A DNA stretch of 64,000 nt. Source: Tolypothrix carrinoi HA7290-LM1. GTDB taxonomy: Bacteria > Cyanobacteriota > Cyanobacteriia > Cyanobacteriales > Nostocaceae. Below are positions 1 to 64,000 of this stretch, piece after piece; the stretch's first letter is position 1; each line of letters opens with the position of its first letter. The translations under genes were made by a program, and so were the position numbers. The notes beneath the pieces were generated by a model, which saw only the letters and a program-made list of their open reading frames with translations, made no database searches and had not been told where the DNA came from. The stretch spans positions 31,656 to 95,655 of the forward strand of contig JAHHIK010000017.1 in assembly GCA_019358935.1 (NCBI GenBank), given 5' to 3'.

Positions 1-699
1 ACCACGCAAGAAGAAGTAAGTCTGGTTGAGATAACTTTCCCAAACTCGCGTTGTTAGTGACAGTGTTTCTGCATTGGGTACAAAGTCTTCTAGTCGCAAT
101 CCTCGTCTGGTGATATCCGCAGGATTTTGCAACAGGTAGGGTGGAACTTTAATCTCCAGGTTGTTTAATGCTATGGTTGCCACACTTGTATCCACAGCAG
201 GTAGAATGCGCGAGCCGACGACGACATCAGAAATAATTGCATCAGATGATTGCCCCAATGCTACTAGTGTCCCAGATGTTGACGCGAGGCGGTAATTTTC
301 GACAAGACTTGCGATGGAAGGTTCACCCACCATTGCGACAGGCGATCTAACTAAGAAATAGGCAACAGCTGGTGTACTTGCCAATATTAAAATCGTTAAC
401 GCCCAGCCAAGCAAGTATCCGCCTGGTTTGTCTATTCCTCCACCCTTGATTCTTTGAGCTGCAAACATCATCATCAACATTGATGCTCCCAGAGGCTTGA
501 GCGGAAATGACACCACTCTCCACAACGAAGCCACCGCCGGTTCATTCGGGTTAACAAACGACAGCGCCAAAACGAGCAACAAAATAACTACGACCAATCG
601 TCCGGCAAAAGTTCCTGAGGGATAAAATCTCTGGAACAAAGAATAGACGATTGTACCAACAAGCAGCCACAGAAGTACCCGGCTTAACAGTAGAAACAT
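1..699 (-). CDS. Membrane protein, probably YdcF/DUF218 family (partial; runs off the window start)
   Basis: Not in the ORF track. My translation from ATG at 699 reads MFLLLSRVLLWLLVGTIVYSLFQRFYPSGTFAGRLVVVILLLVLALSFVNPNEPAVASLWRVVSFPLKPLG..., with several hydrophobic helices resembling cyanobacterial YdcF-family N-termini. Confidence 0.6.
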   Translation of the reverse strand, partial: MFLLLSRVLLWLLVGTIVYSLFQRFYPSGTFAGRLVVVILLLVLALSFVNPNEPAVASLWRVVSFPLKPLGASMLMMMFAAQRIKGGGIDKPGGYLLGWALTILILASTPAVAYFLVRSPVAMVGEPSIASLVENYRLASTSGTLVALGQSSDAIISDVVVGSRILPAVDTSVATIALNNLEIKVPPYLLQNPADITRRGLRLEDFVPNAETLSLTTRVWESYLNQTYFFLRG

Positions 700-1231
700 A
701 CATTTACTCTCAAATCTTCGCTTTGCGGTGAGCGCTAGTTTGGTGAGTACACCACTGCGGAGGAAAACCTGACGCAGGTTAGTAGGCACGAACCCCTAAG
801 GGTCAGCCTAGAGGTTTTGGGCAGTTGATTGATTTTATTGTCAAATTGTAAGCACATTGTTACCTGACTACAAATACATCACAACGTCACTCCCCAAGAA
901 CGGGGGTGACTCCCCTCACACAAAGACTACCGTCGTAGTGATTTTAGAGCAATTTTGTGATATTGGACGCAGTATTTATAATTTTTCAGTCAAATTAAGT
1001 ATGTTCGCTGAAAATTTTTGCGATTGAGAAGGATAAAGTTAAGACTCCACCGAAGTTGTGGAGGATTTGAAGTAAAATGCTTTGCTTAATTTTTTTCTCC
1101 ACAAATAAGTCTGGAGGTAAGCAAGCAGCTATGAAAGATAAAAAAGTTCATCATTCATGCTTTCTTCCAACAGTCATCTGCCATTAGTAAATTAAATTAA
1201 TTAAGTGGTTGTGAAATTAAACATGAAAACT

Positions 1232-2230
1232 ATGTCGTCGGAAAAGCCCTGTATTTTGGTAACTGGGGGAGCTGGATATATTGGCTCTCATACGGTGCTT
1301 GCTTTATTGCAGGCGGGATATGAGGTGATAATACTCGATAATCTGGTATATGGGCATCGCGATCTCGTAGAAAAGGTTTTACAGGTAGAACTGATAGAGG
1401 GAGATACAGGCGATCGCCCTTTGTTAGATAACTTATTCTCTACCCGCAATATTGCCGCAGTTATGCACTTTTCTGCCTACGCCTATGTGGGAGAATCGGT
1501 TACTGACCCGGCAAAATACTACCGCAATAATGTTGTCGGTACTTTAACGCTGTTAGAAGCAATGCTGGCAGCTTCTATTAAGAAATTTGTCTTTTCTTCC
1601 ACTTGTGCCACTTATGGTGTACCGGAAGTTGTCCCAATTCCCGAAGACCATCCCCAAAATCCAATTAATCCCTACGGTGCTACTAAGTTGATGGTAGAAC
1701 GGATTCTTTCTGACTTTGATACGGCTTACGATTTCAAATCAGTACGTTTCCGCTACTTTAACGCTGCTGGTGCCGATCCTCAGGGTCGCTTGGGTGAAGA
1801 TCACAATCCAGAAACTCATTTAATTCCTTTGGTGTTACAGACAGCTTTAGGCAAACGCGAATTTATCTCAATTTTTGGCACTGATTATCCCACGCCTGAT
1901 GGTACTTGTATTCGCGATTATATTCACGTAAACGATTTAGCAGACGCTCATGTTTTGGGATTGAAATATCTCTTAGACGGTGGTGACAGTGAAGTTTTCA
2001 ATTTAGGCAATGGTAACGGCTTCTCAGTCAAAGAAGTTATTGAAACAGCCAAGCTTGTCACAGGACGTGAAATTCCCGTCAAAGAATGCGATCGCCGTCC
2101 TGGAGATCCACCATCACTCATCGGTAGCGGTGACAAAGCCAGAAAAATCCTAAACTGGCAACCTCAATATTCATCTTTGAAAGATATTCTCGTTCACTCC
2201 TGGCAGTGGCATCAGCAAAGGCATAAATAG
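1232..2230 (+). CDS. galE: UDP-glucose 4-epimerase
   Basis: [11 protein letters not shown]ossmann motif, [14 protein letters not shown] catalytic Yxxx[21 protein letters not shown]. Confidence 0.95.
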
Positions 2231-2372
2231 GGAATGGGGAATTGGGCATTGGGCATGGGGCATTGGGCATTGGGCATTGGGCATTGGGCATTGGGCATTG
2301 GGCATTGGGCATTGGGCATTGGTAAAATTCCTCTCCCCCTGCCCCCCCTGCCCCCCTGCCCCTTGTCCCCTC
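2229..2372. repeat. STRR-type heptamer tandem repeats (GGGCATT)n followed by a C-rich repeat
   Basis: About 12 tandem GGGCATT/GGGCATG units between convergent genes. Confidence 0.9.
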
Positions 2373-2991
2373 ATCTCCTCCGTTGCAGTACGACAAATAT
2401 GATGCCTCCTGCTGCAAGAGCTGATAAAGCGATCGCTATTGGTATAAACCCGCTTTTTTTATCTTCTACGGCATCATTGACATTTTGGATATTTTGTGTT
2501 TCTGTAGCTGATGCTGAACCGGCAGCGACAGTGACTTCAAAGTTTAACTTAAACGGTCGGAAACTTTCCCCAGATGCAGGTTTGCCGCTGAGTTGTAGCA
2601 GATAAGCTCCGGGCTTGGGGAATGTAATTTCTGAACCGGGAATGCCTTTATAACGCTCGGCGGTAATGGCTTGCAAGGATGGCTCAAGCAGTGCTGGCTC
2701 TTTTGGTGAATGAGGTTCAGCGTAAACAGCCAACTGGCAATTACACTCTTTCAAGGGGATAACCTTTCCACCTTTACGGGTGAGAGCAATCCAAACTTGG
2801 GAAGGTTCTCCAGCACGAGGATTATCGTTTGGTTGAATGTGGAGCGTACCGCCAACATCTGCCGCTGTTTTGACGTTATGAGCAGAGGCTACAAAGGCAG
2901 AAGGCAAAAGGCAGAAGGCAGAAGGTAGAAGGCAGAAGGCATAAGGCAGAAGGTAAGAAACCTTTTTCATACTTGGTGGCGATTTTTTCAT
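2371..2991 (-). CDS. Exported hypothetical protein with C-terminal membrane anchor
   Basis: Signal peptide ending ASA-H, soluble domain [18 protein letters not shown]-terminal TM helix followed by RRR. Confidence 0.75.
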
Positions 2992-3121
2992 CGCGTCTGC
3001 CTCCCGAAACATGAGGTGCAGTCTCTTGTAAAATGTTCCCAGGTTGAACCTGGGAACAAGAGCAAGGCTGAACCTGGGAACGGATATGATTTACCGCGAC
3101 TTGGTTGGGGTGTCGTAGGCA

Positions 3122-4342
3122 TCATGAGCGAATTTTCAATTTTGAATTGGAATTTTGAATTTTTGATGGTGGGTTTCGCCAACGCAACAGCAATACACCG
3201 AAAGTGACAATTCCTACAAGCACTGTTGCTAATTTATTTGCCCAAGTTAATTGTAAAGAGCCGAGGTAATGGGAACCAATTAGCACAGTATGAATGCCAC
3301 TAAAAAGCAAAGCTGGTAAGCTTAATAAATGAATTTGTCGCCAACGCTTGCCTAAGGACTTTTGCAAAGAGTCAAAACTTGTCAAAGCTGCGGGAGTCAT
3401 CAATATCAGTGCTACAGCACCTATAGCTATACCCCACTGAAAATCAGGTGGCAAAAAGAAGAAAGCGGCAAAATTCCATTGCAGTGTGTGTTCTATCATG
3501 TGGACTGTGTGAGCCAAAGACAAAACAAAAGCCCCTACTCCCAAAGCACGACGGTAACGCATGGGTGCTGCCCATAAGCTGCTAATCGGACGGGCAATTA
3601 ATGCCATTATTAAGCATATCAAGGCAGCGTGTCCGGTGTAGTCTACCATTGTGTTGCCAGTCCGCAACAGAGTAATAGCACCAATGGCGAGAGTAACCCA
3701 ACCACCTAAGCGAAATAGCTGACTGCGTTTGTCTTGACTTACCAAAGATGCAGACACACCTACACCTAACATCATGGGTAAAGTTCCCAAACCAAAAGCC
3801 AGCATAGTTGCTGCCCCCATCCACAAATTACCAGTTTCCGCAGCTTTAATTTGGGCAGCATACAAAAAACCACAAGGCATCAAACCCCATGTCATGCCTA
3901 AAAGTGCTGGTGTCCACCATCTTGATTTTAAAGAAAGTTTGACCATTTCTTTATTTAGGCGATCGCGTAATTTACCCTGCAACAAAGGATGTAACATCGG
4001 TATACGCGGCAATAAGTCGGGTTTTATTTGTCTTAACCCAAACCATATCAGCATCAACCCGGTGATAATTGCCATCCATCGGCGTAAATCGCTACCCACT
4101 CCCGCAAATTTTCCACTAGCGAGCAACACCGAACCCAGCGCCCCAATGCCCGCACCTACTAAGGCATAACTCAACATCCGCCCCAAGTTCAGCAATGTAT
4201 GAAATTTTAATTGCTGTCGCCAATTAAGAGTTTCTTGTTTATTAGATAGGGAAAATGCCACCGATAAAGGACCGCACATCCCCACGCAATGACCAAAACT
4301 CCCCAGGAATCCTAAAACGACAATGAGCAACAAATCTAGCAT
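3122..4342 (-). CDS. DsbD_2/TauE-SafE-like (UreH-type) membrane protein fused to a ferric-reductase-like (MsrQ-type) TM domain
   Basis: GHCVGMCGP and GLMPCGFLY motifs; C-terminal RRALGV...H...LTS...WRQIH typical of ferric reductase TM domains. Confidence 0.8.
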   Translation of the reverse strand: MLDLLLIVVLGFLGSFGHCVGMCGPLSVAFSLSNKQETLNWRQQLKFHTLLNLGRMLSYALVGAGIGALGSVLLASGKFAGVGSDLRRWMAIITGLMLIWFGLRQIKPDLLPRIPMLHPLLQGKLRDRLNKEMVKLSLKSRWWTPALLGMTWGLMPCGFLYAAQIKAAETGNLWMGAATMLAFGLGTLPMMLGVGVSASLVSQDKRSQLFRLGGWVTLAIGAITLLRTGNTMVDYTGHAALICLIMALIARPISSLWAAPMRYRRALGVGAFVLSLAHTVHMIEHTLQWNFAAFFFLPPDFQWGIAIGAVALILMTPAALTSFDSLQKSLGKRWRQIHLLSLPALLFSGIHTVLIGSHYLGSLQLTWANKLATVLVGIVTFGVLLLRWRNPPSKIQNSNSKLKIRS

Positions 4343-4591
4343 TTTGATAGTGGTTAGTTGTTATTGGTTAGTTGATAGTGGTTGGTTGTTGGTTGATAGT
4401 GGTTAGTTGATAGTAGGAGCGTTGTTAGTGGGGCAATTAACAATTAACCTTTAACAATACTTAATCGCTTGTCAAAAGACGAGGCGTCAAACTTGCTTGG
4501 GAATGAGCGCAATTGTTGTAAGTAGCGGTAATTCATGAATTACCGCTACGCTATCCTATGTCAAAAGACAAGGGAATAAGGAAGAGATTTT

Positions 4592-5611
4592 ATGAAAAAA
4601 TGGATTTGGCTGCTGCTGGTGCTGTTTGTGGCAGTTGTAGTGATGGGTATTGGCGTGTTTTTTCACCCCAAAGAAGAGACACCAGTTGTTGCAACTACGC
4701 GAGTGGAAATATCCCAAAAGTTATCAAAGCAGGTGACGATCGCTCCCCAAGTATCTGCTGACAGGTTATTTGCTCACATTCAAAAGTTGAATTTTAAGCG
4801 CTTCACAGATGTAGAGCGATCGCGTTCTCGTAGTTACATTACATCTGAACTGAAAAAGTTAGGCTGGAAACCAACGTTAGAAAAATTCTCCTCTGGTGTG
4901 AATATCTTTGCAGAACGCCAAGGAACTGACAACACAGCAGGAGCAATTCTCGTTGCCGCACATTACGATACCGTTGCTATCTCTCCTGGTGCTGATGACA
5001 ACGCTAGTGGTGTGGCTGTGGTGCTGGAAGTTGCTAGACTTCTCGGTTCGCGTCCGACTCCCAGAACATTACAGCTAGCATTGTTTGACAAGGAAGAAGA
5101 GGGACTTCTGGGTAGTAAGGCTTTTGTCACAAACGTGACACACTTGGCAAATCTGCGCGGTGCGATCATTATGGATATGGTAGGTTATGCTTGCTACACT
5201 GCCGGATGTCAGCAGTATCCACCGGGTTTACCTGTTAGTCCACCCAGCGACAAGGGCGATTTTTTGGCAGCGATCGGCGATGCAGAACACTTGCCTTTAC
5301 TTAATGCTTTTCAAAACTCACAGTTACCACCAAGTCCTATAAAAAAGGGGGATGTGAAAATGCCAGCATTGCTAAAGCTGGCAGTTCCCCTTAAAGGCTG
5401 GCTAACACCGGATACGCTACGCAGCGATCATGCACCATTTTGGTTTCAGGGAGTGGGTGCAGTGTTAGTGACAGATACCGCAAATTTACGTACTCCGCAC
5501 TACCACCAAGCTAGCGATACACCGAAAACAATCGAGCGATCGTTTTTCACAGGTTCGGCGCAGATTGTGGTGAATGCTACTACTGTGCTGTTAGGCGATC
5601 GCACGTTTTGA
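4592..5611 (+). CDS. M28 family metallopeptidase
   Basis: AHYD, GADDNASG, FDKEEEG, DMVG, SDH and YH motifs; N-terminal TM/signal segment. Confidence 0.9.
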   Translation: MKKWIWLLLVLFVAVVVMGIGVFFHPKEETPVVATTRVEISQKLSKQVTIAPQVSADRLFAHIQKLNFKRFTDVERSRSRSYITSELKKLGWKPTLEKFSSGVNIFAERQGTDNTAGAILVAAHYDTVAISPGADDNASGVAVVLEVARLLGSRPTPRTLQLALFDKEEEGLLGSKAFVTNVTHLANLRGAIIMDMVGYACYTAGCQQYPPGLPVSPPSDKGDFLAAIGDAEHLPLLNAFQNSQLPPSPIKKGDVKMPALLKLAVPLKGWLTPDTLRSDHAPFWFQGVGAVLVTDTANLRTPHYHQASDTPKTIERSFFTGSAQIVVNATTVLLGDRTF

Positions 5612-5980
5612 TACTCCTTGATGAAATTTAGAACTTTCAAAGCCTTATTGTGCGGTATTAAATTGCTGTATGCTATCGCTCTTCGGGTTGGAGGTATAGC
5701 GATCGCTTGCTGCTGGCTAACAGAAATTATACCCGTCTTAACACCCCTCCTTTTTCGCAATTCCCTTGCACCGCATTGGCTCCAAAGAAGTGTCTACTCG
5801 TACCAATTTCTGACATTACACGAAAATGCCCTTACGTGTAATTGCATTTTGGAGACAAAATATATGTAGATAGAGTTGCCAAGACTGAGGATCTCTCCTT
5901 CTCATAAATGAATGGATGATTCCTAAACAGTGCAGCAACGCCTTGTTAGCCCTCATATGAACTTCTATCAAAACGTACCT

Positions 5981-7348
5981 CTAATTCACTCTAGTTGCCA
6001 TACGCTCTCCTCCACCCCGATCTAGTTCACCTTGATGTAAGATTACACCTGATGCCTTGCCTGTCTCATCTACTAAGAATGTGCGTTGAGCGTTTATCAC
6101 CTTCAAAAAAAACTTTGTTGAGGACTCCGGAAACATTTCAACTCGTTCAAGTCCAGCCCATTGAGTAAAAATGCGATTAGACTCTTTTGTAACGGTCATG
6201 ACCAATCCTGACTCTAGCTCATATTGCCCTATGTAGGCATCATAAATGGCAGGATCAAGTTCAATCACTTGCCGTTGCTTAGGCAGATCGTAAGGTTCAC
6301 CAAACAAAATGGCAGCTAAATCATTCGCAATAGGTACAACTGGTGCTACTACTGCTGCGTCAATGTTAGTAAGCACAATAATAGAAATTTGCTCATCTGG
6401 ATATCTAGCAATGCGAGTGCTGAAGCCATCAATCCCGCCACCAGTGTACAGAAGTTTGCGTTCTAAGTGGGTACATATAATTCCGCCATAACCGTGGTAA
6501 GCTCCTTTGCCGTCTTCTTTTTCAAGAATCACGACCTTTGGTGTAAACATCATTTCTCTGAAGTTGGCGCTCAATACTGCATCGGTATAAAGCCCTTGTT
6601 CCCACTTATAAAGATCTTCAATCGTTGAGTACATTCCTCCAGCACCCGATGGCCATGACATATCGACAAAATCTGCATTTTGATAGGCAACACCAGAGAA
6701 AACATAGCCCGAAGCTCGATGGGGCAAAATCGCCTCTTGCCGATCATAGCCTGAGTCAACCATTCCTAAAGGCTCAAGAATCTGGTGTTGCAGATAATCG
6801 GCGTAGGAGTGAGCGGAGACTGTTTCAATAATCTTGGTGAGTACCACGTAGCCAGAGTTGGTGTAGCGGTAGCGTTCACCTGGCGTAAACTCTAGTGGTT
6901 TACCACTAAACCGGGCAATCAAATCATCCAAGGTAACCTTGATTTTTGTTATCTGCTCGAAGTTATCAAGTTCATTGAAGTTAGGAATCCCTGAAGTGTG
7001 GTTGAGGAGTTGATGGATGGTAATTTGCTCACCGTTAGGGTAGTCGGGCAAATAAGTTGAAATCTTTTGATGCACCGATAGCAAACCTTGCTCCTGAAGT
7101 TGCAGAATTGCTGTCGCGGTGAACTGCTTGGTAATGGAACCGATGCGAAACTTTGTCAGAGGTGTATTGGGAACATCATGTTCCAGGTTAGCCATGCCGT
7201 AGCCTGCACTCAACAGTACTTCACCTGCACGGGCAACCAATACCGATCCCATAAAGTAGCGATTTGCCAGACATGCTTGTAGATAAGCTGTCATCTCGTC
7301 TGCAATAGTTTGATTACTAGAGGGTGACTGACTTACTTGCTCGACCAT
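5981..7348 (-). CDS. Serine hydrolase (beta-lactamase/AmpC-like) with DUF3471-like C-terminal domain
   Basis: FRIGSITK (SxxK), LLNHTSG, YRYTNSGY (YxN); C-terminal YDAYIGQYEL domain. Confidence 0.9.
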   Translation of the reverse strand: MVEQVSQSPSSNQTIADEMTAYLQACLANRYFMGSVLVARAGEVLLSAGYGMANLEHDVPNTPLTKFRIGSITKQFTATAILQLQEQGLLSVHQKISTYLPDYPNGEQITIHQLLNHTSGIPNFNELDNFEQITKIKVTLDDLIARFSGKPLEFTPGERYRYTNSGYVVLTKIIETVSAHSYADYLQHQILEPLGMVDSGYDRQEAILPHRASGYVFSGVAYQNADFVDMSWPSGAGGMYSTIEDLYKWEQGLYTDAVLSANFREMMFTPKVVILEKEDGKGAYHGYGGIICTHLERKLLYTGGGIDGFSTRIARYPDEQISIIVLTNIDAAVVAPVVPIANDLAAILFGEPYDLPKQRQVIELDPAIYDAYIGQYELESGLVMTVTKESNRIFTQWAGLERVEMFPESSTKFFLKVINAQRTFLVDETGKASGVILHQGELDRGGGERMATRVN

Positions 7349-7673
7349 GAAGACTCACGCCCGATTACGACCTAAATATTATATCCGTCTACGTAAAAAC
7401 TAAAAAGATTATGACTAGCATTTGCGCTCCTTACCAGGTTAAGGAGCGTAGGGCACGAAAGAGCCATTTCGTATAATGGACGTTACGATCGCAATGCTTG
7501 CTCACCAAATGTCAAACGAGTTATGAGAAGAACTGTTCTCATTAGTGGTTTTGTAGCTTTACCCGTCTGTTAATATTGCAATCATTCGTCAAATTTTCTT
7601 TCTTCATATTTAAAATCTGCAACGCCCTAAACTTCGCTGCTGTGTCCCCACCTTATATTTGCCCGTGTCCGAT

Positions 7674-8306
7674 TCATTGAGGAGTAACCAGTGGTGAAGT
7701 CTCGTTCCATCTGCCGGAGAAAACAAAATTTTCTAACGGCTTACGAGTGCGCGGGGCTAAGGTTCGTTGCAACAGTTTTTCAGATAGGGTTTGCGGATCT
7801 CCTATATAACCTAGTGCGATCGCTGCCACTGGCTCATAACCTTCAGGAATGCTGTACAGCGATCGCGATAAAGGTACATCAAATCCCGCCATTTGGTGAA
7901 TAAATAGCCCCAATGCCGTTGCTTGCATCGCTAGTTGAGCTGCTGCTGCCCCAACATCATGAAAAGCGTGTCGATTTTCCACGCCGTTGCGCTCAAACTG
8001 TAGCTTCGCCACTGATAGCATTAATACTGGGGCAGTCTTTGCCCACTCTTGATTACCTTCTGCTAAACAGCTTAATAAACGGTCAAATTCAGCCTGGTTA
8101 TCCTTAGTTGCAACGATAAAACTCCACGGCTGCTCGTTGTAAGAAGAAGCCGCCCATCGTGCAGCTTCTAACACACTGCGTAATTTTTCTGGTTCAACCG
8201 ATTTTTCTGAAAAAGCTAGAGGACTCCAGCGTGTTGATAACAAATCATCAATCGGATATTGAGTATCAGATGATTTGTTGACTCCAAGATTATCAAGTGT
8301 TGTCAT
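7674..8306 (-). CDS. Nitroreductase family protein
   Basis: RWSPLAF, ARWAASSYNEQPW, HQMAGFD, RTRKPL. Confidence 0.9.
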   Translation of the reverse strand: MTTLDNLGVNKSSDTQYPIDDLLSTRWSPLAFSEKSVEPEKLRSVLEAARWAASSYNEQPWSFIVATKDNQAEFDRLLSCLAEGNQEWAKTAPVLMLSVAKLQFERNGVENRHAFHDVGAAAAQLAMQATALGLFIHQMAGFDVPLSRSLYSIPEGYEPVAAIALGYIGDPQTLSEKLLQRTLAPRTRKPLENFVFSGRWNETSPLVTPQ

Positions 8307-8316
8307 TGTTTTGTCC

Positions 8317-9129
8317 TCACGTTTCTAGCTTGCGACCAACCATATACCACAAACCCACGGCATAGGGAATGTAACTGAGTTCTGTAAAACCTGCTTTCGC
8401 AAACTCATACTCGAAGTTGAAATGGATAAAGTCATCCAACCACGGTTCTTCAAAAGAAGCGCTCAAAGCGTATTCACCACGAAAGGTGTCAGCGTATAGT
8501 ACCCAACCTCCGGGTTTGGTAATCCGGTACATCTCCTTAAGAATCTTAGGTGTCCACTCTTTAGGTGTCTCGTGAAAGAGTAGTGATGACGTGACAAGAT
8601 CGAAGGAGTTGTCAGGGTAGCCAGTGTGACGGGCATCCACCTGCTCGAACTTAGCCCGCTCGCTAAATCCAGCCTTGTTAAACTTGTGCTGGCTAATCAC
8701 CAGCATGTAAGGCGAAACATCAGTAACGCGAAAAGTGGCTTGTGGAAACCGCCGTGCCAGAGCCAGCGCTCCTTCAGCCGTACCTGCACCAAGCTCTAGC
8801 ACCGTATCAATTTGAGTGTCTTGAGGAATTAGTTCAGCCATTTTCTCGCGCAAAGAATGGCAACTAACATTGTGGCTGAGGGGAATAATAACATCCATAG
8901 CAGCATCCCAGCCTAAACACATCTGAGGGTTAGTGTAGCCATCAGTTACGCCATGAATGGGAGCGTGGATGTAGTCAGGGTAATATTCATGGTCGGTACG
9001 GTAGCCTTTGAGTTCCTCTGCCCAATTAATTGAGGCATATTCCTGCATTACTGAGGGCATCGCTGCGTTAATACGTCGAATCACCTCGGTTCGATACGCT
9101 TGTTTGTCCTGTGCGGTCTTTCTCGGCAT
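8317..9129 (-). CDS. Class I SAM-dependent methyltransferase
   Basis: VLELGAGT motif I, DVSPYML, FDLVTSSLLFHE, KPGG. Confidence 0.85.
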   Translation of the reverse strand: MPRKTAQDKQAYRTEVIRRINAAMPSVMQEYASINWAEELKGYRTDHEYYPDYIHAPIHGVTDGYTNPQMCLGWDAAMDVIIPLSHNVSCHSLREKMAELIPQDTQIDTVLELGAGTAEGALALARRFPQATFRVTDVSPYMLVISQHKFNKAGFSERAKFEQVDARHTGYPDNSFDLVTSSLLFHETPKEWTPKILKEMYRITKPGGWVLYADTFRGEYALSASFEEPWLDDFIHFNFEYEFAKAGFTELSYIPYAVGLWYMVGRKLET

Positions 9130-9335
9130 AAATGAACATCTCCTACTTACACTGGTTGCTTAGTTCCGTTGACTCCAGGAGTGGGAACAAGAAATAAACT
9201 GCATTCTCCAATATAGTTTAGTATCTTTTTTGTATGAGATGCTCCCGGATGCTTGGCAGACTGTTAGTCGTGAAGATGATGCCACACATGGATGCGTAGT
9301 TTCCCCAACTTTGGGTCTAGTAAGATGCGTAAGTC

Positions 9336-9923
9336 CTACATTATTTGTAATTGCTCGTAATCATCGGGCGTATCAATATCAATCTTCCCTTGCAAGAAAG
9401 GAATAGAAGTAACTTGGTTGATGTATTTCTTTATTATCTGCTTGGCACCTTCCCCTTGTTTAAGGTTCGTCAGTTTTGAAAAAAAAGTATGGTGAAATAA
9501 AGCTGGTACGCCTAATGTGTCTGCATATTCGCAAGCAACGATCGCTTTATCTGTCAAACGATATGCTTCTACAAGTTGATTGATAACTTGCACAGAAACA
9601 AAAGGCTGATCGCAAAGTGCAATCACTACTGCTTCTACATTTTGCCCCAAAGCCTTTACACCAGCTTGAATTGAAGAACTCATCCCCGAAGCCCATTGAA
9701 GATTTTCTACAATTTGCACGGGTAGTTGACAAATCTCCGGTTTTATGATTTCAGCATTTGCCCCAAGTACGACGATGACGGGTTGGTTTTTGGAGGCGAT
9801 CGCTACTTCTGTTATATGACGAAGCAAGCTGCTTTTATGATACGGTAACAATTGTTTTGGTTTGCCCATGCGCGTTGATGCACCCGCTGCAAGGATGATG
9901 ATGCCAATAGTGGGGTTTGTCAT
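9336..9923 (-). CDS. mocA: Molybdenum cofactor cytidylyltransferase-like nucleotidyltransferase (MocA family)
   Basis: ILAAGASTRMGKPKQLL, GMSSSI, LCDQP, IDIDTPDDY; an xdhC gene lies nearby. Confidence 0.8.
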   Translation of the reverse strand: MTNPTIGIIILAAGASTRMGKPKQLLPYHKSSLLRHITEVAIASKNQPVIVVLGANAEIIKPEICQLPVQIVENLQWASGMSSSIQAGVKALGQNVEAVVIALCDQPFVSVQVINQLVEAYRLTDKAIVACEYADTLGVPALFHHTFFSKLTNLKQGEGAKQIIKKYINQVTSIPFLQGKIDIDTPDDYEQLQIM

Positions 9924-10007
9924 CTTGAATGCCAAAAGATTAAATATAACTTCGTAGTCAGCGCTTCAGCGCTGAAGCGCTAACTACAACGAGATGCAAA
10001 ATCACAC

Positions 10008-10061
10008 TTGACATTTAAGCGAATGCTTAATTAATATTATATTTAAGCTAATACTTAAATA
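10008..10061 (+). promoter_or_regulatory. Promoter with two palindromic putative ArsR operators
   Basis: TTGACA at 10008; TTAAGC-gaat-GCTTAA (10015-10030) and TATTTAAG-ctaata-CTTAAATA (10040-10061) directly upstream of the ArsR gene. Confidence 0.65.
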
Positions 10062-10109
10062 ACGAGGAAAACATCTGGAAGCTTGGTACACGAAGCATCG
10101 AAAATCGGT

Positions 10110-10433
10110 ATGAGTAGACATGCTGCCAGTGCGGATATATTTATGGCGATCGCCGATCCTACTCGACGAGCGTTATTAGATCAATTGCGTAGTGGTGAGC
10201 AACCCGTCAAAGAGTTGGCTGAACCATTTGCCATGAGCTTACCAGCCATATCTCAGCACTTGCAGATACTTTGTGAAGCTGGCTTAGTCCAAATGCGGAA
10301 AGCAGGACGACAGCGTTTGTATCGGCTCAACCCGGAACCACTAAAGCAGATATCTGACTGGATTGCCCATTACGAGCATTTCTGGCAAGAAAAACTCAAT
10401 GCCCTTGGCACCTATCTGGAGGAGGAATCATGA
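10110..10433 (+). CDS. ArsR/SmtB family transcriptional regulator (SRPBCC-associated type)
   Basis: FMAIADPTRRALL, SLPAISQHLQIL, GRQRLYRL. Confidence 0.9.
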   Translation: MSRHAASADIFMAIADPTRRALLDQLRSGEQPVKELAEPFAMSLPAISQHLQILCEAGLVQMRKAGRQRLYRLNPEPLKQISDWIAHYEHFWQEKLNALGTYLEEES

Positions 10434-10999
10434 TTGGATTGAATATGGAAGTTTTCTACGCATATCCACCGCAACGAGTTTGGCAAGTAATTACTAACCG
10501 TCAAGCGCTGGCAGCGTGGCTGATGGAAAACGACTTTCAGCCGCGTGTCGGACACAAATTTCGATTTCAGCATTCGACACTACCAGGAATAGACGGAAGC
10601 ATTGATTGCGAAGTAATTGAACTCGATGAACCAAAGCGGCTTTCTTACACTTGGCAAGACAAATTGATGCATCAGCCATCAATTGTTACTTGGACGCTAA
10701 CACCTGTTGATGGCGGAACTCGACTACAACTAAAACATCAAGTATTGCAGCATGAAACTATCAAATTAGATCAGCCACAGCATTCTGTGGAAACTTGGCA
10801 AAGTCAATTTACACACAAGTCAAATACAGTAACTCAGACATTATTAGCGCCTAGCAATCGCACTAGCTTATCTCAGTCAATAGCCGTCGGTAGATATGAG
10901 CTATTAAATAGCATAATTCTCGATTCCTTTTTGAATAATGGTTGGAACTACAAGCTAAAAGAAATACTACCACAAATCTTAAGTAATTCAAAACCGTAG
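10430..10999 (+). CDS. SRPBCC/AHA1-domain protein
   Basis: PQRVWQVIT...LAAW, FQPRVGHKFRF, PKRLSYTW, GGTRLQLKH; ATGA overlap with the ArsR gene. Confidence 0.85.
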   Translation: MIGLNMEVFYAYPPQRVWQVITNRQALAAWLMENDFQPRVGHKFRFQHSTLPGIDGSIDCEVIELDEPKRLSYTWQDKLMHQPSIVTWTLTPVDGGTRLQLKHQVLQHETIKLDQPQHSVETWQSQFTHKSNTVTQTLLAPSNRTSLSQSIAVGRYELLNSIILDSFLNNGWNYKLKEILPQILSNSKP

Positions 11000-11049
11000 T
11001 AAGCACAAAGCGTGCTTAAAAAACATTTCAATTTGGGGAGTTAGCAAAC

Positions 11050-11643
11050 ATGAACCTTCCTTATCAACTTGGTCTGGCAACTGTGATTTCGACAAAAGAT
11101 AAAGAAAACAGCTTTGATATTTATTCGCGTTTGCTGGCAGAGCGAATTATCTTTATTAAAGGCGAACTTACCGAAGAAACAGCTAACCTAATAGTTGCCC
11201 AAATGCTGTTTCTAGACCATGAAGATCCAGAAAAAGACATCACTTTATATATCAACAGTTCTGGAAGTTCAATAACGGCGGCAATGGCAGTTTATGATAC
11301 TATGAGCCAAATTAGAACAGATGTATGTACGGTTTGTATTGGTAATGCTTCTGCAATGGGAGCATTCTTGCTTTCCTCAGGAACTAAGGGTAAAAGATTA
11401 GCTTTGCCAAATGCGAGAATTACGATTCGTCAATTATCAGGAAGCAGCGAAGGAAAAGCGACTGATATTGAAGTAGCAGCGAAAGAAATTCTATATCTAA
11501 GAGAATCAGTTAATCGGATATTTGCTGCAAATACTGGTCAATCAAAAGAGCAAATTGATAGTGATTCGGAACGGGACTTTTTTATGAGTGCGGAAGAAGC
11601 ACTCATTTACGGTTTAATTGACAGCATTATTAATAAAACATAG
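11050..11643 (+). CDS. ClpP-like subunit, predicted non-catalytic
   Basis: DIYSRLLAERIIF, DITLYINS and ERDFFMSAEEA match ClpP, but the catalytic Ser (AASMG) reads ASAMG and the His (IHQP) reads IRQL. Confidence 0.85.
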   Translation: MNLPYQLGLATVISTKDKENSFDIYSRLLAERIIFIKGELTEETANLIVAQMLFLDHEDPEKDITLYINSSGSSITAAMAVYDTMSQIRTDVCTVCIGNASAMGAFLLSSGTKGKRLALPNARITIRQLSGSSEGKATDIEVAAKEILYLRESVNRIFAANTGQSKEQIDSDSERDFFMSAEEALIYGLIDSIINKT

Positions 11644-11660
11644 TAAGTAAAAAGCGTTAT

Positions 11661-12401
11661 ATGAGTATTTTCTGTTTAGTTCACGGCTTCGGTCAAGGTG
11701 CGTGGTGTTGGGATCTGTTAATTCCCGAACTCGAAGCGCAAGGACACAAAGCTGTAGCGATGGATTTACCAATTGAAGATCCATCCGCTAGTTTGTCTGA
11801 TTTTGCTGATGCAGTGCTGCAAGCGCTTCCTAAAGACGAAGACGATATTATATTAGTTGGTCACTCAATGGCTGGTACTGTTATCCCGATTGTTGCCAGC
11901 AAGCGTCCTGTACGTAAACTTGTGTTCCTCGCTGCGCTGATTCCATACCCAGGAACTAGTACGGTTGAACAGTTTTATGAAGATGTACCTGATATGATGA
12001 AGGCAGCAGGGTGCGATCGCCCAGAAGAAAGTAAGTTAGAAAAGTTCCGTGATGAACCTGATATGTACGAACCTGCTTCTCTGGGGAAAAATCCTTCAGA
12101 AAGCGAAGCAGTAGCAATGGAGTTTTTCTTTCACGACTGTGAACCAGATATAGCACGTTGGGCAGTTTCCCAAATGCGACAGCAGAAATCAATGGCATAT
12201 GCTTTTGAGGTCAGTCCCCTACAAGCTTTGCCTGATGTAGAGTGCGCGTATATTGTCTGCGTTGATGAGCGGATACTTTCTCCTGCATGGTCGCGTTATG
12301 CTGCACGCAAGCGCTTGGGAGTTGATGCGATAGAATTACCTGGGGGACATTGCCCGCATTTGTCTCGTCCGGCACACCTTGCATCAGTATTGTGTAGATA
12401 G
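11661..12401 (+). CDS. Alpha/beta hydrolase
   Basis: LVHGFGQGAWCW, GHSMAG nucleophile elbow, GGHCPH. Confidence 0.9.
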   Translation: MSIFCLVHGFGQGAWCWDLLIPELEAQGHKAVAMDLPIEDPSASLSDFADAVLQALPKDEDDIILVGHSMAGTVIPIVASKRPVRKLVFLAALIPYPGTSTVEQFYEDVPDMMKAAGCDRPEESKLEKFRDEPDMYEPASLGKNPSESEAVAMEFFFHDCEPDIARWAVSQMRQQKSMAYAFEVSPLQALPDVECAYIVCVDERILSPAWSRYAARKRLGVDAIELPGGHCPHLSRPAHLASVLCR

Positions 12402-12692
12402 AAAATGGGATTTTTGTAATTGAGTTAGGACTTACGCAAAAGTCGTCGTCACCATTGAATTTATGTAGGGGCAATTCATGAATTGCCCCTACTCATTCCT
12501 ATGAGTAATAAAAACACCTCCAAGTCACGACTCGGAGGTTTCCTGCGTTCAGAACTTCGGTGGAATGTCTCTACAATATGTGTGATTTGCGCTCCCATGA
12601 TATAAGTTGAATATAGGCGATCGCTAACTTTTATTTTGCACGAGGCAATTTTAATTGCCAAAATGTGAACACAAATACTTTCTCTTCAGTTT

Positions 12693-13145
12693 ATGCGTCG
12701 CTTCGTTACTTATATTATAATTTTCCTACTTTCGCTCTCGTTTATTACACTGTGGATGCCGTTAGATGATACTGCTTGTAATGCAGAACCTTTTATGTCA
12801 TCAAAAAGGCAAAAATTTCAAGTACATGCTACTAAAGTTATTGTTGAACCGTGGCTTGGCGAACACCACGTATATGGTATATTTATGGTTCCAGATAAAT
12901 ACAAGGAACCGCCATTCTTTATTTTAACAGTTAAACATCTTGGCAGCTTCTGCGAAAAGCCTTTTGGCAATAGTCAATTCTATGATGATATTTTGGCGGA
13001 ACCGGGAACGCATCTCATTAGAGATTACATCAGAACTCGACTGGCTCTGCGATTAATTATCCAAGGAAAGTATTTCCAACTCAATGATAAATATAACTGG
13101 AGTTTGACTTATCCGGAAGATAATTCTGCTAAGGTTAATAATTGA
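12693..13145 (+). CDS. Hypothetical exported protein
   Basis: 150-aa ORF with N-terminal hydrophobic segment. Confidence 0.65.
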   Translation: MRRFVTYIIIFLLSLSFITLWMPLDDTACNAEPFMSSKRQKFQVHATKVIVEPWLGEHHVYGIFMVPDKYKEPPFFILTVKHLGSFCEKPFGNSQFYDDILAEPGTHLIRDYIRTRLALRLIIQGKYFQLNDKYNWSLTYPEDNSAKVNN

Positions 13146-13250
13146 CTGTAGAAATGCTTTGTGCGTGTACTTGATAAAAATATCACAACAATTCTTCAAG
13201 TTGGAAAAAGTTTTGGAACCGACCAAAATACAATATTTAATCGGCATGAC

Positions 13251-13588
13251 ATGATGGATGTAATATTGCGCGTAAATAGCGAAACGCATTCTCTTTCATC
13301 TTGAAAGAATGCGTAACTTTATTTGACGCGCTTCGTGAGTATATTGGTTTGACAGGCACGAAAAAAAGTTGCAATCATGGTGCTTGCGGTGCTTGCACTG
13401 TGTCGCGATCGCTTTCTGTGTCATTTAGTCAAGCACTTCTCGCCACCGCTCCCGCACAATTACGGAATATGGCTTCGATTGGCGGCAATTTGTTACAATT
13501 GACTCGTTGCGGTTATTTTCGCGATACTGCTTTAAGACGCAACAAGCGTGTACTCAATTCCGGGTGTCCGGCAATTGAGAAGTATTAA
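13251..13588 (+). pseudogene. Chimeric remnant of xanthine/aldehyde oxidoreductase 2Fe-2S subunit (PaoA/YagT-like) joined to FAD subunit (PaoB/YagS-like)
   Basis: MDVILRVNSETHSL then a frameshift, then VTLFDALREYIGLTGTKKSCNHGACGACTV (2Fe-2S), abruptly followed by SQALLATAPAQLRNMASIGGNLLQLTRCGYFRD (FAD subunit). Confidence 0.85.
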
Positions 13589-13927
13589 TGTCGAAAATAT
13601 CGGCTTTCTGCGCTCGAAGTTGATTGCGGCTTAGATTTTCGTAGTAAGCGCACAGAGCGCTTTTAAGCACGAAGAGTGCTTACTACGAATAAGACTTAAT
13701 GTCGAAAATATCAGATGAATGCAAAACGTCAACGTGTATCAAAGACTGTTTATTCTGTATCAAAGACTGTTTATTCTGTGTCAAACACTCCTCAACGGTA
13801 ATAAAAAGACTGCAACCGTCGTAAAGACGTTCCGCACCGAACCTCTCTACAATATGTGTGAATTACCGGACATAATATAACTGCCAGCAACCCTGCAAAC
13901 AAATTACATATCTGAGCCAAACTCAAT

Positions 13928-15043
13928 ATGAACGAGTTACAAGCAATTCTCAACGCCTTCGACGAAAGCCAAAAAAACGGTGAAACCTCATACCTAGCAA
14001 CTGTAGTCAACACCAAAGGCTCAACCTACCGACGTCCGGGTGCAAAAATGTTGATGACAAATACCGGAAAAATAATTGGTGCAATTAGCGGTGGTTGCTT
14101 AGAAAATGATGTCTTTCAACATACTCGCCAAAACATGCACTTCTTGGAACCGATTGTAGTCACCTATGATAACACTGCCGATGAAGATATCGTCTGGGGA
14201 TTTGGGCTGGGCTGCAACGGCGTTGTGCAAGTACTTATCGAACGCTTGGACGTGGAAAGGAAAGTTAATGCGATCGCATTCATTGCTCAATGCTTAAATA
14301 ATCAACAGCGCGGCGTTATCGCTACCGTCTTCAGTGTGGAGGATGCGCTGAATGTCAAAGTCGGCTCACGCCTAATTCTTAATTATGATAATAGTGTCAT
14401 CACTGATATCGAACAAGCAAACTTAACAAAACTTATTATTCAAGACGCTGAAGCTGCCCTTTACAATCAGCAAACAACAGTCAAAAAATATCAATTATCA
14501 GGTAGCATAGAAGTTTTAATCGAAGTCATCCAACCACCAACACGATTAATTATATATGGTGCAGAACGCGATGCTGTGCCTGTAGTTAATTTTGCCAAAG
14601 CATTGGGGTGGGATGTTACAGTAATAGATTGCCGATCGCATGAAGCAACAACAGAACGATTAGCGATCGCAGACAAAGTGATTCTCACCCGTCGGGAAAT
14701 AGTCCACAAAGAAATAGCTATAGATGAAAACGCGATCGCTGTGGTGATGACACACAATTATCTCGACGATTTAGAAATTATGAAAACGCTTTTACCATCA
14801 CCCGCACGTTATATCGGTATTTTAGGACCCAAGCAGCGCACAGAAAAACTACTTCAAGATTTAGAAGCAGAAAAAATAACTTATAGCAAACAACAACTAG
14901 AAAAATTATACGCGCCAATTGGCATCGATACAGGAGCAGATACCCCCGAAGAAATAGCTCTATCAATCATCGCCGAAATTCAAACAGTTTTAGCAAAACG
15001 TAGTGGAGGCTTTTTAAGAAACCGCAATCAACCAATTCATTAA
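13928..15043 (+). CDS. xdhC: XdhC/CoxI family molybdoenzyme maturation factor
   Basis: GSTYRRPGAKM, ISGGCLE, GLGCNG, MTHNY, YIGILGP, APIGID, TPEEIALSI. Confidence 0.92.
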   Translation: MNELQAILNAFDESQKNGETSYLATVVNTKGSTYRRPGAKMLMTNTGKIIGAISGGCLENDVFQHTRQNMHFLEPIVVTYDNTADEDIVWGFGLGCNGVVQVLIERLDVERKVNAIAFIAQCLNNQQRGVIATVFSVEDALNVKVGSRLILNYDNSVITDIEQANLTKLIIQDAEAALYNQQTTVKKYQLSGSIEVLIEVIQPPTRLIIYGAERDAVPVVNFAKALGWDVTVIDCRSHEATTERLAIADKVILTRREIVHKEIAIDENAIAVVMTHNYLDDLEIMKTLLPSPARYIGILGPKQRTEKLLQDLEAEKITYSKQQLEKLYAPIGIDTGADTPEEIALSIIAEIQTVLAKRSGGFLRNRNQPIH

Positions 15044-15072
15044 ATTTTCGTAGTAAGCACTCTTCGTGCTTA

Positions 15073-15471
15073 CTACATTTTTTTCTCAATAATTTCATAA
15101 CGTACCAACCTTCTCACATCCTCACCAGACAATCCTAACTCTTGACTAATTGCCATTTCTACCTGACTTAACTCTGTAAACGCAAACTCAAATTTTAACT
15201 CTTTTAAAGTTGAATTTGCCGTCTTAACTGTCACCGTAGAAAAACCTTTAACCTTGTTAATTTCTGCCTTAATTGATAATGTAATTTTCGGAGCTTTTTT
15301 TGCTAATTGAATATCAGCACGCAAATATTTATCCGTATTCAAAGAACGATTCAACAATTTCTCCGTAACAAATCCACTCCCTGCCCAAAAAGCAAGTCCC
15401 AACAAAGGTAAAAGAAGCCAAAACTCCAATCCTAAAGCACGCAATATTTGAAACCATCTAGCTTGTAGCAT
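15073..15471 (-). CDS. Hypothetical membrane-anchored protein
   Basis: MLQARWFQILRALGLEFWLLLPLLGLAFW...; the upstream extension of the called ORF is STRR-derived. Confidence 0.7.
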   Translation of the reverse strand: MLQARWFQILRALGLEFWLLLPLLGLAFWAGSGFVTEKLLNRSLNTDKYLRADIQLAKKAPKITLSIKAEINKVKGFSTVTVKTANSTLKELKFEFAFTELSQVEMAISQELGLSGEDVRRLVRYEIIEKKM

Positions 15472-15472
15472 A

Positions 15473-15700
15473 CTGGGGACAGGGGAGTGGGGGAGTGGGG
15501 GAGTGGGGGAGTGGGGGAGTGGGGAGTGGGGGGACAAGGGGGATTTTCTTTAGGGAAAAGGGAAAAGGGGAAGGGGGAAGGGGGAAGAAAAATATAATAC
15601 ACGTATTCAAATAACTCTTTATTTCCATACCTTTACCCTTTCCCCTTTCCCCTTTCCCCCTCTTAAAATTGCCCATTGCCCAATGCCCAACCCCAACGAG
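15473..15700. repeat. STRR-type G-rich/C-rich tandem repeats
   Basis: GGGGAGTG and GGGAAAG arrays, plus the complementary CCCTTTC array. Confidence 0.85.
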
Positions 15701-15727
15701 TAATATTTAATTGTACCGACCTAAGAA

Positions 15728-16411
15728 ATGTTAATTTTACTAGTAGAAGACGATCCAGCACAATTAGAACCATTGCGTGCTGCGCTGATTAAAGCAGGAC
15801 ATATTGTTGATGCAATTGAAGATGGAGAAACTGCTCAGTGGTTGATATCTCAAAAAGATTATGACTTGTTAATTTTAGACTGGATGCTGCCTCAAGTGAG
15901 CGGGATTAAGCTTTGTCAAGAATATCGACGAATGGGAAAAACTGCCCCAGTGTTGATGCTGACCGCTAAAGATACCACTTCAGATAAAGTTATCGGTTTG
16001 GATGCTGGTGCAGACGATTATTTAGTGAAACCAATTGATATTATTGAACTTTTGGCAAGAGTGCGAGCATTAGGAAGGCGATCGCCACAATGGATTGGCG
16101 ATACACTTAGTTTGGCTTCTTTACATCTTCATTTAACCAACCTAACTATACAACGCCATCAAGTAACAGCTCAACTTTCTGGTCGAGAATTTCAACTTAT
16201 GGAATACATGATGCGTCACCCCCGTCAAGTTTTATCTCACACTCAAATTGAACAATCACTCTGGGGATGGGGAACAGAACCTGAAAGCAACGCTGTAACA
16301 ACATTAGTACGCAGACTGCGGCAGCGTTTGCAAACAGTTGGTGCAAAAGATTGGTTAGAAACAGTTTACGGTATGGGATACCGCCTCAACGTTCCGGAAA
16401 ACAATGTTTAA
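15728..16411 (+). CDS. OmpR-family response regulator (RppA-like)
   Basis: LLVEDD, ILDWMLP, LTAKD, GADDYLVKP, winged-helix ETVYGMGYR. Confidence 0.92.
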   Translation: MLILLVEDDPAQLEPLRAALIKAGHIVDAIEDGETAQWLISQKDYDLLILDWMLPQVSGIKLCQEYRRMGKTAPVLMLTAKDTTSDKVIGLDAGADDYLVKPIDIIELLARVRALGRRSPQWIGDTLSLASLHLHLTNLTIQRHQVTAQLSGREFQLMEYMMRHPRQVLSHTQIEQSLWGWGTEPESNAVTTLVRRLRQRLQTVGAKDWLETVYGMGYRLNVPENNV

Positions 16412-17633
16412 TCGCAGTCGTCGTAACCTGGCTAATTTGTTCGCATTCTCAATGGGGAGCATCCTCATTGTTTTTGCTGGAGTCGGTTATTATCTTGCAG
16501 CGAAAGAGCAACTTCAGGCTTTTGATGATGCGCTGTTTGCCAAAAGTAAAGCGATCGCACAGAATGCACAAGTTAAGCAAAAGTATATTTCTGTTTTAAG
16601 CAATCAACTATCCCCGCTCAATAGCGACCTCGTATATGTCCGGTGGTACAATGCCAACAAACAATTAGTAGAATTTACTGATGCTAATGCTGACAAAATA
16701 TTAACTGTTGCCCCTGGTTATCAAACTATCCAAACAACTGCAAAAAAAGAATCGCTCCGGGAGTTAACGTTGCCAGTTATACAAGGTAAGGTGATAATTG
16801 GCTATTTGCAAACTGCAACTTCTGTGTCTGCTGTACAAAAGAGTTTGAATAGATGGCGGTTATTTTTGACACTGGGAGTGCCAACAACTTTAAGTGTAAT
16901 TGGCATTACAGGCTGGTTTCTGGGGGGACTTGCCATGCAACCGACCCGTCGAGCTTACGAGCAATTGCAACGTTTTACGGCTGATGCTTCTCATGAATTA
17001 CGCGCTCCTGTGGCAGCGGTTTTAAGTAATGCTCAAGTAGCATTAATGCCACCATTTGATGAAGCAGAGCAGCGTTTTCGCTTAGAAAATATTGTGGAAA
17101 TTGCCAAATCAATGAGTGTGCTAATTGGTAATTTGCTGTTTCTCTCTCGTCATAACGGATCGTTAGACACTGCAAAGTTAAAAAATATTGATTTGGTTGA
17201 ATTAGTGCGATCGCTCTTAGATAACTACCAACAACAAGCAACTGCACAAAACCTGACTTTCTCTGCTCAACTACCAGAATTACCCGTAAACGTGAAAGCC
17301 GATGCAGATTTATTAAAACAGGCGATCGTCAATCTACTCACCAACGCTTTTAAGTATACCATTACTGGTAGTATTCAAATACGGCTGTTTACACAATCGC
17401 ATCGAGCGATCGTTCAAGTAGAAGACAGCGGAATCGGCATCCCGGAGGAAGATTTACCACATATCTTTGAAAGATTTTACCGTGTAGATACCGCACGAGC
17501 GCGTCAAACTGGTGGCTTTGGATTAGGATTAGCGATCGCTCAACAAATTATACAAGCGCACAAAGGGCAAATCACCGCAAAAAGTCTGTTTGGACAAGGT
17601 TCCACATTTCAAATAGAATTACCAAATGGGTAA
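16404..17633 (+). CDS. Two-TM sensor histidine kinase (RppB-like)
   Basis: [13 protein letters not shown]-box, [30 protein letters not shown]. Confidence 0.92.
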
Positions 17634-17895
17634 TGGGGAATTGGGCATGGGGAATGGGGAATGGGTAATGGGTAATGGGTAATCGGTTATCGGTTATCGG
17701 TAATCGGTTTTCTCCAATTCGCAATTCGCAATTCGCAATTCGCAATTCCCAATGCCCAATTCGCAATTCGCAATTCGCAATTCGCAATTCCCAATTCGCA
17801 ATTCCCAATGCCCAATTCGCAATTCGCAATTCGCAATTCGCAATTCCCAATGCCCAATTACCCATTACCAATTACCAATTACCAATTCCCAATTC
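17628..17895. repeat. Long mixed STRR heptamer array (ATTCGCA, CCCAATG, TTACCAA)
   Basis: Tandem heptamers visible directly in the sequence. Confidence 0.9.
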
Positions 17896-18022
17896 CTTGA
17901 CATTATTCTGTCATAGTTACCCATCACACTAAGAAATAACAACACCTGAGAAGTCTATGATTTACTCAACATAGACAAAGCTTAGGTTGATTAAGTGAAA
18001 ACTTAGCAACTCCCTAACAGCA

Positions 18023-18187
18023 ATGCTCAAGAATGGATTTGTACACGCTGCGGTGACTGCGGCTACTATAGCAACTTTCCTCGCTGCCGAGGCTGACACA
18101 ACAAATATACAACATAGCAGCCGTCAGAACAAAAAGCGGCAAAAAAATAAGATAAGCGCTTTGAAAAAATTGAAGTATAAAAGGTGA
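18023..18187 (+). CDS. Possible 54-aa small protein
   Basis: MLKNGFVHAAVTAATIATFLAAEADTTNIQHSSRQNKKRQKNKISALKKLKYKR; its stop overlaps the next gene's start (GTGA). Confidence 0.35.
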   Translation: MLKNGFVHAAVTAATIATFLAAEADTTNIQHSSRQNKKRQKNKISALKKLKYKR

Positions 18188-19404
18188 CTGCTCAATTGAA
18201 TAAAAACCAAGCAAATTCTTGGTTACATGCTGGGTTGGTGGCTGTCTTGGTTTCTCTGCCTACAGCCTGTATGCAACCAAATCGCGTTGAAGCTCAATTC
18301 AATTCTACATATGTAGATGTGCAAAATTTGGTCAATTTGGGACCGCGAGTTGCTGGTACACCAGTTATGGAAAAAGCTAGCAGCTACCTAATCGATCAAT
18401 ACCGCAAAGCCGGCTACATCACCGAAATTCAGACTTTTACTTATCAAAAGTTTGTAGATTTAGGTTCAAACCTGACTGTCGATAATGTCACAATTGAAGG
18501 GCAAGCGCTGAATGGTTCAATTCCTGGCAAGTTAAATGCACCGTTGGTTGCAGTTCCCAATGTTGGACGAAGCGCTGATTTTGCCGCAGTCAATGTTAAA
18601 GGTGCGATCGCTCTAGTCAAACGCGGTGAAATTCGCTTTTCCCAAAAAGCTGAAAACGCTGCCGCAGCCGGAGCAGTTGGTTTGATAATTGTCAACAATC
18701 AACCGGGAGATTTATATGGTGGTTCCCTCGGTGGTGAAGCAAAACTTCCTGTATTAGGGCTTTCGGCGGAAAAAGGTAATCCCTTAATTGCCCGAACACA
18801 AAATACACAAGTTAATCTAAATGTCAATGCTCAACGACAAATTGTTACTGGGCGCAACGTCATCGCTCATCTTCCAGGTGTGACTCAGCCGAAAGCGATA
18901 CTGGGCGGACATTACGACTCAGTAGCAGGTTCACCAGGAGCAAATGATAACGCATCCGGGACAGCAGTAGTATTGGCGATCGCTCGTAATTTATCTAACA
19001 CACCTCAAGCGCGTCAAATTTGGTTCGTTGCCTTCGATGGTGAAGAAGACGGTTTACACGGTTCGCGGGCTTTTGTCAACGCAGCTCAACCACAATTTCT
19101 CTCAGGCTTAAAAGGCATGATGAACTTCGACATGGTAGGCATTAATAACCAACTTGGTATTGGCGGTACATCATCATTAACCTCATTAGCTCAAGCCTCC
19201 CTTCCCCAGATTAAAACCTTTGGTTCCACCAGAGGCAGCGATCATGCATCCTTTGCCGATAAAAATGTACCCGTCCTCTTTTTTTATCGAGGTTCAGAGC
19301 CAAACTACCACACACCGAACGATAAAACAATAGATCCAAAACTGCTCGATCAAACCACTCAAGTAGGATTAGATATCGTCAAGCGATTGCTCAAAACTAA
19401 CTGA
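18184..19404 (+). CDS. M28 aminopeptidase with PA domain, probable lipoprotein
   Basis: Lipobox-like PTAC, PA domain (GAIALVKRG...KAENAAAAGA), GHYD, GANDNASG, EEDG, DMVG, SDH. Confidence 0.9.
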   Translation: MTAQLNKNQANSWLHAGLVAVLVSLPTACMQPNRVEAQFNSTYVDVQNLVNLGPRVAGTPVMEKASSYLIDQYRKAGYITEIQTFTYQKFVDLGSNLTVDNVTIEGQALNGSIPGKLNAPLVAVPNVGRSADFAAVNVKGAIALVKRGEIRFSQKAENAAAAGAVGLIIVNNQPGDLYGGSLGGEAKLPVLGLSAEKGNPLIARTQNTQVNLNVNAQRQIVTGRNVIAHLPGVTQPKAILGGHYDSVAGSPGANDNASGTAVVLAIARNLSNTPQARQIWFVAFDGEEDGLHGSRAFVNAAQPQFLSGLKGMMNFDMVGINNQLGIGGTSSLTSLAQASLPQIKTFGSTRGSDHASFADKNVPVLFFYRGSEPNYHTPNDKTIDPKLLDQTTQVGLDIVKRLLKTN

Positions 19405-19572
19405 TTCGTGAGTGAGGAAAAAAACGCAGGTCTTCAATATTTGTCAGAACTTACACAAAAACTCTCTCAAACTCTTATACCTCTGTGTACTCCGCGTTCT
19501 CTGCGGTTCGTTTTTCCCTTACCTGTGCCCAAGTCCTATTGGTGTTGAATTCATCTTCAAATTAGGAATGCA

Positions 19573-20358
19573 ATGTCTGCTTTATCCTTAAAAAAATCTC
19601 TCAGCAATTTGTCTCTAATTTCTCTTGGTGCAGTAGCCGCAGTCTTCGCAGCACAAATTGTACCCACAAATGCAGTACCATCTCAACAGCCGATCGCTCA
19701 ATTGCCAACAACCAGCAACACAGATACTAACTTTATAGCCGCTGCTGTCGAAAAAACTGGTTCAGCAGTAGTGCGAATTGACTCAACCAGAACCATCTCA
19801 ACTCGATATTCGAGTTATGGAAGGCGGGTACGGGGAACAGGTTCCGGCTTTATCATTAGATCCAACGGTTTAATTTTGACAAACGCTCACGTTCTTGGTG
19901 GAGCCGACACAGTAAGAGTAACCTTAAAAGATGGTCGTAACTTTACCGGTCGAGTCTTGGGGCAAGATAGACAAACCGACGTCGCAGTAGTTAAAATCCA
20001 AGCTAACAATTTACCCGCTATCAGCATCGGTAATTCCGATCGGATAAAACCAGGAGAATGGGCTATCGCGATCGGTAATCCTTTAGGTTTAGACAACACC
20101 GTTACAGTCGGCATTATTAGCGGCACAGGTCGCTCCGGTGGTATAATTTCCGCAGCAGGTAGGCGAGTTAACTTTATTCAGACCGATGCTGCGATTAACC
20201 CAGGCAATTCCGGCGGACCACTCTTAAACCAACAAGGGCAAGTCATCGGCATCAATACTGCTATAATTCAAGGCGCTCAAGGATTGGGATTTGCGATTCC
20301 GATTAACCAAGCCCAGCAGATAGCCAACCAACTGATTGCCAGAACACCAATTCAATAG
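19573..20358 (+). CDS. HtrA/DegP-family (HhoA/HhoB-like) trypsin protease lacking a PDZ domain
   Basis: [33 protein letters not shown]; the protein ends right after the protease domain. Confidence 0.88.
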
Positions 20359-20457
20359 TGGGGAAAGGGGAAAGGGGAAAGGGGAAAGGGGAAAAGGTTA
20401 AGAAAAATATGCACCTTTCCCTATGAAAGTGTATTCATTTTCTGGCTGATACCATTT

Positions 20458-21234
20458 TCACAAAACAAAGGTTTCAGCCGCATGTACTGCCACAGCGATC
20501 GCATTCAGTACGGCAGTATCTTTCTGTTCTAAAATCACATTTTCACTCTTGGTACGCTGGGCAACTACACCACAAACAGCAGCAGCTGCAAATTGATATA
20601 CTCCCGCCATCTTGAAAAGCGTACCACATTCCATTTCATAATTCAAGACATTTAAACGGCGATATTCTTCAGTGATGCCATCAAGCGATCGCATTAAATA
20701 AGGATTCGCCGAATCAGTGCGTTCCTGTCCTTCATAGAAAGTATCCACCGATGCCGTAATCCCCATATAATGCGAAATCTCTAACTTGCGTGCAGCATTA
20801 ACCAACGCTACCGTGAGAAACGGATCGGCAGCTGCGGGATACTCCACAGGTGCAATATCATTTGCTGCACCTTGCCGACATAATGCCGCACTGCTAATTA
20901 CAACACTACCGACAGTTATATAAGGTTGAATTGAACCGCAAGTACCAATGCGAATAAATTGCCGGATTCCTACTTGCACCAACTCATTTACCACAATACT
21001 CAGAGAAGGCGCACCCATACCACTAGTAGCAGATAAAACGGGGCGATTATTTGGCAAATATCCTACATAACTATTAAGTCCGCGATTCTCCGACAACAAA
21101 CGCACATCCTGCAAATAACTTTCAGCAATTAAACGAGCGCGTTCCGGATCGCCAGATAATAAAGTTATATTCGGAGGCTGCGAACCTAAATCATCTTGCC
21201 CAAAGCCAATGTGATATAAGCGGTTACTTGTCAT
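20458..21234 (-). CDS. udp: Uridine phosphorylase-like nucleoside phosphorylase
   Basis: GDPERA, GMGAPS, RIGTCG, DTFYEGQER, YEMECG. Confidence 0.85.
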   Translation of the reverse strand: MTSNRLYHIGFGQDDLGSQPPNITLLSGDPERARLIAESYLQDVRLLSENRGLNSYVGYLPNNRPVLSATSGMGAPSLSIVVNELVQVGIRQFIRIGTCGSIQPYITVGSVVISSAALCRQGAANDIAPVEYPAAADPFLTVALVNAARKLEISHYMGITASVDTFYEGQERTDSANPYLMRSLDGITEEYRRLNVLNYEMECGTLFKMAGVYQFAAAAVCGVVAQRTKSENVILEQKDTAVLNAIAVAVHAAETFVL

Positions 21235-21390
21235 AGGTAAATTATATAGCTCGTAGTAAGCGATTTATCGCTTAATTTGGGCACTTTAGTGCCCACTACG
21301 ATCTCTTATACTACATTATGTATTACAATAAAGATAGTTACCCCTCATGCGGTGACTGATTGTCATATCACTCATCAAAAGGAAGTCTAT

Positions 21391-23406
21391 ATGATTCCCT
21401 GATCGCGCGTCCGGAATATTGGTATATCTGCTCACATTGACTCTGGTAAAACTACGTTATCAGAGCGAATTCTCTTCTACACGGGCAGAATCCACGCAAT
21501 TGAGGAAGTGCGGGGAGGCGGAAAGGGCGCAACAATGGACTTCATGGACTTAGAAAAAGAACATGGTATCACCATCACCTCAGCGGCGACAACTTGCCAA
21601 TGGCATGATACCCAAATCAACTTAATCGACACACCAGGACACGTAGACTTCACGATTGAAGTAGAACGTTCTCTGCGGGTGCTGGATGGTTCCGTAATGG
21701 TGCTGTGTGCGGTGGCGGGTGTGCAGTCCCAATCCATCACCGTGGATCGGCAAATGAAGCGATATCGCGTGCCGCGTTTGGCGTTCATCAACAAGATGGA
21801 TCGCCTTGGTGCTGACCCGTTTCGTGTAGTACAAGCTATGCGAGACAAGTTGCAATTGAATGCTGTATTACTTCAGTATCCGATTGGTAGTGAAGATAAC
21901 TTTCAAGGGGTGATTGACCTCGTGGAAATGACGGCTCACTATTATCAAGGTGAGAACGGAGAAGATTGGGTGAGAAAGTTAATTCCCTCAGCGCTTGTAG
22001 ATGAAGCACAACAAGCACGGGAAAAGCTGCTTGACGCTTTATCGCTGTTCTCAGAAGCAATGACCGAACAGCTGCTAGAAGGTGAGGAAGTTTCCCAAGA
22101 ACTAATTTGGCAAATTATCCGTCAAGCAACTTTAAGCTTGGAACTCACTCCAGTGTTGCTGGGTTCGGCATTCAAAAACAAGGGTGTGCAAAACTTGTTA
22201 GATGCGATCGCTCTTTATCTACCATCACCTATAGATAGGGAATTAGTCAAAACCGCAGAATCGGTGAGTATCTATCCTAACCCTGATGATTCTTTAGTCG
22301 CTTTGGCATTCAAACTAACTGTAGAATCCTTTGGGCAATTGACCTACATCCGCATCTACTCCGGAACGCTGAAACCGGGTGACACTGTATACAACTCGCG
22401 TACCGGGAAACGAGTGCAAATCAATCGCCTAGTAAGAATGCACGCCAACAAGCGAGAAGAGATGCAAGTCGCTGTCGCAGGAGATATTATTGCTCTGTTG
22501 AGTGTAGACTGTGCATCCGGCGATACCTTATGCTCAGGGAAACTACTATCTTTAGAAAGAATGTTCGTGCCGGAACCAGTGATTACGCTATCGATTATGG
22601 CTAAAAAACAGGAATCGGGCGATCGCCTATCCAAAGCACTCAACCGCTTTCAAAAAGAAGACCCCACTTTCCGCGTTACTCACGACCCCGAATCTAGCGC
22701 TACTCTGATTTCTGGGATGGGTGAACTCCATCTAGAAATCTACATTGAGCGCATCCAGCGCGAATATAATACCGAAGTTTACGTTGGTAAACCAGCGGTA
22801 GCATATCGAGAAACCATCTTGCAAAAAGCTACCTTCGACTACCGACTCAAAAAACAGACAGGTGGTTCTGGTCAATTTGCCCACGTTACTGGGTGGATTG
22901 AACCAACAAGCGAACCGTTTGTATTTGAGAATCGTGTAGTTGGCGGTGCAATTCCTAAAGAGTACATCTTGGCTTGTGAGAAAGGTTTCAAAGAGGCGAT
23001 GCGATCGGGACAACTAGAAGGCTATCTTGTTACTGGGGTAAAAGTCGTTCTTGAAGGAGGTTCGTACCACCCAATCGATTCAAGTGAAATTGCTTTTCGG
23101 TCAGCAGCGCATCAAGCTTTGGAACAAGCTTTTATCAAAGCAAATCCTTGCATTTTAGAACCAATTATGCTTGTAGAAGTGGAAACCCCGAATGAGTTTT
23201 TTGGAAGAGTTCAGGGAGATTTATCCTCCCGTCGGGGTTTGCTTTTGGGTTCCGAAACAATGCTTTCATACACGGTGATTCGGGCTGAAGTACCATTAGC
23301 AAAGATGTTTGGGTATTCAACAGACTTGCGTTCTCTTACCTCTGGTATGGCGACTTTCTCAATGGAGTTTGCTTGCTATCGGCAAGCTTTAGCAGTGAAG
23401 TCATAA
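21391..23406 (+). pseudogene. fusA: Elongation factor G paralog with an in-frame TGA at codon 4
   Basis: ATG ATT CCC TGA TCG CGC GTC CGG AAT ATT GGT ATA TCT GCT CAC ATT GAC TCT GGT AAA ACT ([20 protein letters not shown]) is in frame with the 632-aa ORF carrying GITI, DTPGH, NKMD and GMGELHL. Confidence 0.85.
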
Positions 23407-23417
23407 TCAACACATAA

Positions 23418-23448
23418 AAAAAGGCAGACTTGTATGGTCTGCCTTTTC
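23418..23448. terminator. Bidirectional rho-independent terminator
   Basis: AAAAAAAGGCAGAC-ttgtatg-GTCTGCCTTTT between convergent genes. Confidence 0.75.
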
Positions 23449-23550
23449 TATTTCCATTTCATTATTATCTTTCTGGGCAAATACAAACTAAATAATCTGG
23501 GTAGGGAAGGGGGTGAAGACACCCCAACAAAGTGGTGACAAAGGAGGAAC

Positions 23551-24348
23551 TTAGCCCAAATTGAGAGACTTTTGGTTTTTGCGTTTGCGGAGGAACATAC
23601 CACCACCTATAGCCAGCATACCTAAAGCAAGGCTAGGCTCAGGTACTGTGCGGAAGGAGTGGTTATCGCTTTCAAATCCACCACCGTATTTTGCTTCTTG
23701 AGAAATCACGATTTTGTTGAAGTATTCATTTGAGTTCTCTGCAAAGAACTCAACGTAGCCATTGCCTTGATAGTACGTTTTGCTTCCGGGTGCTGACTGC
23801 ATAGAACTATCACCTGCCTTGGGTCCCGGATGCTGTGCAGAGTAGAGAGCAAACTTACCGATGTCCGCAGTTATAAAGGTTTTGATTAAGGTGTTTCCAT
23901 TGAAGAAAGAGAGAGTATTACCAGGGTGAGCAGCACCCCAGTCTAAACCGAAAGATTTTGCCAAACTCTCTAGGGTAATTGTGACAGAGTTACCAGCCAT
24001 AACTTGCAGATACTTGGAAGTGTTTTTCTCACCATCTGGATCAGTTGGTGCCCAAGTGTTGCTTGTAACTTGCTTCTGACCATTTGCACTACTAAATGAG
24101 TACTGAGCAAATCCAGTGGTTGGTGCTGTACCTTGGACTGTTTTACCTTTTGCGTCTACTGTATTGTTGAAGTCAATCGTGATTGCGTTTTTGTCTTTGG
24201 TATACGCACCTTGATTGGTTTCTCCGTTAGGACCTGTAGTACCTGTGCTCATGGTAAAGGTCATAGCGTGAGCAGCATCAGCGTAGGAGAAGGAAGCGAT
24301 CGCTCCTAAAGATAAAGCAGCAATTGAAGCAAATTTCCTGATAAACAT
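23551..24348 (-). CDS. PEP-CTERM exosortase-dependent surface protein (Npun_F0296-like)
   Basis: Signal peptide ending AHA; GFESDNH; VPEPS followed by TM helix and RKRK. Confidence 0.88.
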   Translation of the reverse strand: MFIRKFASIAALSLGAIASFSYADAAHAMTFTMSTGTTGPNGETNQGAYTKDKNAITIDFNNTVDAKGKTVQGTAPTTGFAQYSFSSANGQKQVTSNTWAPTDPDGEKNTSKYLQVMAGNSVTITLESLAKSFGLDWGAAHPGNTLSFFNGNTLIKTFITADIGKFALYSAQHPGPKAGDSSMQSAPGSKTYYQGNGYVEFFAENSNEYFNKIVISQEAKYGGGFESDNHSFRTVPEPSLALGMLAIGGGMFLRKRKNQKSLNLG

Positions 24349-25024
24349 GATTGTAAGCTCGTGTCGTTTTCCGTGTCTTGAGCCAATTATGTGACTTATT
24401 AGTTACAAAAAAACAGGATGTATTTACTGAAATAAGATTTTTCCTTGAGCAGACAGATTTTGTAACTTATTTAACCAAAATATAAAAAAAAATCAGTGAT
24501 TTTACTTTCACAAACGTGAAGATAAACAAGTTAAAGGTACTAATATTTGTGAAGAAACAGATATTAATAAAGAAGTTGTGTACTTGTCCAGTGTTATTTT
24601 TAAGGAGCGATGAAGTAGAGAGAATGTTTTCTCTGTATTGGGAGTCTCTAAAAAATGTAACGAGGGTAAATAAGGCGATCGCTCCCGCACCTGCCGTACT
24701 CGGCATCGCTTTTTGACAATGACACGAGCCGTAAATAACAGTTCGATGATTTCCCGCATTAGGGCATATTAGACTTCTTGCATAAATCAAAAAGAAGAAC
24801 CCCACCCCGCCTTTAACTTACGTCAAAGTCTCCCCTCCCCGCCTGCGGCCCGGGGTTGGGGTTTTGGGGAATGAGTGCAATCTTGTCTATTGTATTGGTA
24901 ATCAACAAATAAAAATAGGCAGACATATGAGTCTGCCTTTGATGTTACTATTTGATTATTTATTGTATGTAAAAATACGGTAGAGGAAACAAACGCACCT
25001 CTACAAAGTTGTAATTAACCGAGT

Positions 25025-25792
25025 TTATCCCAAGTTGAGAGACTTCTGATTTTTGCGCTTGCGGAGGAAGACACCGCCAACAGCTAGTAATCCTAAAGCT
25101 ACACTTGGCTCAGGTACTTTAGCAGAGTACTTGCCTGAACCAGTACGGAATGTGTGGTTGTCAGATTCAAAGCCACCGCCAGCGGTCTGAGAAATCACAA
25201 TTTTATCAAAGTTATCATTCATACCTTCGGAGAAAAACTCGAAGACACCATTCATTTGACCACCATGCTGCGAGGCTGAAACAGGTGCGAGCGCGTTCAT
25301 CATATCATAAGTCAATTCTTTAACGAGGTTTCCTCCCTTGAGGAATTGTAAAGTATTACCTACGCTCAAAGCGCCTGCATCAAAAGCAAAGTAGTTGAAA
25401 ACCTGATTTTTGGCGTTTTCGATGATGACACTGTTACCCTGGAAAACTGCTAAATAATTTGATGTGTTTACTTCTGCCTTGGCGCCAGAAGGTGCCCACA
25501 TATCTGAGTAAATACCAGTTTGCCCAGAATAAGCCGTAGTAGAGTAACTACCCTTAGAAAAAGAGTATTTTACATTATTGTTGCCCGGTACTTTACCATT
25601 GTTGAAATCATATGTTGTATAATCTTTGTCGTTTACTTCCTTAGCAAAAGCACCTTCATTTGTAACTGCACTATCACGGTAAGCACCAGCACTGTAGCTA
25701 AATCCGAGAGCGTGAGCCGAGCCAGCATAGGAGAAGGAAGCGATCGCAGTTAGAGATAAAGCAGCAATTGAAGCAAATTTTTTGATAAACAT
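25025..25792 (-). CDS. PEP-CTERM exosortase-dependent surface protein (paralog)
   Basis: Near-identical signal peptide and C-terminus (VPEPS...RKRKNQKSLNLG) to the previous gene; GFESDNH. Confidence 0.88.
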   Translation of the reverse strand: MFIKKFASIAALSLTAIASFSYAGSAHALGFSYSAGAYRDSAVTNEGAFAKEVNDKDYTTYDFNNGKVPGNNNVKYSFSKGSYSTTAYSGQTGIYSDMWAPSGAKAEVNTSNYLAVFQGNSVIIENAKNQVFNYFAFDAGALSVGNTLQFLKGGNLVKELTYDMMNALAPVSASQHGGQMNGVFEFFSEGMNDNFDKIVISQTAGGGFESDNHTFRTGSGKYSAKVPEPSVALGLLAVGGVFLRKRKNQKSLNLG

Positions 25793-26080
25793 GATGTTTG
25801 GCTCCTGTCGTTTTCCGTGTCTTGAGCCAATTATGTGATTTACTAGCTACAAACTAACAGGATGCATTCACTGAATTTAGATTTATCCTTGAATGGAGAA
25901 ATTTTGTAATTACTTTAACCAGTTAAAAAATCCAAAGCAGTAGTTTTACTTGCAAATACATAAAGAAAAACAAGGTAAACGAACTAATATTTGTGAAGAA
26001 ACTAATTATTGATAAAGAAATTGTGTGTCTGTCCTTCGTCGTTTTTAAGAAGTGGTGAAGCTAGGGTTTCACAAAAACTA

Positions 26081-26165
26081 GACACTCATTGAGACGGTTC
26101 CTTCATCTAAGGGTATCGTGGGGTGTTGCGGATCTATAAAACAAGGAACCGTCTCAATCAGTGTC
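26081..26165. repeat. 23-bp inverted repeat with 39-nt spacer
   Basis: GACACTCATTGAGACGGTTCCTT ... AAGGAACCGTCTCAATCAGTGTC (1 mismatch). Confidence 0.85.
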
Positions 26166-26238
26166 CGGGTTCAGTCCAGGGGGAATTTGTTTGCGTGCAA
26201 CTCCCGGCAGGTGGGGCAAATCTGCCAGAGACTTGAGA

Positions 26239-26880
26239 TTAAAGCATAATCAAACCCAGTCGGACACCAACAGTTACTGCCTCAGTGCGAGACGAAACCC
26301 CTAGCTTCCCAAATATGGATGAGACATGAAACTTGACGGTGTGATCGGAGATATGCAAACGCTTGGCGATCGCTTTATTCCCTAACCCAGAACCAAGCAT
26401 TTCTAAAACCTCTATCTCTCTTGGTGTCAATGTTTGCATGGGTGTAAGCGTCACTTTTTCTCGCATCGACTCTTTGAGAGGAAGCAACTCAACCGCATCC
26501 GGGTGTAAGACAATTAGACCAAAAGCGATCGCCTCGACAGCGGCGATAATCTCTGACTCGGTGCTGGTATCTGGTAAAATGCCCCGTACACCAGAACGCA
26601 GCGCTACTTCTAAGTTGATGCTGTCAAGTTCGTCAGCAATAATCATAATTGGTGATGAGTATTGCTTTTCTTGCATCGAAAGCAATTTTTCCCATACTGA
26701 TTGTTGAAAATTGCCGCTCAAATCTAACAGCACCACCTGTGGTTGTAATTGCACTTCCCCCAAAAGTGCATCTAAGTCAGATACACTACCTACTACTGTC
26801 AGTTGAGGATTGCTTGTCAGCATAGCTGACAAACCTGCCCGCACCACGGGGGAAGCTGCAACTACCATCACCCGAATCAT
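26239..26880 (-). CDS. NarL/LuxR-family regulator with atypical receiver
   Basis: LTPREIEVL...NKAIAKRLHISDHTVKFHV HTH; the receiver's acidic pair is replaced (VVAASP). Confidence 0.88.
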   Translation of the reverse strand: MIRVMVVAASPVVRAGLSAMLTSNPQLTVVGSVSDLDALLGEVQLQPQVVLLDLSGNFQQSVWEKLLSMQEKQYSSPIMIIADELDSINLEVALRSGVRGILPDTSTESEIIAAVEAIAFGLIVLHPDAVELLPLKESMREKVTLTPMQTLTPREIEVLEMLGSGLGNKAIAKRLHISDHTVKFHVSSIFGKLGVSSRTEAVTVGVRLGLIML

Positions 26881-27701
26881 GTCACCTCCACAGCAGTTTT
26901 CCCATCTTGGAACACAGCATAAAAAATGTATTGTTGCCCACCACGCAGAACTTGTAATGGTAGTGATTCGCTATCGCTTTGATTGAGATAGTTGCTTAAA
27001 TCATTCGGTTGAGAGAGCGATCGCCCCGACACCCCAATCAGCACATCACCAACTTGCAAACCAGCTGCTTCAGCAACACTTTGAGAATGCACTGATAAAA
27101 TTAATAAGCCCAAGCTGCGTTTTACCAGTACAGGTTGTAAAGTCACCCCCAGCTTTCGCCGATTTCCATTCAGAAAAAGCTTTACAGTTGAGCTTGATAT
27201 TGCCACAGCCAAATTATTGGCAATCATGGTATTAATTCCGACAACGCGACCGAGACAATCGGCAAGCGGACCGCCGGAATTACCAGGATACAGTTGAATA
27301 TCTGCCATTACCAAACGCCGATCGTTTGTGTGGATAATCCCGGTTGTGACTGCACCACTGTCACCAAATGGATTACCCACAGAAGAGACTAATTCACCTA
27401 CTCGTAGCGCATCTGCATCGCCGATGGTTGCGGTATTTAAGTCAGTGGCGGCAATTTTCAAAGCTGCTAAATCTTGCTGTGGGTCAAAGTGTGTCCGTAC
27501 TGCATCAAATGTGCGTCCATCTGACAATTCGACAGTTGTCTTGTTGCTGGTGGCGACATGGGCGTTAGTGATGATTAAACCGTCTCTTTGCCAGATTACG
27601 CCGGAACCGCTTCCTAAAGAACCGCTACGCACTTTGACGGTAATATTACGTAGTTTAGCAGCTAGGAGTGCTAATTCATCAGTTATTGCTGTGATAGTCA
27701 T
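26877..27701 (-). CDS. S1C serine protease with PDZ (catalytic)
   Basis: [25 protein letters not shown]-terminal PDZ. Confidence 0.88.
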   Translation of the reverse strand: MTITAITDELALLAAKLRNITVKVRSGSLGSGSGVIWQRDGLIITNAHVATSNKTTVELSDGRTFDAVRTHFDPQQDLAALKIAATDLNTATIGDADALRVGELVSSVGNPFGDSGAVTTGIIHTNDRRLVMADIQLYPGNSGGPLADCLGRVVGINTMIANNLAVAISSSTVKLFLNGNRRKLGVTLQPVLVKRSLGLLILSVHSQSVAEAAGLQVGDVLIGVSGRSLSQPNDLSNYLNQSDSESLPLQVLRGGQQYIFYAVFQDGKTAVEVT

Positions 27702-27735
27702 ATTGGGGAAATTGTGATTTTTGAAGTGGGAATTG

Positions 27736-28641
27736 TTACTGAATTGGTTTTTCGCCGATCGCGATCGCTTTGTCCAGCAAAACTCCACCGCGTACAATTT
27801 GCACAGAAACAGTTTTACCAACGCGATCGCTATTATTCAGCAACGCCAGCACATCACCGGTATCGCTGACAGAATTACCATCGAAGGCTACCAACACATC
27901 CCCAAGCAACACACCCGCTTTGTCAGCAGGTCCGTTTGTCTCAACATTGACGACAATCACCCCACCAGCAGAAGTTAAATTTAAGGCGCTTTTCAAGTTT
28001 GCAGGCAAACGTACAGGTTGCATTCCCAAACCCAAATAGCCCCGTGGAATGCGTCCTTTGGCAATTAATTGGTCAACCACGCGATTGACTGTAGAAGCGG
28101 GGATAGTCAAAGCAGTACCGCGCCGTCCGGAAGTATTCATTCCTACCACCAAACCAGCAGCATCTACGAGGGGTCCACCTGCAAAGCCAGGGTAAAAAGT
28201 GATGTCTGGACGGATGAACGAGTCAATATTACCACCGCTCATGCTTCGCCAAGCACCACTAACAACACTCACTGCACCCATAGCCGCTTTTAAGTCACCC
28301 TCGCTACTTCTTGCTAACCCAAGTACTAAATGACCAACTTTGAGCGTGGTAGCGTCGCCAATTTTCGCCACTGGGATTTCTTTGTTTTGTAGCTGCAAGA
28401 CAGCTACATCGGTGCTGGAGTCATGACCTAAGACTTTAGCTGCAACTGTACGATTATCTGTAGTCGTGACAGTAATTTCTTCATAGCGTTGCAGCGACTC
28501 GTCAGAGGTAACAATGATACCATCTCGCCAGTGAATACCGCTAGGAAAAATGCGTCCGCCAGCGTTCACAGCAACAACAGCACTCCCAACCTGCTCTACA
28601 ATATCGGCTAAATTGTTAGACAGAGCCAGTAATGAAGACAT
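27736..28641 (-). CDS. S1C-like protease with PDZ (predicted non-catalytic)
   Basis: Trypsin-like and PDZ domains present, but TSDES replaces TNAHV and PGFAGGPL replaces PGNSGGPL. Confidence 0.82.
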   Translation of the reverse strand: MSSLLALSNNLADIVEQVGSAVVAVNAGGRIFPSGIHWRDGIIVTSDESLQRYEEITVTTTDNRTVAAKVLGHDSSTDVAVLQLQNKEIPVAKIGDATTLKVGHLVLGLARSSEGDLKAAMGAVSVVSGAWRSMSGGNIDSFIRPDITFYPGFAGGPLVDAAGLVVGMNTSGRRGTALTIPASTVNRVVDQLIAKGRIPRGYLGLGMQPVRLPANLKSALNLTSAGGVIVVNVETNGPADKAGVLLGDVLVAFDGNSVSDTGDVLALLNNSDRVGKTVSVQIVRGGVLLDKAIAIGEKPIQ

Positions 28642-28741
28642 AAAATTTCTCCTTTAAACGTTCCTGATGTTCATATCTTGCCGTTTTGCTTTCACAGGTT
28701 ACATCGGAAAAATGGGGAGAATGCATCCTAGAAAAATGGCT

Positions 28742-29175
28742 AGGGAATGGGGAATGGGGAATGGGGAATGGGTAATGGGGCATGGGGCATGGGGGAGCCA
28801 GTGCGTTGGGGAGGCAGTGCGTTGCGGAGGTTCCCTCCGTTGAAGCACCTGCCGTCGGCTCCGCCGACTTGAAGCATAGCCGCGTCATGGAAAGAATCTC
28901 TTATTCCCAATGCCCACGTTCCCAATGCCCACGTTCCCAATTCCCAATGACGGCAGGTGCTACAACGCTCGTGACCTCACGAGCGGGTTCGCCACTACGA
29001 ATAGACCCTACAGGCAACCGCGCTGCCTTGACTCACCGCAACGCACTGCCGATGGCGGACACACTGCTCAAGTCGGGAAACCCTTCCTGTGCAGGTGTCC
29101 TCCCCAATGCCCAATGCCCAATTCCCAATGCCCACGTTCCCAATTACCAATTACCAATTACCAATTACCAATTAC
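28742..29175. repeat. STRR tracts with nested small dispersed repeats
   Basis: GGGAATG/CCCAATG/TTACCAA heptamers flanking nested GC-rich hairpin units such as CAGTGCGTTG...GGAGGTTCCCTCCGTTGAAGCA. Confidence 0.75.
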
Positions 29176-29710
29176 CTTTTTCCCCATTACCCCTAAATAT
29201 TTCTAATGCTTTGGTTTCAAATTCTGTAATTACCGCAGGTTCGTTTTCATACCAAATACGTATTTCTTTCAATGCTTCCTCAGTATTATCTGAAGAATGA
29301 ATTAAGTTATCTACTAAAAAAGTAGCTTTTTTCAGCGCCAGCCTTCTCAGATGATGTTTTTTTGTTTTGCAAAGGTTAGCTGAACCAATTACTTGTGTTT
29401 TCAGAAATTCTCCAAAAGAACTGTAGTTGCTATTATTCGCAATCTCATATTTATCTGTATAATATTCTAGTATAAATATTTGCACTGCTTTTTGGGACAA
29501 GTAATTGATGATAAATGGATACCAAAGTGAATATTGAGAAGATTTGTAATGTTTTGATATTTTTTCTTTATCTACAATAATAGAATATCTTATATGTTTA
29601 ATATCGCCATATTTTGATAGTTTATTTTTAATGAAATTACTTAACTCTATATCATTAGCAGCGGCTGGTTTTAACATTATGAAAACAAATGCATTCAGTT
29701 GTTGTGACAT
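29165..29710 (-). CDS. Nucleoside-diphosphate-kinase-like protein (divergent, AT-rich)
   Basis: FIMLKP at the N-terminus, KHY, and NLIHSSD..EEALKEI..W matching the NDK phospho-His motif. Confidence 0.65.
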   Translation of the reverse strand: MSQQLNAFVFIMLKPAAANDIELSNFIKNKLSKYGDIKHIRYSIIVDKEKISKHYKSSQYSLWYPFIINYLSQKAVQIFILEYYTDKYEIANNSNYSSFGEFLKTQVIGSANLCKTKKHHLRRLALKKATFLVDNLIHSSDNTEEALKEIRIWYENEPAVITEFETKALEIFRGNGEKGNW

Positions 29711-29810
29711 AGCGTTAACTCTAAAAACAGCAAGCAAATTACTTATTTGTTCAGTTTGACATGATTTAACTTTGGATTGCTACAAACAACTGTTGATAAT
29801 AATTTGTAAT

Positions 29811-30179
29811 ATGGATGCGGATGAACTGAAGCGGCGTTATGTCGCAGGGGAAAGAGACTTTACGGGAGCGGATTTAAGCGGAGTTAAGCTGATTAAAGCC
29901 AATTTACCCGGAGTCAATTTATGGGCTGCAAACTTGAGTGCAGCTAACTTAGCTAAAGCAAAATTATGGGGAGCGAACTTTGAGGGAGCTAACTTAGCCA
30001 GAGCCAACTTGACTGGAGCTAACCTCAGCGGAGCGAATTTAAGTCAAGCTAATCTGCGGGGAGCCAAACTAAATAATGTCAAGCTGTATGGAGCTAATTT
30101 CACTGGTGCTTTCTATGATGAAAGTACCCGATTTGCTAGGGGTTTTGACCCTATCAGTCAAAATATGCGCTTAATTTGA
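29811..30179 (+). CDS. Pentapeptide repeat protein
   Basis: MDADELKRRYVAGERDF followed by A(N/D)Lxx repeats. Confidence 0.92.
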   Translation: MDADELKRRYVAGERDFTGADLSGVKLIKANLPGVNLWAANLSAANLAKAKLWGANFEGANLARANLTGANLSGANLSQANLRGAKLNNVKLYGANFTGAFYDESTRFARGFDPISQNMRLI

Positions 30180-30326
30180 TTTTGTTTAACTGAGCATATC
30201 TCGATTGTGGAGTTTTTAGCAAGACGACTTAAATTTGCATTAATTCTTCGGGATTCACTGTTAATTACTTTTAATAGTGTAATATGATATTTGATAATTG
30301 ACTACTAAACGTTAGGTAGGTTTTGG

Positions 30327-30926
30327 TTGCCAGACAATTCTCTCTCGCCAAAAGAAGTCTCTTCTAGTGGACGATCGCGCGTTCTTGATGAGGCTGAACA
30401 GCTATTTCGCAAGCGCGGCTACAATGCTGTGACAATGCGGGATATAGCTGTTGAGGTGGGAATTCGTCAGGCATCGTTATACTATCATTTCAAGAGCAAG
30501 GAGCAACTTTTTGTGGCAGTTACCGAGCGTGTATTTGAGCGTCACCGCACCGGTTTACAGCAAGCGATAAATTATGCAGAAACCAACTTGCGATCGCAAC
30601 TTCAAGCTGCTGCTGAGTGGTTTCTCTCTCAACCTCCTGTCCATTTTTTGAGCATGGCACATACAGATATGCCTTTATTAGGTGAAGAAAATATGAAATT
30701 GCTGTCGATTTGCTATGCCCAGTCTATTTTTGAGCCGCTGGGACAGATTTTTGCCCAAGCGCAAGAGCGAAAAGAAATTCGCAATACTCGTACTCAACTA
30801 CTAGCTGGGTTCTTTTTGTCTGTTATGGAAAGCATTCCCTATGTGACTACTCAACCGGGTACTGCACCCACAGAAGTTATCGTAAATGAAATGATTTCCG
30901 TTTTGTTGGATGGACTCAAGTTGTAA
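30327..30926 (+). CDS. TetR/AcrR family regulator
   Basis: AEQLFRKRGYNAVTMRDIAVEVGIRQASLYYHFKSKEQL. Confidence 0.92.
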   Translation: MPDNSLSPKEVSSSGRSRVLDEAEQLFRKRGYNAVTMRDIAVEVGIRQASLYYHFKSKEQLFVAVTERVFERHRTGLQQAINYAETNLRSQLQAAAEWFLSQPPVHFLSMAHTDMPLLGEENMKLLSICYAQSIFEPLGQIFAQAQERKEIRNTRTQLLAGFFLSVMESIPYVTTQPGTAPTEVIVNEMISVLLDGLKL

Positions 30927-30988
30927 ATAAAAACAGATTAAGGGATAAATTATACCACTGATAACCAAAATAATTTTTTTTGCCTATT

Positions 30989-31008
30989 TACCTATCTAAT
31001 GATAGGTA
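30989..31008. promoter_or_regulatory. Putative TetR operator palindrome
   Basis: TACCTATC-taat-GATAGGTA; a degenerate copy lies at about 30299-30319, before tetR. Confidence 0.55.
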
Positions 31009-31200
31009 GTTAAATTAATCCGAGGGAAATTTTGGAACTATAGCGATCGCCTTGACCGTCTACGTATAAACTATCTCAAAGTTTGCCGCGTTGTTATACC
31101 AGTTGTGTGGGTAATATTTGCGATTGCAATCGACAGATAATTATGGTTTTAATCAAATTACTGCTTAAACTTGTAGTGTTTTATATAGGAGTCAATAAAG

Positions 31201-31659
31201 ATGCAACGTACTTTCAAAAGCCTTTTACTTTTAACCGCTGTTATAAACTTGACAGCTTTACAAGAAGCAAAAGCAGTGTCAAACAGTAGCCTTACCGTCA
31301 CGATTAACGGGTTGAAAAGCCAGCGCGGGCAAGTTTGCCTGAGTTTGTTTTCGGGTGGACGAGGATTTCCTGGCAGTAGCGATCGCGCTGTGGCTGCCCG
31401 TTGTGTCAAAGTAGAAAACACACTGCTGACAGTTAAATTTGACAACTTAAAAGCCGGAAATTATGCGATCGCCGCTTTTCATGATGCCAACGGTGACGGT
31501 ACTCTCAATCAAAATCCGTTGGGTATTCCCACAGAAGAGTTTGGCTTTTCTCAAAACCCGAAAATTCTCACAGGTGCGCCAAAGTTTGCCGATTCTGCGT
31601 TTCTAGTCGCAGGTCCTGAGACTAACATTCAAATTAAGTTGCTGAACTTTTTCGGCTAA
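31201..31659 (+). CDS. DUF2141 domain exported protein
   Basis: Signal peptide; GNYAIAAFHDANGDG.L..N.LGIPTEEFGFSQNP...GAPKF. Confidence 0.88.
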   Translation: MQRTFKSLLLLTAVINLTALQEAKAVSNSSLTVTINGLKSQRGQVCLSLFSGGRGFPGSSDRAVAARCVKVENTLLTVKFDNLKAGNYAIAAFHDANGDGTLNQNPLGIPTEEFGFSQNPKILTGAPKFADSAFLVAGPETNIQIKLLNFFG

Positions 31660-31803
31660 AGTAAAGGCTATAGCATTACTTTGTTGTTATTCTACAGTGA
31701 ATGATAAGTAGGTCGGCGGAAAAATTTACAAGTATGTAACGAAAATTTAACTACAATTAGAGTTAAATTGAAAACCTCGTATGATTTACTGAATTTACTT
31801 TTT

Positions 31804-31831
31804 GCAGCACGATCTCATCATTCTTCGTATA
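31804..31831 (+). promoter_or_regulatory. Putative ECF-like promoter GCAGCA-N16-CGTATA upstream of the sigma-like gene
   Basis: gcagca cgatctcatcattctt cgtata; the same boxes and spacing recur in the downstream repeats. Confidence 0.65.
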
Positions 31832-31889
31832 AATAGTAGTGGAGGTTATCGTATACTTAATGACATTGCTACAACTATGTCATTAGTTT

Positions 31890-32549
31890 ATGGACGAGCT
31901 AAACCTCCACCTGCAATCGTTCATTCAAGAGGCTTGCAGTCACATACCAGCCAGCCCACAGCGTCGTAAAGCCCTAAATTGTCTGCTCCGAGCCGTTCTG
32001 AAATCGGGGTGTCTTTGGACACCAGCAGCAGGGGATATTTATGAAGAGGCTCTATACAAAACCATGTTTAATTTAACCAAAACACTCTGCGATAAATACG
32101 ATCCAAGTCGAGGTTCATTCTTGACTTGGTTTAACATTTGCCTTCGCAGTCAGTACATGGATGAAATTCGCGCTGCCAAACGCGATCGCTCTCATAAACA
32201 GTCTGTATGGCAAAGTGATGAGGTCGAACTCGATCCCTTAGATCGAGTTGCTTCTGGTATAGATGCTACTTTGCTGCTTAACACTTGGGAATCATTTGTC
32301 CAATGGATTAAAGACGATCCTGATAATCTTCTTAAAGCTTGCCACATCGAAAATAATCCAAAAGCTAACTGTCAATTGCTTGCTTACTTGAGACTCGTCA
32401 TCGGCAAAGAATGGCAGGAAATTGCTCAAGAAGTTGGCTCATCACGCGGTGCAGTTACATCTCATTGGTCAAGAAAATGTCAACCTTTGCTCCGAGAATG
32501 GTTAGACAAAAATCAGAGGTTGTTTGGAGAAGATAACTATGAGCGATAA
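31890..32549 (+). CDS. Sigma-70 family/HetZ-like transcription factor
   Basis: Region-2-like YEEALYKT...YDPSRGSFLTWFN; C-terminal HTH EWQEIAQEVGSSRGAVTSHWSR. Confidence 0.75.
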   Translation: MDELNLHLQSFIQEACSHIPASPQRRKALNCLLRAVLKSGCLWTPAAGDIYEEALYKTMFNLTKTLCDKYDPSRGSFLTWFNICLRSQYMDEIRAAKRDRSHKQSVWQSDEVELDPLDRVASGIDATLLLNTWESFVQWIKDDPDNLLKACHIENNPKANCQLLAYLRLVIGKEWQEIAQEVGSSRGAVTSHWSRKCQPLLREWLDKNQRLFGEDNYER

Positions 32550-33417
32550 GCTAAATGTCTTACGGGAACTGGCAATTCCATTCCCAGTGACTGTATCGTT
32601 TAAAAGACAAGCCAGAGTCTACGCGTCGCAGTACTTCACTCAAGATGCCCAACAAAGAATTTATTTTAATACCCTAGCTGTACTCGTTGCTGATGCGTAT
32701 TTTCGTATGCTCGGTTTCGAGACTAATCTTGCCAAGCCAGAAAGATGGAATGCAGCTTATCGTCTGTGGAACGAAGCAAACGAGCTAGAACTGATTGGAT
32801 TGGGCAATTTGGAATGTCGCGCAATTGCTACAGGACAACAGTCTGTTATTTTACCACCGGAAAGTTTGAGCGATCGCATCGGCTATTTATTTGTAGAAAT
32901 CGCTAGTTCTGAAAAATCAGCGACACTGATTGGTTTTCTGCCTGCTTTTCATCCGGAAACTACAGATGCAGAAGTGGCGATCGCCACTTTACAGTCTATG
33001 GATGACCTCATTGATTACTTGACGCTCACGCAAGAATTTGCCGAAAAAAAACTTACTTACTTAAGAAACTGGTTAAATAACGTTTACGAGGCAGACTGGG
33101 AACCCTCAATGCGCGATCTCAGGAGTGCCACCTGTAAGAAAAAGCTCCAACTGGCAGGGCAAGTATTTGAAATGCAACTTTCTGTTTCTCAGAGCAACGA
33201 CGAATTGATTTTGGTTAGAGTTAATGTCAAAAGTGAAAGTGGTTCTCTACCTAGAGGAATGCAGGTCAGTGTACCAGACGAATCTGATATTTATACCGAA
33301 ACAGTGAATGAGGCTGCCGATCTTATTTCTATTCCTCTGGAATTATCTTCAGGTGAGGAGTTCTGGGTAGAGTTGCGGATAGGAGAAACCTTCATTAGAG
33401 AATACTTTATCGCCTGA
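32539..33417 (+). CDS. DUF1822 family protein
   Basis: QRIYFNTLAVLV..YF.MLG, LECR, DRIGYLFVEI...ATLIGF, LRNWL...W, F.VEL.....EYF; overlaps the sigma gene. Confidence 0.8.
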   Translation: MSDKLNVLRELAIPFPVTVSFKRQARVYASQYFTQDAQQRIYFNTLAVLVADAYFRMLGFETNLAKPERWNAAYRLWNEANELELIGLGNLECRAIATGQQSVILPPESLSDRIGYLFVEIASSEKSATLIGFLPAFHPETTDAEVAIATLQSMDDLIDYLTLTQEFAEKKLTYLRNWLNNVYEADWEPSMRDLRSATCKKKLQLAGQVFEMQLSVSQSNDELILVRVNVKSESGSLPRGMQVSVPDESDIYTETVNEAADLISIPLELSSGEEFWVELRIGETFIREYFIA

Positions 33418-33429
33418 AAAAAAGTTGCA

Positions 33430-35685
33430 ATGGCATTTAGAATCTCCTTTAAAATTGGCGGACGAGTACAACTTAACCATTCTGAAGTTCTGCCTGTCAC
33501 CCTTGCCATCTACGATCAACAAGGGCAAATAGAAGAACTCGTTTCGTTTCTTTCTCCTCTACCAAAACCTCTTGAAGATAAGTTTAAACAATGGCAGTAT
33601 TATATTGGTCTTCAAGGTAATCGTAAGGTTGCCAAAAATCAGAACAATCTAATTTCAGGTGTAGTCAATCTCACAGAACTCGCTAATTCCTTGAAAGCCG
33701 AATTAAACAAATGGTTAGGTAGCGATGGCTGGATTGATGAGAATGGACAATCCGATCCGCGTGTCAGTCAGGTTTTGGAAAGATTCAGGGAGAAAATTAC
33801 CCAAAAAGATGAAGTCCAGATTATTGTGCAGACAGAAGACCGACAACTGCGGGGACTTCCTTGGCAAGAGTGGGATACCTTGGCAGGCTATACTAGCAAA
33901 GGCGTAGAAGTTGCCATCAGTGCTACAAATTTCAAGCGACTGATTCAAAAGCAAACACCACAACTGAAAGCAACTGCACGCATACTTGTGGTGTTTGGTG
34001 ACGAAAAGCTTGGTTTTGCAGAAGAAGAAGATTTTATCAAAAGCCTGAGACAGCATGGCGGAGAACCCGATATCCTCAGACAACCTACACGTCAAGAATT
34101 AGAACAAAAGTTAAAAGACTCTCAAGGCTGGCACATTTTCTTTTTTGCAGGACATAGCCAAAGCGATCGCGACGGACGGATTGGACGCATTCAAATTAAC
34201 CCAGCCGATGGTGAACAAGGAATTATCGAAATCACGGAACTGAAAGATTTACTTGAAGGTGCAATCGAGAAAAAGTTGCAACTAGCAATCTTTAATTCTT
34301 GTGATGGTTTAGGACTGGCAAACCAGCTAACCGAGCTATCTCTACCCTACTGTATTGTCATGCGGGAAATGGTTGAGTCCTCTGTTGCTAGAGAATTATT
34401 GAAGCATTTTCTCGCAGCTTTTGTCAAAGATCGCTCTTTATTTGCATCGATGAATGCAGCCAGACAGCAGTTACAACAGAAATTTGAACCAGGTAAGAGT
34501 TGGCTTCCTGTAATTGTTGCCAATCCTCTGGCTAAAGAACTGACATGGAATCGTTTGTTTTCGGAGAGGAGGTTATCTTGGCAGTGGGAGATGCTATTGG
34601 GTATGGTTGCGATCGCTGTGCTGGTTTGCCTACCCATCGGCATATTTAGCGAGTTCCATTCTTTGGAAACCTTGACACTTTACGCGAAACTTTACCCTCA
34701 CCTTGTAGTGTATCCTTCTCTGTTTCTCTGGATGCCTTTGTTTGCGGCTTACAGAGCACATTGCATGATTCGCGTCAAGACACGTCCGTTTGTAATTATG
34801 ACACTCGTAACTGTGTTTTTCACATTGGGGGGGCTGTTGTTTGAGATCACTGGCGATCGCATAATGTTAATGGAGTTCAAATCCGATGCGACGACGACAA
34901 TTTACGCACAGCAACTCCCGGAACTTTACTTAAAGTGGAGAACTTCAAAGGCAGAAATCTCTAACATCCCCCAAGAAATTTTTAATCCTCGTCAGGTTTT
35001 CGACACTGAAGGAAATTTGACACTGAAAAAATCAGAGTTAGAGCCAGTCATAAAACGTCTTCACAGACTCAATAACATCAACATCGCGGGATTTCAAGGG
35101 CTTTTGCGGATTGCTACCGACTATGACGTTTGGCGACAAAATACTAAAGCTTTCTCGATAAGTCGATGGTTTTATGCTCTCAGCTTTGTTGCCATTATTA
35201 GTTGTGGTGTTCAGATTCTGGCACTTGTGGTGACAATTTGGCTTGAACCAGATTCTATATTTAACAAGAATAAATACTTGACATATGTCATCATATGTGA
35301 ATTGGGTATCCTGTTATGGCTGCCCTTTCAAAGCTACAGCATAGAGCATACCAAAAGCCTGTTATTTTCACCTGAGTTTAAAGGTACTCTAGCCGGACTT
35401 AATGTTCTTCTTTACGCAATTATTTCCATCATATTTTCGCCAACTATTATCTGCATATACAGAAGTGCAACTAAAAAATATCAGCCTATTTTATTGTCAT
35501 TCTTGTTAGGTAGTTTTAGTTTGACGCTTCTAGGTAGCTGGTTTGGTGTTTCTCTGATCGATCGCGTATTTGGGATGAGTAGTACCAATCCCCTGACTCC
35601 TTGGTTTGCAAGTAGCATTTTCTTTGCTGCTTTATTTTTCTTTTTGTTCGTGCGGTTGATTGATCGTGGCGTTGGAGACCAGTGA
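33430..35685 (+). CDS. CHAT-domain (caspase/HetF-like) protease fused to a multi-TM sensor region
   Basis: LPWQEW, FFFAGHS (His), IFNSCDG (Cys), VMRE, ARQQL, WLPVI; then about 8 hydrophobic helices with an extracytoplasmic loop. Confidence 0.85.
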   Translation: MAFRISFKIGGRVQLNHSEVLPVTLAIYDQQGQIEELVSFLSPLPKPLEDKFKQWQYYIGLQGNRKVAKNQNNLISGVVNLTELANSLKAELNKWLGSDGWIDENGQSDPRVSQVLERFREKITQKDEVQIIVQTEDRQLRGLPWQEWDTLAGYTSKGVEVAISATNFKRLIQKQTPQLKATARILVVFGDEKLGFAEEEDFIKSLRQHGGEPDILRQPTRQELEQKLKDSQGWHIFFFAGHSQSDRDGRIGRIQINPADGEQGIIEITELKDLLEGAIEKKLQLAIFNSCDGLGLANQLTELSLPYCIVMREMVESSVARELLKHFLAAFVKDRSLFASMNAARQQLQQKFEPGKSWLPVIVANPLAKELTWNRLFSERRLSWQWEMLLGMVAIAVLVCLPIGIFSEFHSLETLTLYAKLYPHLVVYPSLFLWMPLFAAYRAHCMIRVKTRPFVIMTLVTVFFTLGGLLFEITGDRIMLMEFKSDATTTIYAQQLPELYLKWRTSKAEISNIPQEIFNPRQVFDTEGNLTLKKSELEPVIKRLHRLNNINIAGFQGLLRIATDYDVWRQNTKAFSISRWFYALSFVAIISCGVQILALVVTIWLEPDSIFNKNKYLTYVIICELGILLWLPFQSYSIEHTKSLLFSPEFKGTLAGLNVLLYAIISIIFSPTIICIYRSATKKYQPILLSFLLGSFSLTLLGSWFGVSLIDRVFGMSSTNPLTPWFASSIFFAALFFFLFVRLIDRGVGDQ

Positions 35686-36299
35686 ATATGGAAGGTAAAT
35701 TAGTCAGCAAAGAACAGCAGAAAGTAATGCTGATTGTAAGCTTGGCATACATTTTGCCTGTTCTACTGATTTATTTGGGATTAGTTCCTTTTCGGGCGCG
35801 GTTTTATATCCTGATCTTGGCTGCTATTGCTATTTTAGCGATCGCTCGACTCTACCGATTTTCTCTTGTAGAACTGGGATTTACTAAACAACACCTGGGA
35901 ACTTCTCTCAAAGCGATCGCTCTACCAACCTTAGCTTCTGCTTTGCTCATGTTCATTTACTATATGATGCGAGGGATACGTATTGATAACTCTGCATACA
36001 AATGGACTTTCTACCTTTTCTTTGTTCTAGTGTCTTCTCCTCTACAAGAGTTTTTGTATCGCGGCTTTTTATTTGGTATTTTTTCGAGAGCAAAGTTGGC
36101 GATTTGGTTACATATTTTACTCTCAACGTTACTCTACAGTTTCGTTCATCTCATTTATCAAGATGTACCTACGCTGCTATCCACATTTATCCTTGGTATG
36201 TTCTGGGGCTATCACTACGCAAAGTATCGGAATTTATATAGTATCATTATCAGTCACTCACTACTTGGTGCGATCGCTATTCTAGTTGGTCTGGTATAA
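35682..36299 (+). CDS. CPBP (Abi/CAAX type II) intramembrane protease
   Basis: QEFLYRG, YSFVH, IISHS motifs; GTGA overlap with the CHAT gene. Confidence 0.85.
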   Translation: MNMEGKLVSKEQQKVMLIVSLAYILPVLLIYLGLVPFRARFYILILAAIAILAIARLYRFSLVELGFTKQHLGTSLKAIALPTLASALLMFIYYMMRGIRIDNSAYKWTFYLFFVLVSSPLQEFLYRGFLFGIFSRAKLAIWLHILLSTLLYSFVHLIYQDVPTLLSTFILGMFWGYHYAKYRNLYSIIISHSLLGAIAILVGLV

Positions 36300-36770
36300 T
36301 AAAGCTCAAGCAAAATTTTTTGAGTGTTGTGCAGCACAGGGTGACTCTCGTAGGTATATAAACTGAGCCTGTAGTGCGATCGCTATAAGAGTGATGGTAT
36401 CAGGCTCAAGCAAAGTTTTTTGAGTGTTATGCAGCACGGGGTGACTCTCCTACGTATATAGATTGAGCAGGAGTGCGTTCGCCCTTGGCGTTGGCGTTCG
36501 CGGAGCGTCTCGAAGAGAAGCCATCGCTATTTTAGTTGTTCTGGTATAAATCAAGCAAAATTTTTTAAATGTTGTGCAGCACGGGGTGACTCTAGTACGT
36601 ATCTAGATTGAGCAGGAGTGCGTTCGCCCTTGGCGTTGGCGTTCGCGGAGCGTCTCGAAGAGAAGCCATCGCTATTTTAGTGGGTCTGGTATCAGACTCA
36701 GGCAAAGTTTTTTGAGTGTTGTGCAGCACAGGGTGACTCTAGCACGTATATGTATTGTGAAGGATAGGAA
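36270..36770 (+). repeat. Four tandem ~100-bp promoter-bearing units (HIP1-bounded; two with an identical 45-nt insert in HIP1)
   Basis: TCAAGCAAAATTTTTTGAGTGTTGTGCAGCACGGGGTGACTCTAGTACGTATATAGATTG consensus, with GCAGCA at 36331, 36431, 36576 and 36723. Confidence 0.92.
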
Positions 36771-36918
36771 ACTAACCAGATGAGGAAGGAATGAGTAAGT
36801 ATGTTGCAAAAAGTATTTGTAAATCTTGTAATAGCTGTCAAAATTACTTTTGATCATCTTAAGCCATGTTAGCTAATAGTTGTACAAGTTTACCTAAATT
36901 TATGACCCACGATATAGT

Positions 36919-37995
36919 ATGTTTGACTTAAATGCAAAACGTCGAAAAACAATAGCCTCATTTTTTAGCTTATCTCTTGCCTTTGTTTTAATGGTAAGTT
37001 GTGTTGCTGCTCCTCCGATAACTTTGGCAACTATATTTAGTGCGGCTAATACACTCGTCAGCTTAATTGATATTACTGAGAAAGCATTTTACATAACTTC
37101 TAAATTAGTAAATACTTCTTATGGAGAATTAAAAGTAAATTTAGATAGTGAAAGATTCGTAGTTAATCCAAATTTCTCTAATGCAACCATCGAAAATATG
37201 GAAGCTCGACATTTAGATTTATCAACACAACATAAAGAATTGGATAATTCAATTTATAAAACTAATGTAGCTGCAAACAAATTCTTTTCAATGCTTGAAA
37301 CAAGAGCTAACCAAAATTCTAGACCTGAATTTAAAGAAAAGTTATTGCGTGATATTCGTGTCAGTAAAAAAGCTTTTGGAGAGAAAATAGAAGTAGCTGA
37401 AAATGTTTCATCAAAACTTAAATTTTCAATCAAAGAATATGACAATATTCTCAGTTTTTTACAGGTAACTACAGTGCTTAAGGAAGCACAGAAATACATT
37501 ACAACGGTTGATTCGGTGATATCACAGTATGAAACCTTGAATCAAGAGGTTCAGGTAGCCCTGAATGAAGGACGGCAAATAATTGCAAATGTTGCGGATG
37601 TTCCTTCTAAAAAGCCTGAAGGGGCAGTTTCCATACCAACACCTAACGAAAATACAACCCAACAGCAAGTAGATCATCCCGTCTTAGGAATAAAGGGTAT
37701 AGGTCTGACACAAGAAGCGCGTCAGCAGATCAAGCAAGACAAAAATCTCGAACACCTCTTACTAAATCTAGATAATGTAGATAAGGGTGTCCTGGTAGTT
37801 GAAGTATTTCAAAATTCCTCTGCTGCTGAGGCTGGTATCAAAGCGGGTGATGTTATTTTGACAATCAATGGCAAAGCTGTAACTGATGTCAGTGAAATTA
37901 CAGCCGAACTCAAAAAATCTCAAGTAGGTGCACAATTACCCTTGGTAGTGCATCGCAATCAACAAAACTGGGAATTTTTGGTGCGTCTCATTTAG
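36919..37995 (+). CDS. Lipoprotein with coiled-coil region and HtrA-type PDZ domain
   Basis: Lipobox MVSC; helical middle; VDHPVLGI...GVLVVEV...AAEAGIKAGDVILTING PDZ. Confidence 0.78.
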   Translation: MFDLNAKRRKTIASFFSLSLAFVLMVSCVAAPPITLATIFSAANTLVSLIDITEKAFYITSKLVNTSYGELKVNLDSERFVVNPNFSNATIENMEARHLDLSTQHKELDNSIYKTNVAANKFFSMLETRANQNSRPEFKEKLLRDIRVSKKAFGEKIEVAENVSSKLKFSIKEYDNILSFLQVTTVLKEAQKYITTVDSVISQYETLNQEVQVALNEGRQIIANVADVPSKKPEGAVSIPTPNENTTQQQVDHPVLGIKGIGLTQEARQQIKQDKNLEHLLLNLDNVDKGVLVVEVFQNSSAAEAGIKAGDVILTINGKAVTDVSEITAELKKSQVGAQLPLVVHRNQQNWEFLVRLI

Positions 37996-38089
37996 CTGAA
38001 CTTCATCTTCTATCTACGGATATTGCCCTTGACTTATCAAAACTTGCCATTGAAGCACACGATTAAGACTATTAAACTGAAGCAACCTT

Positions 38090-38362
38090 GCATTGCTATT
38101 TTAGTAAGTCTGGTATCAGGCTCAAGCAAAATTTTTTGAGTGTTGTGCAGCACGGGGTGAGTCTAATACGTATCTAGATTGAGCAGGAGTGCGATCGCCG
38201 TTCGCGCAGCGTCTCGTTCGCGATCTTCGTCTTTGTTCGCGTAGCGTCCCGAAGGGAAGGAGAAGAGAAGCCATCGGTACTACAGTATCAAACTAAAAAA
38301 AAATTAAGTCTTTTGCAGCAAGGGGTGAGTCTAGTCCGTATATAGATTGTGAGGGATACGAG
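38090..38362 (+). repeat. Two further promoter-repeat units separated by nested small dispersed repeats
   Basis: GCAGCA at 38147 and 38315, each followed by CGTAT after 16 nt; HIP1 at 38191. Confidence 0.88.
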
Positions 38363-38425
38363 ACTGCTGCTCATTTGACCCCGTAATTAGATGGACGAAA
38401 ACACACACCGAGGTGAATTACGAAA

Positions 38426-38677
38426 ATGAAAAATCAACTATCGAACAGTCCTATGAAATTTATGATTCGGTTATCAACTCTTGCTTTAGTTGCAATCGCG
38501 ATGGTCGGTTGCGATGAAGAAACTCAACAACAACCTGACCTGAGCCAACAAATGCCGGATCAGCAAATAACCCAGCCCAACCGTCAGCCCGAACCTGAGT
38601 CCTCTTCTGCACCAAGCAATCCACCGATCGATCCTTTCTATGGTTCGGGTCCAGGCGGCTCGTTCTACGGAAATTAA
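38426..38677 (+). CDS. Small lipoprotein ending PIDPFYGSGPGGSFYGN
   Basis: RBS GAGGTG; lipobox MVGC; Q/P-rich linker. Confidence 0.75.
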   Translation: MKNQLSNSPMKFMIRLSTLALVAIAMVGCDEETQQQPDLSQQMPDQQITQPNRQPEPESSSAPSNPPIDPFYGSGPGGSFYGN

Positions 38678-38683
38678 TCTGTA

Positions 38684-38760
38684 GCCTCAAGCAAAATTTT
38701 TTAAGTGTTATGCAGCACGGGGTGACTCTAGTACGTATATAGATTGTGAGGGATACGAAA
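38684..38760 (+). repeat. Promoter-repeat unit
   Basis: GCAGCA at 38712, CGTATA at 38734. Confidence 0.9.
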
Positions 38761-38872
38761 CCGCAAAGGTAAGTCAGAATGTCTGCTGCTGTAAGCTTCC
38801 ATTCTGCAATTCTATCTACAACCATCGATTACCTCAGTTACCAAAACCTATCACCATAAGGAATACAGTCTT

Positions 38873-39388
38873 ATGAAATTTATTGTTGGGTTATCAAGTC
38901 TTGCCTTATTTTCACTCTCTAGCGTTTCTCCATGTTTAGCTGTCAACCAGTTGGTCAGTCCCTCGGTAGATAAAACTTTACGCAGTACAACAACAACAAT
39001 CCAGGTGGCTAACACCTTCGGCTCTGTCATCCAAATAATCAATACAGTAGACCACGAGATACGCAACAGAGAAAGAGCCAGGCAAAGACAAGAAAGTTTA
39101 GATATCTATAGACAACGAAATGAGGAACGACAAAGAAAGCTAGAAGCCACTAGACAAGCAGCTAGACAACGGCGAGAAGCATACCTGCAAAGCCTCACAC
39201 CCCAGCAGCGAGCAAAGTTTCTGGCAGCAGAGCGGGAACGAAACACCCTGATGTGGCGCACCCTTATTGATGCCGCAACCATCACGGCACCCACGACGAG
39301 CAATGATGGTTCCAGCACAGGAACAGGGTATCGTAGTCAGGTTGAAAATTGCCACTACGACAATCAAGGTCAAACGATATGTTGGTGA
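38873..39388 (+). CDS. Secreted hypothetical protein (LTxxQ helix, C-terminal C-x9-C)
   Basis: Signal MKFIVGLSSLALFSLSSVSPCLA; YLQSLTPQQR; ends NCHYDNQGQTICW. Confidence 0.75.
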   Translation: MKFIVGLSSLALFSLSSVSPCLAVNQLVSPSVDKTLRSTTTTIQVANTFGSVIQIINTVDHEIRNRERARQRQESLDIYRQRNEERQRKLEATRQAARQRREAYLQSLTPQQRAKFLAAERERNTLMWRTLIDAATITAPTTSNDGSSTGTGYRSQVENCHYDNQGQTICW

Positions 39389-39485
39389 GAATGCTCCTAC
39401 TCCTACGGTTTAAGTAAGTCGGCACAAATGTTTGTAGTTCGATTATCCCAGTCACAAAAAGCTACCACTAACAGGATATATTCTT

Positions 39486-39989
39486 ATGAAATTCATTGTT
39501 GGGTTATCAAGTCTGGCTTTATTTTCACTTTCTAGCATTTCTCCATGTTTAGCTGCCAATCAGTTGGTCAATTCTTCAGAGCAATCTTTACCAAGTACAA
39601 CAAAAACAATCCAGATTGCTCAAACACGGCGACGTGTCAATATGTATCAAAGAAGAAAACAACAAAGTGCCGCCGCCGCCGCCGCTAGACGTGAAGCAGA
39701 AAGAAGATACTTTCAAAGTCTGACTCCAGAACAAAAACGAGCATATATTGCTCAGAGACGGGCTAGACAGGAACAACAAGCGAGACAGATGTTACTAATG
39801 CTTGGAATACTGGGGGCAGCAATGGGGGGGAACTCAGGCGCGTCACCAAGCTCAAATGCTAATCAAGACAGATGGATTGTAGAAGATAGCTATAACAGAC
39901 AACCAGCATATCAATCTGCTCCTACACCTGTTGCACCAATTAGTCCCTTCTACGGAACGGGTCCTGGAGGATCATTCTATGGCAATTAG
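39486..39989 (+). CDS. Secreted hypothetical paralog ending PISPFYGTGPGGSFYGN
   Basis: Near-identical signal peptide; YFQSLTPEQK; hydrophobic helix; conserved tail. Confidence 0.78.
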   Translation: MKFIVGLSSLALFSLSSISPCLAANQLVNSSEQSLPSTTKTIQIAQTRRRVNMYQRRKQQSAAAAAARREAERRYFQSLTPEQKRAYIAQRRARQEQQARQMLLMLGILGAAMGGNSGASPSSNANQDRWIVEDSYNRQPAYQSAPTPVAPISPFYGTGPGGSFYGN

Positions 39990-40082
39990 ACCAGGAAAAT
40001 AACTAAAACGAGCGGTAAGGAGTGAGATTAATAACTTTTCCATCTCACCCCTTTCCCATAACTGATATTTCTTTATCGCAAC

Positions 40083-40934
40083 ATGAGTATCTTTAAACAA
40101 CAAAGGATTATGAATTTAAGTAGAATCGGTTTGATTTTAGCTCCGATTTTAGTGACCTCTGCCACTTTTTTTCCTTCTCAGGTAAGAGCAAAATCGCGAA
40201 TTACCTCAATAGGTGATGCTGCTCTTAATGCGGCTGATCATTGTCGCAAGAATGCTCCAGCATTTTTACGTGAAAATCCCACAAATATGAAGGTTATGGC
40301 TAGTCACTGTGCACAAATTGTTCACAGAGTTGTTGCGGCTCTGAGGGCAGCTAAATATCGTCCGACAGGTTTAAATTTACAATCAGATAGAGATTTGACG
40401 GTTTTCATCAACAGAACTTCTCCTATCCTTGCCAAAGATGCTTCTGTTACTCAAAGTATTAGAAGTGCGCGAGATGTATTTAGCGATGATGTGATAGAGA
40501 CAATTCTCTTGGGATCAATTGGTGTGTATGCGTATCTGGATTTTGGCATTGACATTACTCACAATTCGCGTAATCGAACACTTGGAGGATGGGAGGCAGC
40601 AATTGGGGGTAACTCAAGAGCTTCATCAAGATCCAACTCCTCACCAGTGGCTTTACCTTCTCCTAATTCGCCTCCTCCTTATTTACCTTCTCCTAATTCT
40701 CCTCCTGTGAATGCACAAAAAAAGATTTCGGATCAGCGAGTTTTAGCCCGAATTTCTAATAATGTTTGCCAAAAATACGTTACTATTCAACAAAAACATC
40801 AAGCTTGTAATCGATTAACAGTTAGCGGAATATCGGCTTTAAATAGCTCCAGGCTTAATCCCATTGGGGTGAATTTAAGAAATGACTCACAGTTTCAAGC
40901 TTATCTAAAAAAAGCGGGAGATGTCTTGACTTAG
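40083..40934 (+). CDS. Secreted hypothetical protein with Pro-rich linker
   Basis: Signal peptide ending VRA; LPSPNSPP x2; paired Cys in two domains. Confidence 0.7.
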   Translation: MSIFKQQRIMNLSRIGLILAPILVTSATFFPSQVRAKSRITSIGDAALNAADHCRKNAPAFLRENPTNMKVMASHCAQIVHRVVAALRAAKYRPTGLNLQSDRDLTVFINRTSPILAKDASVTQSIRSARDVFSDDVIETILLGSIGVYAYLDFGIDITHNSRNRTLGGWEAAIGGNSRASSRSNSSPVALPSPNSPPPYLPSPNSPPVNAQKKISDQRVLARISNNVCQKYVTIQQKHQACNRLTVSGISALNSSRLNPIGVNLRNDSQFQAYLKKAGDVLT

Positions 40935-41256
40935 GACAATTCCTTTATATCCTCTTTCACATTTGCTTCGAGTCATTTAACTAAACAAGAAACTTCAGAT
41001 ATTTACTTGTCTATCATTATTGCTTATAGTGCGTTTAAGAATCAAGGATACTAGAATTCTCGTAATATAGTTCATAGTGAGGAATTTATTTCTGCTTTTA
41101 GGACTAAATTTCTTAATACTAACCTGTAATTATTGACGCTGAGGATAATCTTTTCTATAGCTTTTCTAATTTTCCATACTCGTCAATTAAGTTAGATGTA
41201 GATTGGGTTGAGGCTTTGTGAAACTCGACATTATCAACATTTGTAATTAATAATTT

Positions 41257-41814
41257 ATGTCTAAGCTCAGAAAAAGGCTAATAAATCTTTCCTTCATGGG
41301 TGGTGCGATCGCACTGTTACTTATTCCAACCACCTCTTCCTATGCTTCAAGCCTTAATAGTATTTTCTTCATTACCAAGAGTGACAACGGTAATCAGGTG
41401 CATTATGGTGTGCAGACTAATGCAGACTGCTCTCTAAAAGCTCCTAAACCTGTGTACCCCTATTGGAAGCTCGAAAGTGGTCGGTTAGAGCGTTTGCTTT
41501 CCATTGAGGTTCCAGCTTTTGGTATTGCCAGCCAATCAGTTTCAGGCAATGAAGTAGTCATGGAAGTGAACGGCTTCAAAGCACGAGGAATTTCAAAACC
41601 CATTACGATTCGATCTACCCAATTAAAAAGTCAAGAGTGTCAAATATTGGCTTTTACAAAAATCAATGGTGAAGCCACTCGGCTGCTTCAAGTTCATATT
41701 GACTTGACTAGACAGGGTTTATTTGGGCTTGGTGGTACCGTTCACAGCATCACATTTTACGGTGCTGATCAAAAGCAGGAAAAGATTGTTTGTAAATCTA
41801 ATTGTAGTTTCTAA
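41257..41814 (+). CDS. DUF4833-like secreted protein
   Basis: Signal peptide; IFFITKSDNGNQVHY...PVYPYW...E..AFGI. Confidence 0.7.
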   Translation: MSKLRKRLINLSFMGGAIALLLIPTTSSYASSLNSIFFITKSDNGNQVHYGVQTNADCSLKAPKPVYPYWKLESGRLERLLSIEVPAFGIASQSVSGNEVVMEVNGFKARGISKPITIRSTQLKSQECQILAFTKINGEATRLLQVHIDLTRQGLFGLGGTVHSITFYGADQKQEKIVCKSNCSF

Positions 41815-42025
41815 GAGGTCTTTGCCTCTAATTGTCTCATCCCTTCTCTATGAAAGTTTAATTCTTCGCCCAGTAATTGTCATAGAAGTATGGGCGATCG
41901 CTATTCTATTCAGAAGCCAATTAATTAGCGATCGCAAACGTTGAGAGGTTTGTAGTTTCATTAAACAATAAAAGATTATGAACTTAAGCAGAAGTGGTTT
42001 AGTTTTAGCAACGAGGTAACTGAAT

Positions 42026-42958
42026 TTGAAGCAAGCTCATCGAGCAATTCTATCCATAATCGCGGGCGTGGTTCTATCCACGTTCCCTAACATGGCTCTG
42101 GCTCAATCTGAAATACAGCCAAGTCAACGAGTTAGATATACCGGACTATTTACTAATACAACTTATAACTTGAGTGGTAACGTAGTTATAGAAGTTGTGC
42201 TTGAACGTCAAAATAGAATATCTGGCTACATCAATTTTACAAACTATCCAAGTGTACGGACTATCTGCGGAGCAGGGAAATTTGCAGGAATACGAGGAGG
42301 GCGTAATTTGCTATTTGATTTTGTTTCTAGTGACCCTGACCCTGGCTGCGGATTTGATCGTGGATTGAAGTTTACAGTTAGCGCAACTCTTTCAGAGGAC
42401 AACCGTACGTTAGAAAATGGAAGTTACCAAATTAATAACTCGCAGGCAGGTGTCTTTACAGCTAGTTCTTCTACTGCACTTGTACATCCCTGCAATGATG
42501 ACAGAATAAACGATAATTACAATAAAAATGATTCAAATTATCATTATTATAGTCTGACAAATGGAATTTGTTCTAAAACTTTGAAAGGCTGTACTAGGGA
42601 AAAAGTTTTCCAAACTATGATTTCACAAGAGCAGTTCATTGTGCCTTCTCCTCTTGATGATAAACCAGTAGTCCATTGTCGAGAAAAAACTTTAACTCTT
42701 GGAAATCCAATTAGAACTACTATCAATTCAAGTGACTACTCAATAACAAATTACACACTTCCAGGACATATGTTTCATCCAGGCAAGATTACTCGGAGAG
42801 TTATTGAAACAAATGATGCGATCAAAGTAACAACAATTGGAGAAGGGGTAGGCGACTACAAAAAATTCAACATATGGGTGGCTCCAGATATATGGAGTCG
42901 TGCTGATATCCTTTTAAGTGTGAGAGTAAGGTTGATTTTGTCAAACAAAAATAATTAG
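42026..42958 (+). CDS. Secreted two-domain hypothetical protein
   Basis: Signal peptide ending ALA-Q; beta-rich N-domain; C-domain NYTLPGHMFHPGKITRRV...TIGEG. Confidence 0.72.
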   Translation: MKQAHRAILSIIAGVVLSTFPNMALAQSEIQPSQRVRYTGLFTNTTYNLSGNVVIEVVLERQNRISGYINFTNYPSVRTICGAGKFAGIRGGRNLLFDFVSSDPDPGCGFDRGLKFTVSATLSEDNRTLENGSYQINNSQAGVFTASSSTALVHPCNDDRINDNYNKNDSNYHYYSLTNGICSKTLKGCTREKVFQTMISQEQFIVPSPLDDKPVVHCREKTLTLGNPIRTTINSSDYSITNYTLPGHMFHPGKITRRVIETNDAIKVTTIGEGVGDYKKFNIWVAPDIWSRADILLSVRVRLILSNKNN

Positions 42959-42988
42959 TGTAGAGGCTCCAAGCATAGCAAAGCACAG

Positions 42989-43309
42989 CTGCTTGCTATT
43001 GAGGTTCCAGTTTTTGGTATTGCTAGCCAATCAGTTTCAGGCAACGAAGTAGTCATGGAAGTGAACGGCTTCAAAGGACGAGGAATTTCAAAACCCATTA
43101 TGATTCGGTCTACCCGATTAAAAAGTCAAGGGTGTCAAATATCGGCTTTTACCAAAATCAACAAAGAAGCTACTCGGCTGCTTCAAGTCCATATTGACTT
43201 GACTAGACAGGGTTTATTTGGGCTTGGTGGTACCGTTCACAGCATCACATTTTACGGTGCTGGTCAAAAGCAGGAAAAGATTGTCTGTAGTTCTAATTGT
43301 AGTTTCTAA
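42989..43309 (+). pseudogene. 5'-truncated duplicate of the DUF4833-like gene
   Basis: About 320-bp direct repeat of 41494-41814 lacking the signal peptide and N-terminal half. Confidence 0.88.
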
Positions 43310-43456
43310 GAAGTTTGTGCCCCTGGCTGAAAAAAATTTTGGTAAGAATTTACACCCCATTCAATTTTTATTTAAATATTGAATGTTTGACTGTTGACTG
43401 TTGAAAATTCAAGTTTTATTTAGCTTTATAAATAATAAGATAACTGTATTTACATT

Positions 43457-43927
43457 ATGGCAAGAATATCATTTCCAGATAACCTTTTCTTAAAATGTTG
43501 GATATTTTGGATTATAGTCGAATGTACATTTAAAATTTCTTACGAGATGAAATCACCCACTACATTTAAGGAGTTGGAATTTTTTCATGGATTAATATTA
43601 CCTTGGTTTTGTGGGGCGATATAATCTGATTTTAAGTTTTTGTCATATGGAGTAATTGCAGTACATATATATATTGTCTTAGTTATACTCTTTCAAAACT
43701 ATGGTCTTATAAAAAATGTTAAGACATGGGTTCGTATACTATGTGTGCCGGCAATTTTCACAATATGGATTGAGCCTTGGATTACTTTTGTCACTCATAA
43801 ATCACCAGAGATTTTATTGTCTTTTTCCTTTTTACATCCGATATTATTTGTTGTTGACATAACTTTTTCTTTATTATGGCTTGTGTTAACTTACATTATT
43901 TGTAAATTCCTTGACGAGGAATTTTAG
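43457..43927 (+). pseudogene. AT-rich membrane-protein ORF interrupted by one in-frame TAA (43622-43624)
   Basis: ATG at 43457 is open for 55 codons, then TAA, then the same frame continues into the 43640-43927 hydrophobic ORF. Confidence 0.5.
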
Positions 43928-43948
43928 ATTTACTTGGTTTAATGTAAA

Positions 43949-44010
43949 CCTCAAGAAAAATTTCTTCACTGTTTGCAGCACGGAATAATTCAAAAGACGT
44001 ATATAATTTG
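43949..44010 (+). promoter_or_regulatory. Divergent promoter-repeat copy GCAGCA-N17-CGTATA
   Basis: CCTCAAGAAAAATTTCTTCACTGTTTGCAGCACGG...CGTATATA. Confidence 0.65.
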
Positions 44011-44234
44011 TGATGAAATCTTTGGTGTTTAACCCTACGAATGTCACTCTCGCAGGAGTATAATTAAGGGCGAGTGCCTCCGGCACGCTACGCGAACGTG
44101 AAAACCGAAGCAGAGAGTATGGTTGAACCTCGCCTTTCTGAGGCAATGGGCAGATGATGAACGCCGCACCTTGAACAATTTAATAACGATACTTCTAGAG
44201 AAGCGGTAACAGAGAAAAAGGAGAATAAAAACGA

Positions 44235-44600
44235 ATGACCAACGCAGGACAACCACCAACCATTGAGGAACGCTTAAGCCGCCTAGAAAATATCTTTGCC
44301 AACATTGGTGAAACGGTAGTTGCACAAAGCGACACTATTGATGTTGTCGTTAAGAACATCACGCAATTGAGCGAGAACGTCAACAGGTTGAATAATGTTG
44401 TTGACAATCTAGCTATCAGTGTCAATCAGTTGAGTACAGAAGTATCAACAACAACTAGGAATATTGCAGCTTTAACAACCCAAGCCGCAGAAGACAGACA
44501 ACAAGCCGCTATTGACCGCCAAGAGTTCCGAACAGAGATTCGGCGTATTTGGGAATATCTACGCGATCGCAACGGTGGCAGCAGCACACCTAGTAGTTAA
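44235..44600 (+). CDS. Coiled-coil hypothetical protein (cyanobacterial IRRIWEYL type)
   Basis: RBS AGGAG; heptad pattern. Confidence 0.75.
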   Translation: MTNAGQPPTIEERLSRLENIFANIGETVVAQSDTIDVVVKNITQLSENVNRLNNVVDNLAISVNQLSTEVSTTTRNIAALTTQAAEDRQQAAIDRQEFRTEIRRIWEYLRDRNGGSSTPSS

Positions 44601-44653
44601 TTCTGAGGAGAGGAAGACAAAAAATGACTCCAGGCAAATTAGAAATTACTATA

Positions 44654-45024
44654 ACTTACGCATTGACAGAAAATTGATACTATGCAGTCAAGCCAAACTT
44701 CTGTGTTAGGTGTTTCAAAATAAAGTCACGAGCCACTTGAAGAGATAAATTTCTTTGGATTTCATACCAATTTTCAATTAACTCTTCGACACGCATTAAT
44801 TCTAATTGTGTAAAAGCTCGAATTGCACTAAAAAAATGAGTTTTAATTGCCTCAGTTGTTCTCACCATGAAGTTACCGATACCACATACTTGTTTAATGG
44901 CTCTGTGCGAAGATTCAATTCCCCAATGTATTGAATGTAATTCCTTAAATTCGGTTCTAGAGATTGAATTTAGTACATCTTTATCAGGATTGTACATAAT
45001 GTAATATCTGTAAGTTTCGTTTTT
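44654..45024 (-). mobile_element. IS701-family transposase 3' fragment with terminal repeat
   Basis: HWGIESSHRAIKQVCGIGNFMVR...H signature; end sequence TGTCAATGCGTAAG; 5' part missing. Confidence 0.75.
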
Positions 45025-45196
45025 GTACGGAGGAAACCGAGCGCGAGAACTTCTCTCTGCGTTTCAAAACGCTACGAACTTATACAAAGCTGTACTTAGC
45101 AATTTTCCGGCGAAAGCGATTTAAATCGAGTCGCGACCTCTTGTAATAAGACAATTTAACTGTTATCAAGATGTGGGGAATGATAAAGTTTTAGAT

Positions 45197-46672
45197 ATGC
45201 GTATTCAAATTGTAATTTTGATTGTCGGGATGTTTGTCAGCTGGAGTTACCAGGTGCGTGCAGAATCTGAACTGAAGAATGATACCAACTTGCCGTCAAC
45301 CGTAGAAACTGACATAGAGAATATGGATGAACCACTCCCCACATTACCAAGTGTTGAGAGGGCTGAGGTTAGCGAGAAAATTGTTAAAGATATCCAAATC
45401 CGTTTTCTCAATAATAAAGATAAGTGGGTAGATGAAAAAGGTCGCCCCATAGAAGGACGGACTCAGAAAAATTTTATCATTGACAATCTGAGATTAAAGC
45501 CAGGTCAAATATTTCGTAACGATTTATTTCAAAAAGACGTAGAAAGATTAAGGAGATTAAATTCATTTGATAAAGTCAACTTTGTTTTAGAAGAAGATGA
45601 TACAAGTCTTAATATCGTCTATTACATTAAAGAAAATAAATTTCCTTCTTGGAACTTTGGCGGTGGTGATAACGGTGATGTTGGGCTTTACGGTAAGGTA
45701 GGTTATCGAGATGCAAACATCAACGGACTTAATGAACAACTAGATACTAGCGTTCAAGTCAGCGGTAAAGATGTTCAATTTGATACTTCCTTTATCAGCC
45801 CTTATCGTCGAGGAGAACCAAGTCGCTTAGGTTACAGCTTTCGAGCTTTTCGCGAACGAGATTTATCTCGAACCTTCAACGATGAAATCAAGTTGTCAAA
45901 CGGTAGCACCGCACGAGAAGGAAGATTTGGCGGTTCTTTTGCTGTTTTAAAATCTTTTGATGATTGGGATGCAGCTTTAGGTCTGAACTACACGAGAATT
46001 AGCTTGCGCGATCGCGATTATAATCTGGCACGAGTCGATAGATTGGGAAGCCCTCTTTCAGTAAGCGGTACTGGTATTGATGATTTAGTTACAGTGTCCT
46101 TTGCTGTCAGCAAAGATGAACGCGATCGCCGTAGCAATCCAACTAAAGGATCGCTTCTGACTCTTAGCACCGAACAAGCAATTCCCATCGGACTCGGTAA
46201 AATTGCTAGTAACCGATTGCTGGCAAACTATATTTTATACGTACCAGTTACTTTCATAGGTAATAGCTCAACAGAAAATACAGAAATGATCGCTTTGAAT
46301 TTGCAAGCTGGGACAAATATCGGCGAATTTCCACCCGCAAACGCATTTGATTTGGGTGGATTGAATTCTGTTAGAGGTTACGGAGGTGGTAGAGTCGCTA
46401 GCGCACGTAGTTATGGTTTGGCTTCTGTAGAATATCGTTTCCCGATTTTGCAAAGAGTCGGAGGAGTTTTATTTGCAGACTTCGGTTCCGATTTTGGGTC
46501 TAGCAAAACCGTGTTAGGGGAACCGGGTATACTGCGAGGTAAACCCGGAAGTGGGTTTGGTTACGGGTTAGGATTGCGAGTCAAGTCACCGTTTGGCTTG
46601 ATTCGCGGTGACTTGGGAATTAGCGACCAGGGAGAAGTCAAATTTGAAGTTACCACCGGTCAGCGGTTTTGA
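45197..46672 (+). CDS. BamA/TamA (Omp85) family outer membrane protein
   Basis: One POTRA-like domain, LGGLNSVRGY, SVEYRFP, GLRVKSPFGLIRGD, terminal Phe. Confidence 0.9.
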   Translation: MRIQIVILIVGMFVSWSYQVRAESELKNDTNLPSTVETDIENMDEPLPTLPSVERAEVSEKIVKDIQIRFLNNKDKWVDEKGRPIEGRTQKNFIIDNLRLKPGQIFRNDLFQKDVERLRRLNSFDKVNFVLEEDDTSLNIVYYIKENKFPSWNFGGGDNGDVGLYGKVGYRDANINGLNEQLDTSVQVSGKDVQFDTSFISPYRRGEPSRLGYSFRAFRERDLSRTFNDEIKLSNGSTAREGRFGGSFAVLKSFDDWDAALGLNYTRISLRDRDYNLARVDRLGSPLSVSGTGIDDLVTVSFAVSKDERDRRSNPTKGSLLTLSTEQAIPIGLGKIASNRLLANYILYVPVTFIGNSSTENTEMIALNLQAGTNIGEFPPANAFDLGGLNSVRGYGGGRVASARSYGLASVEYRFPILQRVGGVLFADFGSDFGSSKTVLGEPGILRGKPGSGFGYGLGLRVKSPFGLIRGDLGISDQGEVKFEVTTGQRF

Positions 46673-46689
46673 GTTGGGAGAGTTCTTGA

Positions 46690-46893
46690 GAGGGGGACAG
46701 GGGGACAAGGGGGACAAGGGGGACAAGGGGGACAAGGGGGACAAGGGAGACAAGGAGACAAGGAGGACAGAGGTAAATTTTGACTTTTAACTCGTACAGA
46801 CGCGATATATCGCGTCTCTACAACTCCTAACTCTTAACTCCTAACTCCTAACTCCTAACTCCCAACTCCCCATTCCCCATTCCCCCATTACCA
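46690..46893. repeat. STRR tandem repeats (GGGGACAAG, AACTCCT, CCCCATT)
   Basis: Directly visible arrays between convergent genes. Confidence 0.85.
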
Positions 46894-46894
46894 A

Positions 46895-49800
46895 TTACTC
46901 TTGACTTTCTTGGAAAAACTTCTTGTGAATGATTCTAGTCTGTTGTCCGTCAGTAGTAACTGCGGTCATGAGATAATCAATCAAGCTGTCTGTAAAGGGG
47001 ACACGTAAGTGGAAAGTTCCATCGGGTTTGAGTTTGATGGAATGACCACCGATTGTCACGGTTGCACCTGGTTCTGTTGCTCCGTGGATAATTAACTCAG
47101 CATCCGCTTGAAACCAGAAATCAGGCTGGGGACGGGTATAGACGCGAACCGTGGCTGAACGAGCTAGTAAAAACCAGCGATCGCTATTAATTAAATAGCC
47201 AATTTCTGCCATATAATCGCGATCGCTTGCCGGAATCGCTACATAGCGATCGTGTGTTACCTCCTCACATTCATACTGCTGCACCAGTGTGGGAGTCTGA
47301 TAACTGAAGTCAATATCAGTCACATCATACAACCGCAACGCTAATTGGCAAACTCCTTCTTGCTGCACTGCTTTTTTCTGGCTGTCGTCAACGTTCCAAG
47401 ATACATAAGCCCATTTTGCCGTGCGGGGTGCGATCGCAATGCTGCTTTCTACATCCTTTTCTTCGCTAATTGTATCTTCACTTACCGTTGTATCAGTGTT
47501 TTCCGTATTGTTATATATCATAGACCAAGCTCCAGCACCCGCACCCGCACCGACAAAAGGCACACCACCCGCTAAGTCTACCGGGCTGGATTCAGTAACA
47601 TTTTGTTCAGGTTCGGGGACGTTAGATACAGCCTCGTTTATGTCTTCATCGATGGGTACGTTGGCTGGTAGTTCTAAGTTTGCATCTGTAACTTCTGCGG
47701 GTGTTTCGCTTGATTCTGGTGAGTTTAAAGAAGTTGTCTCGCCCATATCAAACAAATCTGATGATACATCATCTTCTAAAGTTGCATCATCCGCAGAGGT
47801 AATATTTTCTAGCCAGTTTGATTCAGCAGATAAATCTTCCTCAGCTGCGTCTGCAACCACATCCAAAGCAGCTTCCGGAACATCTGGTAATTCCGGCATT
47901 GCAGGTATAACTTCCACTGTTGGCAATTGTGCATCTAAAACAGCTTCTCCAACGTCTGGCTGTTTTGCGGGTGTAACTTGCACTGTTGGCAATTGTGCAT
48001 TTAAAACAGCTTCTTTTACATCTGGCTGTTTTACAGGTGTAATTTCCACTGTTGGCAATTGTGCATTCAAAACAGCTTCTTTTACATCTGGCTGTTTTAC
48101 AGGTGTTTCGATATCCCAAAAATCTTCGTCAATATTGCTGACTTCTGTGGTATAATCACTACTTTCGGGTTGCGCTTTACCAGACAGTCGCGACCAAAGT
48201 ACTGCCCCACCTTCTGCTACTGCATTACCCGCAGAGGTGATATTCTCTAGCCAGTTAGATTGAGCTGGTTGTTCTGTCTCGTCTTGTGCGAATTCCATGT
48301 CCCAATCGTCTTCGTCAGCTGCAAGTTCGGGGACATTTGGCAATTCGGGTAGAGAATCGGTAATTTGCGTTGTCAATGTTTCTACTTGATTAGATGCAAC
48401 TTCTGGGACATCTGGCGATTTGGTGGGGGGTGCTTCTACATTAGATGTAAGTTCGGTGACTTCTGGTGATTCAATTGCGGGTGTTTCGATATCCCAGAAA
48501 TCTTCGTCAGCATCGTTGGTTTGTGTGGTTTGGTTAGTAGCTTCGGGTTGTGAATCTCTATTTTGCGATCGCGACCAAAGTACTGCCCCACTTCCTGCTG
48601 CTACTGTACCACCAAGAGAGGTGATATTCTGTAACCAGTTAAATTGTTGTGCTGGTGGTTGTACTTCTGTCTCGTCTTGTGCAAATTCCATATCCCAGTC
48701 ATCTTCATCAGATGCAAGTTCGGGGAATGAATCTGTAATTTCTCTTGTCGATTTTTCTACATCTTCATCATATACAAGTTCAGAGACATCTGGCTGTTCG
48801 GGGAATGAAGCTGTAATTTCCGTGGGGGGTGTTTCTACATCTGTAGGAATTTGCGCTTCTTTTGGTGTAATTTCAATTATCGATGCTTCTGGATTCGATG
48901 CAAGGGAAAGAGAATTTCTAACTTCAGTTGTCGGTGCTTCAGTATTTACTTCAGATTCTACATTCGATGGAAGCGGGAGAGAATTTCTAACTTCAGTTGT
49001 CGGTGTTTCTACTGCTGTAATTTCCGTTGTTGGTGCTTCGATATTTACATCCGATGCTACGTGTTGAGAATCTCTAACTTCAGTTGCCGATGCATCTACT
49101 GTGGTGGAATATTGCAGTTTGGGGGTTGTGACTTCGGCTGGTGGAGTTTCAATATCCCAGACATCTTCTTCAAGGTCGTTGCTTTCTGGAGTTTGGGCGT
49201 TAGCGAAGCTCGCCGTTGGCGAAGCCTCTCGAAGAGAAGGCATCGCTTCTCTTTGTGTGCCAGTTAATGGCGACCAAAGTATTGACCCGCCTGCTGCTAC
49301 TGTACCACCAAGAGAGGTGTTTAATCGTGCTGGTGGTAGTGCTTCAGCCGTGGGTATTGGTGCATCTGGCGGTTGGACGGTTGTTTCGGTTACAGGTGCT
49401 TCGGCATTCGATACGACTTGGGGAACATTTGATGATAATGTTTCAGTATTATTCCTGATTTCTGTAGGCTCATCTGCTGCTGTCTCAGATGTTGGCGACC
49501 AAGTGCTTGTCCCTATCCCTACTGGTGCAACGCCTGCTAAAGCTGCGCTACCACCGGAGGTAATGTTAGAAACTGGTAATGTTGTGTCTTCAGGCACATT
49601 AGCTGCGGTGTTAGTTACCCCGATGTCGGAAACAGGGGTAGTATTTTCTACCGCGCCGGATTGTGTTTGCGCGTAAGCGCGAAGCAACTGGTTATCAGAC
49701 AAAGCCTCGCTAACAGGAGGGGCAACACTTGCGTTTAGGGCTGTTGTTGGTATAGTCTCTTCTAAGGGCTGATTGGATGATTCTATTACGTTGTCTGTTG

Positions 49801-50950
49801 GTTGAGGTTTGGATCGCCTTTTTCCTAGCAACCACAATAATAAACCGCCGATTACAGGCAAAGTTAACAACCACCACCAAGGGGATATTCTCTCATTGGC
49901 AACGTTTTGAGTAGTAGCAGGTACAGGTACTGCGGAATTATTTTGATTAGCCGTTGTCGGGTTGGTAGCTTCCCCAAGCGGTGAAGTTGCATTTTCTGCC
50001 GGCGCGGTAGTTGGCGAGGCAATTGGATTTGGGGGGATTGTTTGTAGTAGACTGGCAGCGATCGCATTAGCTTCGGTGGTTCTCGCTTGTTCTACAGCCT
50101 GAATACCTGGCTTGGCAGTTGCAAAGCCAAGAAAACCTGCGATACCTAAACTAGGATTTTTCTTGTAAACGTATACAAAAGGCTGCGAGAAGGGATATCT
50201 CGGATCGTCTGGCGAGGTATTATGCAATTTGAGCGATCGCACATCTTGCAGCTTTGATATTTGATTAACCATGACATAGCTAATGCCGTCTTTGCCCAGT
50301 TGCTTGACAACTTCTGCTGTATTATCATCAGCTAATTGCGTAGCTGTAGAGCCTGTGGCAAATTTATTTGTTTTGAAGACCGGATAATCGCGTAAAGACT
50401 CGCGAGTGTCGCTTGTTGCCGGACGGTCAATAAAGCGAATTTTAGCTGATGGTCCTCCTAACTCAGACCAATCGGTAATTTCCCCTCGGAAAATTTTCGC
50501 AAATTGCTTACTTGTCAAGCTGCCTTTAAAAGGATTAGAAGCACCAACTACGATCGCTATTTTTTCGCGACGCACCCGCACTTGCTCTAAACCTTGCGCT
50601 TTTTCTTCTGGTGTCAAGTCGCGAGCAATTGTGGCTATATCGATTTTACCATCTTGCAAAGCTTTGAGAGCAGAATCTGTACCGTTGGCAGCTAATTCAA
50701 CTGAAGTGCCCGAAAACTGTTTTTCAAAGCTTTGTTTCAGGCTTTGATTGATTGGTGTCATGCTACTTGAACCATCAATCCTCACTGTAGTCCCATTCTC
50801 AACCGTTTGCGGCAGAGGAAATGAAGGATCTTCAGTTGCTTTTTGTGCTTGTACGCAGTTTGGTGCGAAGAGAGTTACTGCTGGGGAAGTTAATGCCAGC
50901 AGTAATGCCAAACTGACTATCGAACTATCTTTTTTCTCTTTTTGCCACAT
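46895..50950 (-). CDS. PstS-like substrate-binding domain + TM + acidic repetitive spacer + DUF4912 protein
   Basis: IDGSSSM, DRPATSDTR, YPFSQPF; TM WWWLLTLPVIGGLLLWLL; C-terminal WAYVSW...LRLYDVT...AEIGY...LARS, ADAELIIHGATEP. Confidence 0.82.
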   Translation of the reverse strand: MWQKEKKDSSIVSLALLLALTSPAVTLFAPNCVQAQKATEDPSFPLPQTVENGTTVRIDGSSSMTPINQSLKQSFEKQFSGTSVELAANGTDSALKALQDGKIDIATIARDLTPEEKAQGLEQVRVRREKIAIVVGASNPFKGSLTSKQFAKIFRGEITDWSELGGPSAKIRFIDRPATSDTRESLRDYPVFKTNKFATGSTATQLADDNTAEVVKQLGKDGISYVMVNQISKLQDVRSLKLHNTSPDDPRYPFSQPFVYVYKKNPSLGIAGFLGFATAKPGIQAVEQARTTEANAIAASLLQTIPPNPIASPTTAPAENATSPLGEATNPTTANQNNSAVPVPATTQNVANERISPWWWLLTLPVIGGLLLWLLGKRRSKPQPTDNVIESSNQPLEETIPTTALNASVAPPVSEALSDNQLLRAYAQTQSGAVENTTPVSDIGVTNTAANVPEDTTLPVSNITSGGSAALAGVAPVGIGTSTWSPTSETAADEPTEIRNNTETLSSNVPQVVSNAEAPVTETTVQPPDAPIPTAEALPPARLNTSLGGTVAAGGSILWSPLTGTQREAMPSLREASPTASFANAQTPESNDLEEDVWDIETPPAEVTTPKLQYSTTVDASATEVRDSQHVASDVNIEAPTTEITAVETPTTEVRNSLPLPSNVESEVNTEAPTTEVRNSLSLASNPEASIIEITPKEAQIPTDVETPPTEITASFPEQPDVSELVYDEDVEKSTREITDSFPELASDEDDWDMEFAQDETEVQPPAQQFNWLQNITSLGGTVAAGSGAVLWSRSQNRDSQPEATNQTTQTNDADEDFWDIETPAIESPEVTELTSNVEAPPTKSPDVPEVASNQVETLTTQITDSLPELPNVPELAADEDDWDMEFAQDETEQPAQSNWLENITSAGNAVAEGGAVLWSRLSGKAQPESSDYTTEVSNIDEDFWDIETPVKQPDVKEAVLNAQLPTVEITPVKQPDVKEAVLNAQLPTVQVTPAKQPDVGEAVLDAQLPTVEVIPAMPELPDVPEAALDVVADAAEEDLSAESNWLENITSADDATLEDDVSSDLFDMGETTSLNSPESSETPAEVTDANLELPANVPIDEDINEAVSNVPEPEQNVTESSPVDLAGGVPFVGAGAGAGAWSMIYNNTENTDTTVSEDTISEEKDVESSIAIAPRTAKWAYVSWNVDDSQKKAVQQEGVCQLALRLYDVTDIDFSYQTPTLVQQYECEEVTHDRYVAIPASDRDYMAEIGYLINSDRWFLLARSATVRVYTRPQPDFWFQADAELIIHGATEPGATVTIGGHSIKLKPDGTFHLRVPFTDSLIDYLMTAVTTDGQQTRIIHKKFFQESQE

Positions 50951-51239
50951 ATGCCCCTTATCAAGGTAAAGGAATATTATTACCGACTAGTCTTAATCGT
51001 TATCTTTTTATAGAGGAGACGCGCTAATTATAGTTCCTAAGTGCATAGTCGAATACGATCAATTGTATTTTTTTGCTACAAATATTTAAGCAACTCCAAA
51101 TTTATACGTAAATTACTATAGTTTCTTTACTTAAAATGAACAGCATATCATGATATCAACTATATAATGTCGCCAAATGATGATAATTGAGTTCTGAAAA
51201 TACGCAAAAAGTCAAAAATTAAATACTATTACAAGAATA

Positions 51240-52346
51240 TTAACTTAGATAACAGTGACAATCAGGCTTGTCTAACAACGATTCAACTAAGGCATTGAGA
51301 GCAGTAGCAGCTAACAATCCACCACCCAAAGTTCCTTCTATCGTGATAAAAGGCACAGATGTTTGCATTAATTGTCGCTTTGCCGCTGGTGCATGACTAA
51401 AACCAATCGGCATCGCGATCGCTAGCGCCGGCTGAATTTTTTGATTGTTAATCGCTTCACAAACTTCTAAAAGTACTGAGGGAGCATAACCAATAACTAG
51501 CACACAACCTTTAGTTAGTTGCGGTAATTTTTCTCGCCATTCTTGATGCTGCCAAAAAGCAATTTCTGCTTCTTTAGCGGTTGTGACGTGGGGATTGTTA
51601 ATTAAAGTTTCAACTTTACATTTCAAGTGAGCTAATCGAGTATTATCTAAAGCTGCTGCGACTGAAGGAGTATCGACAACAACCTGACAGCCTGATTTTA
51701 GGGCTTCACGAGTGGAAGCGATCGCTTTATTCCCCAATCTCAAAAACGACACTAAACTAACATCCCCACAAGCTAAAACCATCTGCGAAATTAAATGTTG
51801 TTCAATTTCCGAACGGTCAGATAAATCAGGCAGCAACCATTGTAAAGATTCTTGAAAAATTTCCGGATGAGTATGAACTTCTGCATCCAACTTACTCCAC
51901 AGATTTTCTAGTTCTCCAACTCCTGCTTGAGTTTCTACTTCTAATAACTTGAGTTGAGAAAAAACTTCCGCTTGCATGATTTGACAATCTTTATCTCGTC
52001 CCAACAATCCTTCTAAAGCTGATGCGGTTTGCCGTAGTTGGGAAATTTGCTGCATAACTGTTCGATATTGCTGCTGAAGTTGCGACATCAAAGTAATGCT
52101 AGTATCTGATGAAGGTTCCACTTTCAGAATTTGCCGGATGTGGTTTAGCTGAAAGCCTTGCTGCTTGAGTGCGACAATGCGTTGCAACCTTATGACATCG
52201 TTTTCATTATAAAGGCGGTAGTTACTATGCGATCGCACTGCTTGCGGCAGTAATCCCAATTGATGATAATGTCTTACCATGCGAGGAGTAATCCCCCCAC
52301 CAACGGCATCAGTGAGTTCTTTAATAGTTAAGCAACCAGCGTTCAT
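51240..52346 (-). CDS. coaR: CoaR: MerR HTH fused to a precorrin-8X methylmutase-like domain
   Basis: TIKELT...TPRMVRHYHQLGLL...NYRLY; CobH-like VIGYAPS, MPIGF, GGGLLAATALNAL; C-terminal CHC. Confidence 0.82.
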   Translation of the reverse strand: MNAGCLTIKELTDAVGGGITPRMVRHYHQLGLLPQAVRSHSNYRLYNENDVIRLQRIVALKQQGFQLNHIRQILKVEPSSDTSITLMSQLQQQYRTVMQQISQLRQTASALEGLLGRDKDCQIMQAEVFSQLKLLEVETQAGVGELENLWSKLDAEVHTHPEIFQESLQWLLPDLSDRSEIEQHLISQMVLACGDVSLVSFLRLGNKAIASTREALKSGCQVVVDTPSVAAALDNTRLAHLKCKVETLINNPHVTTAKEAEIAFWQHQEWREKLPQLTKGCVLVIGYAPSVLLEVCEAINNQKIQPALAIAMPIGFSHAPAAKRQLMQTSVPFITIEGTLGGGLLAATALNALVESLLDKPDCHCYLS

Positions 52347-52780
52347 AAGACATACTGGGAAGTGTGGAAACCCCTGAGATACAGGTGCTACGCACCGCAT
52401 ATCGTCATGACGGCAGGGGAGGAAACACGACTCAGGCAGTAATAATATGCCGTGAGTCTTGTGTGGCTTGCTACCGCCTTAGAGCTACTTAATGCCGTGT
52501 GCTTTTGTGTTGTACTTTCGCCCAGACAATTATGGGCTGACATCTTTAACCCTGTACGCATAGCAAGTGGCGATAAGCCCGTGTGTATATATCCCTTCGC
52601 CTCTGACCGTCGTAGAGGTAGAAGATTAGGGAGGCGTCTTCTACGTACTTCGAGTTACCACACTCAGACGGTTCAGTTTACGTTAACCGCACAGGCTAGA
52701 CACTGGTTTAGTCCTGGATTGAGAAGGTGGTGAATCTTCCTTCTTCCAAGCCCCGTGAATGCGCGTCCGGGGTCAGTGAC
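52347..52780 (-). mobile_element. Non-autonomous IscB/IsrB-type (IS200/IS605 superfamily) element carrying a HEARO/omega-RNA scaffold, nuclease ORF deleted
   Basis: Minus strand starts GTCACTGACCCC...GGGGCTTG, contains GACGCCTCCCTAATCTTCTACCTCT and GGCGAAGGGA, then ATGCGT, and ends with a TTCCTCCCCTGCC...AGGGGTTTCC hairpin followed by ATGA. Confidence 0.68.
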
Positions 52781-53052
52781 CATTACAGATGCAGGACATT
52801 CCAGCTTTAGCGTAGCAATAAATATTGCATAATCGATGAATTAACCTTAAATACGCCTTTGGATATATTCTTCTAGATACTTGAAAAAGGGTAAATTGTC
52901 ATATTACCAACATTAACATCTGACAATCTCTAAGGTGTGGAGTTTTTGTGGCTTTTTGTACTTGGCATCGCCTTGAACAAAGCGCCAAGCGCGGCGGTTT
53001 TCGTTTCATGTCCCTTAGTACAGTTATGCCTAAAAACGAGAGCGTTTTTAAA

Positions 53053-53172
53053 TGCATTAATAATGCAAGCCGATGCATTAACAATGCAAGCCGATGCATT
53101 AATAATGCAAGCCGATGCATTAACAATGCAAGCCGATGCATTAACAATGCAAGCCGATGCATTAACAATGCA
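53053..53172. repeat. 21-bp tandem repeat with internal palindrome, 6 copies
   Basis: TGCATT-aa(c/t)-AATGCA-agccga repeated. Confidence 0.95.
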
Positions 53173-53273
53173 GGGGGTATTGCCAAATTTATTCGCGCTC
53201 TTATTAATGAAATGCTGTACTTATACTAAGGGATTTAACTCGGCTAGGGGGACTATCGTAACACTATGCTACT

Positions 53274-55583
53274 ATGTCCACATCAAATGACAGTGACTCG
53301 CATATCTCTAGGATGCTTTTCAGGTGGCTGCGCCGCATACCGCCTAAATTGCGCTACGTGCTGCTCGTGGTAATCTACCTGATTTTATGGGGAATACTGG
53401 ACAAAGTGTCACTTTCGTTTGAAACAACACCGGAAATTCAAATCTGGTATCCGCCGTCAGCCCTCGATTTTGTCCTTCTGTTGGTCTTCGGTATGCGCTA
53501 CGCTCCAGCGCTGTTGCTGAACACCCTGGTGCATGAATATGTGGTGACTCACCGCGACCTACATTTTATCACGCTGCTGATCTTCGATTTAATCACAACG
53601 ATAGGCTACGCCGGTGCTGGTGGCTTGCTGCTGTTGAAACTACAAATTAACCCCCGCTTGCGTCAGTTGCGCGATGTGGTCTGCTTTAACATCGTCGCAG
53701 TCTTGATTGCACCACTAGTCGTCGCTTGGCTGCAAATTTTAAACCTTGCATCGAGCGGGATTATCCCCTGGTCAAAGTTGGTTATGTACACGCTACATTA
53801 CTGGGCTGGAGATGCTACCGGCATCGCCATGCTAGCTCCATTTCTGCTGATTTCGCTACGTAAGCTGCCGTGGGTGTGGTCGCACACCGAACAGCAACCC
53901 CCAGCGACAGAGGGTAAGCGTAGCTTACCCACATGGCGAGAAGTTCCGGAGTTGCTTCTGGAGGGTGTCGCATTGGCTGCTGGGATTTTGACTGGGTATG
54001 CCGCACCGCGAGGAAATAATCTAGACTACACCTATTTCGTTTTTTTACCAGTAATTTGGAGCGGTTTGCGGCACGGGTTTGAGAGGGCAGCAGCGACGGT
54101 TTTGTTGATGAATGTCGGGGTTGCGTTGTTGGTGGTTGCCAAGTTCGGTTCATCTAATCTTTTGGTTTTGCAATTCGGCTTGATGGCGATTTCGCTAATG
54201 GGTCTGCTTGTAGGTGCCATCACCACTGACCGGATGCATACCGAGAAAGCCTTACGCGATTCTAACAAGCAGCTGACGCACAATGCTTTTCATGATGGAC
54301 TCACAGGTTTAGCAAACCGCTTTTTGTTCATGCAACACTTAGAGCGTGCAGTCGAATATGGCAAACGCGAACGCAATTTTCAATTCGCTGTACTCTTTGT
54401 TGACTTGGATCGGTTCAAGCTAATTAATGATAGCCTGGGACATCTACTTGGAGATCGCTTGCTGATTGCCATTGTTGGCAGACTCCAAGCTTGCGTGCGT
54501 CCCACGGATATAATTGCACGTTTTGGGGGAGACGAATTCACCATCTTGCTTGAGAATCTCTCGGATGTCAGCGACACAATACGTGTTGCCGAACGCATAC
54601 AAACAGAACTGTCATTGCCCTTCGATCTTAGCGGACAAGAAGTGTTCATTACGGCAAGTATCGGCATCGCCCTGAGTGCGACAAATTATAATCAACCAGA
54701 AGACATCGTGCGTGACGCTGACATCGCCATGTACCGAGCCAAGATCGGTGGCAAGGCACGCTACGAAATATTTAACACGAGTATGCACGATCGCGCAGTG
54801 GTACGCTTGCAGCTCGAGACGGATCTGCGCCTCGCGATTGAACGTCAGGAGTTTCTAATTCACTATCAGCCGATGGTGTCCCTGTCAAGTGGTATAATTA
54901 TTGGTTTCGAGTCGCTGCTACGCTGGCAGCATCCAGAACGTGGGCTTCTCTTTCCAAGTGAATTTATTTCCGTAGCGGAAGAAGCTGGACTGATGAGCTT
55001 AATCGACCAGTGGGTAATGCGTCAAGCTTGTCACCAGATACAACAGTGGCAAGAGCAAATTAAAAGATTTCCACCCTTATCAATCAGTGTCAATGTTTGC
55101 AATAAACATTTCATTCAACCGAATATAGTCGCGCAAATCAGCAAAATTCTTCAACAGACGAGCTTGGATGCTTCTCGCTTGAAGTTGGAGATTACCGAAA
55201 ACGTGATTATGGAAAACCATCGCTCTGCAACTGCCACGCTCTCGCAATTAAAAGCCTTGGGTATTCGGTTAGTTATCGATGACTTCGGTACAGGCTATTC
55301 ATCATTAAGTCGTCTACACCGTTTTCCGATTGATGAGTTGAAGATCGATCGGTCTTTCGTCAGCAATATAAATGCTAATGAGAAAAATTTAGAGATTACC
55401 GAGATTATCGTCATGCTTGGTAAAAAACTCGGTCTGGATGTGACAGCAGAAGGAATAGAAACAAAAGAGCAACTCGCACAAATCAAAGAGATGAAATGTG
55501 CATATGGGCAAGGATACTTTTTTTCTCAGCCATTGTCCAGTGAAGCCGCAGAAGCGTTAATTGTCGCAAATCCTCAATGGTAG
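53274..55583 (+). CDS. MASE1-GGDEF-EAL c-di-GMP enzyme
   Basis: IWYPPSAL and WAGDATG (MASE1); HDGLTGLANR, RPTD I-site, RFGGDEF; ESLLRW, DDFGTGYSS, EGIE. Confidence 0.9.
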   Translation: MSTSNDSDSHISRMLFRWLRRIPPKLRYVLLVVIYLILWGILDKVSLSFETTPEIQIWYPPSALDFVLLLVFGMRYAPALLLNTLVHEYVVTHRDLHFITLLIFDLITTIGYAGAGGLLLLKLQINPRLRQLRDVVCFNIVAVLIAPLVVAWLQILNLASSGIIPWSKLVMYTLHYWAGDATGIAMLAPFLLISLRKLPWVWSHTEQQPPATEGKRSLPTWREVPELLLEGVALAAGILTGYAAPRGNNLDYTYFVFLPVIWSGLRHGFERAAATVLLMNVGVALLVVAKFGSSNLLVLQFGLMAISLMGLLVGAITTDRMHTEKALRDSNKQLTHNAFHDGLTGLANRFLFMQHLERAVEYGKRERNFQFAVLFVDLDRFKLINDSLGHLLGDRLLIAIVGRLQACVRPTDIIARFGGDEFTILLENLSDVSDTIRVAERIQTELSLPFDLSGQEVFITASIGIALSATNYNQPEDIVRDADIAMYRAKIGGKARYEIFNTSMHDRAVVRLQLETDLRLAIERQEFLIHYQPMVSLSSGIIIGFESLLRWQHPERGLLFPSEFISVAEEAGLMSLIDQWVMRQACHQIQQWQEQIKRFPPLSISVNVCNKHFIQPNIVAQISKILQQTSLDASRLKLEITENVIMENHRSATATLSQLKALGIRLVIDDFGTGYSSLSRLHRFPIDELKIDRSFVSNINANEKNLEITEIIVMLGKKLGLDVTAEGIETKEQLAQIKEMKCAYGQGYFFSQPLSSEAAEALIVANPQW

Positions 55584-55585
55584 GG

Positions 55586-55617
55586 TTGACATTAACACTA
55601 ATGTCAAGGTTTAGGGT
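55586..55617 (+). promoter_or_regulatory. MerR-type (CoaR) promoter/operator of coaT
   Basis: -35 TTGACA, 20-bp spacer, -10 TAGGGT; dyad TTGACATT-aacact-AATGTCAA. Confidence 0.85.
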
Positions 55618-55644
55618 GAGAGAATATGTGTTGGTTCAACTCTC

Positions 55645-57708
55645 ATGTACCCAGAACGCTTAACTCAATTCACCAAAGAACATTCAGATACCGTAGCGGC
55701 ATTCGCTTGTGGTCTATTATTACTTCTAGGAGCATTTGCCTTACATCTCAATTTTTTAGGATTGGCATTGCTGCTACTCCCCGCAGCTTATGTGATTGGT
55801 GGCTACGAAAGCGCCCGCGAGGGATTAACTACCCTTTTTAAAGAAAAAGAACTCGATGTAGATTTACTAATGATAGTGGCGGCGTTAGGTGCTGCTGGTT
55901 TGGGTTTATGGCAGCGGGAATACCACTTAATTATCGATGGGGCAATTTTGATTCTCATCTTTGCCATAAGTGGCGCCCTCGAAGGTTACGCGATGCGACG
56001 CACTGAGCGCAGTATTCGCAGTTTGATGAGTTTGACACCTGATATCGCAATGGTTTTGCGTCAGGGAAGGGAAGTTTCTGTTTCGATTTCCCAATTAAAG
56101 GTAGGGGATGAAATTGTCGTCAAACCGGGAGAGTTAATTCCTACCGATGCAGTGATTGTATCAGGTTACAGCAGCATCAATCAAGCGGCGATTACCGGGG
56201 AATCTTTACCTGTAGAAAAGACGGTGGGTGAAGAAGTTTTTGCAGGTACACTTAACGGTTATGGTGCGTTGAAGTTGAAGGTGCATCAACCACCGGAAAG
56301 CAGTTTGATTCAACGTGTGATTAAGTTAGTAGAGCAAGCGCAGACTGAGGAACCACCTTCGCAACAGTTTATCGAGAGATTTGAAAGGAGTTATGCACGC
56401 TTCATTGTGATTGCTGGGATATTGCTAGCAACTTTACCCCCGTTTCTTTTGGGTTGGGATTGGGAAACAACGATTTATAGAGCGCTGACCTTCCTTGTGG
56501 TAGCATCTCCTTGTGCATTGATGGCAGCAATTATGCCGACGCTGCTATCGGGAATTGCCAATGGTGCCAGACAGGGGATTTTGTTTAAAAATGGTAGTCA
56601 GTTAGAAATGATGGGGAAAGTGAGAGCGATCGCTTTCGATAAAACTGGTACTCTGACTACAGGAATTGTGCAAGTTTTTCAAGTGATTCCTGCTGGTAAT
56701 TATTCGCAAGCTGATGTATTGAAAGTTGCCGCAACCGTGGAATCAGTTTCCGAACATGCGATCGGCAAAGCTATTGTCAAGGCTGCTGCTGATTTAAATT
56801 GGGTGAGTGCAGTTGAGGTGCGAGCTATCCCCGGACAGGGAATAGTCGGTATCAACTTTGACCACCAGGTAATTGTCGGTAATGCTGCTTTTGTGCAGAA
56901 GCATGTCACAAATTTACCGGAAGAATTGCAGAAATCGGCTTCAGTGTTAGAACAACAAGGTAAGACAGTCGTTTGGGTAGCGCAGGGGAGAGGGGGAGAG
57001 GGGGGGATGGGGGGACAAGGGGGACAAGGGGGACAAGGGGGACAAGGGGGACAAGGGGGAATCTCTTCTTTATCTACCTTGTCTCCCTTGTCCTCCCCCT
57101 CTCCCTTGTCCTCCCCCTCTCCCTTGTCCTCCCCCTCTCTCTCATCTCCTGAGGTGATAGGTTTGATAGCCATTACAGACGAGGTGAGGGCAGAAGCTGC
57201 TGCAACCATTACCCGCTTAAAGGCTTTGGGAGTTGAACAAATCGTTATGTTAACTGGCGATAATCAGCGTACTGCTGATAGTGTGGCGCAAGCAGTGGGT
57301 ATAAATCAGGTATATGCAGAACTTTTACCGGAAGATAAATTGGATGTAATCCGCCGTTTGCAAAAGCAGTATAAAACAGTGGCAATGGTGGGTGATGGTA
57401 TCAATGATGCACCAGCATTGGCTCAGGCTTCTGTAGGTGTTGCGATGGGAGTGGCGGGAAGTGATGTAGCATTGGAAACAGCAGATATTGTGCTGATGGC
57501 AGATAGGCTGGAGAAACTTGCAGTGGCGATGGATTTGGGAAGAAGAGCGCATCGCATAGTTAAGCAGAATATAGCAGTTGCTCTGTCTTTCATTATTCTG
57601 CTTTTGGTGGGTAATTTTCTCGGTAATGTTAACTTACCTATTGGTGTAATTGGGCATGAAGGTTCTACTGTGTTAGTTACTCTGAGTGGTCTGAGGTTGT
57701 TGAAATAG
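55645..57708 (+). CDS. coaT: P1B-4 heavy-metal (Co2+) P-type ATPase
   Basis: TGES, VASPC, DKTGT, GDGIND, HEGST; no N-terminal metal-binding domain. Confidence 0.88.
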   Translation: MYPERLTQFTKEHSDTVAAFACGLLLLLGAFALHLNFLGLALLLLPAAYVIGGYESAREGLTTLFKEKELDVDLLMIVAALGAAGLGLWQREYHLIIDGAILILIFAISGALEGYAMRRTERSIRSLMSLTPDIAMVLRQGREVSVSISQLKVGDEIVVKPGELIPTDAVIVSGYSSINQAAITGESLPVEKTVGEEVFAGTLNGYGALKLKVHQPPESSLIQRVIKLVEQAQTEEPPSQQFIERFERSYARFIVIAGILLATLPPFLLGWDWETTIYRALTFLVVASPCALMAAIMPTLLSGIANGARQGILFKNGSQLEMMGKVRAIAFDKTGTLTTGIVQVFQVIPAGNYSQADVLKVAATVESVSEHAIGKAIVKAAADLNWVSAVEVRAIPGQGIVGINFDHQVIVGNAAFVQKHVTNLPEELQKSASVLEQQGKTVVWVAQGRGGEGGMGGQGGQGGQGGQGGQGGISSLSTLSPLSSPSPLSSPSPLSSPSLSSPEVIGLIAITDEVRAEAAATITRLKALGVEQIVMLTGDNQRTADSVAQAVGINQVYAELLPEDKLDVIRRLQKQYKTVAMVGDGINDAPALAQASVGVAMGVAGSDVALETADIVLMADRLEKLAVAMDLGRRAHRIVKQNIAVALSFIILLLVGNFLGNVNLPIGVIGHEGSTVLVTLSGLRLLK
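56985..57148. repeat. In-frame STRR insertion within coaT
   Basis: GGGACAAGG array followed by the complementary CCTTGTCC array; encodes GGQ and SPLSSP repeats. Confidence 0.9.
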
Positions 57709-57827
57709 GGCATGGGGCATGGGGCATTGGGCAATGGGCAATGGGAATTGAGAATTGGGAATTGGGAATTGGTAATGAGAGATTTTTTCGATGCCCGATG
57801 CCCGATGCCCAATGCCCCATGCCCAAA

Positions 57828-59003
57828 TTACGCTGCTTTTTCAAGTTCGCTTTTGACGGTAGCGTATCCCCAATCTAACCAAGGAAGCAATGCTTCAATG
57901 TCTGCGGTTTCGACTGTGGCACCACCCCAAATCCGCAATCCGGGAGGTGCGGAGCGATAGGACGCGATATCAAAGGCTACTTCTTGCTTTTCTAAAAGTT
58001 TTGCCAGTTTCTTCGCTGATTTTGCCTGTTCTTCTGGAGTTAAGCCGGTAAACCAGGAATCGACTATTTTCAGGCAAATTGAGGTACAAGAGCGATTTTC
58101 TGGCTTTTCTGCTAAGAAAGCTGCCCAAGAACTTTGTTCAACCCATTTGGCGATCGCTTGCAAATTTGCTTCACTGCGCTTTATTAAACCAGAAAGTCCA
58201 CCAATACTCTCAGCCCATTTCAACCCATCCAGGGCATCTTCTACACACAGCATCGATGGTGTGTTGATGGTATCGCCTTTGAAAATGCCTTCAATTAGTT
58301 TACCTTTTTGCGTTAGGCGAAATAACTTTGGGATTGCGCGTTCCGGATTATAACTTTCTAAACGTTCGACTGCACGGGGAGAAAGGACAATTACTCCATG
58401 TTGGGCTTCTCCTCCCAATACTTTTTGCCAGGAGTAGGTTACTACGTCCAGCTTTTCCCAAGGTACTTCCATTGCGAAAACGGCAGAAGTAGCATCACAA
58501 ATTGTCAATCCTGGGCGATCGCTTTTAATCCAATCACCATTTGCTACCCTGACACCTGAGGTAGTACCATTCCACAAAAACACAATGTCTTTTTGAAAGT
58601 CAACTTCGTTTAAGTCTGGTAAACTACCATAATCTGCTTTCAAATGACGAGTTTCTGGCAATTTCAACTCATCTAAAACGTCTTTAACCCATTCTTGCCC
58701 GAAGCTTTCCCATGCTAAAATATCTACGGGAAGTTTTCCCAAGAGCGACCACAACGCCATTTCCACAGCGCCTGTATCCGAAGCGGGAACGATACCCAAG
58801 CGATAATCAGCGGGAACACCGAGGATTTTTTTAGAACGCTCAATCACTTCTGCTAATTTGGCTTTACCATCTTCAGAGCGATGAGAGCGACCTACACAGG
58901 CTTTTTCAAGTTGAGAAACAGACCAACCGGGTCGTTTCGCGCAAGGTCCAGAGGAAAAATGAGGAACGTGTGGCTTAACTGTAGGTGGAGTGAGCTCTGA
59001 CAT
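57828..59003 (-). CDS. serC: Phosphoserine aminotransferase (Methanosarcina/alphaproteobacterial type)
   Basis: [32 protein letters not shown] (PLP Lys), [16 protein letters not shown]. Confidence 0.92.
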
Positions 59004-59154
59004 AAAGCTATTTTTGCAGACGTGTGGCATGAAAAAGTACTGATGTATATAGTACTAGGTTTCTGCTTTCAGATTGAAGTCTTATAAAAATAAGGCAAAA
59101 GAAAGGTAGAAACAGGATAGTGCGATCGCAATGATTAAATTCTGGGTAATTTTC

Positions 59155-59462
59155 AAGTATTCATAACCACAGCTTAAGTTGTGGTAACGACAGCTTAAGT
59201 TGTGTTAACCACGGCTGGAATTTTATTTATAACAGTTGCCGCATTCATAAGCACAGCTTCAGTTGTGTTCACCACAACTTGAATTTTACTTATAACAGTT
59301 TCCGCATTCATAATCACAGCTTAAGTTGTTTTGACGACGACTTAAATTTTACTTATAACAGTTTCAGTTGTGCTAACAACAGCTGACGCATTCATAACCA
59401 CAGCTTAAGCTGTGTTCACCACGGTTTTAATTTTACTTATAATACTTGAAGTTGTGGTAAAT
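59155..59462. repeat. Degenerate 21-bp-period repeat region
   Basis: Recurring CATTCATAACCACAGCTTAAGTTGTG and AATTTTACTTATAACAGTT blocks. Confidence 0.8.
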
Positions 59463-59499
59463 AAGCTGTTGATAGTGCGTGCTAATTGCCAGCTTTGGT

Positions 59500-60708
59500 T
59501 CATGGCAGGCTGATTTTTTGAGTAGCATCAAATACAGGCAAGTTGACAAAGCGATCCACCAATAAGCTGTCAATTCCATCGACACGCAGACGAACAAAGT
59601 ATTCGCCAGCGGGTATTTTTTGAATGTTAAATTTAAGGGTATCTGTTTTTGCTGTGGCTACGTCGGTTTCTTCTAAATCGGTGAGTAACAAAAGTTCGCG
59701 ATCGCCTAACAACAATGCTACTTTTTGCTGTTGCCACACTTGCGGGTTAGTTATTAAAGTTAAAATGCGTTCGCTTTGTGTAATCTGCTGAATCTTCGGT
59801 GCAACTGAAAAAGGTAAAGCGTTGGTTGTTTGTTCTTTACCATCTTTGCAAAGTCGAACTGCAACTGTATAAAATCCGGCTGGGAAGTTACTCGGCTCGT
59901 TTGGTAACGAGACTACTATTTCTGTAGATGATTGTTGCTGTAATTCTAATTGCATCGGTTTGCTGAAGCGAGGATGCATCAATTTTACAAATACTATACC
60001 ATCATCGCTATCGAGATGATGACCAATGAGTGTAAAAACTTCACCCAAGTCGATGCCATTTTGCTGGTTGGGTAATTGCACCGTTTCCAGGGTAGGGAAA
60101 GGCAGTGTTAAGCTTGCTTCAACAAATAGGCTGTCCTCACCACGAGTTAAAACTGGCTTTTGTGTCTTGACAATACGGCTGCTTTCAATTATAATCACTG
60201 AAACTTCATAAGCTGCGGAAATGCGATACTGAGTTTGAAAAGTTCTCCACAACTTAGAAACATCTTCCAGCGACATCGGTTGAAGCGTAATCCGAACTCG
60301 TTCGACTTGATTGTGTAAATCGCTTTCGCCTAAGCTAATCTTGATATCAGCCGGGTTTAGGACTGCGTAGTCATTTAAAATATGCATCGCCTTGCCCAAC
60401 AGACGATGAGCCAAGATATCATCATTATCTTTGCCGTAAAAAGTAATTATATAGTAAAGATTGAGAGCAAGCGGCGGTTGACCGATTTCCCCAGGTTTGA
60501 CGCGATTGGGTAAATCCATAGTCCGCCAAGAGGCATTCGGTAAAATATGATAGAGAAAGAGATTAATTTGATTTTTATCGTGATGATAGCGTGCCTTGTC
60601 TGGTGGCTGCGTTGTCACAATACCATCACCCAACTCTTGGGCAACAGTTTGAGAAATCAGATTGCGTAACGTTGTCGTAACAGCTGCGATCGCCAGAGAG
60701 TTACTCAT
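59500..60708 (-). CDS. DUF4255/Pvc16-like protein (contractile injection system-associated) with Ig-like C-terminal domains
   Basis: MSNSLAIAAVTTTL, QINLFLY, PPLALNLYY, LWRTFQTQYRISAAYEVSV, RLRVDGIDS; RBS AGGAGG. Confidence 0.8.
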   Translation of the reverse strand: MSNSLAIAAVTTTLRNLISQTVAQELGDGIVTTQPPDKARYHHDKNQINLFLYHILPNASWRTMDLPNRVKPGEIGQPPLALNLYYIITFYGKDNDDILAHRLLGKAMHILNDYAVLNPADIKISLGESDLHNQVERVRITLQPMSLEDVSKLWRTFQTQYRISAAYEVSVIIIESSRIVKTQKPVLTRGEDSLFVEASLTLPFPTLETVQLPNQQNGIDLGEVFTLIGHHLDSDDGIVFVKLMHPRFSKPMQLELQQQSSTEIVVSLPNEPSNFPAGFYTVAVRLCKDGKEQTTNALPFSVAPKIQQITQSERILTLITNPQVWQQQKVALLLGDRELLLLTDLEETDVATAKTDTLKFNIQKIPAGEYFVRLRVDGIDSLLVDRFVNLPVFDATQKISLP

Positions 60709-60874
60709 GACTTGCCTCCTTGGCGTTGTTTCAAATAATGTTGTAAACAAACAGATGGTAAGCGCTTCCGTTGAACAGAGCGCGTGGCGCTTGGGGTGGA
60801 AGTAGAATTACAAAGAGCGAACTTCGACGCGACCAATAGTTACTTGAATTGTAGAGGTAGATGGAGGCGATCGC
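60705..60874 (-). pseudogene. Remnant 3' end of the gene that normally precedes Pvc16 in eCIS loci
   Basis: TIQVTIGRVEVR, then after a stop/frameshift LQHYLKQRQGGKS* with an ATGA overlap; begins at HIP1 60867-60874. Confidence 0.55.
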
Positions 60875-60884
60875 AATAAAGCTT

Positions 60885-61160
60885 TGGGTAATCGGGAACG
60901 CGGTAATCGGTAATTGGGCATTGGGCATGGGGGAGGCAGTGCGTAGGCATCGGCAGCGCGGTCTTGGGGGTTCCCCCCATGAGCGACTGCCGCAAGGGTT
61001 TCCCGGCAGACGCGCATCTGCCGTCATGGGGCATGGGGCATCGTCCCTTTGTGAAATTCGTTCCGTTCTTTTTATTCCCATTGCCCATTAAACAATTGCC
61101 CATTGCCCATTACCCATTACCCATTACCCATTACCCATTACCCATTACCAATTCCCCTTT
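60885..61160. repeat. STRR tracts with nested small dispersed repeats
   Basis: GGGCATT and CCCATTA arrays; nested GGGGGTTCCCCCCATGAGCGACTG unit. Confidence 0.78.
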
Positions 61161-61273
61161 CCTCACAAGATCCTCAAATTGTTTGTCTATAACATAACTG
61201 TAGGAGGAAAGCTGATATAATCGCCTGCCTCCTCTAATAAATGATGATTATTGCTAAAAAATCGGTGTCGAGC

Positions 61274-61804
61274 ATGTTTATTAACAAAATTCTAGTTGCG
61301 TTAGATCGCTCTGAGTTAAGCAAGCAGGTTTTTGAACAAGCGTTGGCTTTAGCGAAGGTTACACAAGCTAACTTAATGCTGCTACACGTTCTTTCTGCTG
61401 AAGAAGAAGGCAGTCCCTATGTGCCTGTATACTCTGGTTTTGACTACTATTCAGGAGTGCGCGGTCAAACCTTGGAAGTTTACCAAGAGCAATGGAACGC
61501 TTTTAAACGCGAAGGTCTAGAGATGTTACAATCCTTTCGTGCCCAAGCAGACATAGCAGGTGTCACTACTCAATTTACCCAAAATCCTGGCAGTCCTGGT
61601 CGGTGCATTTGTGATGTAAGCCATAATTGGGGTGCTGACTTAATTATTATGGGGCGTCGGGGTCACTCTGGTTTAAAAGAACTATTTCTAGGCAGCGTCA
61701 GTAACTATGTTCTTCACCATGCACCTTGTTCAGTCCATATTGTGCATCTTCCAGTCGTTGCGAAAAAAACTGAAGCACAAAAAACAGAAAGCATCTCAAC
61801 TTGA
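61274..61804 (+). CDS. Universal stress protein
   Basis: KILVALD, LLHV, ADLIIMGRRGHSGL..LFLGSVSNYVLHHAPCSV. Confidence 0.92.
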   Translation: MFINKILVALDRSELSKQVFEQALALAKVTQANLMLLHVLSAEEEGSPYVPVYSGFDYYSGVRGQTLEVYQEQWNAFKREGLEMLQSFRAQADIAGVTTQFTQNPGSPGRCICDVSHNWGADLIIMGRRGHSGLKELFLGSVSNYVLHHAPCSVHIVHLPVVAKKTEAQKTESIST

Positions 61805-61808
61805 TAAG

Positions 61809-61839
61809 AAAAAGGTGTAGCTTTGACTACACCTTTTTC
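61809..61839 (+). terminator. Rho-independent terminator
   Basis: AAAAAGGTGTAG-cttt-gaCTACACCTTTTT. Confidence 0.75.
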
Positions 61840-61949
61840 TAAACGACTTCAGAGGCATGTGGGAATTTACCTTTGTTTCGGCACTAAAAACCAGAAAACC
61901 GCTGCTAGCATCAAAAAGGCACTAGTAACCGGGCGTTGCTAGTTACAAT

Positions 61950-62070
61950 CCGACAGCGATTTTAATCGCTGTCTCATAGATAAAGTCCGTTAAAACGGAC
62001 TAGAAATTTTAATCGCGTTAGTCGGTTTTAACTTTTGCACTATTAGACAGCGATTTTAATCGTTGTCGGG
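61950..62070. repeat. REP-like palindromic composite
   Basis: GACAGCGATTTTAATCGCTGTC at both ends with an internal AGTCCGTTAAAACGGACT hairpin. Confidence 0.7.
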
Positions 62071-62235
62071 TTCGGTCTAAAATCGATGGAATAATAACTC
62101 GCAACTTACGTTAGTATAACCAGTTTTTTGGACTACAAATCCAGCTGGTAAATTACTTAGACCCACACCAATAGCGATCGCCGTATTTAATAAACCTTTA
62201 TGTGAGGCTTTGAGATAAAACACAGAGAATTTTGC

Positions 62236-62967
62236 TTAAAGCCTGAGGCTGGAACAAAGTGCATCCAATTGGCTTAGAGATTTCCAGTAGTTGAGAAGTT
62301 GTTCTGCCACAAGCTGAAAATGAAAGAAGTGAAAAAAGTGCCGTCCTTCCGGACATAACCACAGGCGATCGCTTGGATTCAACCAAGGTCGCCATCCTCG
62401 TAAAGCATCGGGTTCAACAATGATGTCGTCTAAGCTACCACAGACCATTAACGGTACTGGCACTTCGCTGGGAGTCATACTCACCCGTTGAAACAGCGAG
62501 TGAGGTGAGAGTGAGCAATTTAAGTCTTGTTCCAAAATTCTTGTTAGACGCTTAACAGTGCGTTGGTCTTGATAGCCAAACAAATTGTCAACCATTGCAC
62601 TCAGAGTCTTTTGGCGACATAAGAAAGGCAGATGAGTATAATAGTGAGCCTGCCAATCAACCGCAGCATCAACCCCCACAGCTAATAAAGTTAAAGACTT
62701 AACTTTTTCTGGATATCGACGCGCATAAACTAGCCCTAGCAATCCTCCGATGCTATGACCAATCAGATGCACGGGTTGATTGCACGATTTGAGATGCTTA
62801 TGCAGCAGTTCAACTGCCAATAAGATTGAACTAGCTTCATCCTGACTTTGGGAATACTCCCACTCTTGCACTGTCAGTTCACGCGACAAATAACCAAGCA
62901 GCGGCTTGCTAAAGTATTGCAAACTAGGACTTGTATTCAACCAAATAACATCAGGCTGTTTAGTCAT
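62236..62967 (-). CDS. Alpha/beta hydrolase
   Basis: HLIGHSIGGLLG, SLDD, GRHFFH. Confidence 0.85.
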   Translation of the reverse strand: MTKQPDVIWLNTSPSLQYFSKPLLGYLSRELTVQEWEYSQSQDEASSILLAVELLHKHLKSCNQPVHLIGHSIGGLLGLVYARRYPEKVKSLTLLAVGVDAAVDWQAHYYTHLPFLCRQKTLSAMVDNLFGYQDQRTVKRLTRILEQDLNCSLSPHSLFQRVSMTPSEVPVPLMVCGSLDDIIVEPDALRGWRPWLNPSDRLWLCPEGRHFFHFFHFQLVAEQLLNYWKSLSQLDALCSSLRL

Positions 62968-63299
62968 TAAATTTTCCTTGCAAATAAATAATCTATTTAG
63001 CAATTAGTAGAACCGCAAATTTTTTGCTACTAATCGCTAATTGGCACTTTTCGGCTTTTCTTGAGAATCTTCATCAACTAATCTGAAAAATAGCTTACAC
63101 TAAATCTGGATTTAATGAAAATATTTTTCATTAACTATTTTGAAGATGAAAATCAGCGGTTTTATGGTCAATGCAACATTGAGCGATCGTCAACCCTCCC
63201 CAAGCAGATTTCTTTCTAGTTCTTTGGATAGATATAACTTGAAAGTGGCATTATCCTACCATATAAATTGATAATTGTCAGAAATCGATAGCCCAAAGA

Positions 63300-63503
63300 T
63301 GAAGGAAGAGGGGGGGAGTGGGAGAGGGAGGGACAAGGAGACAAGGGCGACAAGGGAGACAAGGACGACAAGGGGGCAGGAGGCACTTTGCATTCTTGAG
63401 TTTGTCTCCTCGTCTTCCTTGTCTCCCTTGTCTCCCTTGTCTCCCCATCCCCCCATCTCCCCATCCCCCCATCCCCCCCTCTCCCCCTCTCCCCTTTCCC
63501 CCT
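63300..63503. repeat. STRR-like GACAAGG / CCTTGTC / CCCCCAT arrays
   Basis: Directly visible in the sequence. Confidence 0.85.
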
Positions 63504-63590
63504 CAACAAAAAGGCGATTTATCAAGCCGATGCTTTTCGGCATCGAAACTTGACAAAATCGCCTTTAATTGCTGCGTCGTGGTATTGATT

Positions 63591-63874
63591 TTAGCTGGTC
63601 AGACCATCAAACACACCCCTCAAAGCGGCAACAGCATCTTGAGTCCGTGCCCAAACACCTTGATCGGGGTCTAAACCTGTGAGTTCTCGTGTTCCCAACA
63701 CTTCGAGGACACCTTTAAGTTGCTCTTGATGAGCGCGATTTTTAAAGTTCACCTGATTCAAGGGACCGATCGCTTCTTTCACGTCGTCACCAACAATTTG
63801 CGCTGCCTTATGGACAATCAAGCCAGTCATCACGGCTTGATGCTTAATCCTTTCGTGGATGGAAACTTTCTGAT
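63591..63874 (-). pseudogene. 3' part of a conserved cyanobacterial ferritin/hemerythrin-associated gene, interrupted by an IS
   Basis: HERIKHQAVMTGLIVHKAAQ...NF.NRAHQEQLKGVLE.LG.RELTG...DQGVWAR.QDAVAAL; the N-terminus is replaced by IS end sequence. Confidence 0.65.
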
Positions 63875-64000
63875 TTGACACTCCCCTGATTGTACAAATT
63901 TCGCTATCGCTCATTTGTACAGAAAATCAGGGGATTCTACATTCTTCCTAGTTACTTGCTCTACTAGGGTTTCCCCAAGTAGAGTAGAGGTCACTAGTCC
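63875..64000 (-). mobile_element. IS200/IS605 (TnpB-type) right end, element extends beyond the window
   Basis: Minus strand reads ...GAATCCCCTGATT...AATCAGGGGAGTGTCAA, the typical hairpin plus TCAA terminus. Confidence 0.75.

Follow-up and report, generated by a model that had tools for sequence, protein, structure and literature searches.

A probable autoregulated promoter motif of an ECF-like sigma factor, repeated in a local cassette array of Tolypothrix carrinoi HA7290-LM1

The window analysed here, a stretch of 64,000 nucleotides of the Tolypothrix carrinoi HA7290-LM1 genome (contig JAHHIK010000017.1, positions 31,656 to 95,655), carries a four-gene operon behind the first of nine copies of a short bipartite motif, and the other eight copies lie 3' of the operon among plus strand genes that mostly belong to no known families. 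The first gene (31890..32549, +) encodes an ECF-like sigma factor of 219 aa with predicted sigma-2 and sigma-4 folds, in which Arg186 is the first residue of the predicted recognition helix. The gene for a DUF1822 protein (32539..33417, +) overlaps its stop codon and is followed by genes for a CHAT (caspase-like) protease with His242 and Cys291 motifs (33430..35685, +) and a CAAX/Rce1-like (Abi) intramembrane protease (35682..36299, +). In the CHAT protease the family match is preceded by about 130 residues and the C-terminal half is hydrophobic as judged from sequence, while the 3' end of the CAAX gene carries the HIP1 site that opens the first repeat cassette. PADLOC found no family among the four core proteins, and the candidate that the core is a known defence system was rejected on that ground.

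An ECF sigma fold is predicted for the 31890 protein. Its model (pLDDT 81.7) matched SigC region 2 (VIA Z 8.9, rmsd 2.2, 83 aligned) and SigR region 4 (VIA Z 7.2, rmsd 2.2, 65 aligned), the best VIA Z of 9.4 being modest for a helical protein. The top Foldseek rows were nearly all sigma chains but at E>0.01, with no match at E<=0.001. The protein missed the curated family cut-offs (TIGR02937 32.4 vs 42.9 bits; Pfam Sigma70_r2 19.2 vs 24), and sequence searches of the PDB returned nothing significant. The DUF1822 protein was modelled as an alpha/beta plus beta-sandwich fold without a TPR array, and Foldseek gave it no match at E<=0.001, a TRADD-N domain being the point looked for. Outside DUF1822 itself, the nearest ESM Atlas clusters were all PatU (0.83-0.84, a lead-level score), and no sequence homology between DUF1822 and PatU was detected by hhalign (0.1-0.2%).

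The sequence-only reading had described nine motif copies facing one way behind A/T tracts, and this description was borne out. GCAGCA-N16/17-CGTAT occurs exactly at eight positions, 31804, 36431, 36576, 36723, 38147, 38315 and 38712 with a 16-nt spacer and 43975 with 17 nt, and the ninth site at 36331 has GGTAT in place of CGTAT. All nine lie on the plus strand, each with an upstream A/T tract and a T directly 5' of GCAGCA. The eight exact matches compare with 0.06 expected from 100 dinucleotide shuffles of the window, none of which reached 8, though this test overstates independence because a single local repeat unit of ~65-100 bp accounts for all seven sites between 36331 and 38712 (families D1, D2) and the 43975 site has flanks in common with the same cassette family (D5, D6, D9). 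As seven of the sites are copies of one cassette, the nine are not nine independent observations, and the window alone holds about two independent sequences, namely the 31804 site and the cassette family. No Rfam match to a known structured RNA was present in 31000-45000.

The site upstream of the sigma gene (31803..31829, +) is a predicted autoregulatory promoter with -35 TGCAGCA, a 16-nt spacer and -10 CGTA, and its predicted start lies near 31838. Four cassette copies on the plus strand have no ORF ahead of the next copy: the GGTA variant (36330..36356) and those at 36430..36456, 36575..36601 and 38146..38172. Three others, also on the plus strand, stand upstream of genes, namely 36722..36748 ahead of a PDZ protein (predicted start 36757), 38314..38340 ahead of an 83-aa ORF (38349) and 38711..38737 ahead of the 38873-43927 run (38746). 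A diverged copy with the 17-nt spacer (43974..44001, +) is located at the end of the island.

The genome is that of a HIP1-rich cyanobacterium. The first cassette (36270..36383) lies between two HIP1 octamers (36270, 36376) and takes in the final codons of the CAAX gene, and later units open with decayed copies of that gene end. Within the array, a dispersed small repeat rich in G and C (36475..36527 and again 36620-36672), which matches as many as 23 other places in the genome, splits HIP1 behind the third base. By insertion position these inserts resemble SDR5, a short repeat described, as cited in PMC4390886, between the third and fourth base of HIP1; such insertion would cover only the linkers between cassettes and not the promoter part. 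A HIP1-like site followed only 8 of the 14 motif copies with another copy within 330 nt, against 1 of the 39 others. Partial duplicates and common gene ends among the cargo of the window, together with many deletion derivatives of the locus in relatives, indicate that the locus is recombination-prone.

These features invite the explanation that the units serve a cassette-capture system as places of recombination or insertion, or form a selfish repeat of local spread, and that their promoter look is secondary. Variable cargo and copy number, tandem copies without a gene, HIP1 boundaries with dispersed repeats inserted and the many deletion derivatives all fit it. Against it, the sigma gene is preceded by the same boxes with an unrelated spacer at a place that shows no cargo exchange, no further copy of the cassette's promoter part exists in the genome, and the boxes change along with the sigma protein, as described below. 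No recombinase family, tyrosine recombinases included, was found among 20 proteins scanned. We consider this explanation very improbable. No inverted repeat lay inside a unit among the best 25 of 125 listed by length, and no CRISPR-type repeat-spacer array was found in 30000-46000. The earlier reading of the boxes as promoter elements stands, but the opposition it drew between promoter and mobile repeat does not, as the seven copies combine the two: they belong to a promoter cassette that has been duplicated locally and has HIP1 sites at its edges. The array may grow when the promoter unit is duplicated locally between HIP1 sites, the copies then staying empty or joining new genes, an account that we hold to be somewhat better than an even bet.

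The genes behind the cassette copies encode a PDZ-domain protein (36919..37995, +), an 83-aa protein without a Pfam family (38426..38677, +), both with hydrophobic N-termini, and a run of seven proteins (38873..43927, +) whose genes start at 38873, 39486, 40083, 41257 (DUF4833), 42026, 43055 and 43640. The 38873 and 39486 genes have a similar start, and 43055 is a partial duplicate of 41257. All six tested genes of the run, that is all but 43055, encode hydrophobic N-termini. Across genomes, the first ORFs behind motif copies numbered 39 in 12 groups; 33 of them had a hydrophobic N-terminus and 4 of the remaining 6 had RTX repeats, the same crude test being positive for 29% of 3912 genome ORFs of at least 200 aa. 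Named families, with 16 of the 39 covered by a family scan, include PDZ, COP23, LemA, WD40 and RTX with Hint domains. The cargo differs between genomes, and its products are likely exported.

Orthologs of the sigma gene were present in 27 of 389 family genomes, this genome included (E<=1e-40), with a patchy distribution, and homologs in 178 of the 301 genomes that were sampled across the order. We compared 31 loci, namely the window, 28 fetched regions and two more (L008 and L042), nearly all of which retain the four-gene order. A relaxed form of the motif lies upstream of the sigma gene in 30 of them and L081 carries a TACAGCA variant, these counts coming from kin and not from independent trials. 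In a de novo word search that assumed no motif, from which the near-duplicate L042 and a broken locus (L093) were left out, TGCA-N19-CGTA was the top common word both upstream of the sigma gene (27 of 29 regions) and in the 1 kb that follows the CAAX gene (23 of 27). The best common words of the reverse-strand control reached 9 and 13 and were T-tract words. One upstream spacer was 15 nt long (L095), and the upstream region of L081 lacked the exact motif. At orthologous loci the motif always follows the strand of the operon, and within a locus the spacers of the upstream and first downstream sites share 40% identity (21 loci). Two columns outside the search pattern were also conserved in the first downstream sites, T at offset 34 in 21/23 and a purine at 35 in 23/23. 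RNA polymerase carrying the 31890 sigma would start at this T-purine step, ~9 nt past the final A of the CGTA box.

A further possibility is that the motif is an operator or activator site, bound either by the 31890 protein, which would then be a dead sigma or a DNA-binding factor of the ordinary kind, or by another factor, with a housekeeping-type sigma using TAnnnT just after CGTA. Such a pattern is visible in the first downstream sites (T29 22/23, A30 18/23, T34 21/23), and both the sub-threshold family scores of the protein and all of the covariation, which suits any sequence-specific binder encoded at the locus, agree with it. However, T occupies position 29 in just 1 of 25 upstream copies, which thus lack TAnnnT, and none of 26 sigma-70-type matches coincides with a motif site on the plus strand. 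The site is moreover asymmetric with a fixed, promoter-like spacing, and both sigma-2 and sigma-4 folds are predicted for the protein, and we regard this explanation as improbable, with roughly one chance in a dozen.

A link between the sigma protein and its -35 box is suggested by six loci that have Gln or Ser in place of Arg186 and form a clade with support 100/100 (tree of 25 rows; 5 lacking a detected start were dropped, and L093 was omitted). All 21 distinct sites of the non-Arg loci read TGCAACA (21 A, 0 G), whereas the Arg loci (n=23) have 60 G and 1 A at the same -35 position. The coordinated change of a sigma-4 residue and a -35 base, spanning promoters with different spacers, is suggestive, and Arg186 would read the G of the -35 box, though as a single event in one clade the change is not statistical and common ancestry also explains it.

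Related sigma factors served as controls. This genome has two further short sigmas of the same family, and in their clade another motif, YGCRTAA-N17/18-CGAGA, lies upstream of the sigma gene in 13 of 22 loci, a count that is partly circular as the pattern was drawn from the loci scored; the other 9 lack it there, and 5 of the 22 repeat it in the downstream intergenic region. Its strict form has 3 matches in this genome, all at the two paralog loci, a second copy lying upstream of a TPS-domain gene, and its relaxed form is absent from the operon strand of window-type loci (564 kb). Conversely, the window motif was found upstream of 0/31 paralogs and 0/26 distant homologs, and 12 of those 26 have a third motif, whose end reads C(T/C)GATAA. 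When 14 distant loci were searched one by one for upstream words that recur downstream, the result was mostly noise, one locus (L105) being unusable. The proposal that the motif is the recognition sequence of the 31890 protein is thus supported by four comparative tests, namely the conserved boxes with drifting spacers at two positions, co-occurrence with the gene, the joint change of the sigma-4 residue and the -35 base, and the distinct motifs of paralogs.

The co-occurrence was marked. The strict pattern was present in 25 of 27 ortholog genomes, as against 32 of 362 without an ortholog and 14 of 389 for a reversed-pattern control, and 50 of the 53 matches in ortholog genomes lay within 20 kb of the sigma gene. 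The 32 matching genomes without a detected ortholog would be expected if the motif were the promoter of a genome-wide alternative sigma that the island merely exploits, as would two of them (G313 and G671) that have a cassette-like copy and no core gene in the fetched stretch. However, 12 of the 32 have one near-identical sequence in common, and among 8 examined, chosen mostly for a cassette-like match, 5 (G365, G440, G537, G554 and G592) contain remnants of the island, 2 are the pair just named and 1 has a match that looks like chance. This genome also contains no dispersed sites. A matrix trained on 55 sites from relatives was run at six spacings over the 7.96 Mb genome (184-contig draft), and above 24 bits it returned seven of the nine window sites and nothing else; the two weakest window sites (22.2 and 22.3 bits) were level with an unrelated 17-nt site without CGTA (22.5). 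The genome-wide scan that had been put forward as the way to define the regulon therefore revealed no dispersed regulon, which was rejected for this genome on the confinement of scores above 24 bits to window sites, and the predicted regulon is local here. We hold a genome-wide sigma to be the least probable of the alternatives. In one relative, a detached motif copy lies 90 kb away ahead of cargo homologs.

Taken at the level of sequence comparison, the motif is real and likely functional, and TGCAGCA-N16-CGTA is likely the -35/-10 promoter of the 31890 sigma, which would switch on its own four-gene operon in positive feedback along with the adjacent cargo array, a local set of putatively exported outputs. 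The general premise that ECF sigmas often autoregulate agrees with the literature, where self-regulation with nearby targets is standard; Casas-Pastor 2021 (PMC7826278) describes ECF groups with self-regulation, group-specific motifs and targets encoded nearby, all of which the window resembles. In the text and supplement parts of that source compared here there is no mention of DUF1822 or DUF928, and the CHAT-linked ECF54 described there is actinobacterial, unlike the window sigma. The control of the sigma is the weakest step of the proposal. The DUF1822 protein may hold the sigma off and release it once cleaved by the membrane-linked CHAT protease, perhaps in concert with the CAAX protease; the anti-sigma role is inferred only by analogy, and we rate this hold and release as a little short of an even chance.

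The analogy draws on two systems. HetF is reported to cleave PatU3, which sequesters HetZ (PMC13342950, PMC9457339), and the promoter layout given for sigmaHetZ is TCCGGA-N16-17-TGNA-N7-9-T (PMC13342950). There, as is proposed for the window operon, the downstream gene encodes an inhibitor that is cleaved by a CHAT protease; both sigmas are cyanobacterial and of ECF type, and both promoters follow the layout hexamer, N16-17, xGxA, N7-9, T. The layout alone agrees, as the -35 box is TGCAGC in the window and TCCGGA (DIF1) for sigmaHetZ, and 546 promoter peaks are reported for HetZ as against a locus-confined motif here. The genome has a hetZ-like gene and patU elsewhere, away from the window operon. 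Identity with HetZ/PatU was rejected, as the window sigma has 219 aa against 396 aa for the HetZ-like protein of the genome, HetZ being marked by three insertions, and hhalign probabilities were 0.1-0.3% (0.3% for the two sigmas); the family model HetZ_related has the accession NF037964. L108, the first DUF1822-linked long sigma tried as HetZ, gave only general sigma families among the best 25 of 45 matches. In the second system, Type III-E, Csx29 cleaves Csx30, which blocks CASP-sigma, and three strong sigma motifs are described inside the locus and few outside (PMC10028731). A CHAT protease that relieves an anti-sigma and motifs that are mostly in-locus make up its likeness to our proposal. 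The window differs in having no CRISPR array in 30000-46000 and no PADLOC core family, where Type III-E has Cas7-11, Csx29/30/31 and a CRISPR array, and in outputs that look exported.

The gene core itself has already been published as a computationally described neighbourhood. Kaur et al. 2021 (PMC8195603) described cyanobacterial TRADD-N/EACC2-caspase neighbourhoods with an ECF sigma and DUF1822, and their source data list for WP_096606018.1 the order HTH, TRADD-N+TPRs (a DUF1822 protein), CASPASE+TM and Abi. The gene set and four-gene order are those of the window operon, which likewise joins an ECF/HTH gene, a DUF1822 gene and a caspase-like protein with a variable C-terminus; their DUF1822 protein is listed with TPRs, whereas the window model has no TPR array. 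The section and rows compared give no promoter, regulon or cargo array. No prior report of the promoter, its clade-specific variants or the cassette array was found in open-licence PMC and bioRxiv, where ECF group tables in supplements could hold a predicted motif.

The predicted promoter would give a first read-out for a widespread signalling module apparently described so far only as a gene neighbourhood, and opens to experiment the identity of the genes activated, the sigma responsible and the trigger of the caspase-like protease. The suggested output is exported or surface proteins and not evidently cell death. The clade-specific motifs and the switch of one residue and one base lend themselves to a natural test of how the -35 box is recognised, and provide candidate orthogonal switches for use in engineering cyanobacteria. 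More broadly, and tentatively, since we would sooner bet against it than for it, the locus might belong to a large cyanobacterial family of protease-gated sigma modules with their own orthogonal promoter codes and portable, locus-confined regulons, in which HIP1-bounded promoter cassettes, duplicated and linked to interchangeable exported-protein genes in an expandable array, would here form a promoter-based counterpart of the integron that travels whole. An intact copy of the locus with four motif copies is found on conjugative plasmid C of Trichormus variabilis ATCC 29413 (AVA_RS28195-28180).

The paralogous sigma loci, which in the source genome G000 lie on contigs C62 and C106, were found to carry a motif of their own (C62:16359 and 10660, minus strand; C106:11517, plus strand). 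In the paralog set of 22 loci, which takes in L124, L125 and L161-L180, the gene make-up was sigma-DUF1822-CHAT/CHASE2-DUF928 and the motif YGCRTAA-N17/18-CGAGA, a pattern drawn from these same loci, was located 5' of the sigma gene in 13. A second copy was present downstream in 5 of the 22, and on C62 this downstream copy stands ahead of a TPS-domain gene. A third motif, YGCRWAA-N14-17-C(T/C)GATAA, was identified upstream of 12 of 26 distant sigma homologs (L017-L040). The strict pattern of the window motif was also matched by one sequence, near-identical across 12 genomes of genus g9 without a sigma ortholog (for example G453:C1:3310880-3310910).

In the clade with the TGCAACA variant (L117, L118, L119 and L120), promoter-cargo cassettes were found upstream of the sigma gene as well, and the genes behind these promoters were LemA-like along with others. 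At L093, L113, L114 and L115 most of the core was lost by internal deletion with both the upstream and downstream promoters kept; at L093 the N-terminal half of the sigma was fused with the CHAT gene's end. In the window, the end of the DUF4833 gene was duplicated at 41495-41794 and 42990-43289 (300 nt, 93% identical), and its two copies flank the gene at 42026. N-terminal or C-terminal segments were common to the 83-aa, 171-aa and 167-aa cargo encoded within 38426-39989, which suggests shuffling. In L083 (6388-13275) and L088 (5619-12899) the promoter is followed by cargo genes for very large proteins that carry RTX repeats and, at the N-terminus, a Hint domain. A DDE transposase fragment (44680-44997, minus strand) lies immediately beyond the island end.

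The DUF1822 protein of the window (32539-33417) was predicted to fold as an alpha/beta domain plus a beta-sandwich; the model shows no TPR array, unlike the label in Kaur 2021 (PMC8195603). Outside DUF1822, its nearest ESM clusters were PatU, at a score that offers only a lead. Six further DUF1822 genes were encoded in G000 (contigs C131, C129, C83, C73, C161 and C28), several of them directly 3' of ORFs of 390-520 aa, and the one such ORF tested, on C131, was sigma-like.

On the ATCC 29413 plasmid, a cluster of ThiF, JAB/MPN and prokaryotic E2 genes (L181:2204-6049) lies ~8 kb upstream of the module. To the left of the module in the window, a pair of similar genes (23551-25792, minus strand) encode C-termini with VPEPS followed by a hydrophobic and basic tail, which we take to be PEP-CTERM-like. 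Two tandem protease genes, presumably trypsin/PDZ-like, and then a response regulator gene, presumably LuxR-type, were read from the sequence at 26239-28641 (minus strand).

Follow-up and report, generated by a model that had tools for sequence, protein, structure and literature searches.

What unites, at one locus of Tolypothrix carrinoi HA7290-LM1, a sigma-like gene, a DUF1822 gene, the gene of a membrane-bound CHAT protein and a CPBP gene, and why does the motif that precedes the first of them recur downstream? In the 64,000-nucleotide stretch of DNA that was analysed (the window), these genes follow one another on the + strand at 31890..32549, 32539..33417, 33430..35685 and 35682..36299, respectively. 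The first two overlap by 11 bp, a gap of 12 bp separates the second from the third and the last two overlap through GTGA, in full agreement with the tight coupling described in the initial annotation. The gene order sigma-DUF1822-CHAT is common to the orthologous loci, and the arrangement itself is already known, since Kaur et al. (2021) catalogued it in silico. Rfam gave no match, and scans for sigma-70 promoters and terminators remained at chance level. The answer we propose, with a probability of about 0.55, is that the locus encodes a self-contained signalling module made of a sigma factor, its anti-sigma factor and a protease.

The sigma factor and its predicted partner

The first gene encodes a protein of 219 residues in which structure prediction and a VIA search delineate sigma2 (~1-106) and sigma4 (~124-212), joined by a short linker and with no sigma3. 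The sigma2 fold resembles those of SigW (Z 9.5, rmsd 3.1, 89 residues aligned) and SigC (Z 8.9), the sigma4 fold reaches a Z of 8.3, and nearly all the top ranks of the structure comparison are occupied by sigma factors. The identification of the gene as sigma-like is upheld by this predicted fold, though the protein scores 32.4 bits with TIGR02937, below the cut-off of 42.9; a Foldseek search with the model gave no match at E≤0.001. Its membership of the ECF (group 4) sigma factors, as a divergent representative, is well supported.

The DUF1822 protein (292 residues; PF08852, E 5e-56), our candidate anti-sigma factor, is modelled as an N-terminal domain similar to PD-(D/E)XK nucleases, a low-confidence linker and a C-terminal β-sandwich. 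Its pairing with the sigma factor, put forward in the initial annotation, is supported by a complex model scoring 0.82, against 0.00 for the best of three controls, on a scale whose mark, roughly applicable here, is reached by 116 of 157 solved pairs and 2 of 215 mismatched ones. Contact agreement between runs is at least 63% and the pLDDT of the partners at least 81. The modelled interface involves the N-domain alone, which lies over the helices of regions 2.1 and 2.2 and over a portion of sigma4. It is thus very likely, as far as the model can tell, that DUF1822 binds the sigma factor through its nuclease-like domain; with these regions covered, it would also, and still quite probably, keep the sigma factor off RNA polymerase.

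The protease and the proposed release of the sigma factor

The third gene encodes a caspase-like CHAT protease (PF12770, E 1e-10, 41.5 bits for a cut-off of 24) whose catalytic dyad, His242 (FAGH) and Cys291 (NSC), is, as had been claimed, retained, being invariant in the 32 aligned homologues. Its N-terminal part, at the EACC2 position, can be aligned with other CHAT proteins of the genome, paralogous to it, the alignments starting at residue 2-21. The fusion to a multi-helix membrane region holds as well (six strong helices by hydropathy and two weaker ones by eye, ~8 in total), while the external location of the 111-residue loop (472-582) is a deduction from this topology and the positive-inside rule. 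Elsewhere, the membrane domain also occurs as a stand-alone protein and once together with TIR. Searches for its relatives yielded no solved structure, nothing besides CHAT and one TIR when Pfam was applied to 19 remote matches, and no family in the ESM Atlas (best match 0.86, recognition under the bar).

The fourth gene encodes a CPBP/Abi membrane protein (PF02517, E 1e-13) for which a sequence search gave no solved relative. It carries QExxxR, YxxxH and HxxxG and departs from the EExxxR/FxxxH/HxxxN/D set of Rce1 and MroQ (motif roles according to PMC13692083). YxxxH is kept, motif 3 is HxxxG, and the first catalytic Glu is replaced by Gln in 39 of the 42 orthologues, the other three not being parsed. 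Without this Glu, the protein is probably a scaffold or a non-catalytic accessory subunit, which weakens the earlier suggestion that it processes the secreted products.

In the module we propose, an envelope signal would be sensed by the eight-helix domain, tuned by the non-catalytic CPBP protein, and would lead to the activation of the cytoplasmic CHAT domain. The latter would cut DUF1822 after a linker Arg and thereby free the sigma factor. For this step, which we consider plausible with less assurance than the binding and the inhibition, both the cleavage and the extracytoplasmic trigger are proposed by analogy with the HetF-PatU3-HetZ system. The freed sigma factor would then fire its own promoter, creating a positive feedback, and a regulon whose gene content most likely points to an envelope-remodelling or surface-protection response.

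The DUF1822 linker contains a conserved Arg in W.P.MR, and an Arg-Ser/Gly motif is found in the linker of 90 of 120 DUF1822 relatives, in favour of such a cut. In the subfamily, the Arg that directly precedes Ser in the window protein is not conserved, near-invariance being confined to the Arg three positions before it. This lack of conservation is favourable to a different reading, possible yet not probable, in which the sigma factor reads the motif and binds a DUF1822 protein that is never cut. CHAT would then process itself or another target, and DUF1822 would be released by partner switching or would serve as a chaperone or co-activator. An activator would leave the region 2.2 helix of the sigma factor free, whereas the complex model buries it. 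Moreover, a distant subfamily has exchanged both the N-domain and the upstream regulator and keeps the linker and the β-sandwich together with the protease, which also speaks against an uncut DUF1822. The self-processing of CHAT nevertheless has its advocates: activation as an autopeptidase is proposed by Kaur et al. (2021), and the CHAT domain of DdvA is proposed to self-cleave (PMC11506125).

If DUF1822 is cut, the cleavage could serve another purpose, namely to unmask the nuclease-like N-domain as the effector of a defence or cell-death module, the sigma factor only priming accessory genes. The N-domain does resemble the PD-(D/E)XK fold (Z 8.1-8.8), in particular I-Ssp6803I (Z 8.8, rmsd 3.5, 115 residues aligned) and Hjc (Z 8.6), and has two acidic residues at the expected strands; the system also shows traits that conflict systems typically have, namely a patchy distribution (37 of 389 genomes), plasmid copies and broken loci. 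The catalytic motif of PD-(D/E)XK nucleases is D..E-x-K, however, and its Lys is Arg or Cys in DUF1822. The N-domain is, furthermore, occupied by the sigma factor in the model and gives way to an unrelated one in a sister subfamily, PADLOC gave no match for the four core proteins, and the regulon consists of exported and membrane proteins. We regard a defence function as unlikely.

The promoter-like motif and the downstream genes

The sigma/anti-sigma/protease reading requires a promoter for the sigma factor to fire. A motif TGCAGCA-N16-[C/G]GTA starts at 31803, 5' of the sigma gene, and at eight positions downstream (36330, 36430, 36575, 36722, 38146, 38314, 38711 and 43974, the last with a spacer one base longer), which confirms the nine copies of the initial annotation. 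Exact matches to the strict pattern number six in the 7.96-Mb genome, all within the window locus, and a search for the repeat in viral contigs gave none. The first copy (31803..31831, + strand) is a putative autoregulatory site with a -35 element TGCAGCA, a 16-nt spacer and a -10 element CGTA, the sigma start lying 87 nt further on. Just 5' of the ATG, the sigma leader contains a conserved inverted repeat (31858..31885, + strand), possibly an RNA hairpin or an operator; 85% of its cells are paired, its one-sided changes are all G-U, and the search for compensatory, two-sided changes found none.

The downstream copies, all on the + strand, comprise a stack of four (36330..36750) combining the duplicated 3' end of the CPBP gene with the promoter, copies 5 and 6 (38146..38342), copy 7 (38711..38739) and copy 8 (43974..44003). 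What is left of the nine final codons of the CPBP gene is clearly recognisable in copies 2-5 and weakly in copy 6; copies 2-6 are therefore duplications of the surroundings of copy 1 and do not constitute independent evidence. Four copies precede a 358-residue PDZ lipoprotein, two an 83-residue lipoprotein, one a co-oriented gene run and the last a 121-residue ORF; none of the ORFs at 39486, 40083, 41257, 42026, 43055, 43457 and 43640 is preceded by its own copy. The notion of one promoter per cassette was therefore overstated, as eight downstream copies, most of them born of local duplication, serve four genes.

Across genomes, and with a search pattern widened after inspection of the upstream sequences, 33 of 35 orthologous loci have TGCAGCA-N16-CGTA in front of their sigma gene, a regularity which, at the level of sequence, is new here. 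The motif is also found within 8 kb past the CPBP gene in 31 of 37 loci, against three matches on the opposite strand, and is absent from the nine testable downstream regions of distant subfamilies. Among 389 family genomes, 16 contain at least two strict copies, and all 16 belong to the 37 with the membrane domain (none of the 352 others). One intact locus (L070) has no downstream copy, another (L049) has its copies upstream instead, and in L096 a block of the regulon families of the window, ~95 kb off the sigma locus, is preceded by the same motif.

The -35 element covaries with residue 186 of the sigma factor, which is Arg in 26 of 26 TGCAG loci and Ser or Gln in 7 of 7 TGCAA loci, counts that come from kindred, not independent, loci. 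The two groups can equally be told apart at seven further positions of the sigma alignment, and the TGCAA state needs one or two changes on the trees, a single origin not being rejected (p-AU 0.275). TGCAACA, searched afterwards, has 21 matches distributed over all five such genomes, every one on the contig and strand of the sigma gene and within ~16 kb, against none for the reversed control; these genomes contain no strict TGCAGCA match. Genes for LemA, DUF3137, an M48 peptidase and exported Cys proteins lie behind TGCAGCA in L046 and L047 and behind TGCAACA in L147-L149. These comparisons give good support to the motif as the cognate promoter of the sigma factor, to control of the sigma gene by its own product and to a regulon of exported proteins close by.

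At an orthologous locus (L071), contigs assembled from four RNA-seq runs of two studies, which can neither rank genes nor show strand nor exclude DNA and so carry no weight in our argument, cover the whole stretch; the first regulon gene forms a contig of its own, whose end lies at 9143-9150 in each of the four runs and whose start, in two of them, lies at 8183 and 8200, close to the motif at 8193.

The genes behind the motif in the window, whose signal peptides were judged by eye, are all on the + strand. They begin with the predicted 358-residue lipoprotein (36919..37995), with a C-terminal PDZ domain and an N-terminal part not found in the other loci compared, and the predicted 83-residue lipoprotein (38426..38677), whose aromatic/Gly-rich tail is the same as that of the 39486 protein. 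Two paralogous predicted exported proteins of 171 and 167 residues with short variable C-terminal tails follow (38873..39989); their family is the commonest of the regulon (15 of 34 regions). Next come a 283-residue predicted exported protein (40083..40934; family in 7 of 34 regions), a predicted exported DUF4833 protein (41257..41814; 12 of 34) and a 310-residue predicted exported protein whose gene lies between the two units of a 300-nt direct repeat (42026..42958). A truncated second DUF4833 copy, arisen by partial duplication (43055..43309), and a 95-residue hydrophobic ORF (43640..43927) complete the run; family searches gave no match for the 310- and 95-residue products. The coiled-coil ORF of 121 residues (44235..44600) starts 261 nt past copy 8, no signal peptide was seen in it, and its place in the regulon is doubtful. 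Most regulon genes have no assigned function, and ESM Atlas matches of the tail protein, all below 0.8, gave no lead. An integron-like cassette array is ruled out, as the order of the gene families, which are shared between genera, varies from one to another, and the locus contains no recombinase.

Could the variable tails, aromatic/Gly-rich or Cys-looped, themselves be the signal? The sigma factor would then drive exported precursors whose tails are ligands of the eight-helix sensor, in a closed loop of quorum or kin sensing in filamentous cyanobacteria, insulated between strains by promoter and sigma variants. The frequency of the tail family, present two or three times in the window, and the variation of its tails would suit this idea, which stays very tentative: neither the four TGCAA regulons inspected nor the RTX-only loci showed the family, and the CPBP protein, a possible peptide releaser, looks inactive by its motifs. 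It is more improbable still that the repeat is no promoter and merely arose through tandem duplication, or that it is a site at which cassettes are captured by recombination. Six of the eight downstream copies do share a CPBP tail or remnant (65-90% identity), with HIP1 sites and dispersed repeats between copies, but both boxes and their distance are kept across genera while the spacer diverges, every copy lies ahead of a gene and in its orientation, the spacer of the pre-sigma site is unrelated to the others, both sites change along with residue 186, and no recombinase accompanies them. Equally improbable is a promoter read by another sigma factor: the genome has nine DUF1822 loci, at least eight besides this one and several with sigma-like neighbours, but multiple motif copies are confined to the genomes that have this system, and the two closest sigma paralogues (31% identity) have another upstream box, GCATAA..C[AG]CGAG, and another recognition helix.

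In conclusion, the signalling module that we favour belongs to a type, the DUF1822-caspase-sigma modules, that is abundant in filamentous cyanobacteria, with nine DUF1822 loci in this genome and 3,432 relatives of one paralogue, and for which a literature search, most subscription journals lying outside it, found no experimental study. For experiments, the subfamily offers a defined promoter-like motif, a putative natural specificity switch of one residue and one base, a predicted surface for sigma binding, a linker as the candidate site of cleavage and a small set of targets. Should the model be correct, DUF1822 would represent a new class of anti-sigma factors built on a nuclease-like fold, and orthogonal sigma-promoter pairs could become tools for cyanobacterial engineering.

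Relation to known systems

In type III-E CRISPR systems, the CHAT protease Csx29 reportedly cuts Csx30, a soluble protein that binds CASP-sigma, upon recognition of target RNA on Cas7-11. The window likewise combines a CHAT protease with a predicted soluble sigma-binding protein, and no Cas7-11, Csx29 TPR-CHAT, Csx30, TPR or CRISPR array is found among the ORFs or repeats of the locus. With the EACC2-caspase/ECF sigma/DUF1822 systems, it shares the CHAT dyad and the adjacent ECF sigma and DUF1822 genes, its multi-helix membrane domain occupying the place of their variable C-terminal sensor/effector region. The accessible part of Kaur et al. (2021) proposes autoproteolysis, suggests that the multi-TM domains form pores and gives no promoter, regulon or anti-sigma role, all three of which are proposed here. 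It also describes DUF1822 as a TPR protein, a reading which the predicted structure, a nuclease-like fold and a β-sandwich, rules out for the window protein, and its Abi operon is of the HTH/TRADD-N form, whereas the window has the sigma form.

The CPBP protein recalls CflP and Abx1 of CovS (PMC13692083), which also lack the first Glu of motif 1 and stand beside a membrane sensor; their partner is a streptococcal histidine kinase, whereas in the window the CPBP gene adjoins that of the proposed sensor. In the DdvA-DdvS system of Myxococcus xanthus (PMC11506125), a CHAT domain is tied to the release of an ECF sigma factor with an adjacent regulon, as we propose here, but this domain is periplasmic, lies within a single-pass zinc anti-sigma factor and needs RseP, and the system controls CBASS/CRISPR genes.

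The HetF-PatU3-HetZ system of Anabaena PCC 7120 similarly combines a membrane-anchored CHAT protease, which cleaves PatU3 after Arg117 (PMC9457339), with a soluble inhibitor of the ECF sigma factor HetZ (PMC13342950). In both cases the inhibitor, a candidate in the window, is encoded behind an atypical ECF sigma factor, and the promoter, here by its sequence, is bipartite with a spacing of 16-17 nt. The two differ in that the gene of HetF lies apart from those of its partners, that HetF carries TPRs in the periplasm, and that HetZ has ~400 residues with insertions and reads TCCGGA at hundreds of sites; the window genome has its own hetZ-patU elsewhere. The comparison of PatU with DUF1822 by hhalign gives a probability of 3.7-5%, with an E of ~0.01 over the C-terminal sandwich and 1 of 25 block shuffles scoring as high; homology is thus not established and the HetF precedent is an analogy. 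If our model is true, the logic of heterocyst HetF-PatU3-HetZ would nonetheless be a general scheme of cyanobacterial signalling.

Proposed control of the sigma factor

The model we propose combines an envelope signal with the release of a sigma factor. The signal would activate the membrane-anchored CHAT protease, of which the CPBP protein would be an accessory subunit; the protease would cut DUF1822 in its linker, and the freed sigma would amplify its own operon and transcribe the regulon. We assign the whole chain a probability of about 0.55; the envelope signal and the CHAT cleavage are steps that we infer.

On the forward strand, ORF and domain calls place a sigma-like gene (31890-32549), a DUF1822 gene overlapping it by 11 bp (32539-33417), a CHAT-membrane protein gene after a 12-bp gap (33430-35685) and a CPBP gene joined by a GTGA overlap (35682-36299), coordinates that bear out the tight coupling described in the initial annotation; the CHAT dyad that it reported as kept is invariant in 32 aligned homologues (His242 and Cys291). 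A conserved inverted repeat lies directly before the sigma start (31858-31885), also in orthologous loci (alignment A7); a conserved TATACT-like hexamer precedes it and its changes preserve G-U pairs. An RNA hairpin or a second, housekeeping promoter is possible.

The sigma sequence scores below the family cut-off, and its model (pLDDT 82) contains sigma2 and sigma4 domains, best matched by SigW (Z 9.5), SigC region 2 (8.9), sigmaE region 2 (8.7) and a SigH region 4 (8.3), an ECF-type fold consistent with its designation as a sigma factor. In the DUF1822 model (pLDDT 81), an N-domain resembling I-Ssp6803I and Hjc (Z 8.8, 8.6, 8.1) is joined to a beta-sandwich by a linker modelled at low confidence; the protein is not TPR-like. 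Modelling supports these folds. It also supports the binding of sigma to DUF1822, whose modelling had been proposed with the initial annotation: the complex scored 0.82 versus 0.00 for the best control, with at least 63% of contacts common to runs and a partner pLDDT of at least 81. Of 157 solved pairs, 116 attained the score mark, as did 2 of 215 mismatched ones; both counts are only roughly valid with the alignments used. To our knowledge, no comparable complex has been described. In the predicted contacts, sigma takes part with residues 20-63 and some of its sigma4 domain, DUF1822 with the N-domain only; sigma helix 49-69 aligns with the region 2.2 helix of SigK. As this helix is the core-polymerase binding surface, the contact fits an anti-sigma role, in which DUF1822 would inhibit sigma.

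Binding without cleavage is an alternative that we consider possible but rather unlikely. A sister subfamily has another N-domain and another upstream regulator but retains the linker and the sandwich beside the same protease, as expected if the C-terminal part of DUF1822 serves the protease. Within the subfamily of our locus the linker carries a nearly invariant Arg, and of 120 relatives of a DUF1822 paralogue 90 fit an Arg-Ser/Gly motif. A nuclease effector, suggested by the fold of the N-domain, is improbable beside the modelled contact of that domain with sigma.

The sister loci (L026, L027, L029, L031, L038, L073-L075) encode the same membrane protease, mostly with CPBP. Their DUF1822 is short and differs in its N-domain, and the upstream regulator is not the same; the promoter motif was not found in these loci. 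Two paralogous sigma-DUF1822-CHAT loci (G000:C62:16356 and G000:C106:11520) have in common an upstream box distinct from this motif, GCATAA-N15/17-C[AG]CGAG.

The membrane domain of the CHAT protein, about eight helices and a 111-aa loop, matched no described family. A stand-alone copy follows the CHAT fusion in L034 and L035 (genomes G160 and G043), and many remote hits are likewise stand-alone relatives, one being fused to TIR (P0204). In 39 of 42 CPBP orthologues Gln stands where motif 1 has its first Glu, and in motif 3 Gly takes the place of Asn/Asp. According to work on CflP (PMC13692083) and MroQ (10.1101/516906), that Glu is catalytic in Rce1 and required in MroQ, though one paper gives the second Glu as usually essential in other Abi proteins. 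From its sequence, CPBP is probably inactive.

A two-box element linked to the operon

The motif TGCAGCA-N16-[C/G]GTA occurs at 31803 and, as had been counted initially, in eight downstream copies; the strict form, TGCAGCA-N17-GTATA, has six exact matches in the 7.96-Mb genome, all six within the locus. The idea of one promoter per cassette was wrong in detail: the eight copies serve four genes (36919, 38426, 38873 and 44235), and seven ORFs between 39486 and 43927 lack their own copy and can only be reached by read-through from the copy at 38711. No signal peptide was seen in the last target, 44235. Copies 2-5 begin with what remains of the last nine codons of CPBP and copy 6 with a weak trace of them; they are local duplications, and copy number by itself therefore proves nothing.

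Orthologous loci were gathered from genomes, metagenomes and plasmids, seven duplicates being removed by script and L061 by hand. With a pattern broadened once upstream sequences had been inspected, the motif was found in the 600 nt ahead of the sigma gene in 33 of 35 close orthologous loci, the misses being L050 (truncated sigma) and L055 (a one-base variant seen by eye), and within 8 kb after CPBP in 31 of 37 close loci (opposite strand, 3 hits); two of the six lacking it have almost no sequence. It was found in 0 of 9 testable downstream regions of distant subfamilies. In an unselected alignment of 20 sigma leaders, TGCA..A and TCGTA are invariant. Strict matches occur in 52 of 389 family genomes, at least two in 16, and all 16 belong to the 37 encoding the membrane domain; the other 352 comprise none with at least two and 27 with one, some of these being remnants of decayed loci. 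As kin genomes and loci are not independent, p-values for this link overstate it. Sequence comparison identifies the motif as a conserved two-box element linked to this sigma; in spite of the local duplications, a repeat that is not a promoter is highly improbable.

The autoregulatory site reads TGCAGAA in L039, L041, L042, L043, L046, L047, L059, L065 and L070, where downstream sites keep TGCAGCA; it is perhaps a weakened feedback promoter. Orphan copies and decayed loci occur in L098, L099, L100, L025 and L078: internal deletions join the ends of the operon, and the promoter survives, sometimes with a tail-protein gene.

Covariation of the motif with sigma residue 186

TGCAACA occurs in seven loci, before sigma and also downstream where downstream sites exist. 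Sigma position 186 is Ser or Gln in these seven and Arg in 26/26 TGCAG loci. It lies in the recognition helix of sigma4, in its first turn, and aligned by eye corresponds to sigma70 Arg584, which reads base pair 5 of the -35 box. A forward search for TGCAACA in five variant-type genomes gave 21 hits, all on the contig and strand of sigma and within about 16 kb, against 0 for the reversed control pattern; strict TGCAGCA was absent from the same five. Among the 21, twelve lie upstream, separate from sigma's own and downstream sites, and head arrays that comprise exported proteins, LemA, DUF3137 and an M48 peptidase, families also found behind TGCAGCA in L046 and L047. Seven further sigma columns also separate the two groups, trees need one or two changes (one origin not rejected, p-AU 0.275, for 23 of the loci), and L046, with Arg186, has one TGCAACA among its three sites. 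Operon, motif, linkage and covariation are established by sequence comparison, and the covariation with one sigma residue suggests a natural specificity switch; a promoter read by another sigma is very unlikely.

The regulon and its place among known systems

The 34 regions behind the motif hold 128 ORFs, which group into families that recur. A family of exported proteins, each with a short and variable tail, is found in 15 regions, DUF4833 in 12, a 95-aa two-helix protein absent from the window also in 12, the 40083 family in 7 and RTX-repeat proteins in 5; lipoproteins recur as well. The order of the families differs between regions, and in L096 a block of them, fronted by the same motif, is separated from the sigma locus by about 95 kb; on these grounds an integron-like array was rejected. 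The regulon is a conserved, shuffled and mostly local set of envelope-protein genes, which may serve envelope remodelling or surface protection.

A 300-nt direct repeat (93%; 41495-41794 and 42990-43289) flanks the 42026 gene, which has an upstream region similar to that of 40083, and marks a recent local rearrangement. A transposase DDE remnant (44680-44997, reverse strand) closes the regulon ahead of an Omp85 gene; in L078, from the same genus, a broken operon lies shortly before the same gene. Elsewhere, two adjoining trypsin-like protease genes precede a LuxR-type response regulator on the reverse strand (26239-28641, from translation only), and 46895-50950 encodes a protein of 1351 aa whose N-terminus is substrate-binding-like and which carries a single membrane helix and long acidic repeats.

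The locus is real and its architecture already catalogued: it belongs to the class of Kaur et al. 2021 (PMC8195603), who report an ECF sigma and DUF1822 next to caspase genes whose C-termini vary, and whose lists include one operon that combines caspase+TM and Abi; PMC9679502 only lists DUF1822 genes. Our literature search found no experimental study of sigma-DUF1822-CHAT triads or of this promoter. HetZ is an ECF sigma inhibited by PatU3 (PMC13342950), which HetF cuts after Arg117 (PMC9457339), and by analogy our locus probably works in the same way, homology of DUF1822 and PatU not being established by comparison. DdvA-DdvS (PMC11506125) and the type III-E system differ from it in architecture. 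To this the present analysis adds a cognate promoter that switches with one sigma residue, a modelled interface between sigma and its candidate anti-sigma, and a CPBP that is probably inactive; these make the class directly testable.

Follow-up and report, generated by a model that had tools for sequence, protein, structure and literature searches.

IS605 elements are moved by TnpA, and the sites from which they have been excised are restored in a guide-directed manner. ISC1-1_MA has a 5′-GTCA end and is inserted at the target N|ATGA without target duplication (PMC4810608), and IsrB is a nickase, for which NTG has been reported as the cyanobacterial TAM (PMC9581776). Protein-less omega-RNAs working in trans are already known (PMC10691335; bioRxiv 2023.03.14.532601), their role being stated as unknown (PMC10691335), and a 343-nt Limnospira HEARO construct has been published (PMC12286853).

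The window analysed here is a stretch of 64,000 nt from Tolypothrix carrinoi HA7290-LM1. It very probably carries a non-autonomous IsrB-family element, which lies 5′ of ATGA and separates codon 1 of the cobalt-sensor gene coaR from codon 2, with a structurally intact omega-RNA and with isrB replaced by a 101-nt RNA module that likewise takes the site of the missing gene in cyanobacterial elements of the IscB, IsrB and TnpB types and ORF-less group II introns. The features of the locus, in the direction of coaR transcription, are as follows.

52809–52817, minus strand: putative coaR promoter element, an extended −10 box of sequence TG-N-TACGCT (pattern match)
52781–52800, minus strand: predicted guide, consisting of host flank and ending in the ancestral coaR start codon (52783–52781); this flank joins coaR directly in G001, G002, G003 and G009
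52347–52780, minus strand: whole ORF-less IS200/IS605 (ISC1/IsrB-type) element of 434 nt, its ends taken from empty sites and isrB-bearing relatives
52571–52780, minus strand: IsrB-type omega-RNA scaffold with the GTCA left end and its hairpin (52780–52747); HMM match of 145 bits, E = 6e-42
52467–52567, minus strand: uncatalogued 101-nt structured RNA module (comparative fold)
52432–52453, minus strand: small hairpin corresponding to the final codons and stop of the isrB gene of intact relatives, as seen at the right ends of L058, L068 and L064
52347–52419, minus strand: right end with a subterminal hairpin (52419–52371, CCCCTG..CAGGGG), an extra nested hairpin (52396–52384) and a 24-nt tail; 14 of 15 isrB-bearing loci share the layout
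52343–52346, minus strand: ATGA target site/TAM, whose ATG is the rescue start codon of coaR (empty sites and isrB-bearing relatives)
51240–52346, minus strand: coaR-type gene, 368 aa, with a MerR HTH and a precorrin-8X methylmutase-like (CbiC) domain, intact from the second ATG

The motifs quoted in the original prediction lie where it had placed them (left end at 52780, ATGCGT at 52561, TACGCT at 52814–52809, coaR ATG at 52346). It described an ORF-less omega-RNA element, which agrees with the scaffold score, the ATGA target and the lack of any IscB/IsrB coding remnant within the element by tblastn (best E 0.22). Its further claim, that guide and ATGA together rebuild the uninterrupted 5′-end of coaR, was borne out by the empty sites for which it had proposed to look in relatives: in four congeners (G001, G002, G003, and G009) the upstream flank runs straight into coaR. 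Both flanks were also found adjacent in a search of 60 relatives, and the element was missing from all 29 orthologous coaR loci listed, four of which keep the same upstream flank. Comparison with the empty sites revealed a discrete insertion 5′ of a 4-nt target without target duplication, and placed the ancestral coaR start at the ATG of 52783–52781, before the element junction. This junction corresponds to ATG|ATGA in G009 and to ATG|ATC or ATG|ATT in G001, G002, and G003, the proteins of the latter three starting with MINAG (the N-terminus of CoaR in the congeners is MINAG or MMNPG). Since the congener proteins start at the ATG preceding this junction, the element separates codon 1 of coaR from codon 2; thus, of the proposed insertion exactly at the start codon, the insertion stood and the position, before the start, did not. 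Nor does the terminal hairpin abut the coaR ATG as had been thought, 24 nt lying between them.

Subterminal hairpins are present at both ends of the element, like in the isrB-bearing relatives, and the extra hairpin nested in the right one has a similar counterpart in L091. Matches to the element were detected in 81 of the 301 genomes searched. In its own assembly (G000), which has seven Y1_Tnp matches, it is a single copy by blastn. Rfam searches found no intron family in the element, which is accordingly not an IStron or a group I or II intron. No excision joint was found in the contigs of the probable source sequencing run, contigs being prone to drop rare variants. Another run (X2) contained a 255-nt contig of depth 2 identical to 52509–52763, without flanks, and in run X15, which we guess to be an RNA run, a 587-nt contig of a related element had a depth of 129, that of coaR-like contigs being about 5, a difference that does not prove expression. 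The loose end of a 94%-identical coaR contig from RNA run X21 showed another empty ATG|ATG allele.

In many other genera CoaR starts at the second position, as seen in the orthologous loci, thus the protein made from the second ATG should, judging from these sequences, be functional. The SD-like pairing, calculated against the anti-SD motif, amounted to +0.7 kcal/mol (none) at the new start versus −3.3 kcal/mol at the old one, which makes lower translation a reasonable expectation, and coaR is probably translated less efficiently from the second ATG. The candidate −10 box is kept in G001 and G003 and altered in G009 and G002; its TG-extended pattern has five matches in the window versus 1.5 expected by chance, and it was not among the predictions of a sigma-70 scan of the window. 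Transcription starting about 7 nt downstream of this box would give a guide of 20–22 nt and would make the element a 5′-UTR of coaR. A 6+2+6 palindrome at 52828–52815 (minus strand), a possible operator that is kept in G001, overlaps the box. Between coaR and a membrane GGDEF/EAL gene (53274–55583) lies a 21-nt tandem repeat of 5.8 copies (53052–53172), which is dispersed in many relatives. The GGDEF/EAL gene is followed by a heavy-metal P-type ATPase gene (55645–57708), an order kept in G001, G003, and G009, and the ATPase gene has 9- and 18-nt repeats inserted in frame (56991–57139), apparently missing from the G001 orthologue.

Landing on a start codon is common in this family and no special event: of 141 distinct sites targeted by module-bearing elements, 70 begin a reading frame of 80 codons or more at the target ATG, compared with a background, drawn from one genome, of 15% of the 60,435 ATGA sites in G000 (the end-caller required RTGA and missed 51 loci). 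Survival of harmless insertions is a sufficient explanation of this bias. An SD motif built into the right end was considered as the cause of start-codon insertions and was unsupported (11/70 versus 14/71).

The scaffold was identified with an HMM of 14 omega-RNAs from isrB loci, from which the window was left out. It keeps 50 of the 54 consensus pairs (49–53 in the 14 model omega-RNAs), 14 pairs being kept through changed bases, and three of the four lost pairs fall in the last hairpin before the ORF site. The first 200 nt of the element match the region upstream of RRXRR proteins of 344–357 aa without an HNH match, and 14 of 15 such loci have the same right end, followed by ATGA. Although the element had been called a HEARO RNA, Rfam scans of the window and of the element returned nothing for it at gathering score or at E ≤ 10, HEARO included, while four iscB loci of the same genome, serving as a positive control, gave HEARO matches above cut-off. 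Omega-RNAs of the window's IsrB type reach 29–37 bits, compared with the HEARO cut-off of 83. By sequence criteria, the scaffold is of IsrB type and not Rfam HEARO/IscB.

The guide and ATGA together equal the empty allele, and the ATG of the target fits the NTG TAM (PMC9581776). In G000 there was no second target of the guide (best seed 10 nt), no second omega-RNA of the window's type by the scaffold HMM and no copy bearing iscB or isrB, for which a search had been suggested. The assembly has seven RRXRR matches; full-length frames were present at the iscB/isrB loci of C144, C148, and C141 and broken ones at those of C42, C131, and C38, and a cognate IsrB was not among them, the best tblastn identity being 38% (C148), an absence that is not proven in a draft of 184 contigs with 99.65% completeness. 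Judging from this draft sequence, the guide is probably an orphan in the assembly. Targeting of the empty allele by an IscB or IsrB supplied in trans, as envisaged in the original prediction, would be possible in principle, with no evident partner in the assembly.

The module (52567–52467) matches many genomes independently of the scaffold. It consists of the closing stem P1, a GUACA/CAAG loop, P1b, a second internal loop, P2, and a three-way junction with P3 and P4, whose loops (52532–52525 and 52511–52503, respectively) kiss. Single-sequence folding of the module was weak (z −1.9), thus the evidence for its structure is comparative. RNAalifold found essentially the same fold unaided from 21 sequences, with 29 pairs, 20 of them showing compensatory changes. 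When the loop–loop contact was included (alignment A1), 92.3% of the cells were paired and 23 of 33 pairs showed double changes. In 86 distinct further rows (A2), which lean toward the model as they were fitted to it, 94.3% were paired and 22 of 29 pairs covaried, and the 56 diverse rows of A4 gave 91.6% and 27 of 29 pairs. No shuffled control was as high in 500 trials for each alignment, and slid controls were paired at 29–45% (35–45% for A1) versus approximately 92–94% in register. The kissing pair, which was left out of the model, is U-A in 69, C-G in 16, and U-G in one of the 86 rows, and U-A in 35 and C-G in 13 of the 48 rows scored among the 56, with no mismatches. No Rfam family, whether riboswitch, ribozyme, SRP or other, matched over the module, and a possible resemblance to c-di-GMP-I and twister-sister RNAs received no support from Rfam at E ≤ 10.

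An AUG (52561) lies inside P1. The first codon at this position was ATG in 50, GTG in two, and TTG and ACG in one each of 54 rows, and a stop follows after 4, 7, or 10 codons in 40 of the 54. The module was also considered as a small protein gene and rejected, because in 159 of 186 copies the frame opened by the ATG is closed after no more than 10 codons (overall range of lengths 4–89). SD-like pairing before the P1 AUG was detected in 10 of the 15 copies from introns and 8 of the 22 of HEARO type, but in none of the 11 of IsrB type, that of the window included, and none of the six of TnpB type.

The first module model detected the module in 16 of 151 genomes of a phylum sample and in 38 of 151 of an order sample, with up to 32 copies per genome, and a broader model in 5 of 151 genomes of a class sample. 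A strict pattern, which is blind to distant homologues, occurred at 76 places among 185,579 species genomes, all cyanobacterial; the covariance-model searches were made within the phylum. G000 contains no further copies by blastn, nhmmer, and two covariance models, and the window module had no match in phage and plasmid collections. A free-standing copy scoring 83 bits, outside the model set, was found on plasmid 8 of Calothrix brevissima NIES-22 (AP018215.1, L415:1193–1298). It follows two hypothetical genes and has a TATAAT about 70 nt upstream; there was no Rfam match in 2.5 kb and no Rfam-detectable intron or HEARO within 1.2 kb.

The module is exclusively tied to the loss of the ORF and was never seen in an element that keeps its gene. 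Among the 127 HEARO matches above cut-off in three genomes with HEARO/IscB-type elements (G122, G185, and G016), the module came next in 65 cases, an RRXRR gene in 26, neither in 36, and both in none; of 65 RRXRR rows, 35 entered this comparison and the other 30 were checked by eye without change. No module in these genomes has RRXRR within 300 nt downstream. Apart from the window, 13 other distinct sequences of the IsrB type carry the module, as do TnpB-type elements at L066, L139, L195, L229, and L300, the last of which has the same right end as a TnpB-encoding element, and, in another layout, at L232. Relative to the omega-RNA, the module is invariably found on the side that faces the ORF. 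An iscB fragment was present within 700 nt of the module at only one of 114 distinct loci, beyond the end of the element, and at none of 76 distinct metagenome and viral loci, and none of 19 nuclease-gene loci contained the module at E ≤ 1. Among 20 hand-picked matches of lower score, 13 have Rfam D5/D6 above cut-off adjoining the module, which is located shortly upstream of D5 in 11 cases and inside domain VI in two (L378 and L379); of the other seven divergent loci, two are intron-like without an Rfam match and five are omega-type. No RT was found between the 5′ splice-like motif and D5 of the module-bearing introns when the loci were read with 1.5-kb flanks.

The module is dispensable, since several genomic copies of ORF-less elements lack it (L218–L221 and L225 of G122) and since five intron-bearing genomes have only 13 module matches versus 176 D5/D6 and 96 maturase matches. 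In place of the module, ORF-less omega-RNA elements may have a short hairpin or nothing (L218–L221, L225; L048, L052, L059, and L062), some of them lying directly before psbD- or rplR-like starts. At L402 and L404 (G467), module-bearing ORF-less introns immediately precede an RT frame and seem to be nested within a second group II intron, and the module copies of L206–L215 (G016) are interrupted at fixed points by two small hairpin repeats.

The tree of 101 short module sequences was poorly resolved, and its well-supported branches force at least five changes of the IsrB label. The nearest relative of the window module, identical at 81 of 90 nt, lies behind a HEARO RNA. These sequence relationships suggest that the module has spread by repeated capture or gene conversion. 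In six orthologous copies before one gene the module kept 91% identity versus 71% for the omega-RNA, which has lost its HEARO score, and at L085 and L198 most of the omega-RNA is gone and the module is kept.

How the locus arose and what the module does can be explained in several ways, among which we lean slightly toward an ORF-less IsrB-family insertion with the module as a substitute for the ORF. TnpA acting in trans would have placed the element at coaR; host transcription would then yield a guide against the excised allele, and an IsrB provided in trans could use it for nicking and restoration. As the four kinds of host of the module depend on four unrelated proteins, a common host factor is likelier than a partner protein. 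The module may stand in for the ORF by engaging such a factor or by blocking decay, a part of the explanation that we hold to be nearly balanced, with doubt slightly prevailing. The favored factor would be the ribosome, which would load at the P1 AUG and run into the kissing-loop core about 17 nt further on; a protein that binds RNA, or a role as a plain roadblock to nucleases, would also fit. In each case the RNA, although not translated, would remain stable and could compete for a partner produced in trans, and the downstream host mRNA would be kept alive. Support for the ribosome version is mixed, because the SD-like pairing seen in the intron and HEARO-type copies is absent from all IsrB- and TnpB-type copies, and the changes of the first codon at the P1 AUG also fit plain P1 pairing. 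A broader version, which we regard as unlikely, would make the module a general "cheater" RNA domain and a bacterial counterpart of the Alu domain, which lets protein-less parasites of IscB, IsrB, TnpB, and group II intron RT systems hold the ribosome or a shared host factor, survive, and capture partners in trans, and which transposons and introns have exchanged repeatedly throughout the cyanobacteria.

The free-standing Calothrix copy, the copies in intron domain VI, away from the ORF site, the failure of the core sequences to sort by host, with the repeated changes of the IsrB label, and the persistence of the module after loss or decay of the omega-RNA (L085, L198, and the six orthologous copies) are what would be expected of an independent functional RNA (a regulator, decoy, or antitoxin) or of a selfish hitch-hiker that settles in RNA-silent places and recombines between mobile RNAs without use to its carrier. 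We nevertheless find this distinctly unlikely: nearly all other copies lie exactly at the site of the lost ORF and none in an ORF-bearing element, although a passive passenger could equally sit in intron domain IV beside an ORF. Rather improbable is a ligand-sensing, riboswitch-like aptamer that would adjust splicing, the folding of the guide RNA, or the read-through to the host gene, as no Rfam riboswitch matched at E ≤ 10, the downstream genes are functionally unrelated, no terminator was found after the module in the window, and the positions in intron domains IV and VI provide no common expression platform; the closing stem, the invariant junction bases, the loop–loop contact, and the half of insertions that lie at host start codons would suit such an aptamer.

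Group II intron RNA must be copied whole, and a cut in domain IV or VI would break it, yet 13 loci carry the module there. This disfavors a self-cleaving ribozyme, which would free the omega-RNA at its 3′-end in the IscB/IsrB types and at its 5′-end in the TnpB types and create a new 5′-end for the host mRNA. No Rfam ribozyme matched either, and we consider the ribozyme very improbable in spite of the constant position on the ORF-facing side, the compact, pseudoknotted fold with many invariant unpaired bases, and the precedent of TnpB, which normally trims its own mRNA (PMC10278001). The view that an iscB/isrB element has simply lost its interior, ATGCGT being what remains of the beginning of the gene (the stub that the original prediction had seen there), is almost certainly wrong. 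The ATG does coincide in position with the start of the isrB ORF, and the right end still has the final isrB codons; however, the cognate IsrB proteins start with MFVPVV and not MRT, no coding remnant was detected by tblastn, and the same 100 nt covary in unrelated element classes and introns. ATGCGT opens a distinct, conserved RNA module, the unusual feature of the element, which the original prediction had overlooked, and is not a relic of iscB.

Returning to the module as a substitute for the ORF, it follows about half of the HEARO RNAs in three genomes (65/127), and with half of the insertions on host start codons it is part of many cyanobacterial 5′-UTRs. As a dedicated domain marking standalone omega-RNAs it makes their role testable by single mutations, for example in the kissing pair. 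If it stabilizes guide RNAs or aids loading in trans, it would be a candidate part for the design of IscB, IsrB, or TnpB guides.

A three-way junction with a loop–loop or pseudoknot contact is known from the SRP Alu domain, flaviviral exonuclease-resistant RNAs, and the purine riboswitch, and Alu SINEs are the textbook case of a non-autonomous element that uses an RNA fold to capture the protein of another element at the ribosome. The likeness of the module to these RNAs is no closer than analogy, given that none of them matched in Rfam at E ≤ 10. The module was found neither in Rfam 15 nor in the literature covered, where a nameless motif is hard to search for by words; Weinberg et al. (2009) or Altae-Tran et al. 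(2021) may show it. HEARO RNA (Rfam RF02033) belongs to the same biological class as the window scaffold and in most relatives immediately precedes the module, but the scaffold does not match it and the HEARO model ends before the module.

Like the standalone omega-RNAs or PATE-like IS200/IS605 elements (PMC10691335; bioRxiv 2023.03.14.532601), the window element has no protein gene, and it shares with them both IS ends, an omega-RNA, a guide from the flank, and a predicted reliance on TnpA and nuclease in trans. In the available text of these sources no structured RNA is described at the ORF site, where the window element has a covarying module of 101 nt common to other element classes. With ISC1 (IsrB) elements such as ISC1-1_MA of Microcystis (PMC4810608) it shares the 5′-GTCA end, the insertion 5′ of ATGA, and the lack of target duplication, and its omega-RNA is homologous to those of the RRXRR proteins of 344–357 aa without HNH, as in the IsrB nickase type (PMC9581776); unlike them, it lacks isrB and has no cognate protein in the assembly, and nicking is predicted only. 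ORF-less group II introns that rely on an IEP supplied in trans (PMC4424553; PMC4649490) are likewise protein-less RNAs dependent on a partner made elsewhere, and the available portions of these papers mention no such conserved module. ORF-less group II introns share the module, in domain IV or VI, whereas the window element has no intron domains. Thus, the element and its insertion are of a known kind, and what appears to be new is a strongly covarying RNA module that links OMEGA transposons with group II introns.
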